Part shown: positions 1 to 64,000 of the stretch, in pieces
How the letters are laid out: each line of letters opens with the position of its first letter
How positions within the stretch are numbered: position 1 is the first letter of the stretch
NCBI GenBank assembly: GCA_016748015.1
Contig: JAAOMT010000144.1
Span: 67,809-131,808, forward strand
DNA length: 64,000 nt
Origin: Geosiphon pyriformis uo1
Taxonomy: Eukaryota > Fungi > Glomeromycota
Direction of reading: 5' to 3'
Translations under genes and position numbers: made by a program
The notes under the pieces: model-generated
The model's database searches: none
Told to the model about the DNA's origin: nothing
Seen by the model: only the letters and a program-made list of their open reading frames with translations

Positions 1-48
1 TTTTAATATATATTATTTTCCATCTTCTTAAAACAATCAAAGTTATTG

Positions 49-3000
49 CTATTTTGTCTTTTTACTTAACGTTGAACGAATTTTAGCTCCTAACCCAAAT
101 TTTTTTTTATTTTTAGGTGGTTTGAGAGAAACATTTTCACCATCCGGATGAGAGGAATTAACGGAAGGTTCTGTAAACGGTGGGGTTGTAGTTTGTGTGG
201 GTGTAGGAATAAGTTTTTGGGAAAGCCCTATAAATTTATAGAACGTTAGGCATAATCTTTTTTTACATTGAAAAAAACAAAATTTAGTCTCTGAAAGAAA
301 CACTTACCAATGCCCGGTATTGGAGCAAAATTGCTTGGAGAATTAAGTCTTTTAATCGAAGATGGGTATATATAATGTTGAGGCATTGGTGATATAATTT
401 TTGGATTCATATATAATTGTTTCTTGACTGGCGATTGGAATTTGTCGGCAGAAACTGGCTGGACTGTTGGCGTTGCTGAAAAATGAGGGGTATAGCCACC
501 GTAAGTATTTGTAAATGGCAGTTTGAGAGTCTCAAACGATGGTCGACGAATTTCTCCGGTGTCATGCCTTTGAGACGATTCAGGGCAACCATTTTGAGCC
601 TTCAGAATTATATCTTGGGCCACTTTCTTTTGTGAAGCAATTGTTTCTTGAATTCTACTTTGGTCCAAGAAAAAAGACGGAGGTGTAGAGGGTGTCGATA
701 TCGTGGAGCCAGTTGGACTATCGGGCTGAGAAAGACTTTCAGAAATCGCTAAAGCCATTGCCATATCATGGTCCGAATTAATGATCTCATTTTGAGCTGA
801 AAATTGGGAGTTAAATCATAATTTAAATAAATCGAATGAAGGCAAAGAAAAAAATCATTGTTTTAATTACAGTTAGAATTCCTCTGTGAAATATACGACA
901 ATGAATTGAAGCAAGTTGGTTGGGTTTTCGAACCACTGGCAATAACTTATATAAAAAATTGTGAATCTAGTCAGTTTGAATCACTCAATATTTGAATGTC
1001 AAGGCGTGAATTAAATGGATGAAAAGAAACCTTCGTGATGCGATTCCGGGCTTGGTGGTTGATATTTATAATTCGAAATAGATGTAGATTTTGCTAAGAG
1101 AAGCATAAATTTGATAGATTAGATTAGTTTTTGCTGTGCCTGTCGAAAAAACCTTACATTTTGGCTCACCTCTCCATGAGAACTTTGGCGGCTTTGGCCG
1201 GTCCTTATCTAATGCTTGAATCAATTTATCCATCTCTTGGACGGGATCATTGCTTGCATCTAGCAATTCTTCTTCGCTCACTAAAATATTTTTATAATCT
1301 AAAGATGATTCGGGGAAAACATATTCACGAAGTCCTAAAACTCTCTTCCCAAAACTTTTTGAACTATGTGAATTTTGATCTGGTGGAAAATTAAAAACCA
1401 ACGGGGTAGCCGTCTTTGATGGATCAGAAAAATTAGGGGAAGTTTGCTCATGAAATACGTATCCACTCGTGGAAGCCACTTTAGATGTTTGGGTAAGAGA
1501 TTCGAATTTTGGGGAACTTGGCTCCCCTTGGCTGCCAGTTGATGAAGGTGTGGAAAGAAACGTTGGGGATTTTACATAATTATTAGATTTCTGCGTTTCA
1601 ATGTCTGGGATAGATTGTGACAAAAAATTTTCATAGTGAGCTGACGACCGTAGGGAGTATATGTTTTGAGTTTCAAGCTTAGTCTCTATTGAATCGACAT
1701 TTGCTTCAACAATTGGTGCTAAAGCTTGTAAAGCTTTTGTCGAATTTTTTTGGGGGAGGTTTTTAACAAAACTTTGATCTTGTGATGGGATAGGGGTTAA
1801 TTCCGACAAAGATTTTGACAAAGGGATTGAAGATTCTTCAATTTCTACTGGGGATTTTTTGTCGCTATTTTCAATTAAAGATGCTAAATCAGGCATTAAA
1901 ATTTCAGATGAATTTTGAGGAGACAGTTGCAAGGCATCTGAACATGTTGCGTTGGCTTTTGACAAAATTTTAATGTTCTGGCTATGATCTAGGTGAGAAA
2001 GGCCTTCATTGGAAATAGATTTGGGAAGACTCTCTACAAACTCTGTTAAGCTTGGTTGCTTAACTACAGTTTTTGCCAACTGCAGAGTTTTATTCATTTG
2101 TTCAACCTGCGGACTGAGTTGATCACCCTGAATCTGCTCATTTTCTTTTGAAGGTGAAGGTGAAATTGAAATAAGTGGAAAACTATCAGTGTCAGCATCG
2201 TAAGAACTTGATCTAGATAATTTGAATGCTAGATCCTCTCGGGGCTCAATCTCCAAATGGTCTTGAACAATAGGGAGGGTTGGTAAGTTGACTTGAATTT
2301 CTATATTTCAACAAGAAAAGTAGCACGATTTGAAGATTCAATAAAACTTTAAATTTAGCTCTATAAACATTAAAAATACCCTTAGGGTCCTTAGAAAGTT
2401 CTTCACCTTTTGGCTGAAGGAATTCTCTAGTATCAAATACGCGACTAAAATGAAAAGCGGATGGATTTTTTTCCGGACATTCAACAGAGTTACCTTGAGA
2501 CATCTGATCGAATTCATTATCCAACACTTGATAAATCTTTTTCAAAGCAACTTCAGCAAATTCACTAACTTCACTTGCATCAGGGCGTTGTATGGAATTC
2601 GAGTTCCAACATAAATTTATCAATTTTCGTAAAGATTCTGGCACTACATCTAATATTGGTGGTCGTTCCCCAGAAATAATATCAGAAACCAAGCAATGAT
2701 CATGAGCACGATCATTAAACGGAGGCCAACCAGATATGATTTCCCATATTATCATCCCTAGACTATAGATATCCGATTTATTGGTATACTCGCCACCTAG
2801 AAGAATCTCGGGAGCCATGTATGGTATAATACCGAAGACTTTACCCTCTGAAAGTTTTTCAGCCGGACCGCAAAAGCCCAAATCACTGATTCGATTAACT
2901 CCAAGATTGCTTCGAAGAATATTCCCAGAGTGCAGATTCTTATGTATAAGGCCTTTTTGGTGTATCCAGGAAAGACCTTTGGAAATTTGCGAGATTATTA

Positions 3001-3909
3001 TGAATTTGTTTTTCCAAGTTAATTCATGATGATGAGATTGTAAAAAATGACGCAAATCTCCTTTTTCCATAAATGGCATCACTATTATATAATTTCCAGT
3101 GGTTGGATCTCGACTTAGCCCATAAAAATCTACAATATATCTTCTATCCGGTTTCATTTCCAAGTATTGTAAAGCCTTCGATTTAGATTGACAAATAAAA
3201 ATTTTTCACAAATCGAAATGTAAAAAGCGGTTAATTTTTGGATTTATCAATGATTATATAAGCTGCCAACCTCTCTGATAAAATCTTCACTCGGATTTCT
3301 ACTATTGAAAACACTTTTCATCACCACAGGAACATTTGGTTGCCTTTTGAAAGTCCCATGTTGCATATCCCAGCCAACAATCCTTCCTCGGTTCCAAATG
3401 GCGGTGAAAACTTCTCCAAATCCACCTCTAGTTTTATATGTCACACCTATGAAGTCTTCAAAGGGGATCCATTCGACAATAAATTTAGGGAAAGGTTTTC
3501 CCATCTGACATTTTTGTATAAAACGATTAATTACTTGACTTCCACTATTCCATTCCTCGAACCCATTTCGCAATAACATTCGCATGCAATTATCACAGTA
3601 AATTATTGAATAGTGGGAATAATTGCACATTGGGCAGATATATTCCGGCCCAAGTGAATAATTGAGATCGTCAAGTTGTTCTTTTTCGGCAAGGAAATTT
3701 AGTAGCCATTGTTTTTCTTCTGGTGTCAAATTTGGATTGTATTGTATTGCGAGATGGATGGGTGTGATCTTTGTGAATTTTTCGTGTGATTGATAAAGAA
3801 TTTCGTTTAACGTTTCAGCCATGACCGACGTTCGGTAGACAATAGTATTTGATTGCATGGTTGGGGAAGAAGGCCCCGTTGATAGGGTGTCTGATGACAT
3901 TCTATTCAT
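49..3909 (-). CDS. TKL-family protein kinase (probable pseudokinase) with N-terminal Cys4 motif and long S/P-rich C-terminal tail, about 1123 aa, 7 exons
   Basis: Hand-spliced GT-AG model that stays in frame: 3909-3271, 3175-2380, 2300-1170, 1093-1031, 945-871, 796-308, 227-49 (3372 nt). Motifs: CPMC..CDNC, WNSGSQVINRFIQKCQ, EWIPF, RGGFGEV, VVMK, HKNLHSGNIL, ISDLG, PYMAPE, SDIYSLG. The small 3' exons are less certain than the kinase exons. Confidence 0.85.
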
Positions 3910-6773
3910 GTTAAAAGAATCGACAGGGAAGTTTCCACAGGATTCTAAAAGAGAAATAATTTGCGCTGGAATTATACTTACGGTTAATTGAAAGTTGAAA
4001 TTAAACTTATTCTGAAGCAAATTAAAACTTTGAAAAATCTTTTAAACCAAAAATTGTGATATCAGAATGATTTGGAGGGATAAAACTTCAGGAGGCTTTA
4101 ATTTTATCATTTGATTTAGATAAATACAACAACGGAAAAATTCCCATTATTGTAAATAAAGAATCGGTAGTTGATCACTGGCACTTATTTGAAGAAAATG
4201 TGTGACACTGTATGGACCAATGGCAATGAGAAAATAGGTTTCTTATACGAAAATCTTTATTAATTTTTAACTTTTTATAAAGCATGATTCTCGTATTTTC
4301 ATATTTTCCTTTCCCACAAAAAGGTAATGCATGAAAGATTCTTGGAGGCGTATCTCAAAGAAGGAATTCTAATTTTATCATTAACCACATTTTGCTTTTA
4401 ATACCATTTAGCGTTCAGGGTTGGAGTCAAAAATTCTTCTGTCAAACTCTACGAGATCATTTCATTTATTATGAATCCAAAAATGATTATTATCTATTAT
4501 TGACATCTGAATGGTTCAGGCTCTTGACTAAACATTTGACAAAGGTATTGATCAAATAGTTCTCGGTGGAGGCAAAAATCCAAAGAATTTAAACGAAATT
4601 GAGTGCTGATAGTTTTTTGTTTTCACCTAAGAGGCGTCGTTAAAATGAATCTAATATTACGAAAATAGCTTATTTGTATGAAGAAAAAGCAACATTTTAT
4701 GAATTTTATGTGAAATACCATTGAATATTTCGGGTTAGTCTATAAATTGTTTATGGAAGCAAGGGAAGTCTTATATTCACTTAAACCTCATTTTTTATGT
4801 ATTCCAGTCAAAATTTCATGCTTTCACAAATAGTTATTTTTGGATAGATATATGCAAATTGAAATTTTGCAAAAATAGTTTTGGAACATGTTCTCTTGTA
4901 TCCCGAAACTCATTTTTTTCATATGTTTTGGGATACAGATAAAAAAGAGCATACGATATTAACCTGTCCAGTGGTTGGCTTTTTTCGTTCAAGAGATTAC
5001 CTGTGAATATATTTACCTGCGTGAGAACCTTGATAAATGACTTTGGACTTGATTCAGAATTTTTGATCTTTGACCAAGAACTTTAAACCTGTTAAATTTG
5101 AAGCCCATTCTTTTTCATAGTGTTCCATTCGTGATTGTTAATAAAGTCATAGTGGTAAATCCTCATTGATTAAAATGAAAATCATTGAATGTGGCGCTTG
5201 GTTTTTGGCATGATTGGAAATTTATTTTTGATCATTCAATTAATAGTTAGGCTGACTGCTAAATTTAACTTTTGAAGTGTTGAATATTTTTTTATTTTCA
5301 ATATAAGATTTTATTAGCTAACCAAAAAGGGTATTTCGATTGTAAAATTTAGCATTCAAATTAAGATATCTTATGTTATTAAGATACTTGAAAATTGAAA
5401 CATTTTTTTTGGATTTGGGCTTCTTAAATTTATTTCATGTAAGTTTGCAAAAAAATACGTTTTTATTTTAAGGCAATGATAAAATGAAACATTTTGAATT
5501 TAATGCAAATTTTAAATTTTTATTTGTAAAAATTTTTAGAAAGTCACATTAGCCAAACTTGGTTTTGTAAAAAAAAATTGCTTCAAAGCAAAAAATAGCA
5601 AAAAATAATAATTCGTTTTGAATTTTTATAAATCATAGCCATAGACTTAGGCTTTAATAATTTAAAACAAAAATTGTAACATTAAATAACTAAACTTTTG
5701 AAAGTTAATATTGACAAAAACAAAGTACAAAAAGATTGTGTTAACAAGTTAAACCATGTAGTCAGATTTGTTTGATTGATAATTTTTTTGAATATATAAA
5801 TTTAAAATCTTTTCCAATAAAAACTTTTTTTTAAGTTTTATTTGTATCAAAATGTATGGTTTATCTTTTTAGTTTTAAATTAAAGAACGTATTTTTTTTG
5901 CCATTTTAATAAAATTTAACCAAGAATTTATGTATTCAACTTTATTAAAAAAAAATTAAAATACGTTTCAAATAATTTATACTAAAGTTTAAAAATAAAA
6001 TAAAATTATTTTGTCTCGAGTAAAATCTGTTATTTTATCCTGACAAATTTAGAAATATTTTTGATTGGATTAAAATTGGTTATTAAAAAATACTTTGAAA
6101 TTTAAAAAATATAATAATTATGAATGTTAACATTAAAAATACATTATATTATATTCTCAACAATGAATCGAAAATATATATATATATATATAATATAAAA
6201 AATTTATTTAAAATATTTTTGATTTAATATAATATTTTTGATAATTAAATTATTAAATTTATAAAAAATGATATGTTTTAACAAAAACTACATTTTTATA
6301 TAACAGATTCTAATTAATAAAATATTTAAATAAATTTTATAAATAAAGAGTTTAATTAATTTAAAATGCAAATTTATTATTTTTTATAAAATATATTTTA
6401 TTAAAAAAATAAATTTTTTAAACTATAAAATAATTATATGTATATATATATTGTTGCTTTATTTTAATTATTATCTAATTTTTTGGTTAATATCTTTATT
6501 AATACAGACTTTTTATTATTAAGGTTCAAATTTTTTTATACAATTTTTTTATATGTAAGATTTTTTAATAAAATAAATTATTGTAAATAATTAAATAATT
6601 TTATTATAATTTATAATTATATTGTATGTAAACAATTACAAATAAAATGACAACATAATAAATATAAAAAATATTATTTAAATAATAGAATTTTTATTCA
6701 CAAATTACAATTTCTAATTAATTCATAATTATTATTTTTTATTAAATAATTTTAATAATTTTAATAATAAAAA

Positions 6774-6820
6774 AGTGGTTGGGCTACACTGCAATCATGT
6801 AAAAAATTTAAATAAAAAAA
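6774..6820 (+). mobile_element. Relic LINE 3' terminus
   Basis: agtggttgggctacact...gtaaaaaatttaaataaaaaaa closely matches the LINE 3' end at 38268-38310 (agtggttgggctgcactcgtaaaatctttaataaaa). It lies inside an AT-rich tract. Confidence 0.6.
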
Positions 6821-9162
6821 CCACAAATATCATCTTAATTAATTCAGAAAAAAATTGAATGTTAGTTTATTTAATTTTATATTAAGACTATATATTTCAT
6901 TTTTTTGAAAATATAACACAAAATGGTACTATTGTACTTTTTTATATTTTCCAATTACTTTTAATCAAACGAAAAGCTTGGAATAAATTTTAAGTTTAAT
7001 TATATACATTGATAATTTTTTATAAATTTTTTATTTTTATGTTATGTTATTTAATGTCACTTGTCAAAAAAATTGAAAATAGATTATAATTTAGATAAAA
7101 AAAAATTAAATTAATAACTATTTGAATCAATATATATATATATTATTAATATTTTATATTAATATTTAACAGTATTCTTAAAATTTCATTTTTATAATTC
7201 AGTTTAATATTTAAAAGTAAAATTATTTAAATGTTTCTGTGAGCAATTTTTCTAGTTAAAAAATTAAAATTAAAAACTTCAATAAACAAACTTATTAAAT
7301 AATAAATTTATATTTTACAATTAAAATATTTCTGTTATCACATTTTTATAACAAATTTTATGTAAATTGGTTTTAAATTCAATAAAATATTATTTTTAAT
7401 AATATTTTTATTTTTTCATGAATACACTTTTATTTTAATTAAACAAATGATTTGCACTATTGTAAAAAATAGTTCTTTTAATTATAATATATGATAATTA
7501 AATAAAAATTATTTCAATTTTAATATTTATATTGCTTATTAATTATGTCAATACTTAGTTTGGCAAAATTTAATCATATAAATAAAATAAACAAATGTTT
7601 AAAAGAAGTTAAAAGTTTAAACTTTGAAAATTCAAATTAAATAAGTCAATTTTATCAATTGTATTTATTTGTTTTCTCAAGTAATAAAAATTTTAGAAAT
7701 TTTTAGAAATTTTTTTGCAAATAATTTTTAACCATAATTTTTAATTTCTCCTAACTCTTTTACTTCACATTTCAATTTATGAATGAGATTAGCCCGACTT
7801 CGCCACATTTTTTCTAATTATTTTTCATAATAACAGTTCATTTTCTCAAATTTCAGCCACAAATCCATAATAATTATCGCAGGTTTCTTTGTTTATAAAT
7901 TCCTTTTTATTTCCCAACCCACAACAAAAGATAAAAATGGTCTTCACACCTCGTCCCAAAAACTGGATAATTGACATGAGAAAAATTATTTTCAAAGACT
8001 ATGAAACTAATAATTTCCTACTTGATTATTTTTCAAACCTTAAATGATTTCCTGCAATGAAGCCTTCATATTTGACAGCTTGAAGTCTTTGGATTTAATA
8101 AATGACTTTTGTAGAACATAATATATCGTTAGGGTAGTATATAATACTAATATTGCCAAAAGACCCCTGTTAATATTGTGAATTTTCATAAATTCCATTC
8201 TTGGACAATTTTCCAAGCCAAAAAATTCCATTAATTCGAATTCTTGGAGCTTGAATCTTCAATCAGAACACGAGATTACAGTTTCAATAATAAACTATAC
8301 AAAAGTAATTAATGGTCTTTTAACCATAATTAAAAACGTGCATTCCGTGTCACACTCGAGATTTTTTTAATTGATTGGAAAAAATTTTTGACAAACCATG
8401 TGCGTGAATCAGGATAAATATTAAAAGGACATTTTTCTCCTTTTGCTAAAGATTTCCCAAGAGAACACAGGAAGCAAGCTTTATAACAGAGATAGCCAAA
8501 ATAACGAAAACTTGTTTGTAAAATCTTCCGTCAAAATATTCTCATTTATTTATTTAGTGATATACGGATTGTTACTTTTATTTGTTTCTAAATTCGGCGA
8601 AAACTAATCATGGTGCCAAGAGCCCAAGCTCCCTTTCCGCAACTTCCCAAAGTTCAAACCACAGGCTAATAACTAAAAGCCTTTTGGTTTTACAATTACT
8701 ATCATATACCCATGTTGTACATCATAAGCAAATGTGTCAGTATAGTAAATGCATATAATAGGTTTCTAACATTGCATAACCGTAACTTGACAACTCAAAA
8801 AAGATAGCTTGAATTATCGTCACTAGGCCTGTGGAATATAGAATTCAGTGCAACCAATCACATTTATATCAGTTACATCTGCAGTGACTCGCATGATAAA
8901 CTTATACTGGTATTAGGAAAAGCCAAACCCCTTCGTCCCTCTCCATAAAACTCCTTGTTAACGCCTCCCATCGTCTTATTTGGTCAAACTATAAAACCTT
9001 TCCTGAACCTTCCCTTCGTCGCCATACTTAAAGCCACCGCCTTCTTTAACGCCAATATTATTGTTTTTTCTAATCCTAAAAATATCAACTAGACATTTGT
9101 TTCTTTTTTACACTTAATCTTTCTGTACTTGGTAACATTATCCACAATAAAAGTTTTTAATT

Positions 9163-10296
<1,134 letters not shown>

Positions 10297-11970
10297 AATT
10301 TTTGATTTTATCATAATTTGATTTCTGTCATAAATTTGAATATATATATATTATTATATAATCAACATTATTTCTTCGTCGGCTATTCTTTCCACCATTA
10401 CTATTACTTTTACATATTTGCTTTCTCCTTTGGGTCATTTTCAACAGTGTTTTGCCTCTTTTACCATTTTTAATACCTTGGTGTTTAGAAACGAGGGCTT
10501 GACGAACGTGTTTATTCTTTCCGAGTTTTATTGGATGGGTGGTTGATTAATTGATAATCAAAGTTTGATTTCACAAAATATGGCCAAAATTTTATTTCTT
10601 TTTGTTATTTCAAATTCGGACTCCAGGATCAACCCAAAACACCTTAACATTGTATATGTTCTGATCGATTTAGTTTATCCGATTATTTTGATATTTAATG
10701 CGAAAGCTCTATGCGAATTGATTTGCAAAAACTTTTTTCAATATATTCTACAAAACAAAAATATTCAAGAAATCTCAAGTTTGGACGTGCTGAAAAGTCT
10801 AGTGCTCAACGTTTCTTCTCTTTCTATTACGCGTCTTCTTGGGAGATCACGAATACACAACTACCAATCACTGATTCAAGATAATTCGATGTTCGTTGGT
10901 TGCAGAGCTTTGGCGCGAGATCTACCCTAATTGAATAGGTCAAAGAACACACATTTAGGGCGTTGAGATTCCAATATCAATTACCTAAATTGTGGCAAAA
11001 AAAAATTGAAAATTTTGAACCAAAAGGTGTATCATGTAAATTGGATAATCCGTTTCCAACCAGAAGCAGGAACCTGAGAATTTGGAGATTTAGGCTAGAT
11101 TATGCATTAAGTCCATCATTAGTTGTTGATTGTCCTTCCATCAACAGTTGGGTGGAACATTAACAACTATCCGTGGGCTATTAAAATAAATAGCACCATC
11201 GTGATCCTGTACAACTAGTTTTGGGATTTTATCGTGGAGAATTAAATTTGTGCCTGTTAAAGAAATTCAGGAAACAAATTGATGGTTGTTCCCCATATAG
11301 GTTTAATTTTGATCAGCTGCATTCATAACAGTGAATCTTGTGGAAGATCGAAACTATTGTCTTTTCGGAATAAAGTTATTTTTAAATGGAAGTATGGTTC
11401 TGCGGAAACATTAAAGGTTAATCTGACAACTCGATTTCATCCAATGATATCTCCTGAATTTTATGTGCATATTGGGGAGATCTACTCTCGTACCCTTAGC
11501 AAATTCCCTTGTAGCACATTTCAAACATTTTAAGTTTCGATTCACAGATTGCGTAGTTTTTAAATAACAAATTACTTAATAGAAACTTTTTAAATTTTCA
11601 CAAACAATTGTTTTAAAAACAGCTACGGATTTTCTTGTAGCATTTTGTTGATCAAATGAGAAAAACGATTTTGCGCCAATGCTTGGTATTTTTCAAGGGA
11701 AATTTACTTTAAAAAAATTTTTTTTTTTACCGAAAAACGGTATTTAGAAAATTTTGACTTTTTTTAAACATTCTATATTAGTTTAAATGAAAACCGATTT
11801 TTAGTAAATTTGTCTTTTTTAAACATTCCATATTAGTTTAAATGAAAATAAGTTAAAAAATTGATTAAGGTCAGAATACTTTTTATTATTAAAAATTTAA
11901 TAATAAAATTAAATTTTTGATGGATTTATATTTATATAATAATTGATTTTTAAATAATATATTAACCTAA

Positions 11971-12003
<33 letters not shown>
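11971..12003 (+). repeat. (AAT)n microsatellite
   Basis: 11 perfect AAT units. Confidence 0.9.
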
Positions 12004-15000
12004 TTAATTAATTTAAAATATTTTTAGTATTTTATTAATCAGAATTTTTCTAATAATTTCATAACAAGAATTAGTTAAAAAATTGGTTCAAAAAAACATT
12101 TAAAAGAGGCAAAAATTAAACAAAAATTAAAACACAAGTAAAATTTATTGTATAAAAATTTAAAAAAATCAAATTTACTTTGTTCGATCGAGTTTTGTGT
12201 GTTTAATTATTTAATAATCATTTATTTAGTTAAAAAAATTTTTTTATTGTGTATAATTTTTTTGTATTTAAAATGATTACAACTTATAGAATCAAAGCTG
12301 AATATGATAATATTAATTTTTTGAACAATTATGATTAATATAATACGACAAAAAATAAAAATTTACAAGATAGAAAAAAAAAAATTCTTTTTATTTTAAT
12401 GTCATTAACGCATACTAATGTTTTACTTGTAGACAATTAATTGTTCAAAGTATTTTAAATTTTAAATTTGTGTTTAATTAAAAAGATAAGCAATTTAAAA
12501 TAATTTTAATATAAATAATTTTAAATAAATTTATTTCTTATCTTTCTTTTTCATTATTTGCAAATTTAATAGATTCTACAACTTTTTCACCTGTCAAAGC
12601 CTTGAATTTAAAATTTAAAATGAACAATTAAAAATGTTTTGCCGTAAGCATCTTATTTGAACCTGATTTTTTCAAAGTAATTCAAGCCAAAAATTTTTTT
12701 TTACTGTAAAAAATATGTGTAATAGCTGATGTAAACCTATTTTATACAATCGTAAAATAAAAATATCGCTTTTTATAATTAATGCTCAAAGGTTCATTAC
12801 TATTACAGAAAAACTGACTAATTGTAAATGGTTTTTATTGTGTAAAAATCAATTCATAGTTACAAAAATAGCTTTTTGTCACATGAAATCAACTTATTGT
12901 TTTACAAAATAACCATTATTACATTTTCATTAAATAAGACATAAATATTTTAATTAAATTCACTTTTATTAGCGTTAGATGTACTATCAGTTTTATAATA
13001 AAATGTTAACTTTACCATTTTTTGGAATATTTTTTATAATCCATTATCATTATGGATAAGAAAGCTTTTTAATTTTAATAATGTATGTTTATGTTTAATT
13101 TTTTTTTAAAAATTTATCAAATATGAATATTACTTGTATAATAATTAACACATTTAAATTATTGTTTTTAAAAAATTTTATACAAATTTATGAAAAAATT
13201 TATCACTTTATTTTTTTAAAATATTTTTTATATAACAATTAAATATTGTTTGCTTTTGTTTTTAATATATTTTTGATGTAATTTTCAACTTATCAGTTTA
13301 ATTGACTTAAAATTGTTATCTTTTTTTTGAATCTTCAAATATAAAAAAGCAAATAGTTTTGCAGTATCCATGAATAACTCTTTTATAATAGACCTTTCAA
13401 TCATACTATTGCATGAAGACTCAAAATTTTACAAGTTATTTTAATGAAAACTTTTCTATTATTACAGAGATGATACAAGAGCATAATTTTCATGAATTTA
13501 GAATTTTTGTCTCATATATATATAATGTTTATCTTTTAAAAAAAATAATAAAATATTTTTATACTTTGAAAGCAACGGTCAAAGTTACTACAAATCAAAA
13601 CATCTTGTGGAGTAATTTCTTTCTCGTTAAGTTCATCAAGTTAATCTTATAATGACAAAATTTTCCGGCCTAAAGTTTTTATTGCTTCAATAAAGAAAAC
13701 AATAAAGTGCAAATTTAATTAATAATCTCTCAAATAAGGTTTAAATTCATTACATCACAAAATAATTTTTGTTTGCGTGAGCTTTTTAAAGAAAATTTAG
13801 TATTTTATATATCCGCCTGAATAAATCATATTTTCTTGGTAGTTTATTATTCCTCCAGAATAGTCAATGTTTTAGGAATTTATTATTCCCTATATAAAAC
13901 AGTTCTCACGCCAAAAAAATTTTGATAACTTTTTTTTTTCAAATGTTTTCATTCTTTATATATTACGACAAAATATGTTTTATCTAAAATTTGCATAAAT
14001 ATGGATTTCAAATGCTCTTGGCCAATAGAGCTTAGTTATACGGTGGATTTTATTAAATTCAAAAAATTAATAGAGAAGCGATTTCATTCAAGTCACAAAA
14101 ATAGATGGACTCAAACAGTGAATCCAACATTTATACCAAATCAATTTTTTCATTTTCATTTTGATTTAAAAAAATCAAAGTGGTAGTGCTTTGAAAGAGT
14201 ACACTAAAAAAATGATTCTTTTTTCTTAAGATTCTTCGGGTGAAATGTAGGCGTTAGATCGCAGTTGAAAAACAATCTAGTTAATAGTTTCAAGGAAACG
14301 AAAATTTGGTACAAATTTTGTTATCACATATGGTTCAAAGATTTGGAGTCACTGATATACTATGAAATCCTATTGGTTGAACAGCAATATTACTCGTTTA
14401 ACTATGACTTACCTTAGTTAAAATTTTAAATATAGAGAACAATCTAATATAAAAATTATTTTCAATCTCAACTCTACTCTGTTCCAATTTGGTTTCTCAA
14501 TAATAAAATTCCCTTTCTGTCAAGCCAATTAATCGAAAGATATTACAAAGTATTATGATCCAACCAGAAACGCTGTATTCTTAGTTATAATTAATTTTTT
14601 TTTAATTTTTTTGGAATAATCTTCTTACGAAGCTGGTCAAATCCGCAAAATAACGATGGTAGTAAAATATTCAAACACCAAAAATTGATTATACGATTAG
14701 CTTATAGTTTAGATCCTATTTACCAGGTTACTTGTTGACCGAAAATTTTTTTGGTCCAACACAGTTTGAAAAAATTTTCGGGGCTTTCATTTTTCCTATT
14801 TCTAGAATTAGCAATTTTTCATAATTAAAAAATTTAAATAGATAACGACTATTATTTTAGATCATTCGCCGATTTAATTTTTTTCATATACACGTATTAT
14901 TATTATGTAATTGATAGATTCGGAGCTGATTGAATTTACGGCAAAATATTCTATCCTTTATTGAAAAATTGATTAACTAATCCCTTTTTATGCGCAGTAA

Positions 15001-16396
15001 AATAAAGTTTTTTTTCTTTTGAAACTTGTCCACATTCTAATTCCAGCTTATCACTCATCACATAAGTATGACACTGGGAACAAAGGGGTTATAATTTAAA
15101 AACAAAGTATTTCAGATCATTTATGTAAATATTTAGGAACAAAGGGAAATCCTTGAGCTTTTTTTTGAAAATTCCTAATTATAATCGCGTAAATCTTTAT
15201 TTATTATGAGAAGATGTATTTAGCTAAGGTACAGTATTCCATGAGTGAAATAGTATTATTATAAAAGAATGTAATGCTTTTGATATTAGATTCTGTGTCT
15301 ACAATGCTGAATCATAATCATCTTTGTGGCATACGATGTTTGGTTTAACAAAAAACGAATCGCGAAAAATTCGTCCATCTTCTATGATAAAGCTTTCAGC
15401 TGACCATTCAGACCTGCTAGAAAACTTTGTTTTCGAAATTGGGAAAAAGAACATTCGATTTAAATATTAACTTTACTCTAAATATATCAAATTAAATATC
15501 ATTTCTTCTTGGTTTACAATCTTTGCAATTGACTTTTAATTCTTTGTTCATCATTAAAGTACAGCTTTTTAATTTGACCAAAAATCATTTTTTTCTTGTT
15601 AATTCAAAATCTTTAAGAAAACTTGAATTTATTTCTTTTTTTTAAAAAACGATGCGTTAAAAGCTAATAAGTACATTTTATGAAAAAATTCTATTTCTAT
15701 TTTTCTAATTAAAATTTATTATAAAACTCAAAATTGCATGTACATGGTAAAAAAATTATTAATTTATTAAAAAACTATTAATTAAATCTTTTCACAATTT
15801 CTAAAATACATTTAAAATAATTTACACTTATTTTCATTAATTCGAAATTTCATTATTTATTTACAAATTATTCAATATTTGTATTATTTTTTAATCTCAT
15901 CAAATATTAAATTTAAATGTATTTATAAGCCTTTTTTTTACACTTTTAAAAGTTTTCATATCTGCTAAAGTAAAACTGAATGTGTAAATTGAAAATTTTT
16001 TTCTCTTGAAAATAGATTATCCCCATCGCCAGAGTTTTTACTATGTTCCTCTAAATCCCTCGAATCTTTGATATACAAATTTTTATTTATCTTAATTAAA
16101 TTTTGTTCAATTGTTTTCTTTCTAAAAAAACATCTCTCTCAAGATATTACCTGCTTCTAATAACCTGAATGTCAAAAAGAGTTCGCTTAGATAAATTTAA
16201 ATTTACTTTTTCATAGAATTCATGAATTCAAAAATTTTTTATGAATTTCAAATATTCATCAATTAAAACATATCAAAATGGATGTAGCAATGACAGAAAT
16301 TATGACAAAGAAAGCTTAATTCAAAATAAAATATAGTTTTTTATTATACTTTGAGAATAAAAGTAAGATCCTTTTGAATATATTGCATTATTCTAA

Positions 16397-17749
16397 TTAT
16401 TCAGTTATTAAATTTTCATTCGTCTCCGAGCTCCGAACATTAATTAATGATAAATAAGTGTTCCATCCCAACGCTATAGTATTAACAACTAATAGCCGAT
16501 GTTGCAAGGGCACGAATCGAAAGTTAATAAGTTGGACTGCCGGCCAAAGTTTATAATTGTTGACCAGGGCGGATGGATATCCCTATTATGAGAACAAATA
16601 AGTTAGGATGGTAGAACATAAAACAATTAATTCGAAACATTTGAAATACCTTTTCCAACTTTTTTTTGATCGATTCAAGCTTTTGTCCCTCCATAATTCC
16701 TTGAGCAATAAAAAATATACCCATGAAGCATGGCGCGAAGAATATTTGATCCATTGCTACTCGGGTTACAAGTGCTTTTTTTGAAATTAGAATAAAAGTT
16801 AGGCTACATGAAAGAAGTTGACTTTTGAAAGTACGCTTCATTAAAAGTCCTAAGAATGTNNNNNNNNNNNNNNNNNNNNTGTTGCAAGGGCACGAATCGA
16901 AAGTTAATAAGTTGGACTGCCGGCCAAAGTTTATAATTGTTGACCAGGGCGGATGGATATCCCTATTATGAGAACAAATAAGTTAGGATGGTAGAACATA
17001 AAACAATTAATTCGAAACATTTGAAATACCTTTTCCAACTTTTTTTTGATCGATTCAAGCTTTTGTCCCTCCATAATTCCTTGAGCAATAAAAAATATAC
17101 CCATGAAGCATGGCGCGAAGAATATTTGATCCATTGCTACTCGGGTTACAAGTGCTTTTTTTGAAATTAGAATAAAAGTTAGGCTACATGAAAGAAGTTG
17201 ACTTTTGAAAGTACGCTTCATTAAAAGTCCTAAGAATGTTTTCATACATACCATTATTAGGATTTTTGATGGTCACGTAACGGTCCAAAACCCGATACCA
17301 ATTGGCGACAGCTGGACCCTGGGAATAAATCAATTTCGATAACCGTCTTAGTACTCAAATTTGTTAGGGATTTCGAGCGAAATTTCTATGCTAGACTATT
17401 CAGAATCAAAGTGAGCTTACCGCCAATATCGTACCGAAAGCTATCATTCTTCCGGTTCTTTTAAAATCATGCACATTTTTTCGTTCAATAATTTGCTGTG
17501 CAATTAAATCCCCTGTTCCAAATAAGATACCTTTAGGTATAAGAATATAAAGGTTATTGTGATTAAACTTACAACGGGAAAAAAGATCAGAAGATTAAGA
17601 CATAGTCAGATGATGATAAAAATTTATTCTAGAATATTCTTCTAATATTCGGAAGCAAAGAATCAAGAGAAAATACCAGTTCCGCAAGCTTGTGTAAAAA
17701 TCGGATATCGACTGAGAGCTTTGTTATAGAAGCGAATAAAGGAAGACAT
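16397..17749 (-). CDS. SYM1: Mpv17/PMP22 family membrane protein (SYM1-like), about 186 aa, 5 exons
   Basis: Exons 17749-17677, 17530-17421, 17318-17252, 17154-17030, and a last exon from 16962 (equivalent to 16582) to 16397 once the gap duplication is collapsed (561 nt). Motifs: [68 protein letters not shown]. Confidence 0.9.
16500..17239. other. Identical 360-bp duplication flanking a 20-N scaffold gap (assembly artefact)
   Basis: 16500-16859 is identical to 16880-17239, with Ns at 16860-16879. Confidence 0.9.
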
Positions 17750-18202
17750 TCTCATCCGGTTTGAGTATTAAGATGAGCCGTGGGTTAAAAACGATATTTA
17801 TAAAGATTTTAGGGTGTACTAAGTGCTACAACATATATTCATTTGATTTAAAAGTTCCAGGGAGAGTAGAAATTAAGTGTTCTAGCATTAAATAATATTT
17901 GATAGCAAATTTTTTGATCCCTGTGCTTTTTTAAATATTTACATTGAATGTAAAACGAGAATTTTATAAGCCTTTGTTCATGAATTCTAAAATCGGAACA
18001 AATTTTCTAAAAAAACAGTAATTATTGAAAATTAATTTTTTGCATCTTAAAAAATCTACGGTATTAATAATAGCTCATTAATTAATTTTAAAATCGATTT
18101 TTCACGAATTTTTGAACTTTTTTAAGATATTATCACTTAATATTTTTGATATTATAGCATAATATAACTATAAAATTCGAAAACGTGACTGAAACAGATT
18201 GA

Positions 18203-18902
18203 TTAAATCCTACGTGGCTTTTTCTTTTCTCTCACCACTACCTCTAAGCCTCGAACTTCACTCAACTCTCTTTTCAGCAATGACATCTCACGTAACAACA
18301 AACTATTCTCCCGATGTAACAACTCGATCTGGTTTCTGGCATCTTCCATTTCCTGTTTTGCTTTGTCTAACTCTGCACGCGTAGATGCTTTCTTGTGCTC
18401 TTGCACCGCAGCAACAGAATCTTGACGATTCAAATGAGTTTTCAGGATTTCTAGGAGTTCTGGAGTACTGAAGCGTGGTATGTGAGAGTTAAAGGTTTCT
18501 TGAGATGAGGAAGAGATCATTGTGGCGGTGGCCGNNNNNNNNNNNNNNNNNNNNGTAGGAAGCAAAAGAACCATTCTGTAAATTTTTTGGTATCGGTTCA
18601 GTTGATTTTCCAATACTATTTTCTTCGGCATTATTGGGAGACGAAAAGAAACGAACTGGTTTATTTTCATCAATCCATTGGAAAAATTTACACTTATCAT
18701 CATCGTCTTCTGTTCTAAATTTCGGACATCGCCAAAACCAACGACCAAAATTCTTCCCTTTTTTACTTGTTCGCCAGGCAATGGCTTCGAAATCACAATA
18801 ACATTCTGGTGAGTTAACAGTATCCGGTGCGAAATCGATTTGATGGGATGAAGAGGAATCGTTTTCGCCCGTAGATAATGAGGGTTTATTGTTATGGTTC
18901 AT
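18203..18902 (-). CDS. GRF-type zinc finger protein with C-terminal coiled coil (spans N-gap 18535-18553)
   Basis: PECYC...TSKKGKNFGRWFWRC...CKFFQWID fits the zf-GRF consensus. After the gap a heptad-rich segment (ELDKAKQEMEDARNQIELLHRENSLLLREMSLLKRELSEV) runs to the stop at 18203. The frame switch falls at the gap. Confidence 0.75.
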
Positions 18903-19519
18903 TTATTAGCTAACCTGATCTTATATATCATTCGAAGTTTTCGCAGTATAAGACTTGTCAAAGCAATTTAATTATTTTTGTGGGTCAAATGTCAAACAGA
19001 CGACGCTTTAATATACATATGTGGGAATCAATTGTTCTATCCTGTCCCCTTTATCTCGGCTTTCTTACATATCACAAATGACCGTCGAGACAATTGAGCT
19101 CCTGAATTGATTGTTGCAGTGGTGGGTCTGACACTAGTTTGACGATCAATTGCCAGATGGTGATTGTTGGGATGATGTGATAATGACCTAGATGAAAAGA
19201 GGTCAGAGGCCATGTGTCAATTCTCTTTAATATTAGGATATTCCGATCTGAAAAGCCAAAGGTTTACAAACATCCCATACCATCAATCTCGTAAACTTCA
19301 AAAAGATAATACAATTTTTAATTCTGAGCTTTGGAATATTTATTTGTGAATATGATTAGTTCATTTTCTTTAAACGGAATAAAGTTACATTCTCAGGTTT
19401 TCTATGAAACTGATGTATACCCTATGATAACAATTCGTTTTAAAAACCTCCCATTATGACTTTTCCAGAGTTTGAAGAATAAAGAAATAACAAGAAATTT
19501 CTCTCCATTTTACTATAGG

Positions 19520-20190
19520 AGTTGGAAGATGACTTGGATTTAGTTGCTCTTTGGTAGTATATCTAGAAATTGTGGAAGTATAGTTTGTAAAAGAAATCGA
19601 AATTAATTCATTTTAATAAATATTTCACCACCCAAAATAGTGATATTTCGAGACTCAAAATGAAAACATGCGACATATCGTAATTAGACTCTTATAAATT
19701 ACAACATTTCCAGAACTGCTTTTAAATTAGATATATATGATGATAACCATCGATTATGTTCCGGAATGAACTCAACATATCTATCAAAAATGTATTCGAC
19801 AAAAGGGACGTTTTTCGCACGATTTCTTAGTATCTGGGCATAGAATTGGAGTTAGGGCCTCCCACTGACTTTTTTCTCGTTGATGTAATCGTGCCAACCG
19901 CTATAAAAGCCAAGACCATGGACCAGTTCATGAAGAAGCACGAAAGAAAAGTCTATCTGGTCTGTTTTAATAGTTGTTGCATATTTTACATATTACATAC
20001 CAACCAAAGGTCTAATACCAGGCTCGCAACTTTTTGGATTATCCTCGCAAAATGAATGAAACTTTGCATTCACCCTAATTGGAACCTGAAAAGTTAATAC
20101 TAATCTGATATAATTCCCAGCAACCTCGAATGAATTCTCACATATTTTTTTATCTTTAATTCCACATTTAAAATTGATTTGAAACATCTT
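19520..20190 (-). pseudogene. Frameshifted remnant of a fungal HExxH (zincin-like) metalloprotease-family gene
   Basis: Minus-strand fragments in different frames: MFQINFKC...VPIRVNAKFHSFC (20187-19993); DQIDFSFVLLHELVHGLGFYSGWHDY (HExxH at 19932-19918); EALTP; FVEYIFDRY. They are separated by stops and frameshifts. Confidence 0.55.
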
Positions 20191-21074
20191 TGTTTTCGAT
20201 TTTCTAAAATTTTCGGTTGAATTATTATTTTGCCTAGAATCGCCTTAAGGAAAATATTGGTTTAATATCAGCCATAAATTTGCAAGCATTTTCTTTTGTG
20301 CCAGCATTTGAGGGTTTTAAGCATTGATCTGCTATTTGGGGATGGGTAGAAATGAATGATAATGTGAAAAATTAGGAAGAGTGAAGATAAAAGTTTTTTT
20401 GAAAAGTTAAAAGCGGGAAATCTTTGTTTCATTTTGAAGACTTTGAGTTTCCAATGAGCCAGATTATTTTTGAATAAGGCCTTCAGCTCGTAAAAATCTT
20501 CAAAAAACTTTTTCGCTTCTTCTCTTTTTATTTAACTTTTAAGTTATTAAATTCATTTCGATTTTTACAATAAAACTATTTTGAACCTTCTCAAAAATGC
20601 TAGTAATGTTATAATTTTTAGAAAAAACACTTTCCTTAAAGAATTTTTATTGTTGAAACACTTTTGATGCTGCTGTCATTGATTGTCTCTTAGCATATAA
20701 AAATAAAATTTATGTAATCGCTTAAACTGAAGCAATTAGATTATATCTATACAGGAAACAGTATTAAATAGTGTTTGAAGCTGGCATTTATATTAACGTT
20801 TCCTTTAAAGATCCAAAAAGTAAAATGAGAGATACTATGAAGACTAGATGTTTGTGCCCCACAAATTTAGAAAAATCTTGTTTTTTGCCTATCTATTGAT
20901 ATCCAATACTTAATCACAATCACTCGTCTAAATAATTAGTCATCAATTGTAAGAATTTATCAACAGATCATGGATGGATAAAAAGTTTCTTTGTTATTTC
21001 GAAATTCTTTTCAAATTTGATTTAGAAGAGCTCCTCTAATAACTTACAAAATCATCCCCAAGGGGTAAAACATA

Positions 21075-22733
21075 ATGTCTTCCCAAAGAGAAGGTGAAAA
21101 CGAAAGATTGATCCAGTCCGCAGAAATTTACTCTAATTACACGAACGACAGGGATATTAGGAAAAATGTCAAAGTACCAGCAATAATAGATGCTGGCGAG
21201 CCTGTAAACGATCAGACAATGGAATTTCAATTTAAGCAGCGTATGGCTATATATGTTGGCCTCGTTATGGCCATTTTTCTGGCTTCGCTAGACTCTACAA
21301 TCGTATCTACTGCTCTGCCCACAATTTCGTCGGAATTCAATGCATTATCTGATATCCCTTGGGTTGGTACAGCATATTTGTTAAGTTCCACGGCATCACA
21401 GCCACTCTATGGAAAGTTTTCCGATATCTTCGGGAGGAAGGCTTTATTCTTGTGCGCCATTTATGTTTTCTTGCTGGGTTCTCTGCTTTGTGGTGCTGCC
21501 CAAAGTATGATTATGCTGGTCATAAGTCGAGGTATCGCCGGGATTGGTGGCGGTGGTATCTATTCATTGGTAAATGTCATTATAGCAGACATAATCCCTT
21601 TACGAGAACGTGGCAAATACCAAGGAATTATTGGTGCAACGTTTTCACTCTCGTCAGTTGTTGGACCATTAATAGGAGGTGCGCTTACAGATAATCTGTC
21701 TTGGAGATGGGCTTTCTATATCAATATTCCAATCGGGATTGCAGCGATCATCGTGATTGTTAAACTTCTCAATCTGCCACATGTTCAAGGCTCATTAAAG
21801 GCAAAATTGTTACGCGTAGATTATTTCGGTACATTTATATTCGTAGTTGCTGTTGTATCAATTCTACTAACATTAAACTGGGGAGGGAATAAATACGAAT
21901 GGACTTCACCTGTGATAATCTTGCTTCTTTTGGCGGGTGCATTCTCAATATTGATGTTTATCTTTTATGAAGTTTACGTTGCTCCTGAACCAGTAATCAC
22001 CGGACGTCTTTTCAAAATTCGGAATCCGCTGGCTGTTTTTGCCTGCAATTTTACCACGGGCATAACTTTTTTGGGTCTTATATTTTATTTGCCAGTCTAC
22101 TATCAAGCTGTGAAAGGTGATGGTGCTATGGAAGCAGGATTGAGGTTAGCCCCACTTATGTTGGGTATAGTTATTACGTCAGCTGTATCTGGTTTCGTGA
22201 CCTCTTGGACAGGCTATTATCGAGGTTGGACCATTGTGGGCTATTCATTAATAGCGATTGGAACCGGTTTATTAACAACGTTCACCGAAAAAACTGATCG
22301 AATCCAAGAAATTATTTACATTTTAATCATTGGGGGTGGTTTCGGAGCTTCACTTCAAACATCTCTTATAGCAGCGCAAACATCGGTTAATTATAAAGAT
22401 GTTGCCGTCGTTACTTCTCTTACTGGATTTTTTCGATCAATTGGTGGAATAGTTGGAGTTTCTATTTCTGGATCAGCATTCCATTATATGTTAGAAAAGC
22501 GACTCGTCGAAATTCTACCACCAAACGTGTCATTAGAAAATGTTATGAATTCACTTTCCTATGTTCGAACCTTGCCCCTTGACGTTCAAGAACCGATTAT
22601 TCAATCATATATGTGTGCGCTACAATATGTATTTCAAGTCTTGACTCCTCCAGCTGTATTATCGGTTTTTATAAGTCTTTTTATAGAGCATATTCCTCTG
22701 CGAAGAACCTTGGGTCCAAGATCGAACGAATAG
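21075..22733 (+). CDS. MFS drug:H+ antiporter-2 (DHA2, 14-TMS) transporter, intronless, 552 aa
   Basis: Motif D1 LASLDSTIVSTALP, motif A GKFSDIFGRK, IPLRERGKYQG, motif C GPLIGGALT, WRWAFYINIPIG, many hydrophobic spans. Confidence 0.95.
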   Translation: MSSQREGENERLIQSAEIYSNYTNDRDIRKNVKVPAIIDAGEPVNDQTMEFQFKQRMAIYVGLVMAIFLASLDSTIVSTALPTISSEFNALSDIPWVGTAYLLSSTASQPLYGKFSDIFGRKALFLCAIYVFLLGSLLCGAAQSMIMLVISRGIAGIGGGGIYSLVNVIIADIIPLRERGKYQGIIGATFSLSSVVGPLIGGALTDNLSWRWAFYINIPIGIAAIIVIVKLLNLPHVQGSLKAKLLRVDYFGTFIFVVAVVSILLTLNWGGNKYEWTSPVIILLLLAGAFSILMFIFYEVYVAPEPVITGRLFKIRNPLAVFACNFTTGITFLGLIFYLPVYYQAVKGDGAMEAGLRLAPLMLGIVITSAVSGFVTSWTGYYRGWTIVGYSLIAIGTGLLTTFTEKTDRIQEIIYILIIGGGFGASLQTSLIAAQTSVNYKDVAVVTSLTGFFRSIGGIVGVSISGSAFHYMLEKRLVEILPPNVSLENVMNSLSYVRTLPLDVQEPIIQSYMCALQYVFQVLTPPAVLSVFISLFIEHIPLRRTLGPRSNE

Positions 22734-25700
22734 ACTCTATTAAAGATAGACAATGTGTTAACTATATTTAGAGTTCACTAAAGTAAGTTAGTGTTACTTG
22801 ACTTGAGATTTTCAAATAATGTGATTGGCTGAATCAAATCATTTATTGATCAATATAAAGATTTAATAATTGTATCAGTATTATCTTCTTATGGCTGGAG
22901 TTTGAATATATTCAAATATTTTGATCACCTTTTGACATTTCATATATGCAATAACATTCTGATATTATTAAATTTGGTTTTTTTTTCTGTTATTTTTGTA
23001 TTTATAGACATGGTTTTATTTACTTAAAATCTAGTCTTAATTTTTATTATTAATTAAGCATTTTAAATTTTTATTAATATCTAATTATTAGTTATTTGAT
23101 TTATTCAAATTAATATATGCAAATTGAATTTTGGACTTAAAAAATTTTGTTGAAAATTATAAAATTATTAAAATAGTCAATATTAAATATATTTAAAAAG
23201 TATAAAAATAAATATTAATATGATTATTGACTTAATTAATAACTTAATTATTAAATTAATTATTAATTCGATATTTAATTTAATTATTAATGTAATTACT
23301 AATTTGATTATTAATTTTTTTTTATAAATATATAATCAAAACTTCTTAAAACTGTAAAAATTTATTTATACTTGAATCAATTTATTTACACTCAGATCAA
23401 TTTATTTAAAACAAATATTAATACAATAATATTAACTTTTTTATTTTCTTTTCACTATTTTTTTCTTTTTTTTTTCTTGATTTGTATAATTTTTAGTTTT
23501 TATAAAATATATTGAATAAAAATTTACTAAAAAGTACAATTAATATCTATTATTAAATTTTAAAAGCACTAATATAAAACATAAAATTATATCAATTTGT
23601 TATTTTTCTGCTTTTACATTCTTTTGTTATTATTTAAAAAGAATAAAAACTGAAATATTTATAAGACTGATTTTACATATTGAATTCTTACTAATTTAAT
23701 TTGCTTATTAAAGTTGAATTACTTTTTTATTATTTTTATTTGCTATTTATTAGCATATTACTGATTATAACAATATAATAATAATAACAATAAAAACAAT
23801 AATTATAATAAGTAAAATTATTTAAAGTAAAAGATTTTTTAAAATAAATTAATTGAATTTTATATATAATTTAACTATAATTAAAAATAATTGATTAAAA
23901 AAGTAATTAACTAAAAAAATATTAATTAATTAATAAGATAATTAACTAAATTGTTATAATCAATCATTAAATTAATTAATTAATAATATATTTATATATG
24001 GCACAAAAATAATAATTTTATTTAAAAAATACTGTAATACTATTTATTTTTATATTAGTTTTATAATTATTTTATAATGTAAAAAAATATTGAGTTTTAA
24101 GTAATAATATGTAGAATTTTCTTTTTCATCAGTTTTGCATGGTAATAATGACTGGCAAATTAGATGCCTTGTTTGTTTTTATTAGTTATTAATTGTTTAA
24201 TAATCTTAAACTATCATTATTTATGATTTAATATGTATAATCAGAACTGTGTTTAAAGTATTAATTTAAATCATTTTGTATTGTAATAATATATGTAATT
24301 TAATATTATATTAATCAACAATGTTTGCTATAAATTATTAATTTTAAAAAAATGTGTTCATTTTTGATCAGTCGTTACCAAAGTTAAGCAAAATTATACA
24401 AGATTAAAAGTATTTTTTATTAACCTGATTACTTTTTTATGGTATAATGTACTTATTTCGAAAATTTATTAGAATCGATACAAAAAAATATTTCAACATT
24501 CAAGTATAAAAGTATGTAAAAATACATAATTACTAATATCTATTTTATTTTCAATATGAAAAGAAAAATATTCACACACTGTATTATGAAGAATTGGAAT
24601 TAACACAAAAACTTCAATAATAAATATTTAAAACCATAAAATGTATGTTAAGTCTAAAATACTAAATAATTTAAAACTAACTGGTAAATGGCTTTTTGGT
24701 GAAAGATGTTTTGAAAAACTTTATATACATAAATGCTTTTAAGACTTGGAATTTTCAACAAAATGTCTTAATCAATATTAAGTTAGAGTTTCGTATTTAA
24801 CTAATAGAGCCGTTATTTTATATAAATGACTCAAGAATGTACCAACAGATAATTATTTTTTAAATTTATTTAATAATAAATATTAACTGGTTTTTTCATT
24901 AAATATGTGAAACTAATAAGGTGAATAAAATTATAATAAAATTTAATCATAAATGGTTGCATTATGTACAGTATACATGTATTAACAAATGAAAAAGCAA
25001 GTAACCCTCTACTGTACTTTGTTTATTTCAAAAAAATTCGATGATTTGTGTTGAGAAGAAATTCTCAGCAAAAATCTTACATTTAGGAGCAAATCTTGAA
25101 CAACTTTTATTAGGTTATAACAATCTATGACAATTAGAAAAGCTTCTCCCAGGCTAAATCAATTTTTATAAGGAAAGATGCGTAGTTGAATTCCGGATGT
25201 TAATTCAGCAATTTCCCTGTGAATGACATGATTTCGTTTAAAATCCAAAAATAAACAAAAAAATTTGGTCTTTTCATACCCGCAAGAATGAGGAATTATT
25301 TTTGGGAAAAAAATATCAGACTTTTGAAGTCTAAATCCTTTGTAGACATATTAACGCAAAATAGAATTCCGAAGCCAAATATAACATGAAACATTAGAAT
25401 ATTGAAGCTCAATTTCCACAAAAGAAATTCCAGAAACAAAATTGGACAAAAAAAGAACAAAGCGCACTAAGATACAGGAATTTATTTTTCAGTCTCCTAT
25501 TCTTATATTATTTTTCAGTATATAAACTTACAATGAAAATTTTCCCTCAAAATTTTGGTTCTTTATTCAAAGATTGATGATTTTATTGTAATATTATTTG
25601 TTATAATTGATATAATATTATACAAATGAAATGGACTAATCTATTTAAAGAATTGAATTTACAGCGGTGGTTGATAAGATCTCTGTAAAAATTGAGATTT

Positions 25701-25887
25701 TGAAAGTTCCAACAACTGAAGCCCATTGATAATATAGTCTTTATTCAGGTATGCTATTCACAGACTGAAAATCACGCGTTTTCCATTGTAATATTTACAA
25801 AATGAGGAACTATCTATAATCAACACCCATGCTTTTTAACTGTGGCTTAGCCAAACAATTTGAAGGATCTGGCAATTACTCAATGGT

Positions 25888-27635
25888 TCAAACTCGAATC
25901 GCCATTCGTTTCAGCGTGATCTCATCCAATATCCGGCTAGTATAAACGGATTGCGGATGACGTACAAGAAAATTAAGTATATCTTGTCCGGGATCACCAA
26001 GAACCTTGATTCGTCGTGATTCAGCTTTATAAAATTCTTCCATCAATTCTACATCACTTTTTCGAAGCAATGCTCCATACCATTTACAAATTATCGCCAA
26101 TATATTATCGATTGAAAATCGTTCCTCTGGTATATGACCCCAATTAGCATGAATGAGTTCGAGATAGCCGTTTGGTATGCCGACTCCATAGGCAAGCTTG
26201 GGCCGTTTGCCTTCAATAATGGATTGCTTCAAATGTGAATCATGTGCAAATCCTGAAAATGGTAGTGACCCCGTCGAAATTTCATACATGACTATAGCGA
26301 AACTGTAAATATCTGCCGCCTGTGTATAAGCATCTTTACACCAGACTTCAGGAGCAATATATGGGACCAGCCCAAAAGGTGGTTGAAATTCCAATGGATC
26401 ATTTTCAGGTCCACGACACATGGCTAAATCGGTGATCATCGGAACGGTATTGTGCATCAATATATTGCCTGTGTTAAAGTCTCCATGTACTAAACCATAT
26501 TTGTGAAATAGTTGTAACCCTAATGCTATATCTTTGGTTAATCGAAGTTTTTCTTGCCAATTTAACAGTGTCCATTTTTGATCAAGGTATTCTCGTAACG
26601 TGCCATTATTTGCTAATTGGTAGACCAATTCATAACGCCGGGTTTCTTCATTCCATGTTACGCCATAACAACGAATCACATATTTTATTCCTCGTTCAAA
26701 GTCCTCACCCCTACTAGGATCAATAATTAATAAAAGATTGGCTTGAGTCTTTGAAAAAATGCTAATTCGACAAAACTTACCCAAATTCGTTAAATCTTTG
26801 TAGCCAAAGCTTAACAGCCCGGAGCTTTATTTTGACAGATTCATTTTAGTCTCGATATGGATGAAGTGTTTAACGCAATTGATAATTTAAAAACAGGCTA
26901 CCTCTTTGATGAAGAGTTTTTGACTTTTAAAAGACTTGATAGCCACTGTTGTTGGTCCATATCGTGGATAATTATCTCTTTGGACAGATTTTCTTGGGCC
27001 ATCAGCCCAGAGTGCTGCGCTTACACTTCCAGTTCCACCTTCACCAAGTACACCAGGAATACGCACCAAGCCATTTGCTGGAATCCATTCAAGGAATGCA
27101 ACTCTATTTCTTGTTTGAAATTGTGTTTCTTCAATGATTGAATTTATTTCGAGATTACCACTATCCCATTTTGGCCAATTTGTAATGAATTCTCGTTTTT
27201 CACATGCACCACACCAACCAATGTGACTTAAAGGTTGACGACAAAATCTACAAATTGTTCGACCAACTTCATCGTCTGATTTCCTAAGATAATTGGGCTC
27301 TGTTGAATGGAAAGATTCATGGTATAAAAAATTTGAATTGCAATACGATGTTCCCAATAATGTTTGGACAACTTACTTGGAAAATCTTGAGGGTGAGTGG
27401 TTTCAAAATCAGATTTTTCAGACATGGCGTGTTTTGAACTGATAAATGAAGAGCTAAAAGATGAATTTTCTTGGCGCGAAAACTTAAAGCAGTTCATGAA
27501 TGTGGACACACGCGAAAGTCGAAAATGGTATTTATGAAGTTTTTTGAGACCGAGTTTGGGAATTTTAATAGATTTCCACAAGGACTTTTTACTTTGAGAA
27601 CTCCTAAACTCGGTTTTACCGCTCATTTTGTGCAT
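25888..27635 (-). CDS. TKL-family protein kinase (non-RD) with N-terminal Cys4 motif, about 508 aa, 4 exons
   Basis: Exons 27635-27377, 27299-26902, 26824-26781 and 26713(or 26710)-25888 join in frame. Motifs: CRFC..WCGAC, WDSGNLEIN, EWIP, GEGGTGSV, VAIK, HGDFNTGNIL, ITDLA, PYIAPE, ADIYSF. Confidence 0.88.
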
Positions 27636-30600
27636 GTTACCATAGATTTTAGAGACTTATTGCTGCCGGGAATGGAAAGTTTATGGTAGCAAAAAACAGT
27701 GCAGAGGAGGACAGCATTTTCTTTAATATGTGTGGCGGAAATCTATGAATAGGCCAGCGATTCCCTGCAATAGAATTGTTTACAGTTAAGCCTGATACTT
27801 TTGTGTCTGCTATTAGCCATTCTTGGTAAGTAACAACGATGATTCACTGAAACCCGGACTGTAAGGGTTAATATTTTAGGAAATAACTCCCAAAAATAAT
27901 GGCTGGAAAAGTTTAGGCAGATTCATTTGATCAATGATTAAGCCAAATCAAAAGGGCTTAGATAATTGAAAATTTTTGCTGAGTAATGCCTATCCATAAA
28001 AATACATGATGGATGTGCTTCGGATAATAGAATCTTCAGTTTATAGAGTCATAAATGCACGTGATAATAGTGCAACAAGTTAAATCCATGATTTACCTCA
28101 CAATATTCCTATTTAATCTATGTAAACACGATATCTAAACCAGCAATTGCATGTTTTGTTATTTTTTTAATATTAATAACTTTAACAATGGTTTTCAATT
28201 AGTAAAATAGAATCAATTCTAAAAATATTCGCAAGCAGATTTATTTTTTAGTTAATTATTTTCTTAATCAATTATTTTTTTATTTAATTATATTTAATCA
28301 CATTATTAATACATTTTTTTATTTACATTATAAATTATATTGTTTTAAATTAATTTTATATTACATCATAATTTATTAATAATTATATATACTATTTTAT
28401 TTTATAATTTGATCAATATTAGTATTAAATGTTTTAAATAAAAAAGAATATTTTAAATCTGTTGAGACTTTTAAAAAATTTGGTATAATATACATTGAAT
28501 AATTTAATGACAAACATAATATAATAAAGATTTGTTTTTAAATAATTTAAAGTATATATTGAATAATTAACAAATAATAATATTAATAAAAAAATCTAAT
28601 AGTATATTAGAAATACAAACAATTTATTTTTAGATATTGTTAATATTAATGCAAAAATTTGTAAAAAAAATTTTAAATTTATAATTATTGTATTAACTAT
28701 AAAATATATTTTTATAAAAAAAGTTGTAATATATATACAATCAGTTAAGCAACCATATACATATATAAATTAAAACAACAAATTTAATATTTTAAAAGAA
28801 ATATTAAATAAAAAAATATAGAATTGCCAATATTATTTTACATAAAGAATTAACAATAAATTAAAGCAAAATTAAAAGTTATTTAGAAATTTTGAAAAAT
28901 AAAATAATAATAAATTAGTTAATAAAATTTTTGTTATTATATTAGATATTTAATTTTTTTTGGAAAATTATAATAAACTTATTATTTTTAATAGTGTTTA
29001 ATGTTTTATATAATATATATACAGTTAATTATGTTTAATAAAGAATTAAATATTTTAAAAAATATTTTAAATAAAAATTTGGTTAATAATATAAATTAGA
29101 ACAAACTTATTTTAGTTTAATACTTTAACAAATATATTAAGTTTAAATACAATTAATATAAAGAAATTTTGATTTTTGAATTTTTGATAAATAAATTTGG
29201 AATTCTACAAAAATTTTTGCAATTTGTCAAATTAAAAAAGAATTTATAATATATTTCTTAAAGAAAAATATATAGTTTTAACAAAAAATTTATATTTAAA
29301 AATTAATATAATGAAATATTAAAAATTTTTAAAAAGATTAAAATAATTACTGTTAAAATAATAAATTTTGTTTAATTAATTATATTATTAAAAAAATAAT
29401 TATCATTGTAAAAACAAAAGCAAATATATAAAAAATATAATTAAATATGTAATATTATTTAAGCATAAAAAATATTAATATTTATAACAAATTTTATAAT
29501 AATTAATATAGCTTTAAAATTAATAATTAATCACAATTTTAATTTAAAGATTACCAAAAAAAAAGCTTTAAATTATTATATAAAATTGTTAAAAATAATA
29601 AATTCTATATAATTATATACAAAATTTTTGTACTTAAAGCCTGGTTTAATAAATCAATAAGAGTTTTTAAATGAATTGATTTTTTTATGATTTAATTATT
29701 AATTGCAAAAAAAAAATTTGATTGTTTAATATTAAATTAAGATTAAAAATAGGAAAAAAAAATTTGTTAAGTGTTAATAGATTTTTGTTTAAAAATATGT
29801 AAGACTTCATAATTATTATTCTTAAAAAATGTGTTTGCAAATTAAATATTCTTGCGAATTATTAATCAATTTTAGTTTTTAAAAAAATTAATTGTTTTTT
29901 TTTATTTAAATTATAATATATTTGTTATTATAGATATATATTATAATTTTAATTAATGAAATGACTGGTTATATTTTTTTAAAGCATATTTTATTGTATC
30001 ATAGTAAATAATAGTTAAGTTTTACTTATTAAATAAGATGAAAATAATTTTTTTAATAAATATTGTATTACTTATAAAAAATTTTTTTTATTAAATTAAA
30101 TACTACTTTAAATTTTTATTAAACTTTAAAAAGTATAATTTAATTATTATTTAAATATATTTAATATATATTAGATTAAATACCGTTTACATGTTTTTTA
30201 TATAAATAACTAATTACTTAAATTTATGTTAAAATCATATTAAATTTTAAATGTTTTTATTTTTTTAACAAATCTATTTTACTGTTTTATAATAAAAAAA
30301 CCTATTAAATTCAAGTACTCAAAAAAATAAAGCATGTTTAATCACAAAACTAGTCAATTATTAAAAAATTAATTAATTAATTTTATTTTAAAAATATTTG
30401 TTAAAGCAATAAGCTTTTTTTAATTCAAAAAATTCTAATACTGTTTTTTATTAATATTAACTAATAATTAAAAACACAGTTAGCAAAAACCAAATTTTTA
30501 AAATAAAAAATAGTATATTATTACAAATTAAAAAATTTTAACTTAATAATAATAATTTTTTAGTTTAGAAAAAAAGTAATACTTCAATTTTTATAACAAT

Positions 30601-31703
30601 AGCCCAAGTTTTTAAAATAAATAATGCTATTTAATAATTTAGATAAAATATATGTTGGAATACAATTTTTTTGCTTTTTTAATAAAAAAAAAAATGCCAA
30701 AAGAATTATATTAAACAATACAATCAAATATTATCTTAATAAATATGTTGTAGCTGTTGTTATTCAAATTAAAAAAGTGTTATTGTTTATAACTGGATTG
30801 GAACCAATTATTATGGCAAAAAAAAACCAATATTAAGTAAAAAAACACAGATTTATTTTTTAAAACAATAGTGATAAGTTCAAAATTTTTAAAAGCCATA
30901 AAAATATTGCTTTAAAGAATATTAAAAGAAAAACTTTTTTTAAAATTTTAATAAATATCCTGTTAAAATTGTTGTGAAAAAAAAATTTACGAGACTAAGA
31001 AGTGAAATTTTATGTTTTTATTAATAATTATTATTTTACAAATTAAAATAATAATTATTAAATAAAAAATATTCAATATTATAACTGATTTATAATATAT
31101 TTTAAAACTTTTTAATATTTAATAATCATTATAAATATTAAAAATTCGTAAAAACATATTTTAAATTTTAAATACACATTAAAATTTAATTATAATTTAT
31201 TAAAAAAATGGATTTAATATTTAGTATTTTTTGTAATAATAATATTTTACAAAAATGATAAATTAATTAATTATGAATTAATAAAAAATTGAAAATTTAT
31301 TTTTAATGTTTTTTATTAAATTTTAAGTAATTTAAATTAAGATATTATTAAGACATATTTTTATGAAAAAAATTGTCATAGTTTTTAAGACTTTAAATTT
31401 TTGCTAAATTTTTGTGAATTTAATTGATTTTATTAAGTCTTAAAAATTTTACTTAAAGCTATAAATTTTAACTGAAAATAATTGGTTTCCTGTTTTAGTA
31501 TGTATGTAATTTAATAATTTAGTGATATTTTGATAACAATAACAATAATAATTAAAACACAAAAACTTCTTTCTTTCCTTTATCCCAAATTCTTGAAAAA
31601 GAGCCAAAAGTTTTTTGAAAAGAAGTTTTCTACAATTCAGTATGATAAATCCAAATCTTTTCTGCTTAATTACAAGGCCATTGTTGGTCCCAATATTGCT
31701 GTA

Positions 31704-33493
31704 ATGAAGAAGTCTGCTAAAGGCTTTAGTGCTGATACTGTTAGTAAGGACATTGCTTCTAGGAAAAAAAGGAAAGATGGTGTTTTGAAGGATGATACTG
31801 CTCAAAAAATAGTTGTGTCTAATAAAGTAATTGGTGGTTCTTGGGGATCTGAGACTGAGAATACCACTGAGTCTGACAGTGTAAACATGGAAGAGAAGTT
31901 TTTGATTGAAGAAACTAGTGTAGATTATGAAGAAGGTAATCTTTTGGAAGGGAGAGACATTAACCAAACACCAAAAGGGCCCAAAGTAGTTACTAAGCAA
32001 GCTTTGGATAAACCTTTGGGCAAAATTAATTTTCTGGGCGATGATAATGATGGTGATGTTCTATCAGATGGCCATTTAGAACTTCCTCCTCCTTTGAGAA
32101 ATCTGGTTAATGTCCCTGTTCATAAGTCATTTGCTCTGGATATTGGGTTGGAAAAAGTGACTGGTAAATCTTCTCAAGAGAAACTTTCTGCAGTCAGGAA
32201 ATTATTTTCAGAAATCAATAGTTTTGGGGGGCCTTTACCCTCTCAAAATTTGCTGAGATCATCAAAGCAACATTTACGTCCGAATCAAGCTTGGCACAGG
32301 CTTCTAAAAAGGCTGAGAATGCAAAAATCTTGGTTAACACCAATCTCAAGAAACCAACTGGTCATTCAGATTGGGCTGTGATGGTAAAGAAAATTCCAGT
32401 TGGAACATCAGTTAAGGCTGTGCACACTGTACTTTCTGAATTTGGTTCTGTTGTGTCAATCAAAATGCAATTGGTAGGACTATGGCAAAAGGCTGTGGTT
32501 GAATTTGCCCAATTGAATCAGGCTGATTTGGTCACAGCTAGATGGTCCATCTTGATCAGAAAGAATGCCGTGAGAGTGGCTAAGGCTAATTCGGACAAGG
32601 AATCATGGAACACAAGAAATCAGCATAGGGCTTTGCTCTACATACTGCCAATGGGCACTAATGCACATGATATCTGGGATTTCATTGGTTCTGTGGATGG
32701 GAGAACATGCGTCATTGATTGACATTCTGTTATATATGCTCAGACTAGATGTACTATTGTCTGTTTTGACTCTGTGGCTTCAATTAATGCAGTTATGAAA
32801 ACCACTCCTGTCTTGAAGGGCGCCAATCTGCGTTGGGCTCATATGGGTTCTGCTAAGTATGCTAAGTGTGGGAATTTGGGTCATACATCTTTGGGTTGTT
32901 CTGTGGGTGGGAAATCTTCTCCTGGTAGACTAGCTTGTAGAATATTGTCTGAGGATGATAAAAGCAGGCTGGCTTCTATTTATGTAAGGCGCTCTGTTTC
33001 AATATCCCATCCTGTGTCTTTTGGTGGCATTTCATGAACCAATGTTGTTGGTGGGTCTTTTTTTCCTCCTCTCTCTGTACGTGATGATTTAGCTTCTTCT
33101 GGTTCCTCTTCGGGGATAAAACCTCCTCCGTCGGTGTCTGTAGAATTAAATTATAGGTTTGCCACTCTTGAGCGTAATCTTGCCAGCCTCACGGAACACA
33201 TGGACAAGTTGGCTAAAAGGTTGGACTCACTTGGGCCAATGGTTTCCCAGCCTAGCCCTGGATGTCAGCCATTGGTGACCCCTTCATCACAGAATCAAGG
33301 AGTGGATATAGTGATGAGTGAGGGTTCAGGTGTGGCCACTGGTGGTGAGGCTATTGCGAAAGTGGTGGTTTTTGATCCTTCAGTTGTCTCTAAAATGGAG
33401 GAAACTTTGCGCAATCTTTCAGTCACAGTTATGGGCCTCTCAGCCAAAATTAACAATGCTGGTTTGGTTCCCAATGTTCATTCTTCTCAATGA
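31704..33493 (+). pseudogene. LINE ORF1 (gag-like: RRM-like region, degenerate CCHC knuckle, coiled coil)
   Basis: Starts MKKSAKG; contains VKKIPVG..LSEFG..WQKAVVEF and (C>Y)AKCGNLGHTSLGC; interrupted by a frameshift and stops. Confidence 0.8.
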
Positions 33494-36400
33494 TGAAACT
33501 GGTTTGGAAAATTGCAACATGCAATGCTCGTAGTATCAATGTCCCTGCCAAGCAGAAAAATGTTGTTTGTTAGCACAATAATTCTGGGAATATGATTTCT
33601 ATTGTTATGGAAATGAAATTGAGGTCTAATATTAGGTCTTGGATTATGAACAAGTTTGATGGGGTGAGGATATTCTCTTCTGGTTTGGACAATGGGATTT
33701 TTGGTGCTGGAGTGATGATCATTATGAAAAATTCTCTTGCTTGTCATGTTTCTAAGGTTGAGGAGGTACCTGGTCATTTTCTATCCATTTGGCTCTTTTT
33801 TAAGGGCAAGTTGTCAGTTGTGATTTTGGGCCTGTATGCAGATGCTTCTGCCAAGACTAGATTTGGCCAAGCTTGTGAAATTAACTCTCTTATTGCCAAG
33901 GCTGCTAATTCTTCTACGTTCATGGTTCTGGGTGGTGACTTTAATGAGGATGGATCTAGGAAGAGTGCTAGTCTTAAGTTCTGCTCAGATTTGGGGTTGG
34001 TCAACTTCTTTGGCAGACATCTTCTGGCCAAAGCTTCTACTTGGGGCAATTCCCAGGGTGTCGTAAAGATTATCAACTACATTTTTGTGAGCAAAAGTTT
34101 GTTATCTGCTTTGGCTGGTTATGAAATCTCTTCTGTTTCTGATTTCTTTGATACTGATCATAATGCTGTTCTGGTTTCTGTTGATTTGGATGGTTTCTTG
34201 GATTCCCGTCTTAATAGTGAACGCAAACAGGTCAATAAGGATAAGTGGAAATTCAAGATCAAAGATACAGATGCTAATAAGTGGTTATATTTTAGGGAAT
34301 GTTCTTTAGACAGGTTCTTGGGAAACATAGTTTTATTTAATAATGCAAAAGTTAATGGAGATTTGGATGCCATGTGGAGGATCCTTAAGGATGTGGTCTT
34401 TTACTCAGCAGATAAAGTGTTTTCTAGACGTTGGTTTAGCAAGTTTGATTGTTCAAAAAATAAGCTGTCTTTGAAGTTTTTCAGGTTGGAGTTGTTGGTG
34501 GCCAAGTTGATGAAATGTTTGAGTTTGGGTCAGGTATCAGATGCTGCTCACTTTCTCAAGGTGTGGTCTGATCTTGATAGTAAGAGGATCTCCAAAGTGT
34601 GCACAATGTTTGATGATAATGTGAGCAGGGTGAGCATTCTTCAACACTTATCAAGGATCAAAAAATTGTACCGTAAGTTTAAATACTACGAGTCTAGGGT
34701 GGCCAGAGATATTTCAATCAGAAGAGCAATAGACAAATGAATGGAAAACTTTAGCTTCAATAAAGGACTTATGATCAAGAGCATTTTGGATCGGCCATTC
34801 AAAAAAGTTGTGCTGAACCATTTGATATTGGACAATGAGTTGATTTTGGAGCCCAAGGAGGTTAAATCTGCTGTTGATAACATCATGGAAGGATGGACAA
34901 GGAAAAGAGTTGCTCTTGTCTTTCTGCCTGTTCGTTGGTCTAATCAATATGTCCCTCTGGACTATGTCAGTAATGATGCATTCTCGAAGGTCATGAATGT
35001 GATTAAATCAGATGAGTTTCTCTTAGTGGTCAAAGAACTGCCTGATGGGAAAGCTGCTGGCATGTCTGGTATTTCTAATGAGCTTTGGAAGCATGGAGAT
35101 GCTCAGGTTCTGGGTGGTCTGCTTAACATTCTTAATGTGTGCTTAAAGTTAGAGGCAGTTCTTTTACAGTGAAGACAAACCTGAGTTTTCATGATACCAA
35201 AGCCCTATGATTGGAAAGAGACACTTACCAATATCAGGCCAATAGCATTGATTGAGACAGCCAGAAAGATACTGTCTAAGATTTTTTTTGACAGAATATC
35301 TCTGGCTTGTAGTGTTTCTGATGTCTTTCATGGGGACAATTTTTCGGTTTTAAAGGGTACATCTACTCAAACTCTTATCTTTACCATTGGTTCTATTGTT
35401 GAAGATGCACTTGAGAAGAACAGGCAGCTTTGGCTAGTGCTTCAGGATATGTGGAAAGCTTATGACTCAGTTGGGTGGCCTCATCTGCGAAATAGTCTAA
35501 TTAAGATCAAAATGTGCCCCTGTTTTATTGAACTTTTTGGAAATATACACAATAATTGGTCCAATTGGATAATGACAGACTTTGGTCTAACTGATGGATA
35601 TGCTGTTCATAATAAGTTGGATTAAGGAGAAGTTTTTTCACTATTGTTGTGAAGGATCTTTTATGACCCTCTGCTTTGTGAGGTCAAAAGGCATAAACAA
35701 TTGTACGGCTATAGATTGGATTTTAAATTTTTTACCAGGACAGGTAGAGCTGACCCTAAGGCAGCAGAACCTCTTTTTTTGCAGCTAGTGCCTTTGTGGA
35801 TGACACTATTTGGGTTGAGAATTGTCTGGCGGTCACACAATGTATTTTAGACATTGTGAGTGAATTTTTTTCAATTAATGATATTGCTATTAACACAGAC
35901 AAGACAGTTGTCATTCCTATCAATCAAGGGGCCAGGAAGGTTTCTTTGTCAATTAGTGGCTCTAGAATTTCTATTGCCAAGAAGGGTGTGTCTTACCAAT
36001 ACTTGGGGATTTTTTTTTCTACAGATGGCCTATCTAAGCCTAGTTTGGCCAAAGCCCATTCGGATATCAGGTTCTTTTCAAATGTTGTGCTAAGGAAGGC
36101 TGTTATTGAGAAGCAATTTTTGTATTTGGTATCTGCTGTTTTCAACCCATAATTGGTTACAGGCTTTAATTTAGTTGTGTCTCTAAGAGTGTTTGTGAAA
36201 AGTGAGACAAAATGTTGAAGAAGGAGTTAAAGTTCAAGACCAATCTACCCAAGGATTTTCCAAATGAGGCTTTGTATTATCCGGAATTATACAGTTTAAG
36301 AACTTTTGAACAGGTGCTGACTGAGAATATATTGGCTGGCTTGGTTGTGTTCGCAAATGCTGGTGGAATCCTTGGTAAACTTTTTGAGCACAGAGCCATA

Positions 36401-38176
36401 GAGTTGTAGGCCACTAGCTGGATGCCCCGGCACCCTCTAAGAGTTCCGATCAATTTGCTGATTAATCCCACAAATTGCTTTTTGGCTGGTGTGACACATG
36501 TTCTCAAGTTGTGCAACCTCTCATTGGGTGGTAATCTGTCTGATGTTTTTCGGGCCAAGAATAGTATTGCAGTTTTAGACATGCTTGGTTTAGGGTCTTA
36601 TTTGTGTGTGGCAAAGTCTTTTAGGAGATACAGTATAGTGTTCGTTTATCAGCTTTTGGACTGCTGAGGTGCTTGTTTTGAGTGGAATACTTTTCACAAG
36701 TGGAAGAAGCTGGACCCTAGAGGCCCAGTTCCTGTTTGGTTTATCTTGTTGGTTGAATTTATTAAAGAAGGCGGTTTGTCGAATCATGTAACGTTGTTTC
36801 ATTGTTCAGCTCTCACTGATTCTCCTTGTGACTTCGGTTATGTTAATGAGCGTCTACTAAATTCTGATTTGAGTTCTGTGACCATCTATACAGACGGTTC
36901 TGTCAAAAGTTTGGGTTCGTTGGATGCTCGTGGTGGTGCTGCCGCTTACTTTCCAGATGCAAATGTTAGCATTGGGGTCAAGATGGATGTGTTGTTATCC
37001 TTAACTCTGGTGGAGCTACAAGCCATTGCATTAGCTTTAAAGTGTATGTCTACTTCTTGGTCTGTTGTTTTGTTTACTGACAGTCAGGTCTCACTAGACT
37101 TGTGCGAATCTGGCAGTGGTGTATTTAGTCCTGATTTTTATGATAAATGCTGGATTGAGAAGAAACATATTCGCCATGTCATCTTTAGTAAAGGCTTGTT
37201 GGTTACTTGGAACAAAGTCAAGGGTCATTCTGGTGTTGTTGAGAACGAATGTGCAGATTTCTATGCTGATGTCACTGTTGCCTCTAAGTTTTTTCTGCCC
37301 CTTGTGGTTTTTTATTGCTTTTTTAGAGTTAAAGACAGGCCTGTCTCTAGAAATGCTCGTTACATTGCCAAAAAATTGTTTAATGCTGTTCACTCTGTTG
37401 GTTGGAAGGCCAAATGTGTTGGTAACTTTATTAGAGTGGATCTCTGTTACTATTTTGATAAGACCAATACCTTTTGTGTTTGGCATCCTGATGGCAAGAT
37501 CAAATCTGGCTACACCAGTAGTGCATCAGTAACACTTCGGTCATATCTCATGAAAGCGCTCCACTATTGCTTACCAGTGGCCAAAAGGAAAAAATTGTAT
37601 GATCCGAGATATCCAAGTATTGCATACATTCAGTGTGGGTTGGTGAAGGACTCCAATCATGTGTTTTCCTGCGTTCATAATACCAATGTTCAGGAAACTT
37701 TGTTGTTAGATGCTTCTATGGAGTGAAATGCAGTGTTGGAAATTGCTGCCAATGGGAATGCAATTGCTAATTCACTGTGTAAGACTGGGTCTTCCATCGA
37801 CTTATTCACAGCGCTGGCTAAAAATTTTGTGTTGAAGGGCTGGGTGGCTGACACAGTAAGCCGTTTGGGTGCTGGTTTTGGTGGGGGTGCATTGGTTGTC
37901 GATTTCGTTTGTTGTTTTGCTGAGAGTCACAGGTCAGCCGTTTGGATACCAGCAGCTAAGTTGAGATCCTATTATAAGAAGCATAATCTTCTGCCATAAG
38001 ATGGCTCCTCCTTTTTGTCGGTGTCTAGTCTGTCTTCTTTGTGGTCTGCTGGGTCAATCCGAGATTTCGGTTTCAGGTTGGGTGTTTACATATGCTTTGG
38101 GTTGCACTCGTGCCTTACAAAATTGGACTTTGATTTCTTGAATGGTTTTCCTGTAGTGGGAGTTCTGGATGTGTAG
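33490..38176 (+). pseudogene. LINE ORF2 (AP endonuclease, reverse transcriptase, RNase H, C-terminal Zn finger), multiply disrupted
   Basis: APE motifs WKIATCN, GGDFN, TDHNAV. RT motifs RPIALIE, LQDMWKAYDSV, FVDDT, YLGI. RNase H motifs IYTDGS, ELQAI, FTDSQ, VKGHSG. Degenerate C..C..HVFSC. More than ten premature stops. Confidence 0.92.
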
Positions 38177-38645
38177 AGCTGCCTTGGTTGGCTCAAGTGG
38201 CCAGTCATGTGTAGAAAAAGCATGAGCCATGCTTAATTTAGATTCTGTGTATTCTATGTACTTAGGTAGTGGTTGGGCTGCACTCGTAAAATCTTTAATA
38301 AAAAAAAAAATAACAATAATTAAAATTTTAATAGTTTACTATTTAGATAATTAAAAATATTGCCAACATTCTTGACTTTAAATTTCAATAGATAATACTA
38401 TTGATTTCAGATTCTAAAGGTTTCAAAAAGTTAAAAGTAAAATCCATGATTCAATATTAGGCCTATATATTCAAGACTGATAGCTATTTAGTAATATAGA
38501 GTATTGGGGTTGTAATAAAATGACACTCGAGAAAGCATCATACAGGAAATAATAGTCTTATTTAGCAAATACTTAGTAAGATTGACTATTGATGTGTTAT
38601 AACCTATTTGGTAGTAATATAAAAAATTACATAAATAAGTTAGTA

Positions 38646-38882
38646 CCGTATTCTCCCGAAAATGAGCACTTAAGAAAATACAGTGTCTTTAGAAACTATT
38701 GACAAAATTTATACATTTAATTATCTTTATTTGGCTATACTAACAAAGAAATTAAAAGAGCAGGATGATCCAGAATTCTTTTTTAAACTGCTCACAAAAA
38801 AAAAATTTTCTTCGAGAAACTTATTTATCGTGTATTTGACATACTTTTACCAAACAAATCTCTTTTCGTGAAAAAATAAAGG
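38646..38882. mobile_element. Possible Tc1/mariner-pogo-type MITE
   Basis: TA-CCGTATTCTCCCGAAAATGAG on the left and a degenerate inverted copy CTCTTTTCGTGAAAAAATAAAGG-TA on the right. Confidence 0.35.
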
Positions 38883-39572
38883 TATATCTTTTTCCTAATT
38901 CTGCAAAAATAATACGGATGAGTGAATAAGAGGGATTTCAAGAGATATTTTAACACACACACATGGTAAGTAATAGTTCAAGTTAAAGGAAAAACCTATT
39001 TTTTATTTTTTTTTCTCCTTATACTTGTATCGTGGAAAACTTTGCATATTACTTAAAAATTTGGCTAAAAGAGAATGTTTTCTTTTTGCAATGAGAAAAA
39101 TTCTTATCTTCAATATTTTATTTAGATAAAAAATTTATGGGCAACTTTTTATTTCTTTTCCTAATCAAATAATATTTATGAAATGAATATTCAATTTGTT
39201 CATTTTAAAAGTCAAAATTTTCAATCTTTCCCAAATGATATTAAACAAAAACAATAATATAAACTGTGTAACGACATGTAAAGCCAAAAAATTATATTCA
39301 TCTGTTCAAGGCTGAAATATATTATCTTACGTTCTCTATTTGTTTAGGGAAATATTTATGGTAGACTTTGATTTTTTAGTGAAACCACTTTTTACTTTAT
39401 TTACTTTTAATGGGCAAAATAGTAACGCTAACATTATAATTTACTTAAATCGTTTTATTTCCCTGCATACAATTGGTTATCATTAAAACCTGATTGGAAT
39501 CGAAACGACTGTGAAAAATGGGCTTTAGGTAAAAGCGTGTTTTATTGTAAAACATTTAAGATAGTATAAAAG

Positions 39573-39603
<31 letters not shown>
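39573..39603 (+). repeat. (ATA)n microsatellite
   Basis: About 10 perfect units. Confidence 0.85.
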
Positions 39604-39606
<3 letters not shown>

Positions 39607-41503
39607 TTGCGTGAGAAACCTTATCCATTGTCAATCTTTCTAATAATGTTAATATATGTTTTTCATTTTTAAACTTGTCTTTTTAAGGTAACCTCATGAC
39701 ACGCCATAAATGAAAATATTAAAAAACATGTTTAAATATCAAGTAATCTGAATAGATTTTTGGTTATAATGTTTATAATTTAACTAAACGCACATGATTT
39801 TTTGCAGCGTTACATTCCATGGTTGGTAATTGAAAAAGTGGGATGATTTAAAAAACGATACAATTTCATTAAGAATCTAAGAATTTTACAAATATTCAGA
39901 AAACATATTTTTCAAAGATTGACAATTTTTTGGAATTTCTATATCAAAAAGAAAAAGATTTACTAAAAGATTTTAAAAAATGAAATCGATCTAGAAACTA
40001 ATGTTTTCTGTTTTCACTAAATATCTATATATAAAAGAAATTTTTTTTTTTCTTGAAAAAAAAAAACCACTCCATAAACTGCTTTGTTGATTTATATTAT
40101 CTTTTGTCAAAGAATAAAAATGTTTCACATGATCTTTACAAAATATTATATTTGATATAATGCTGTGATAATCAATTTTGTCATAATTTTATAGTTGAAT
40201 ATAGTTGAATATAATTTTAATTTAAAAAAAAAAAAAAAAAAAACAGGTATTGGGAGAGTTGGATTCAACTTAAAATAATCGCCTGATACATATAAATGCG
40301 ACAACTCTTTTATTATTAGGAGGCATATACATGCAGGAGACTTCTCACAAATCTTATTAATTAGGTAATTAGATGTGAATCATCGTTTTCCAAACAGAGA
40401 TGTCCCCCAAAAACCTTTCCTTTACTAACAACATCAAACAACATTCTTAATGATTTTCAAGAATGTTTTCGAAGTTTCGTAGTACAAAGAAGATAAATAA
40501 TATGAATCTCTATGATTTTCATTCATATTTTTAAATGGATTTATATATAATCCCACATATAGCGATCAAACGGCCGAAAAGGAATTCAACTTTAAACCAA
40601 ATTTAAAAAAGTGATCTGCCAAGTAAATAAAAATAATGATGATAACATACTTTGAATTATTCCCAATCAACTGTGTGGGATAAAATGGATGAAAAAGAGA
40701 AATTTATTACATTTATTTTTCAACCCCTAAAATCTTACCATAGATTCCTCTTCAAAAATTTGGAAAAATTAATAAATATTTTAATGAAACAAAAAAACTT
40801 GTTTGCGAAGAAAAAAATATTGGATTTTTCTTTTGAAATTCTCGAATAAAAAAATTTGGGAAATATTTTTCTCTCAAAATATAGAAAAAGCTTTGATAAA
40901 TTAACGTAATTGAAACGTAATTGAATCGTAATTACTAAAATATGCAAAGACATCACCAATAATAGGTCAAAAGGCAACCTCGTTTTTTCCTTCCATATTG
41001 TTCATATCGGTTACCATTACAAGAAATTATTTGTCTTTAATATGATCATTTATTTGTGTATTTGATCTTTCAAAATACCCAATTACCTCTTATATACTTG
41101 TGAATACGGGTTTTATCCTCAAAAATCAACCAACCAACCAATCTAATCATTTCCCCCACTTTTAATCATAAGATAACCATATTAAGGTTACTGTATAACG
41201 TGGTAGTAATTTGAAATATTAATTTATATACCCATCATGGGGTTCAGGAGAGTTTCTCAAAGTAAATTAATCAAAGGGGTAATCTATAAATTCCTTCTTG
41301 AAATCATAATCATTGAAATATAATCAAAGTTTACCCTTTCTCTATAAAATATAACAATTTTTGTTACAATTTTGAATTTAAAAATTTTCATTATAAACTT
41401 TTAAGAGAAAAATCAAGAAAATTTTGTTTGACTTGGGTGATTTGCGACCACCAAACGTCTACGATACAAGAGAGAAACCAAAGAATCTTTTCCACCAAAT
41501 ATA

Positions 41504-43180
41504 ATGTCGCAACCAGATGTTCGCGAAATCAGTCCGTTGATACAGTATCGACACAGTTACCCGACATATAGGACTTTACTTGATGATGATGATGCCATTA
41601 TGGCAAAATGCAAAAGGGGTTCCGAACCTTTCGATTACATTTCCTATTTCAACGATCAAACGGCAGAAGTTTCTTCACGCGAGCGAATAATATTATTCAT
41701 TGGTCTATGTTTGGCACTTTATTTGACGGCAATAGATCAAACCATTGTGGCAATCGCTCTTCCAAAAGTTTCCACGGCTTTTCACTCATTATCACATCTC
41801 TCCTGGGTCTCAACAGCGTATTTGCTAAGTTCAACCGCTGCCCAACCTATATTTGGTAAGTTGTCGGATATTTTTGGGCGAAAGTTGACGTTCCTGCTTG
41901 CCATAGACACCTATTTATTAGGGTCACTGCTTTCTGGCGCTTCACAAACCATGATCGTTTTGATTGCAAGTCGTGGTATTTCTGGAATTGGTAGCGGTGG
42001 AATCTTATCGTTGTCTAATATTATCTTGTCAGACATTATTCCAATGCGTGAGCGAGCAAAGTTCCAAGGAATTATTGGCGGTAAATTTGCAATCACTTCG
42101 GTCATTGGGCCATTGATTTGCGGAGTTTTGACAGATCACGTCGGATGGAGATGGGCTTTTTGGTTAAATATCCCAATTGGATTTGTTTCAACTTGGATTA
42201 CTGTGAATTTTTTAAACTTGCCCCATGTTTATGGTTCCCTACAAGAAAAATTGATGCGAATTGATTTTCGGGGTACATTTGTATTTGTACTAGCCATTTT
42301 TTCAATCTTATTACCTTTGAATTGGGGTGGTATGAAATACGAGTGGAATTCACCATTAATTATCTCACTCTTTTCCTTTGCCGCATTATGCATTCTGATC
42401 TTCATTTTCATCGAATCCAGAATTGCTTTCGAACCAATAATCGCCATTCGTATTTTTAAGATCTGGAATCCAGTGATCATCTTTATTTGTAACTTTTTAA
42501 TTGGAATCACTTTTTTTGGAATTGCATTTTATTGGCCACTTTTCTTTCAAGCTATCAGAAGCGAAAAGAAGATGGATACGGCTTTTCGAATAGTTCCATT
42601 GACCGTTGGATTAGTGAGCTTTTCTGTGTGTTCCGGTTTTGCCACGACGATTACTGGACATTATCGACCATTCCTAACCTTTGGTTATTCAATGGTTACC
42701 ATTGGAGCCTTATTGCTAAGCACCATCAAAGAAACTTCAAATGATGCACTAGCGTTCACTTTTATTTTAACTGCGGGTGCTGGATTTGGATCATCAATAC
42801 AAACGGCTCTTCTTGCTGCGCAAACATCCGTTGCGTTTAAGGATATCGCCGTGGTGACCTCTCTAACTACATTCTTTCGATCAATTGGTGGGATTTTTGG
42901 TGTCGCCATTTGTAGCTCGGCTTTCAATCATTTCTTGGCACAACATTTAGTCGGATTATTGCCTCCGGGTATTGAACTTGGAAAAGTGATGAATTCCATT
43001 GCTTACGTGAAGACTTTGCCGTTGGATATTCAGCAGCCCATAATTCACGCTTACGTACAGGCCTTGAATTTTGTGTTCCTTTTGATAGCACCTGCTGCTG
43101 CTCTTGCGGCATTTTTAAGTTTGTTTCTTAAACATGTCCCATTACGAACAACGTTAGGTCCGAGGGCTGACGAAACATAA
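41504..43180 (+). CDS. MFS DHA2 (14-TMS) transporter, intronless, 558 aa; paralog 2
   Basis: LTAIDQTIVAIALP, GKLSDIFGRK, IPMRERAKFQG, WRWAFWLNIPIG; colinear with 21075-22733. Confidence 0.95.
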   Translation: MSQPDVREISPLIQYRHSYPTYRTLLDDDDAIMAKCKRGSEPFDYISYFNDQTAEVSSRERIILFIGLCLALYLTAIDQTIVAIALPKVSTAFHSLSHLSWVSTAYLLSSTAAQPIFGKLSDIFGRKLTFLLAIDTYLLGSLLSGASQTMIVLIASRGISGIGSGGILSLSNIILSDIIPMRERAKFQGIIGGKFAITSVIGPLICGVLTDHVGWRWAFWLNIPIGFVSTWITVNFLNLPHVYGSLQEKLMRIDFRGTFVFVLAIFSILLPLNWGGMKYEWNSPLIISLFSFAALCILIFIFIESRIAFEPIIAIRIFKIWNPVIIFICNFLIGITFFGIAFYWPLFFQAIRSEKKMDTAFRIVPLTVGLVSFSVCSGFATTITGHYRPFLTFGYSMVTIGALLLSTIKETSNDALAFTFILTAGAGFGSSIQTALLAAQTSVAFKDIAVVTSLTTFFRSIGGIFGVAICSSAFNHFLAQHLVGLLPPGIELGKVMNSIAYVKTLPLDIQQPIIHAYVQALNFVFLLIAPAAALAAFLSLFLKHVPLRTTLGPRADET

Positions 43181-44437
43181 TAATAACCGATAAAGGAAAA
43201 GATGTATCATAAAAAGGTGGATGTACAGATGGCGAACCTTTGTTTTTTTGTTCGAACAATCATTTCAAACATTTACAAACAATTATGTTACGTTCTTTTT
43301 CTTGTGAACATTATAATTTAGCTAGAATATAGTGAATAAAATCAATGAATAGTTTTTGGGATCTACAAATATTAAGTATTTCCTTTTGGACGCCAAAATC
43401 AAAAATGGATTGTAAATAAAACAATATTTAATTTTCAATTTCCACAATCAATTAATTTATTGATGGTGGAGATTCATTAAACCAGTTTAGGCTTCGCCGC
43501 TGTTCATCAACTAATCGAAAGTCTAACTTTACTTCCGAAATTGGAGCTTATTATATGAATGTACAGCACGATTAAAAGACATTTTTTTGCCCACCAGTTT
43601 TGTTCAAAACGTGAAACAGAAATATTATTTATTATTTATTATTTATTAGTTAATGAATTTGGGGTCTTGATTTAAGTTAGAGACCAAAGTACAAAATTAC
43701 CAATTTGTCAACATATTGAATTTTAGAGAGATTATTAAAAATTTAAAACCTTTTACTCTTGTTATTTCTAAATTTTCAAACTCTATTTTTCTGATTTCCA
43801 GTATGGAACGAATATCATTCATTACGAAGCTTTGAAGAATCTTTTTAGAAGGATTTTTATGCATGGTTACTCTTATTAAAAATGAAAGTTTGTTTAGCTT
43901 AGAATTAGTAACCTCCTCCTATGGGAAAGTTCGATTTTTTGGCAATATTTTTATCATTTGGTAGTTTTTGTTGATGAATATCTTGTATATCATAACCTGT
44001 AATTTTAAAAAAAACTCCGTAAACAATTTATTACTCAAAACAAAAAAAACAAGGCTGTATTTTTTTCATTGTATGCAAAGCTTGAATTAATGATGAAACT
44101 TGGACTATTTTTCTAAAGCGAGAAAAAGATGAAAGATCAAAATTATTTATTTACTACCCACATGATACGCATGTTGTATTTTTGTTTTTCTCATTGTCAT
44201 ATAATGGAACACCACCTGAAACCATTATTAAAAAGTATACTTGCTCTTACAGTCCCTAAAGTTGCTAGCTTGGAAAGAGGCAAGTTATTTTAATTAAAAA
44301 GACGAAAATAAATTTTTACAACTAATATTATGGCATGTTTCCATTTTATTATGTAACATAATCTTATATATTAAATGTATCTTTTTGGTACTTGAAAGAG
44401 CTAAAAAGATTTATTTAAAAATTGTAATCTGTTAAAA

Positions 44438-44439
<2 letters not shown>

Positions 44440-44476
<37 letters not shown>

Positions 44477-44497
44477 TTGTTATTATTACTTGTTATT
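44440..44497 (+). repeat. (TTA)n microsatellite with degenerate extension
   Basis: Run of tta units followed by cttgttatta repeats. Confidence 0.8.
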
Positions 44498-44522
44498 TTT
44501 AACTAACTTTGTTAAAATTGAT

Positions 44523-44700
44523 TATTATTTTTTATTTTTATTGCTTAACAAAGTGTGGTCCAACCATTATCCATGTACATAAAATTAAAACATCTTATAA
44601 TAAACACAGCTTATTTTTTTTCTGCGCATGACCAGTTATCTGAGCCAGTGAAGACAACACTGCGCACTATTTAAAAAATTTTACCATACGCATAGATTCT
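44523..44700 (-). mobile_element. Relic LINE 3' UTR and A-rich tail (third copy)
   Basis: The reverse complement gtcttcactggctcagataactggtcatgcgcag...tatgtacatggataatggttggaccacac...aataaaaataaaaa aligns with the LINE 3' UTR at 38177-38310. Confidence 0.7.
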
Positions 44701-47700
44701 GTCAAACATCTTATGAACACATAAATAAAAACTCAGCCCGCTAAAATGACCGGAATAATTCAGATAATTTATTCTAAGTATAACTTTATCTTCTAAAATA
44801 ATGATATATAATTTACCAACTGCATTGCAATCAACCATTTCAAACTTTTTTCATGTTTTACTCTCATCTTGATTATTAACAAATGTAAAAATTCTATAAT
44901 TTTTTTGACAACCAATTTAAAAAATCTGAAATTTCTTAAAGCTTTGCTATCCTAATTTTTTAACACAAAATTCTTTATTAGGACTATGTAAAGCTATTTT
45001 ATAAAGATTAAATTAGCATTTCGAAATAAGAACTCAAAATTATTGAAAGATTATAAGACCCCAAAAACACTAATTACAGAATTAGCTCATATCTTTATAT
45101 TTATAAATAATATTCAGTTTAATATTCATATTTGTAGCACAAATAAATACATAATTTAATAATTTGACTTTTTTACATTTAATATATGCAGACCTTAAGT
45201 ATTTAATATTATATACTTTCTTTTGAATTATAACTAATAGTTTACAATACAGTATTTTACTATATAAATATAAAAAACTGCTTTATATGTATTATTAGTA
45301 CTGGTTTTTATGTATAAATTAAAATATTATTCTAGAATTTTCTGTGCTAGTCTATATTTTTAAATAAAGTTTTAGTAAAATACTTTTTTGAATATCTTAT
45401 TTTTTATTAAACATAATTAATCATATTATAAACATAATAAATAAATTAATGAGCATTATTAAAAGTAAAAATGCTATTATAACTTTTAAGAAATCTTTTC
45501 AATATTCCATATAATAGTGTTTATTTAAAAAATAAAGTTATATTAATACTTAGTTTATTATTGTTCAAAACTTCTAGATAACTTTTTAATTTAATTAAAT
45601 TAACAATTAGATTTTTTTTCAAGATTTTTTTAATAATCTTGTATTTTTTAATTAATATTTATTGCAAAATTTTGGTCTTTTAATTCTTGTTTTCTTTAAT
45701 AATGTATTTTAATATTAGTATTATGGCATATTATTTTTTACTTAAATTATTTTTATTTTCTAATTTTATTATTATCGTCTTATTCAAATTAAATTATCAT
45801 TATAATAATTTAAAATGATTTTTATGTTAAATTATAATTTATACAGAATATTTTTTATTTAAAAAAATTTTATTAAATTTAAAATTTTAAATGTTTTTAA
45901 ATTTAAATTTAATATAAAATATTAATAATTAAGCTTGTAAATAGTTGTTTGAAAAAATTTAATTTTTTCAATGTTAAAAACAATAGTTTTTTTTAATTAA
46001 TGTATATTGTTTAAAAATTTTTCTAAAAAATATTGCTCTTGAAAACTATTTTTACAATTAATTAAAATATAGTTGCATTTCAAAATAATGTATCTAATAT
46101 AAATTAAGCTTAAGAAATATTTTAAAATTAATTAAATATCAAGAAAAAAAATAAAAAATTTAAAAATAGATAATTAAAAATTTTTTAATAATTATGTTTA
46201 TTTAAAAAGATATTATTATAAAATTATAAATTTCTAAATTATTTAAAAATCTAAATAACTTTTTAAACCTTTTAAAATTTCTATAATTTTTTAAACTTTT
46301 AAGAATGTAAAATAATGTTAAAATAATTCTGTTTGTTTTTAACAGATGATAATATTTATAATATTTAAAATGACTTGAAAATAATTAATGTTAAAAATTT
46401 TTATTTAATTATATAGTAAAAAATTTCAATTTTTTTTGGTTTTTAAACTTTAAAAAAGTTATATGAAATAATTTAATTTTAACTTACATATTTTTATTTT
46501 TACAATATTTATTTTGAATTTATTAATAAAAACTAGGTTTAAATATAAATATTCAATTAAATTTTTTTAAAATTTATTTAATGAATATAATCCAATTATT
46601 ATCTAATACAATATAACAACCAAATATTTAAAATTAAACATAAATTATAAATAATCAGTTACTTAAACCAATTAAGACAATATTATGTATTTATTTCAAT
46701 AATAATATAACTATTCAAATCTGGGAAAAATAAGCAAAGCTTATATGTTTCATAAACAATATTAAAAGTTTTAACAACATTAAATAAATAAATATTATTA
46801 TTAAATAAAATTATTAGTAAACCATTGATAAATTTAAATATAATAAAATTATTACATATTAAATTATTTTTTTTATATTAATCTTATATTTAAACTTATA
46901 TAATTATATACTATTATAGTAATTAATTATTAAATATTAGATAGTTTAACCAGTTTAAAAATTAAAGATATTATAAACAATTAATCTTTAAAAATAAAGT
47001 TTTTATTTAAAATTATATAAATATTAATATTAATTATATTAAAAAACAATATCTGTAATATTAATAATAATAAAATACACATATTAATTAAAAATATTTA
47101 ATAAGCAATATAAACATTTAACAATTTTTTGTATAATATATTAATAATAATATATATAAATAATTAATTAAATAATTTTATCTTATTATAATATAAATAT
47201 AAAATACTTAAATATAAATAATTATATAATTTTTATAATATATATATGCAAACAAATTATTAATTTTTTTGTAAATTTAAAAATTATATAAAATTTAAGA
47301 TATTAAATTATAATAATACAAACTTAATTTATAATATTAATTATATTTATATTAATAATATTAACATAAAAATTAGTTTTCTAATATATATATAATAAAT
47401 TAATTTATAAATATTATAAACAAAGTATTTAATATTGTCAAATATTATTATATTATAAGTTTTAATAAATACCAAAAAAAAATATAATATTATTAATAAA
47501 TATATTTATATATTTATTTTCAAAATTCTTTAAATGGCTTTTAATCTTAAACTAAATAATACTTAAATTGTTTTTCTTAATAATATTAAATATGTAGTAT
47601 TTTTTTAATTAACAATAATTATAAAAGTCTAATAACAACAGATTTTCTTTAAAAATATAAATATTCAAAGAAATTTAATTGTTTAAATTAATCAAAACAC

Positions 47701-48087
47701 TACTAAAAAGCAGAATATATTTAAAAGCTAAAATAATTGTTTACAATTTAGTTATTGTTGATAAAATTAAACCCAAAATATTATTACCAATTTCTAATTT
47801 ATAATTTGCAAAAAATGTAAATATACTGCTTATTACTTTAATAAATAAAGCAAAAAAAATATATTTAATTATATTTTTCTCTTTTTTTTTTATTTTTATT
47901 ACAGGTTTTACGAATGAAGTCCAACTGCTATCTAGTACATAGAACCAAACTAAGTGGAACTAACTAAATGCAGCTCACGCACAGACTACATGTGGTCAGC
48001 CACTCAGGCCAAACAAGGCAACATTATGCACTTATGTTGACAAAAGCACTACCATCCAAACCAGAGAAAAATTGACACAATTTGTGT

Positions 48088-49093
48088 TGTTATCTGAGTA
48101 GAAAAACTGATCCAAAGTTATGAAGAAACATGACCAAAATGTGACATAACACAGAATAGCACGCAATAATGTTGGATAACACGTTATAACTTAGAATAAT
48201 GCAGAATAATGCATTATAATATAGGATAACATATAATAACACCAGATAACATATTATAACATAGAATAACTAGTAATAACATAGAAAAACGAAGCAATTA
48301 CAGAAATAGCAAAGCAATAGTTAGCAATAACAAAACAATTAGAAGTAATCCTATAGAACAAAAAGAATGTATAAAATGAGTAGCTATAGAAGTTAGAAAG
48401 ACATCCAGAGAGAAAATTAGACTTTCAGAAGTCAATTAAACTCTCAGAGTCAATTAGACTTGCAGGTTATAATTATTAAATACTCCTCCTTTCAAAGATA
48501 GTTGCTATCAACTAAAATGGAATTATATCAATAAAATATCTTTTTAATTCTTCAAATCTATGTTATTATCCATTACTTAATCTACTGGCACAATAGCTCT
48601 TAATCACGGCTATTGACAAAACACTTATTTCTTATTTTTATTTTTTTTATTTTTTTTATTTTCTTTTATTTTCTTTTATTTTTTTTTATTTTTTATTTTT
48701 TTTCTCTTTTAGAGTGGCAACATAAGAAAATTGACTGTTTGGGAATAGACTTCATGATAGTCTGGTAAAAGAGGGAGGCTCCCCCTAGGTTTTAGATATT
48801 AACATTATCTTAATAGCTTACCAGAAAGGCGAAAAGATAATGTCAAACCCTAACAACTGCACTCGTTAGCTCGGAGAAAAAAGCTCATATTTACAGAAAA
48901 CGTTGCAATCGACGAAAAACAAACTCTGTGCCTTATAACCAAAAAACTCAATGGGTAAATTCACATTCAGGAATAGACCTTCAGAGACTGATAATCAAGA
49001 CTAAGCCAACAGAATTATACAGAAGACGCATCCCCAATAATTGAGAGCACCAAATGTTACCAGTTCCATTACCCACCAAGTTTATCCATAACA
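48088..49093 (+). repeat. 5' LTR
   Basis: Direct repeat of 50644-51660; contains a 10-nt ATAAC-core subrepeat array at about 48145-48290 and a T-rich tract. Confidence 0.92.
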
Positions 49094-49095
49094 TT

Positions 49096-49113
49096 TGGTG
49101 CTCCCTGTGAGGT
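49096..49113 (+). other. Primer-binding site, complementary to a tRNA 3' end resembling elongator tRNA-Met
   Basis: TGGTGCTCCCTGTGAGGT lies 2 nt after the LTR; its reverse complement is ACCTCACAGGGAGCA-CCA. Confidence 0.75.
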
Positions 49114-49224
49114 TATAAAATCCACAGAAACAGAGTGCTCCAAAAATTCACAAAAGTGAAAGACCAAGAGAAAACAACAGAAAAATCACTTAGGATTCAC
49201 AAAATCCTTATTTTAGCATTTCCT

Positions 49225-50040
49225 TTAAAAAACTCGTTAAATTAAAACTCTGATTATTCAAAATCTGATCATTAAAACCCTGAACATTCGCAACTTACCT
49301 TTGATAAATTCGTTAAAAAAAAATTGTTAAAATTAAAAACTCCGATTATTCAAAACCTGATCATTAAAACCCCAAACATTCAAAACTTACCTTTAATAAA
49401 TTCATTAAAAACTCATTAAATTAAAACTCCGATTATTCAAGACCCGATCATTAAAAACCCAAACATTCAAAAACTACCATTAATAAACTCGTTAAAACTT
49501 GTCAAATTAAAACTCTGATTATTCAAAACCCGATCATTAAAATCCCGAACATTCGCAACTTACCTTTGATAAATTTGTTAAAAAAAAATTATTAAAATTA
49601 AAACTCCGATTATTCAAGACCTGATTGTTAAAACTCCAAACATTCAAAACCTGATAATTCCAACCCCGCTATTGTATAAAAAACTTACCTTCGATAAACT
49701 TGTTAAATTAAAAACTCTGAAAATTATTCGAAACCTGATAATTCTAACCCTGCTATTGTATAAAGAAACTTACCTTTAATAAAACTTGTTAAAACTCTGA
49801 TTCTTCAAGACCCGATAGTTCAAAACCTGAACATTTGAAACCCGATAAATTCCAATCCCACTAGTATAGAAAAAAACTTACCTTCGGTAAAATTCGTTAA
49901 AATTAAAACTCTGACCCGATCATTCAAAACCCAAATATTCAAAACCCGATAAGTCTAACTCCGCTATTGTACAAGGAAACTTACCTCAGATAAAACCCAT
50001 CAAACCTCTAGAAATTCAAAACTCCGATTATTTAAAGACC
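49225..50040 (+). repeat. Degenerate tandem array (about 75-120 bp units) inside the LTR element
   Basis: Recurring aaaactc(c/t)gattattcaa(a/g)acc(c/t)gatcattaaaacc..aacattc..aacttacctt..ataaa, about 9 copies. Confidence 0.85.
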
Positions 50041-50441
50041 CATTGGAAAAATTCCAGAAAAAAAACTACCCAGATTCATACTTATCTGTGCAAAGACTGC
50101 CTTTTTTTGTGCCAAAAGTCAGTGTTGAGAAAAAAATTTGAGAATCAGCAGTACCAAAATTGATCAACAAATTATTAAACTTACTTGATGGCCCCGAGTC
50201 ACAATCCACTTCCACGCATCATATATTTGAACTCCGAAGAAGATGAGCCAATCAGCGAAAATTGGAATCAGAACTTAATCCCGATTCAAACTCTACTAAT
50301 GACGATGATGACAATTCAAACTCCACCAACAATGACAACAATGATTCAAACTCTGCTTCAAATACCAAACAATATATCATGCTTCTAGATTTTACAATGG
50401 AGCAGAAATTAACTCAATTCAGTGATAATAATGAGAGCATT

Positions 50442-50583
50442 ATGGCTGAACGTGTGCATAATACGAATGCAGAATTTGAAATTAGATATCTTGGACAGAC
50501 CACTATAGTTTTAAAAAAAAAAAAACACCATTCATGTACCAAAATAGATTTAATAATAACAATAGAAATTATGGCAACAACAT
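50442..50583 (+). pseudogene. dUTPase N-terminal remnant in the LTR element
   Basis: MAERVHNTNAEFEIRY...CTKIDLIITIEI resembles the trimeric dUTPase start (P.RAH.TDAGFDL; motif 1 AGxDL), with D>N and G>E changes explicable by G>A. It is truncated before motifs 2-5. Confidence 0.5.
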
Positions 50584-50643
50584 TGAGACAAAAGAGAAAT
50601 TTAGAAGATTTCGCAGGAGCTCAATTCTAAAAGAGAGGGATAA

Positions 50644-51660
50644 TGTTACCCGAGTAGAAAAACCGATCCAAAGTTATGAAGAAATGTGACCAAAACATAA
50701 CATAACACAGAATAGCATGCAATAACGTTGAATAATACATTATAACTTAGAATAACACAGAATAACGTGTTATAACATAGGATAACACAAAATAACATAT
50801 AATAACACCAGATAACATATTATAACATAGGATAACTAGTAATAACATAGAAAAATGAAGCAATTACAGAAATAGCAAAGCAATAGTTAGCAATAATAGA
50901 ACAATTAGAAATAATCCTGTAGAGCAAAAAAAATGTATAAAATGAGTAGCTGTAGAAGTTAGAAAGACATCCAGAAAGAAAATTAGACTTTCAGAAGTCA
51001 ATTAAACTCTCAGAGTCAATTAGACTCACAGGTTATAATTATTAAATACTCTTCCTTTCAAAGATAGTTGCTATTAACTGAAATAGAATTATATCAATAA
51101 AATATTCCTTTAATTCTTCAAATCCATGTTATTATCCACTACTTAACCTGCTGGCACAATAGCTCTTGATCATGACTATTAACAAGACACTTATTTCTTA
51201 TTTTTATTTTCTTTATTTTCTTTATTTTCTTTTATTTTCTTTTATTTTCTTTTATTTTTTTTCTTTTTTTCTCTTGTGGAGTGACAACATAGAAAAATTG
51301 ACTGTCTGGAAATAGACTTCATAATAGCCTGGTAAAAGAAGAAGGCTCTCCCTAGGTTTTAGATATTAATATTATCTTGATAGCTTACCAGAAGGGTGAA
51401 AAAACAACACCAGACCCTAATAACTGCACTCATTAGCTCGAAGAAGAAAGCTTACATTTATGGAAAATGTTGTAATCGACGAAAAACAAACTCTGTGCCT
51501 TATAACCAAAGAACTCAATAGGTAAATTCACATCCAGGAATAGACTTTCAGAGACTGATAACCAAGACTAAGCCAACAAAATTATGTAGAAGACGCATTC
51601 TCAATAATTGAGAGCACCAAATGTTACCAGTTCTATTATCTACCAAATTTATCTGTAATA
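50644..51660 (+). repeat. 3' LTR
   Basis: Direct repeat of 48088-49093, preceded by the polypurine tract AAAAGAGAGGGA. Confidence 0.92.
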
Positions 51661-54600
51661 GTATCTACCAAACCTAACAGCAAAGAATTTCATAACACCA
51701 AGCATATAAATAACACCAGCTAACAACCTGAAATTGACACTATTAGACAAGTCAGAAACCAAACTATTATCTCCAACCAAGCTGACCTTTTCCATATTCA
51801 CTTTATGTTTGGCTCTAATAGATTATATCTTATCACAATGTAACTTCACTACAAATCTGACGTATTTAACAAGAGCTAAAACAGCTTTTTTTTTCCCCTT
51901 AAAAACTAAGACAGCTTCAGCATACCAATCTTTTATTACAAAATCTTTGCAAATAGCCATATAAAGACTCACATCCAAAAAACACAATGAAGGCAAAAGC
52001 AAAATAGCAGATGTAAATAGATTCGAAAAACCAGACATTGACTTCCATTTTTCAGTAGCTTTAACCAAAATGTCCCCATGCAGACCAGAGTTACCAGAAC
52101 AGGTAAAAACATGGTCAGATAACTTTACCTTGTTACACATTAAGCACAACACTCCAGAGTAACTCTTCTTATACAATCTTTTTCTAATTGCAATCAGCAG
52201 CTGTCTATATACAGCCTTTATCAAATATGTGCACAGATTGGCTGATTTCCTACTGGTAAACCCAAACAGCATATGTGAATCAGAGTGCCAAACTGCTGCA
52301 GTAGTCTTCCAATCTATTTTTCTAATTATAACATCTAAAACAATATCAAAACTTAGACCAGCCTCCCAACAAGTATGGCATATTGACTGGTATAAGTCTT
52401 GAACAAAATGACGAATATTGCCAAATACAGCAAATCCTTCAGCAACCAGAAATCTTTTCCAAATTCCAACTGACAAAAAAAAAAATAAAGAAGTCGCCTT
52501 ATTAACTAATACATCAGTCTTAATATTATCTACTACACCTAAATGCCCCTTAACCTTTACCCACTTAATTGAAATATTTTTACTTATAAGGAGATTGTCT
52601 ATATGCAATATTTTGATTCAACATTGGTTATGGAAGTCAGGCATAGTGAAAGAGGTCTCAAAAGTGCATGCATCAATTACAGATTGACTATCTGAGTATA
52701 AAACCACTAAGCACGAAGATGGAATACATTTTAAAGCTAATACTACAGCCTGCAATACAGTTAAAGTAGAGGACAAAAACCTATCTATTCTAATCCCAAT
52801 ATCTGTATTTGTAGCCAGAAAGTATACAGCCACTTCACTCATTACCTTAGTAGAACCAACATATTGTAAGGATTCATCTGTATAAATCTCAATGCAATCA
52901 GACCACACCTCTAGTAAACTATTACAAACATCAGAAAATCCATCAAAATCCAAAACACTTAGCACATTTTTTCCACTAGCAGAAGCAGTACCGACCTCCA
53001 AAGAAACAGATTTGGTTATAAAATTAAATGTTAATGAGAACCAATAAGGCACTGGGCCTCTTGGATTCAACTGCTTTCAATGATAGAATGTCTTCCAGTT
53101 CATCATCTTTCCTTCCTTATTAAGAAGTCTGTCACCAAATGCAACACCAAATTATTTCAATGACAAAACAGATTTGAAATACAAGGACTGACCCAAGATG
53201 CTAGACATCGGAAAGTTACTACACCTATGAAAAGCACAAAGCAGATTGTTTGCCAATAACAACTCATTATTCAGAAAAATTTTCACCATCCCAGCCAGAA
53301 AATTGTTTACAGAACTAACATGCAATCTGACTGGAAATTGTAAAGGATCCAGAATAACCCACCTCAAAACTTGTAAATTCAAAAATTTATAATCAAATAA
53401 GCATCCCAGAATGTCATGGCTATTGAAAAATGAGATCAGTAATACCAGCTTTTCTTCAGACTGTACTTGCTCAAAGGACTTCAAACTATATAAAGAAGAA
53501 TAGTACAAGACCTCACTGAGAAAGTCACGTGGCAAATTAGCTTTGGCTTTAAGACTTTTTCTAATCATAATATTCCACTTACAATACACAGCTAAAGAAA
53601 TGAAACTGAATTGTATATGATAACCAACTATGGGTTGCAAGACTGCTAACACCAAATAACAGAATTATTTGTTTGTAATAGCCTTTTTTAACACTATATT
53701 AGAAAAAAACTTGATATTCACATGAGCTTGAGCCAAACTGAGTTTAGAGAAACCCTCAGTTGACAAAAATATGCCTAAATATTGGTGTGGCTCTTCTTTT
53801 TTAGCAATTGAAATTGGCAATCTATTAATTAATAGTGAGGCATTCTTAATTTTTTGATTGATTGAAATAGCTACCATTTTATTAATATTAATTAAAATGT
53901 CATTAATCACAAAAAATTCACTTGCAATGTTCAAAATATACTGCATAGAAGCATGACTACTACCAATCCAAATTGTATCATCAACAAATGCACCAGCAGC
54001 TAAAAAAGAAGTTTTTTTTCCACTTATTTTAATCCTGCCAGACTTAGCTACGAACCTAGAATTAATCCTGTACCCACATAAGTGTTCATGCTTTTTTATC
54101 TTACACAGAAGTGGGTCATTAAAGATCTTCCAAAACAGTGAAGAGAAAACCTCTCTCTGATCTAACTTGTCATGTATCTTGTAGTCTTTTAAGAGCCCAA
54201 AGTCTATCATTACTCTGTTAACCTGGTTTTCATGGATGTTACCAAAAAGTTGGATAAAGTGTTTACATATTTTTATGTGATACAAGCTTATTTGCAAATA
54301 ATGCCAGTCTACTAAATCATAGGCTTTGTACATATTTTGTAGTACCAATTAAAGCTCTCTGTTTTTTTCCAGAGCATTTTTAACAACCAAACCAATAGCA
54401 AAAATATGAGACTGGGTGGAAGTACTCTTCAACACTAAAAAGTTGTCACCACAAAGAACATTAAACTTACTACAAGCCAATAATATCTGATCATATAGAA
54501 TCTTAGATAGTATTTTATGTACAGTATTGACTAATGCAATAAGCCTAGTATTTGTTAGAACACAATTTTATTTGTAAGGTTTTGGAATTATAGAAATCTA

Positions 54601-57600
54601 TGCCTTTTTCTAGGGATTAGAAACTACACCCTGACTTAAATACAAATTCAATAGCCTCAAAAGACAGGCCAAAATCTTTTTACCACAATGCTTCTAAAGT
54701 TTATTAGGTATCCCTGACAATCCAACAGCTTTATTATTTGGTAGGTTATCAACAACCAAAGACAATTCCACCATACTGATTACATCCATTATACCAGAAA
54801 AAGCATTATCATTTACATAATCTAGAGGCATATATTGTCAAAACCAAAGGTCAGGCATTTTTGGAAAAATAGATTATTTTCTTGTCCACCCTTCTATAAT
54901 TTCATTGACCTTGAGCAATACCTCTTTAGGCTCAACAACCAGCTCATTATCTACTACTAAGTAATTCAAAACTACTTTGCAAAATGGATGTTTTAAGATG
55001 CTTTTTATTATTCTCCCTTTGTCAAAACAAAAATTTTCCATATAGCAGTCAATTACCTTTCTTATAGCAGTATCTTTAGCAATCTTAGACTCGCAATATT
55101 TGGACTTCCAATACTTCTTTCTTATTACTGACAAATGCTTAACCAACTTTACTGAGCTTACACCAGTCAAAATTATGCTATCAATCTTGGAAGCTTCAAC
55201 ACCATCAATAGCCAATCAGACCTTAATAAGACAGTTGAAATTCAATAGATTACTGGAATTCCAATATTTCAAAATCTTTGCAATAAGCTGTTCCAATTTA
55301 AAGAACTTCAAAGATTGTTTATTCTTTAAACAGTCACATTCACCATACCAAATCTTAGAGAAAACTGTATTGGCAGCTTGTACTATGGCCTCTTCCAGCA
55401 TTTTCCACATTGTATTTAAGTCATCGTTGTTTTCTGCCTCTTCAAACATATCTGACCTAACCAACAACTCAGCAGACACATGGTCCTTAAAGTCCAACTA
55501 CTGAATATAATTCACATTCTTTAAATTGAATTTCTATTGGTCTCTGTTGACTTGCTTGTGAATGCTAATAAAATAGACATCCAGTAATCCACCCAGACCA
55601 ATTAAAACTGAAACTGATTTATGATCTGAATTAAAAAACTCAAACACATCATTGACTTTATGCAATGCAATAGCAGACACCAAATTTCCACTCACTAGAA
55701 TAAAATCAATCACTCTCTTAACACCTTTAGAATTGCTCTAAGTAATTGCTTTGGCCAGCAAGTGCCCATTAAAAGTGTTAACTAGGCCCAACCCCAAACA
55801 AAACTTGAAACTTGCACTTTTCTAAGATCTATTTTTATTAAAGTCATCACTCAAAATCACAAAAGAGCTGGAATTAACTGCCTTGAAAATCATAGAATTA
55901 ATAACAGCAGCTTGACCAAAATGTGTGCCAACAGACACACCAGTATATAGACCCAAGATTATAACTGAAAGCTTGTTTCTGAAAAAAGGTGCACAGAGAT
56001 CAACTGACCAGGAATCTCATCTACTTTTGAAACATATTAAGCCAAAGAAGTGTTTATAATAATGCAATACCATTGCCTTAAAAACCAACATCCAAACCAG
56101 TAGTGAAAATCCAGACACCATCAAACTTACCCATAATCCAAGGCCTAATATCAGATCTCAATTTTGTTTTAGTAACAATAGAAATCATATTACCCAAATC
56201 CTTATGTCAACAAACAATGTCATCTTGTTTAGCCAAATTCATCATACCTCTAGTATTACATGTAGCCACCCTCCAAACAAGCTCATTTATTGATGCAAAT
56301 AATGTGTCAAGGAGCCTAAATTCACACACAACAGATCTAACTTTCCCAAAATCAAGTCGATAGAAACTTCAAGAGCTATCATTTTAAATTCTAACTCACC
56401 AACTTTAGAAGTCAGAACTTTTGAACTACTTAAATCCAAATCAACTGTTTTTTCTTCAATCTTGGGAGACGAAGGAAGAAGAGATGGCCATAGAATATCT
56501 AAAATCATATCAGCATCTGATATTGATAACACAAAGATAAAGACATCTGGATGTTCAACTTTGAGAACAAGCACCAGAAGCACCAGCTCCATACTATTTA
56601 ACTTGTGCAAAACATCTGATACTTGATCAGCTAACAATTCCAAAAAGCATTCTAATAAAGCCAGATAATTGTTAATTGAAGAACTATCATGATCGGCCAG
56701 AGTATCCCCTTTATCACAGACAACACCAAGAGAAGAAAAACCAGCTCCAGAGCCAGAACCAAAATGAGAGCCACCAAAAGGAGAGGCAATTGAAATTATC
56801 TGTGCCCAAAACTTGCCACCAAAAGCAGCAGAACAAAAGATAGGAACATTCTTCTTTGTGTACAGCTTTACTAGCTGAAGATGATGTACATCTGAAGTGA
56901 CCTTCTTAATAAACCTTAAGGATTTAGCATTGGGTGCAATAGTTGCATTACACTCTATAGCAGAATGATTAAAGTGTCCACAATTCTCACAGCAAACCAG
57001 ATCTAATCTAGCCCAAAAAAGTTTAACACCACCAAAAATTGGCTCAGTTTGATATGCAGATTCAAGACACTCCTCAGATTCAAAACCAACTACAGTGCAT
57101 CAAATTTGGTTGCCAGTATTAAGTGAGCAATTGATGATACAAGTTTTGCCACCAATCTTGTCCAAAAGAGTGTCCAGATTATGAGCAGTTATACCCATAG
57201 ACAAAGTAAACAACAAAACCCTAAACCAATCCCTTGATGCTCAGGTATTGTGATCTCTTTCAGCCATAGCCACATGTACCAAATCTTTACCAATTAGAAA
57301 GGACCATCTAGCAGCCAAAAGTTCAGTCTGATCTGATTTAGTAAATTTTACCATAGTCTTTTGCCACAACCCAATCAGTTAAACTTTGATTGACTTAATT
57401 TCACCAAACTCAGCTAAAGCAGTAATGATCATTTTCTTTGGTGTGTTCATAAGAATTTTTTTAATGACCACAGCCCAATTTGAATGGATTTCTTGTTTCT
57501 TAAGATTACTGTTTACATCGATTCCTTTTTCTCTGGCCAATGATGTGGTTATTTCTATGTTTTTTTCTGAAGTGAAGATAGATTAGATGATCTCTTCAAA

Positions 57601-60600
57601 TTTTGAGGGAGTAGTAGTCTCCCCAAAACCATTGACTAATGAAAATAATTTTCTGATAAATTGAGTTTTAGCTGTTACTAATTTTCCATCCACAGCTAAT
57701 AGATTAATGTCCAAAGTAAAAAATTTTTTTACTAATACTTCAACCTAAGTTTTCACAATTTTAGGATCAATTTACTTTTTGTCAAGAAAGAAGTTGAGAG
57801 AAGGAGGGAGAGAGCCCATTTTTTCATCCATTTCAAAGTCTATAACTTCAACAGGAGTACTACTAATTAAACCAATATTGCTTTTTTTAGCTTTGGAAGT
57901 AAAAGCTGCTAAGCCAAGGAGAAAACCACCATTTGAGCCCACTACAGAGCGACCAGTCTCATTGTTACTGAATTCACTGTCCATATTCGAATACATGTCT
58001 TCACTGATATCAGATTTGACTAACAAAATTTCCTTTTCATCTCCAGAGTGTTTTATATTGCCAACAAAAATCTTCTTTTTTTAAGAGAAAATACCACCAA
58101 CAGAGCCATGAAAAGCACTTTTTGGGCTTTTTTTCATAGACATACTGCTATTTGAAGCAGCCTTCAGGCTCACTACAAAGGGGTTATTAGCTTGAGAAAT
58201 GTTGAAAGTAATATAACAATGAGATAAAAAACAAAAACTTCTTTTTCAAAATTTGTTTTTTGGAGAATTTGGACAAAGGAGAGAAAGAAGTTTTTTTTTT
58301 TCTTTTTTTAAATTGCTTTGTATTGTTGTTTTAATTATAAAACTATTTATTAAAGAATTAATTAGATTAAAATCCAAACACTTCTTAAAACTGGTATTTT
58401 TTTTGAAATTATTTTTATTAAAATATCTTTTAAAATAATATATAAACTTTTATTTATTATCTTAATTATAAAAAAAAAATTTTTATTAGCTTAATTTAAA
58501 TATATAATTAATAAAATATTAATATAAAAACCTAAAATAAAACAAAAAACTTGTTTTTAAACAGCAATTTAAGCAACAAAAGTTAATTAGTTATTTTAAA
58601 TACTTTTAAATATAATGACTTAAATTATTGTTTATAATAATTGTCATGTTATAACTTAAATAATCAAAGTTTAAACCAGAAATAAAGACTTATATACTAT
58701 TAAACTTGTTTTTAATTTAAAACTTAATTTAACTTTTTAGTTTTATCTTAATAATAATAAATATTAGATTGTTTATTTTCTTGTTTTATTTAATAAAAAT
58801 TTTTTATTTAATAAGATTGTTTATTCTTTTTATATTAGACAACTTACTAAAAAAAATACAAATATTTTATTTTTAGAAAACAATATACTAAAATTTGGTA
58901 TTATTATATTAATAAAATTCAAAAGCTTATAAATACTAATTTTAAAATTATTTAATTGCTTAATAACATAAACAAAAACATTAAAATCTGCAAATAAAAC
59001 ACCAAGTATTTTTTTAAAAAAATTTTTTAAGACCATATTAAAATTGAGAACTGGATTTATAAAAAAAGCAGTATTTTAAAAAAAAATAACAAAAAAAAAT
59101 AAAGTATTTAATTTTTCAGATATTTATAAAACTTGATAAAAAAAAAAGCTTCAAACTTTTTTTTAATTTGTCTAATTATAAAATTGCAAATAAAAAGATA
59201 TTATTAGAGAAAATATTATTTAAAAATAAAATTTGTTTATTACTATTATCAACAAATCAATTAAAAAAGATTATTTTAAGACAAGATAACAAAATTTTTT
59301 ACAATTTTTACAATAAATTAAGTTTAATTTAGTCCAAAAAAAATCAACTCTATTATATACAAAAATAGTACAATAAATCTAATTTAATGTTTTTTTAAAA
59401 TCAAAACAAATTGTTATATATTAAACTTTAATAATAGTAGCAAATATATAATTAATAACACATATTTTTTTATTAGTTTTTTTCAAAAAATCTCTAAAAA
59501 TATATATTATTATATTTATAAGCAAAATAAACAACAATAATTCTTAAATAATTAGATTGTATAATTTATATTAGTTTTAATTATATGTATTAAATTTTTG
59601 CTAATTAAAATTAATAACTTAAATATTAATAGATCAATTTGGTCTAATTTAACAAATTTTATAACTGTTTTTTGCCATAGTTTAATAAGTTACTAAACTT
59701 AAATAAAACTGAAACAATTACATTCTTAAATATATTTATAAAAATTTTCTTAATAATTATAGCTTAATTTATTTAAATTTTTGTTTTTTAGATTAATCAT
59801 TATTAAGATCTTTTTTTTAATTATTAAAGTAATAATTTTTTTAAATCTATTAATTAAAAAAAATAATTTAATAATTAATAATTTTGTTATAGCAGATTTC
59901 TTTTAAATTTTAATATGTTAATATTTAAAACATAAAATTTTTTGATAAATACTTCTATTTTTTTCTTAAAAATTTTAAAATTAATCTACTTTTTTATTAA
60001 AAAAATAATATAATAAAAAGAAAAAGTTATTTCTTCACTTTTAATTAAAATTAATTATAACTAATAAAATATTTTCTTGTTTATTAGTATTTATTTTTTT
60101 ACATTTAGTATATTTGTTTGAAAATTAAGAAAACTTTTATATTTATTATCTATTTTATATTTATTATTAACTGTTTAAAAATTTACCAGTTCTTTTATTA
60201 AGTCTATTTTTATGTTTACAAATTACTTATAATCTGATATAATTTACAAATAACTTGAACTCCAAATCTATTTATTACTTAAGAGCTTAATATTTTTAAT
60301 TAATATTTTTAATTTCTGTAAAAAACTATTACTGACTAAGTTAAATGCAATATTTTTAGCTATTTTTTTTTGTTATAATACCATTTGTGATAGCTATTGA
60401 ATTTAAGACAAAAAATTTATATTGTATGAAATATTAATAATAATACAAAAAAAACAAAAAACTTTTTTTTCAAAATTATGTCTTTGGAAAATTAAATATA
60501 ATAAAAAAAAATTTTTTTAATTAAATTTGTTTAAAAAATGATAACATAATTAAAAAAGTCGAAGTTAAATTTAATGCTAATAATAACAAAAAATTACGAA

Positions 60601-62022
60601 TGTAGTTTTTTAGAATTCTTATATGTTTATATATAATTATTTTTTTATTTTGCAATTTTATAAGTTTAATAAAAACTTTAAAAATATTTATAAAAGATTA
60701 TCAATATATATTAATTTTAATTACTTAAAAAACTATAAATATCATATATAAAAAGTAAATATTTTTTAATATTATATAATTATTAACTTATTAAATAAAT
60801 ATAAAACAAAGACTCTTTTTTTATTCATATTTAAAATTATATCTAAAGCAAAAATTAAAATTAAAATTTATCTTATTTTTATTAGTTTTTAATAATAATA
60901 TTATATAAAAAGCTCTTTTAACAATAAAAATAATTAAACAATATTTTGTTAAAGTGTTTTTTTAAAATAATAAAAAAATAAAACAGTTTTTATTTTTGGT
61001 TCAAAGTTTTTTTTTTAAGATTTTTCCAGAGTAATTTATTAAAAACAGTCTTAATAATAATAATATTATTGTCAAAAATTCTAGAATTTTTAATTACAAA
61101 CTAATAATCAAGTTATTGTTTTTTTTTTTTTTTATTGTTGTTTGGATAATTAAAAAAGCCAAAATAACCAAAAAGCAACTTTTTTTTCAAAAATATTTCA
61201 AATAAAACTTTTAAAAAATAAAAAATTAAGTTTTTTGGATATTTTTTAAAATACTTTGATTATCTTAAAGTCTATTTTTTTTCTTTAAAAAATAAAAAAT
61301 TAATTTTTTTGTTTTTAGTGTTTTTACCAGTTTTGTATTAATAGTATTAATTACAATATCTAATTTTATTTTGAATAATAACAATAGTAACATATTTGTT
61401 ACAGCTAATTTAGATTAATATTAAATTATATTGTTTAATACAATAGATTTTGATTTTTTATTACTAATTTTAAAAGTAAAACAAGTTATATTTTTTACAA
61501 ATAATTTTAATTAATAATAATAATAATAATATGTTATTTAATTACAAAAATTATTTTTTTTTAAAAAAATTCTGTTAATTTTGGTGGTATTTAGAAAAAA
61601 ATTACTAATTGTTAAAAGTTTTTTGAATAAATGATTTTTATTTTGGCTATTTTTAAATTGTAAAATTTTCTGTAATTTTTGTTTTGCTTTTGGTATTTTT
61701 AATAAAATTATCAATATTAAATTGAAATTTGCTAATTTATAACAATATATTATTGTGTATTTAAATTTTTTGTAGTTTTTGATGCTGTTTTTGCTTGTTA
61801 ATTAGTAAAAAAACAGTATTGAATTTTTTTAATCAATTAAAAAAAGTTATTATTTTGTATAATACTATTGTAGATTAAAATAATATATTAACAAATAGCA
61901 AAAAAAACAAGTATTGAATAATAAAAAAATAAAAGAAAATTTGACTTTTAATATAAATGTTGACACTCAGTTTATGTCTTTAAAGACTTAAAAAGTTTTT
62001 CTGATTCTGTTATATTTAAAAC

Positions 62023-62240
62023 TTAATAGGTAGTATGGTCTTCTTTTGCGTTTATACAAGCTTTAATACGAGCAAACATGTTATATATATATTAGTACCA
62101 CCTCTTCTAGAGGATTTGCCCATTCTTTTTTACTATTCCAATGAAAACCTTTTGAGATATAGTTTTTTTTGCCACCATTCCTTCTACTTTTTTCTCAATA
62201 AGGTTGAGATCTGGGCTATATGATAATAATTGATGAAAGT
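62023..62240 (-). pseudogene. Tc1/mariner (IS630-Tc1) transposase C-terminal fragment
   Basis: The minus strand gives LLSYSPDLNLIE (consensus SPDLNPIE, carrying the catalytic E) and, downstream, NMFARIKACINAKEDHTTY* (consensus SMPxRxxAVIxAKGGxTKY). Confidence 0.75.
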
Positions 62241-63147
62241 CTTGCTTAGATGTGAAGGACATGTTCTGGAGAATGGAAATGTACCCGAACCTGAGAGCTA
62301 TTCCCGGACAACTTATTTGCCGACTTCTTCGAACGCCAGATGCCTTTCTTTGAGCGCTTTAATTTCGGCCGCCAAACGAAATGATTTTCGTGCATTAGGT
62401 AGGGAAAAAATAGATGAAAAGATGGACAAATCACGGCAGGAATAAATGAGGGGTTGTGTGACATCAGGGGCTAACCTAAAATAACATTTATGCGACAAAT
62501 TTTCTTGATTATGTTACCTCCATTACTTTCCGCCGGGACTATAGTATTGGACTACTACAAACTTACAAAGATTTTATAAAACAGCAAAAAAATTACATTG
62601 AACAAAATTACCTACATTTCAAAAAATTATTTTGAAAACTTTTTATTAAACCAAAAATTTGATGGTTTGGTCCATGTAATTAAAGTAATATATATAATTT
62701 TATACTTCATTTATTTCCAATTTTTCTTACAACTTATTAAAAAATGGTTTGGACTTTGAAATTTTTATTTACTATATCTTAAATCTTAAAACTGCAATTA
62801 CGTCAATCAATTATTATATTTTTTTGATTCCTTAGAGAAAATAACTGATATATTTTTACAGTGAGAAATTCTTTATTGTCCATTCTTTATAGTTCACTTA
62901 TTTGAAGATAAAAAGATGCTTTGTCAAAATATCTTAACTTTAAATTTAGGCCAATAATTATTGATACTTTTAAATACAAACTTATGCTTTTCGTCTCCGA
63001 CAATAATTTGCAAACATCTAATTTTCGTATTTATTTTGTAAATCCTCTTTTTGGAACTAACTTTTTTCAAACACCCGCTAATCCAAAATTCTCGATGCAA
63101 TTTTTGCGTAATCTAAGTGAAGTAGAAAGAGACCAACAAAGAAACAG

Positions 63148-63199
63148 ACAAACAAACAAACAAACAAACAAACAAACAAACAAACAAACAAACAAACAA
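63148..63199 (+). repeat. (AAAC)n microsatellite
   Basis: About 12-13 units. Confidence 0.9.
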
Positions 63200-63486
63200 C
63201 CAGACATACAAATAAACTTTCAAGATCCAATGATTGGGCGTTTTTATCAATTTGAGGAATATCTTTTATGGCGTAATTAATAAATTCCCAATTGAGAGGG
63301 AAGAAAGATTATATTAAGAAATACATGATTGAGCTATGCTCGATGCGTTTTTACAAAAATTTTTTACCTCTTATGTGCTACACAGTTTTACAACTTCTAA
63401 CTGTATTAAAATGTTTTTTTTTTTTAAATTTGGGTTAATATCGGACTCCAGGTAACGATATGTACTAATTTTACCGTTGAATATTT

Positions 63487-64000
63487 TCATTCAATATTAC
63501 TAGGGCCCAAAGTTTTTCTTAATGGGACATGAGTGACAAATAAACTAACTAGAGTGGCAAACCCAGCCGTGGGAACACCAATTTTAAATACATTTTGCAG
63601 GGCAATTACATAGGCATGAATTATAGGGTCTCTAATATCTTCGGGTAAGGTCCTTACAAACTCTATAGAATTCATGACTTGATCCAGGGGAATGTCTTCA
63701 GGTAAAAAATTTAACAAGCTACTTTCTAAAGAATTATTGAAAATCGCCCCACAAATGGCAAGTCCAAAAATACCACCAACGCTCCGAAAGAAGGTAACTA
63801 ATGTGGTAACAATTGCGATATCTTTATAATTCACAGATGATTGTGGTGATAAGAAGGCAGTTTGTAAAGAACATCCAAGACCAGCGCCGACAAGCCACAT
63901 ATAAGCTATTGCTTGAAGCTGATTTGTAGTCTCATTAAAAGTTCCCATCAATCCGCAACCAACGGCAATTGCTGCATACCCAAAAGTAATCCAGCCACGA
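63487..64000 (-). CDS. MFS DHA2 transporter paralog 3, 3' portion (runs off the window)
   Basis: RGWITFGYAAIAVG..GAGLGCSLQT..SVNYKDIAIVTTLVTFFRSVGGIFG..VMNSIEFVRTLP..HVPLRKTLGP, colinear with the other two paralogs. Confidence 0.93.
   Translation of the reverse strand, partial: RGWITFGYAAIAVGCGLMGTFNETTNQLQAIAYMWLVGAGLGCSLQTAFLSPQSSVNYKDIAIVTTLVTFFRSVGGIFGLAICGAIFNNSLESSLLNFLPEDIPLDQVMNSIEFVRTLPEDIRDPIIHAYVIALQNVFKIGVPTAGFATLVSLFVTHVPLRKTLGPSNIE

Follow-up and report, generated by a model that had tools for sequence, protein, structure and literature searches.

Repeats in a 64,000-nucleotide stretch of the Geosiphon pyriformis genome (hereafter the window) were found to decay almost exclusively by C:G to T:A transitions. 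The two LTRs of a retrotransposon differed by 98 transitions and 2 transversions over 1006 aligned columns (Ts/Tv 49:1), and 71 of the 98 transitions (72%) lay at non-CpG sites. G. pyriformis is an early-diverging symbiotic fungus, and the pattern thus lies outside Dikarya, as a preliminary description of this DNA had held. The process is not canonical RIP; on balance, and with some reserve, we attribute the decay to methylation of repeats in all cytosine contexts followed by gradual deamination.

Architecture of the LTR element and its surroundings

The 5′ LTR (48088..49093, plus strand, TGTTA...TAACA) and the 3′ LTR (50644..51660, plus strand), 89% identical, bound a deleted retrotransposon; the terminal 7 nt of the 3′ LTR carry three transitions with respect to the 5′ LTR. 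Sequence inspection located a primer-binding-site-like motif starting with TGG 2 nt past the 5′ LTR (49096..49112, plus strand), and a polypurine tract 5′ of the 3′ LTR (50629..50640, plus strand). A search for a tRNA matching the former found no tRNA gene within the 64-kb window. The interior holds some 9 tandemly arrayed units, each of 80–115 nt (49227..50060, plus strand), that have retained CpG, with an observed/expected ratio (o/e) of 1.15 at 49001–50000, and a remnant ORF (50247..50630, plus strand) showing 53–54% identity to parts of two Geosiphon proteins with a dUTPase Pfam domain, the fragment itself having no Pfam match. The element would belong to Ty3/Gypsy. Its family is of high copy number, with 6329 contigs of run X1 matching the 5′ LTR; runs X2, X3 and X4, from which 3, 2 and 0 contigs matched the LTR, were excluded as evidence, and an exact 30-nt LTR pattern was found at 0 loci among metagenome contigs.

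GTGT at 48084..48087 and GTAT at 51661–51664, one transition different, probably represent a 4-bp target-site duplication, a match of three letters out of four that is weak on its own. The insertion severed a second, minus-strand element, LINE2, whose 3′ end (47862..48087) matches the LINE1 3′ end (38117–38333) at 65%, with a score of 159 versus a shuffle maximum of 112, and whose strongly decayed body extends over 51661..58100. LINE1 (31500..38333, plus strand), encoding RT and RNase H, is also decayed. Two intact plus-strand genes served as controls, an MFS transporter gene (21075..22733) and its paralog (41504..43180; 64% nucleotide identity). At that identity the pair is not recent, and the window contains no recent duplicate of a host gene.

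Substitutions between the LTRs

Both transversions between the LTRs (48695 and 48709) border a poly-T tract. The first 330 nt contained 29 substitutions, all transitions as previously described, 15 at CpG and 14 at non-CpG sites (6 CpA, 5 CpT, 3 CpC). The earlier estimate that about half of the changes are non-CpG therefore holds in this CpG-rich first third, but not over the whole LTR. CpC and CpT accounted for 43 of the 98 transitions, and these cannot be hidden ancestral CpGs. Since they survive any hidden-CpG reconstruction, CpG deamination alone is insufficient, in agreement with the initial proposal. For these 43 changes, the probability of observing two or fewer transversions was 3 × 10−6 if transitions were 2/3 of changes and 0.003 if they were 4/5.

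With the poly-T tract excluded, the C:G sites differing out of those available were 27/46 for CpG, 27/107 for CpA, 20/63 for CpC and 20/118 for CpT, corresponding to estimates of ~0.54, ~0.16, ~0.21 and ~0.10 changes per copy, respectively. The non-CpG C>T rate was at least 32–71 times the per-site transversion rate. Both strands were mutated in both LTRs (25 C and 20 G in the first, 25 C and 25 G in the second). CHG-specific targeting was unsupported, with changes at 12/59 CHG versus 57/237 CHH sites. TpCpG is a RIP-like target in basidiomycetes; in the Geosiphon LTRs it is the least mutated CpG (1/10 versus 24/34 for other NCG, p = 0.001), and such targeting was likewise unsupported. A TCG rate this low is not predicted by simple CpG decay.

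The family contigs back C>T as the direction of change between the LTRs, as had been presumed: the family majority agreed with it at 14 of 15 informative sites (p = 3 × 10−4). Variable places in these contigs were transitions in 241 of 251 cases. The family majority was C at 48513 and 49018, meaning that some CpA calls are hidden CpGs.

One hallmark of RIP, near-exclusive C:G>T:A change in repeats, was present in the LTRs (98 of 100) and at LINE codon sites (291 versus 5, see below). No preference for CpA was detected in the LTR pair (27/107 versus 43/190 for CpC plus CpT, p = 0.67), CpG being the most mutated context, and CpA-specific conversion of the DIM-2 type was absent, CpA being similar to CpC and CpT. 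The composite RIP index, computed for six regions, was negative in each (−0.02 to −0.81). Strand-coordinated mutation bursts are a feature of RIP; in both LTRs, strand-coordinated runs or clusters showed no excess (P 0.12–0.88; runs tests, P 0.12–0.55). Repeated mutation rounds could mask strand bursts. Together with the 15 RID1 hits in the PMC9963178 dataset, none of which is a Geosiphon entry, these results speak against the RIP membership that had been suggested. The AMF clade is stated elsewhere to have RID (PMC8298701).

Decay of the LINE family and composition of genes and flanks

LINE relatives came from G. pyriformis in 85 of 85 matches and in all of the best 120 of 266; a LINE protein scan of metagenome contigs confirmed 0 of 71 candidates. 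In protein counts, whose events are not independent, strict non-CpG C>T-type changes outnumbered matched transversions by 291 to 5 in 120 LINE-derived proteins (3286 residues, 70% conservation cut) and by 177 to 14 in 62 LINE sequences (2005 residues). Gly>Asp/Glu plus Pro>Ser changes, which are CpC by codon structure, amounted to 190 versus 5 transversions. A separate count, from which 24 of the 85 matches in small clusters were omitted and which masked every column less than 60% conserved, along with windows that were gapped or of low identity, gave 269 transversion-type changes out of 1601, mostly conservative, which would reflect subfamily differences. In a young LINE pair read by hand, C>T or G>A could explain 50 of 51 amino-acid differences.

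Recurrent D>N and G>D/E changes are present across the family, as first reported for D>N and G>E. Premature stops had also been ascribed to transitions, and this was borne out at family Trp positions (two of three stops in LINE1, nine of 15 aligned stops in LINE2) and at one Arg in LINE1, but not for Gln, no stop in the aligned stretch corresponding to a family Gln (CAA>TAA, CAG>TAG). The other six LINE2 stops fell at V, H, R, C, L or K columns (0.30–0.70 conserved), and several of them are probably frameshift edges. The characterization of the spectrum as transition-only stands for post-insertion comparisons; older ones depart from it, with 528 transitions and 418 transversions for LINE1 versus LINE2, and 10 transition columns versus 6 transversion or mixed columns among the internal tandem units of the LTR element. 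The LINE1–LINE2 and MFS paralog comparisons, the latter with 57 transversions and 28 transitions at 135 fourfold sites, are saturated and unsuitable as controls for recent mutation.

CpG is depleted in the LINEs (o/e 0.24 in LINE1 and 0.09 in LINE2) and not in genes. Neighboring genes keep CpG and intact frames, consistent with the original observation: o/e was 0.77–1.04 in four genes, including 0.97 and 1.04 for the two MFS genes; the last exon of Cdc42, which is short (9 CpG), gave 0.51. Fourfold-site C preceding G was found at 53/328 sites in genes, 6/211 in LINE1 and 2/137 in LINE2, and gene fourfold-site C preceding other bases at 142/829. The claim that mutation is repeat-focused is thus upheld for CpG loss, while non-CpG C>T change would spare unique DNA according to a comparison made by compositional proxies only. 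The repeat spectrum was computed to lead to ~9% GC at equilibrium; GC was 31% at gene fourfold sites, ~30% in Cdc42 introns (557 nt only) and 27–34% in gene flanks. AT-rich blocks of 12–15% GC flank the elements, and intergenic blocks devoid of any recognizable element likewise have 12–15%.

Origin and significance of the repeat mutations

According to the mechanism to which we give somewhat better than even chances, DNMT1 and two DIM-2-type enzymes would methylate repeat heterochromatin in every cytosine context, and methyl-cytosines would deaminate singly to T with little repair, producing C-to-T changes on either strand, with the highest rate at CpG and about 1/5 to 2/5 of it at CpA, CpC and CpT. 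Two reciprocal-best DIM-2 homologs of Geosiphon, 14231 and 17547, with BAH and C5-methyltransferase domains and active-site signatures, are on record in the PMC9963178 dataset, which also contains a DNMT1 (1384) and two short, unplaced C5-methyltransferases (12536 and 12541). Because of these two DIM-2 homologs, non-CpG methylation is a fitting cause, as already put forward, and DIM-2 and DNMT1 presumably methylate non-CpG sites in G. pyriformis. DIM-2 methylation is described as occurring 'in all dinucleotide contexts' whereas RIP by DIM-2 is strongly CpA-preferring (bioRxiv 115501, in the part consulted), and the LTR context rates fit the former and not the latter. Decay would then be gradual and mitotic, with T:G repair weak or a transversion background low enough for 49:1. 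Other fungi offer a mixed picture: Phycomyces has DIM2 and DNMT1, yet low non-CpG methylation (CG 3.4%, CHG 0.5%, CHH 0.9%), and the Rhizophagus methylome, in the portion seen, provides CpG calls only.

Known methylation-driven decay resembles the Geosiphon pattern in part. In the CpG-type decay of transposable elements (TEs) in basidiomycetes and Tuber, attributed to methylation followed by deamination, CpG is also the most mutated context and a DNMT1/Masc2-type enzyme is present (PMC4352252), but 72% of the Geosiphon LTR changes are non-CpG. In wheat, methylation in all contexts raises TE transitions over those of introns without raising transversions, with a Ts/Tv of 2.8 (PMC2996936) as opposed to 49 in Geosiphon. 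Neurospora H3K9me3 domains, which are methylated by DIM-2, showed in mitotic mutation accumulation a Ts/Tv of 0.93 and no C>T excess (bioRxiv 2022.03.13.484164). A purity of 49:1 is hard to reach by passive decay.

Since 49:1 is far above the wheat and Neurospora values, there is room, at a clearly lower probability, for an active RID-independent, RIP-like mutator, with repeats recognized by homology or heterochromatin and a DIM-2 paralog or partner deaminase acting in any context through many weak rounds. The Ts/Tv ratio is less like these passive values than like the output of the Dim2 mitotic mutator of Zymoseptoria tritici, which is also repeat-focused, yields >95% C>T and is tied to the DIM-2 enzyme needed for non-CG methylation (PMC8016269), a link that is experimental in that fungus and conjectural in Geosiphon. 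Neurospora DIM-2 can carry out RIP without RID and reaches adjacent single-copy DNA (bioRxiv 115501); in the window, blocks of 12–15% GC adjoin the elements, and two DIM-2 homologs are on record for Geosiphon. However, these two DIM-2-dependent mutators are CpA-specific, strongly so in Neurospora, and more than 98% of the C>T changes in Zymoseptoria are at CpA with CpG spared, whereas in Geosiphon CpG is fastest and CpA equals CpC and CpT. Nor were strand runs found, although many rounds would blur them, and the LTR family still attained a high copy number. RID- and DIM-2-dependent RIP of Neurospora and other Pezizomycotina shares with the present case the near-pure C:G>T:A change in repeats, the involvement of both LTRs and the stop-broken ORFs (bioRxiv 115501, PMC12543289, PMC4352252, as far as these were accessible); it differs from Geosiphon, which shows no preference for CpA (or CpT), a negative RIP index, no strand runs and no RID entry in PMC9963178. 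It is conceivable, if rather unlikely, that the duplicated DIM-2 enzymes run a context-free, RID-independent enzymatic repeat mutator, a defense older than or parallel to RIP and possibly shared with DIM-2-bearing Endogonales. Such a mutator would kill transposons, make the intergenic blocks of 11–15% GC and escape CpA-based RIP screens.

Less probable still is a genome-wide C>T-dominated, transversion-poor spectrum, arising from weak uracil repair and less translesion synthesis, to which ordinary CpG methylation is added and under which repeats would merely be unselected. Rev1 is reported absent from all Glomeromycotina, though Pol zeta is kept in Geosiphon (bioRxiv 2025.09.02.673565). The 12–15% GC of element-free intergenic blocks is close to the 9% equilibrium, but introns, flanks and fourfold sites (27–34% GC) are far above it, even if selection or GC-biased conversion could sustain them, and the MFS paralogs, saturated as they are, show an excess of transversions.

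Sequence-specific damage or editing, whether by an APOBEC/AID-like deaminase that edits cDNA or by UV at dipyrimidines, is very improbable. A weak 5′ pyrimidine trend was seen (45/161 versus 25/136, p = 0.056; TpC 30/103 versus 40/194, p = 0.11), but non-dipyrimidine RCA sites were mutated as often as dipyrimidines (13/55 versus 57/242, p = 1.0), and cDNA editing does not give changes on both strands of both LTRs, here acquired after insertion; both sources are largely refuted by these results. CpG deamination with hidden ancestral CpGs only, for which the CpA calls at 48513 and 49018 and the 15 of 29 CpG changes in the first third could be invoked, is refuted by the CpC/CpT counts in LTRs and LINE codons unless the alignments are wrong, and a sequencing or assembly artefact is just as implausible in view of the transitions in family contigs and the intact neighboring genes.

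In the literature searched, whose coverage did not extend to the Geosiphon genome paper, no description of this pattern in Geosiphon was found. According to one report, Gigaspora and Mucoromycotina showed no detectable RIP-like signatures (PMC8647823), and a screen of 1,239 genomes described strong, CpA-preferring RIP signatures in four ascomycete classes only (PMC12543289), both as given in the portions available. Putative RIP in Zoophthora radicans is likewise a claim of repeat hypermutation in an early-diverging fungus outside Dikarya, but it is based on the CpA-dependent composite index, which is negative in Geosiphon, where the case is built on aligned copies (PMC11105155).

Repeats of Geosiphon thus match RIP in purity, but they lack a CpA bias and their RIP index is negative, and CpA-based screens would therefore miss such a scar. 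All-context methylation as the source of the decay leads to the sequence-based prediction that a Glomeromycotina fungus is densely methylated at CHG and CHH sites, with the two DIM-2 homologs as the candidate enzymes. The pattern bears on the question of whether DIM-2 mutagenesis is older than RID, and dating by LTR divergence in the Geosiphon genome likely overestimates the ages of its elements.

Substitutions between the LTRs of a nested element

This window of AT-rich eukaryotic DNA carries genes with introns (kinases, Cdc42, MFS transporters), a pair of decayed LINEs and a single deleted LTR retrotransposon at 48088–51660. The latter carries a 5′ LTR (48088–49093), a primer-binding-like motif starting TGG between this LTR and an array of internal tandem repeats, a remnant ORF resembling parts of two Geosiphon proteins with dUTPase, and a polypurine tract upstream of the 3′ LTR (50644–51660). 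Its flanks, GTGT on one side and GTAT on the other, are probably a 4-bp target-site duplication, and are consistent with a decayed CG-centred target site. The element has inserted into the 3′ end of LINE2 (47862–58100, minus strand): its left flank resembles the 3′ end of LINE1 (31500–38333, plus strand), and matches to LINE proteins extend to its right edge. Given this nesting, both LTRs are likely products of one insertion, and their differences would have arisen in place. Contigs of sequencing runs X2 and X3 showed a shorter LTR variant at 48784–48924 and 48959–49039, with a common 26-nt replacement; the second skip was also present in contigs of run X1. Elsewhere in the window, a third MFS-like transporter frame (likeness by eye) lies on the minus strand at 63490–64000, truncated by the window end, and two 100% identical 360-nt copies flanking a 20-N gap (16500–17239) are likely an assembly artefact.

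According to the preliminary description, the LTRs differ by transitions only, about half of them outside CpG. Alignment of the first 330 nt reproduced this count, with 29 substitutions, none of them a transversion, of which 15 fell at CpG and 14 elsewhere. Over the full 1006 columns both statements needed amendment: 98 transitions stood against 2 transversions, both adjoining the edge of a poly-T tract, and, scored with C or G taken as ancestral, 71 of the 98 were non-CpG (28 CpA, 20 CpC, 23 CpT) and 27 CpG.

The 5′ LTR was covered by 6329 X1 contigs, and 241 of 251 variable places were transitions. Direction was tested on the 40 rows displayed (212 others not shown), 15 of which were informative, the LTRs differing from each other and the family majority from the 5′ LTR. 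In 14 of these 15 the 5′ LTR had T or A where the family had C or G (p = 3 × 10−4). The family majority, which is not necessarily the ancestor of this element and draws on contigs that may stem from the assembly's own sample, thus supports C>T as the direction of change.

CpG depletion and the LINE copies

Four genes had CpG observed/expected of 0.77–1.04 (the last Cdc42 exon, which is short, 0.51), versus 0.24 in LINE1 and 0.09 in LINE2. At fourfold sites of genes, C was as common before G (53/328) as before other bases (142/829); in the LINEs, C before G was nearly gone (6/211 and 2/137). Intergenic blocks at 5500–7800, 23000–25000, 28000–31400, 44500–48000 and 58200–62000 had 12–15% GC, CpG observed/expected of 0.12–0.64 and GpC observed/expected of 1.6–2.5; they are possibly end products of repeat decay, or of decay spread into flanks.

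A genome-wide replicate was obtained by codon-level inference from gene models of LINE copies, at Gly2, Pro1, His1 and Cys2, positions that the codons themselves place outside CpG. Changes of C>T type outnumbered matched transversions 291 to 5 (3286 residues, 120 copies) and, in another set, 177 to 14 (2005 residues, 62 sequences), counts that are not independent events, as the copies have a common history. Reverse T>C-type changes amounted to 215/19914, 135 of them K>R, and in the young pair P0015/P0088 hand reading attributed 50 of 51 differences among 511 residues to possible C>T or G>A. Counting against a pure spectrum, 269 of 1601 LINE protein changes were of transversion type, mostly conservative. 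Such changes made up 7/55 in LINE1 and 14/88 in LINE2 relative to the family majority, and nucleotide comparison of LINE1 with LINE2 gave 528 transitions and 418 transversions; we read these transversions as probable divergence between active subfamilies. The family, represented here at 31500–38333 and 51661–58100, has at least 266 protein-level matches to its reverse transcriptase piece; among the matches listed, all 120 were named Geosiphon pyriformis, as were 85/85 relatives of the RNase H piece, which makes this Glomeromycotina fungus the probable source of the window.

Sequence context and competing explanations

Estimated mutations per LTR copy were 0.54 for CpG, 0.21 for CpC, 0.16 for CpA and 0.10 for CpT, with no CpA excess over CpC/CpT (p = 0.67). 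CHG and CHH mutated alike, both strands were affected in both LTRs, and the pair showed no excess of strand runs or clusters. TpCpG was the CpG context mutated least (1/10) and ApCpG was saturated (16/21; 48088–49086). The composite RIP index was negative in all six regions computed. The decay, initially described as possibly RIP-like, resembles RIP in outcome, yet fails the CpA test and should not be classed as RIP.

The supplement of PMC9963178 lists two Geosiphon DIM-2 homologs with the active-site signature, one DNMT1 and two more C5-methyltransferase entries, and its file 3 has no Geosiphon entry among 15 RID1 matches. Its text assigns genes like DIM-2 to Endogonales and Glomeromycota and confines RID to Pezizomycotina; in contrast, PMC8298701 reports RID in the AMF clade. 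In file 3 of PMC9963178, the two additional Geosiphon C5-methyltransferases are labelled DNMT1 (12536, 12541), the start of 12536 resembling by eye Gigaspora entries labelled RID1.

We lean towards a reading in which DNMT1 and the DIM-2 paralogs would methylate repeat heterochromatin in all contexts, and the methylated cytosines would then deaminate gradually, with poor repair. The LTR contexts resemble the DIM-2 methylation pattern, which in Neurospora covers all dinucleotide contexts (bioRxiv 115501), but not the known DIM-2 mutators, since mutation falls mainly at CpA in Neurospora (same source) and mitotic C>T by Zymoseptoria Dim2 lies >98% at CA (PMC8016269). This counts against an active, RID-independent mutator of repeats, an unlikely but serious contender. 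The purity of the spectrum argues the opposite way, Ts/Tv being 49 in the LTR pair versus published values of 0.93 for Neurospora heterochromatin and 2.8 for wheat TEs. Glomeromycotina are reported, in bioRxiv 2025.09.02.673565, to lack Rev1, with Pol zeta kept in Geosiphon; absence of Rev1 might lower transversions. A C>T-rich spectrum across the whole genome, not confined to repeats, is improbable but likewise a serious rival: the repeat spectrum implies an equilibrium GC of ~9%, versus 27–34% observed at gene fourfold sites, Cdc42 introns and gene flanks, and by these composition proxies non-CpG C>T may spare unique DNA. Sequence-specific editing or UV is nearly excluded, TpC showing a trend only (p = 0.11) and dipyrimidines no excess over other sites in LTR changes (p = 1.0). 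Least probable of all is hidden CpG or artefact, as an older CpG can be concealed at CpA calls only, where family contigs reveal at least two (48513, 49018), but not at the 43 CpC/CpT changes, beside which ≤2 transversions have P = 3 × 10−6 if two thirds of changes are transitions.

Standing in the literature

RIP signatures are reported absent from Gigaspora and Mucoromycotina in PMC8647823, and the kingdom-wide screen of PMC12543289 describes strong signatures in four ascomycete classes only, Geosiphon being unnamed in its main text and 12 of its 19 supplement files. PMC11105155 makes an index-based RIP claim for Zoophthora. A literature search, whose scope excluded the Geosiphon genome paper, found no report of the pattern in Geosiphon, nor do the sections covered of PMC11952901, PMC13443276, PMC13297926 and PMC11258239 hold a statement on it. 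The observation is real, and would add a further form to the methylation-linked mutation of repeats.
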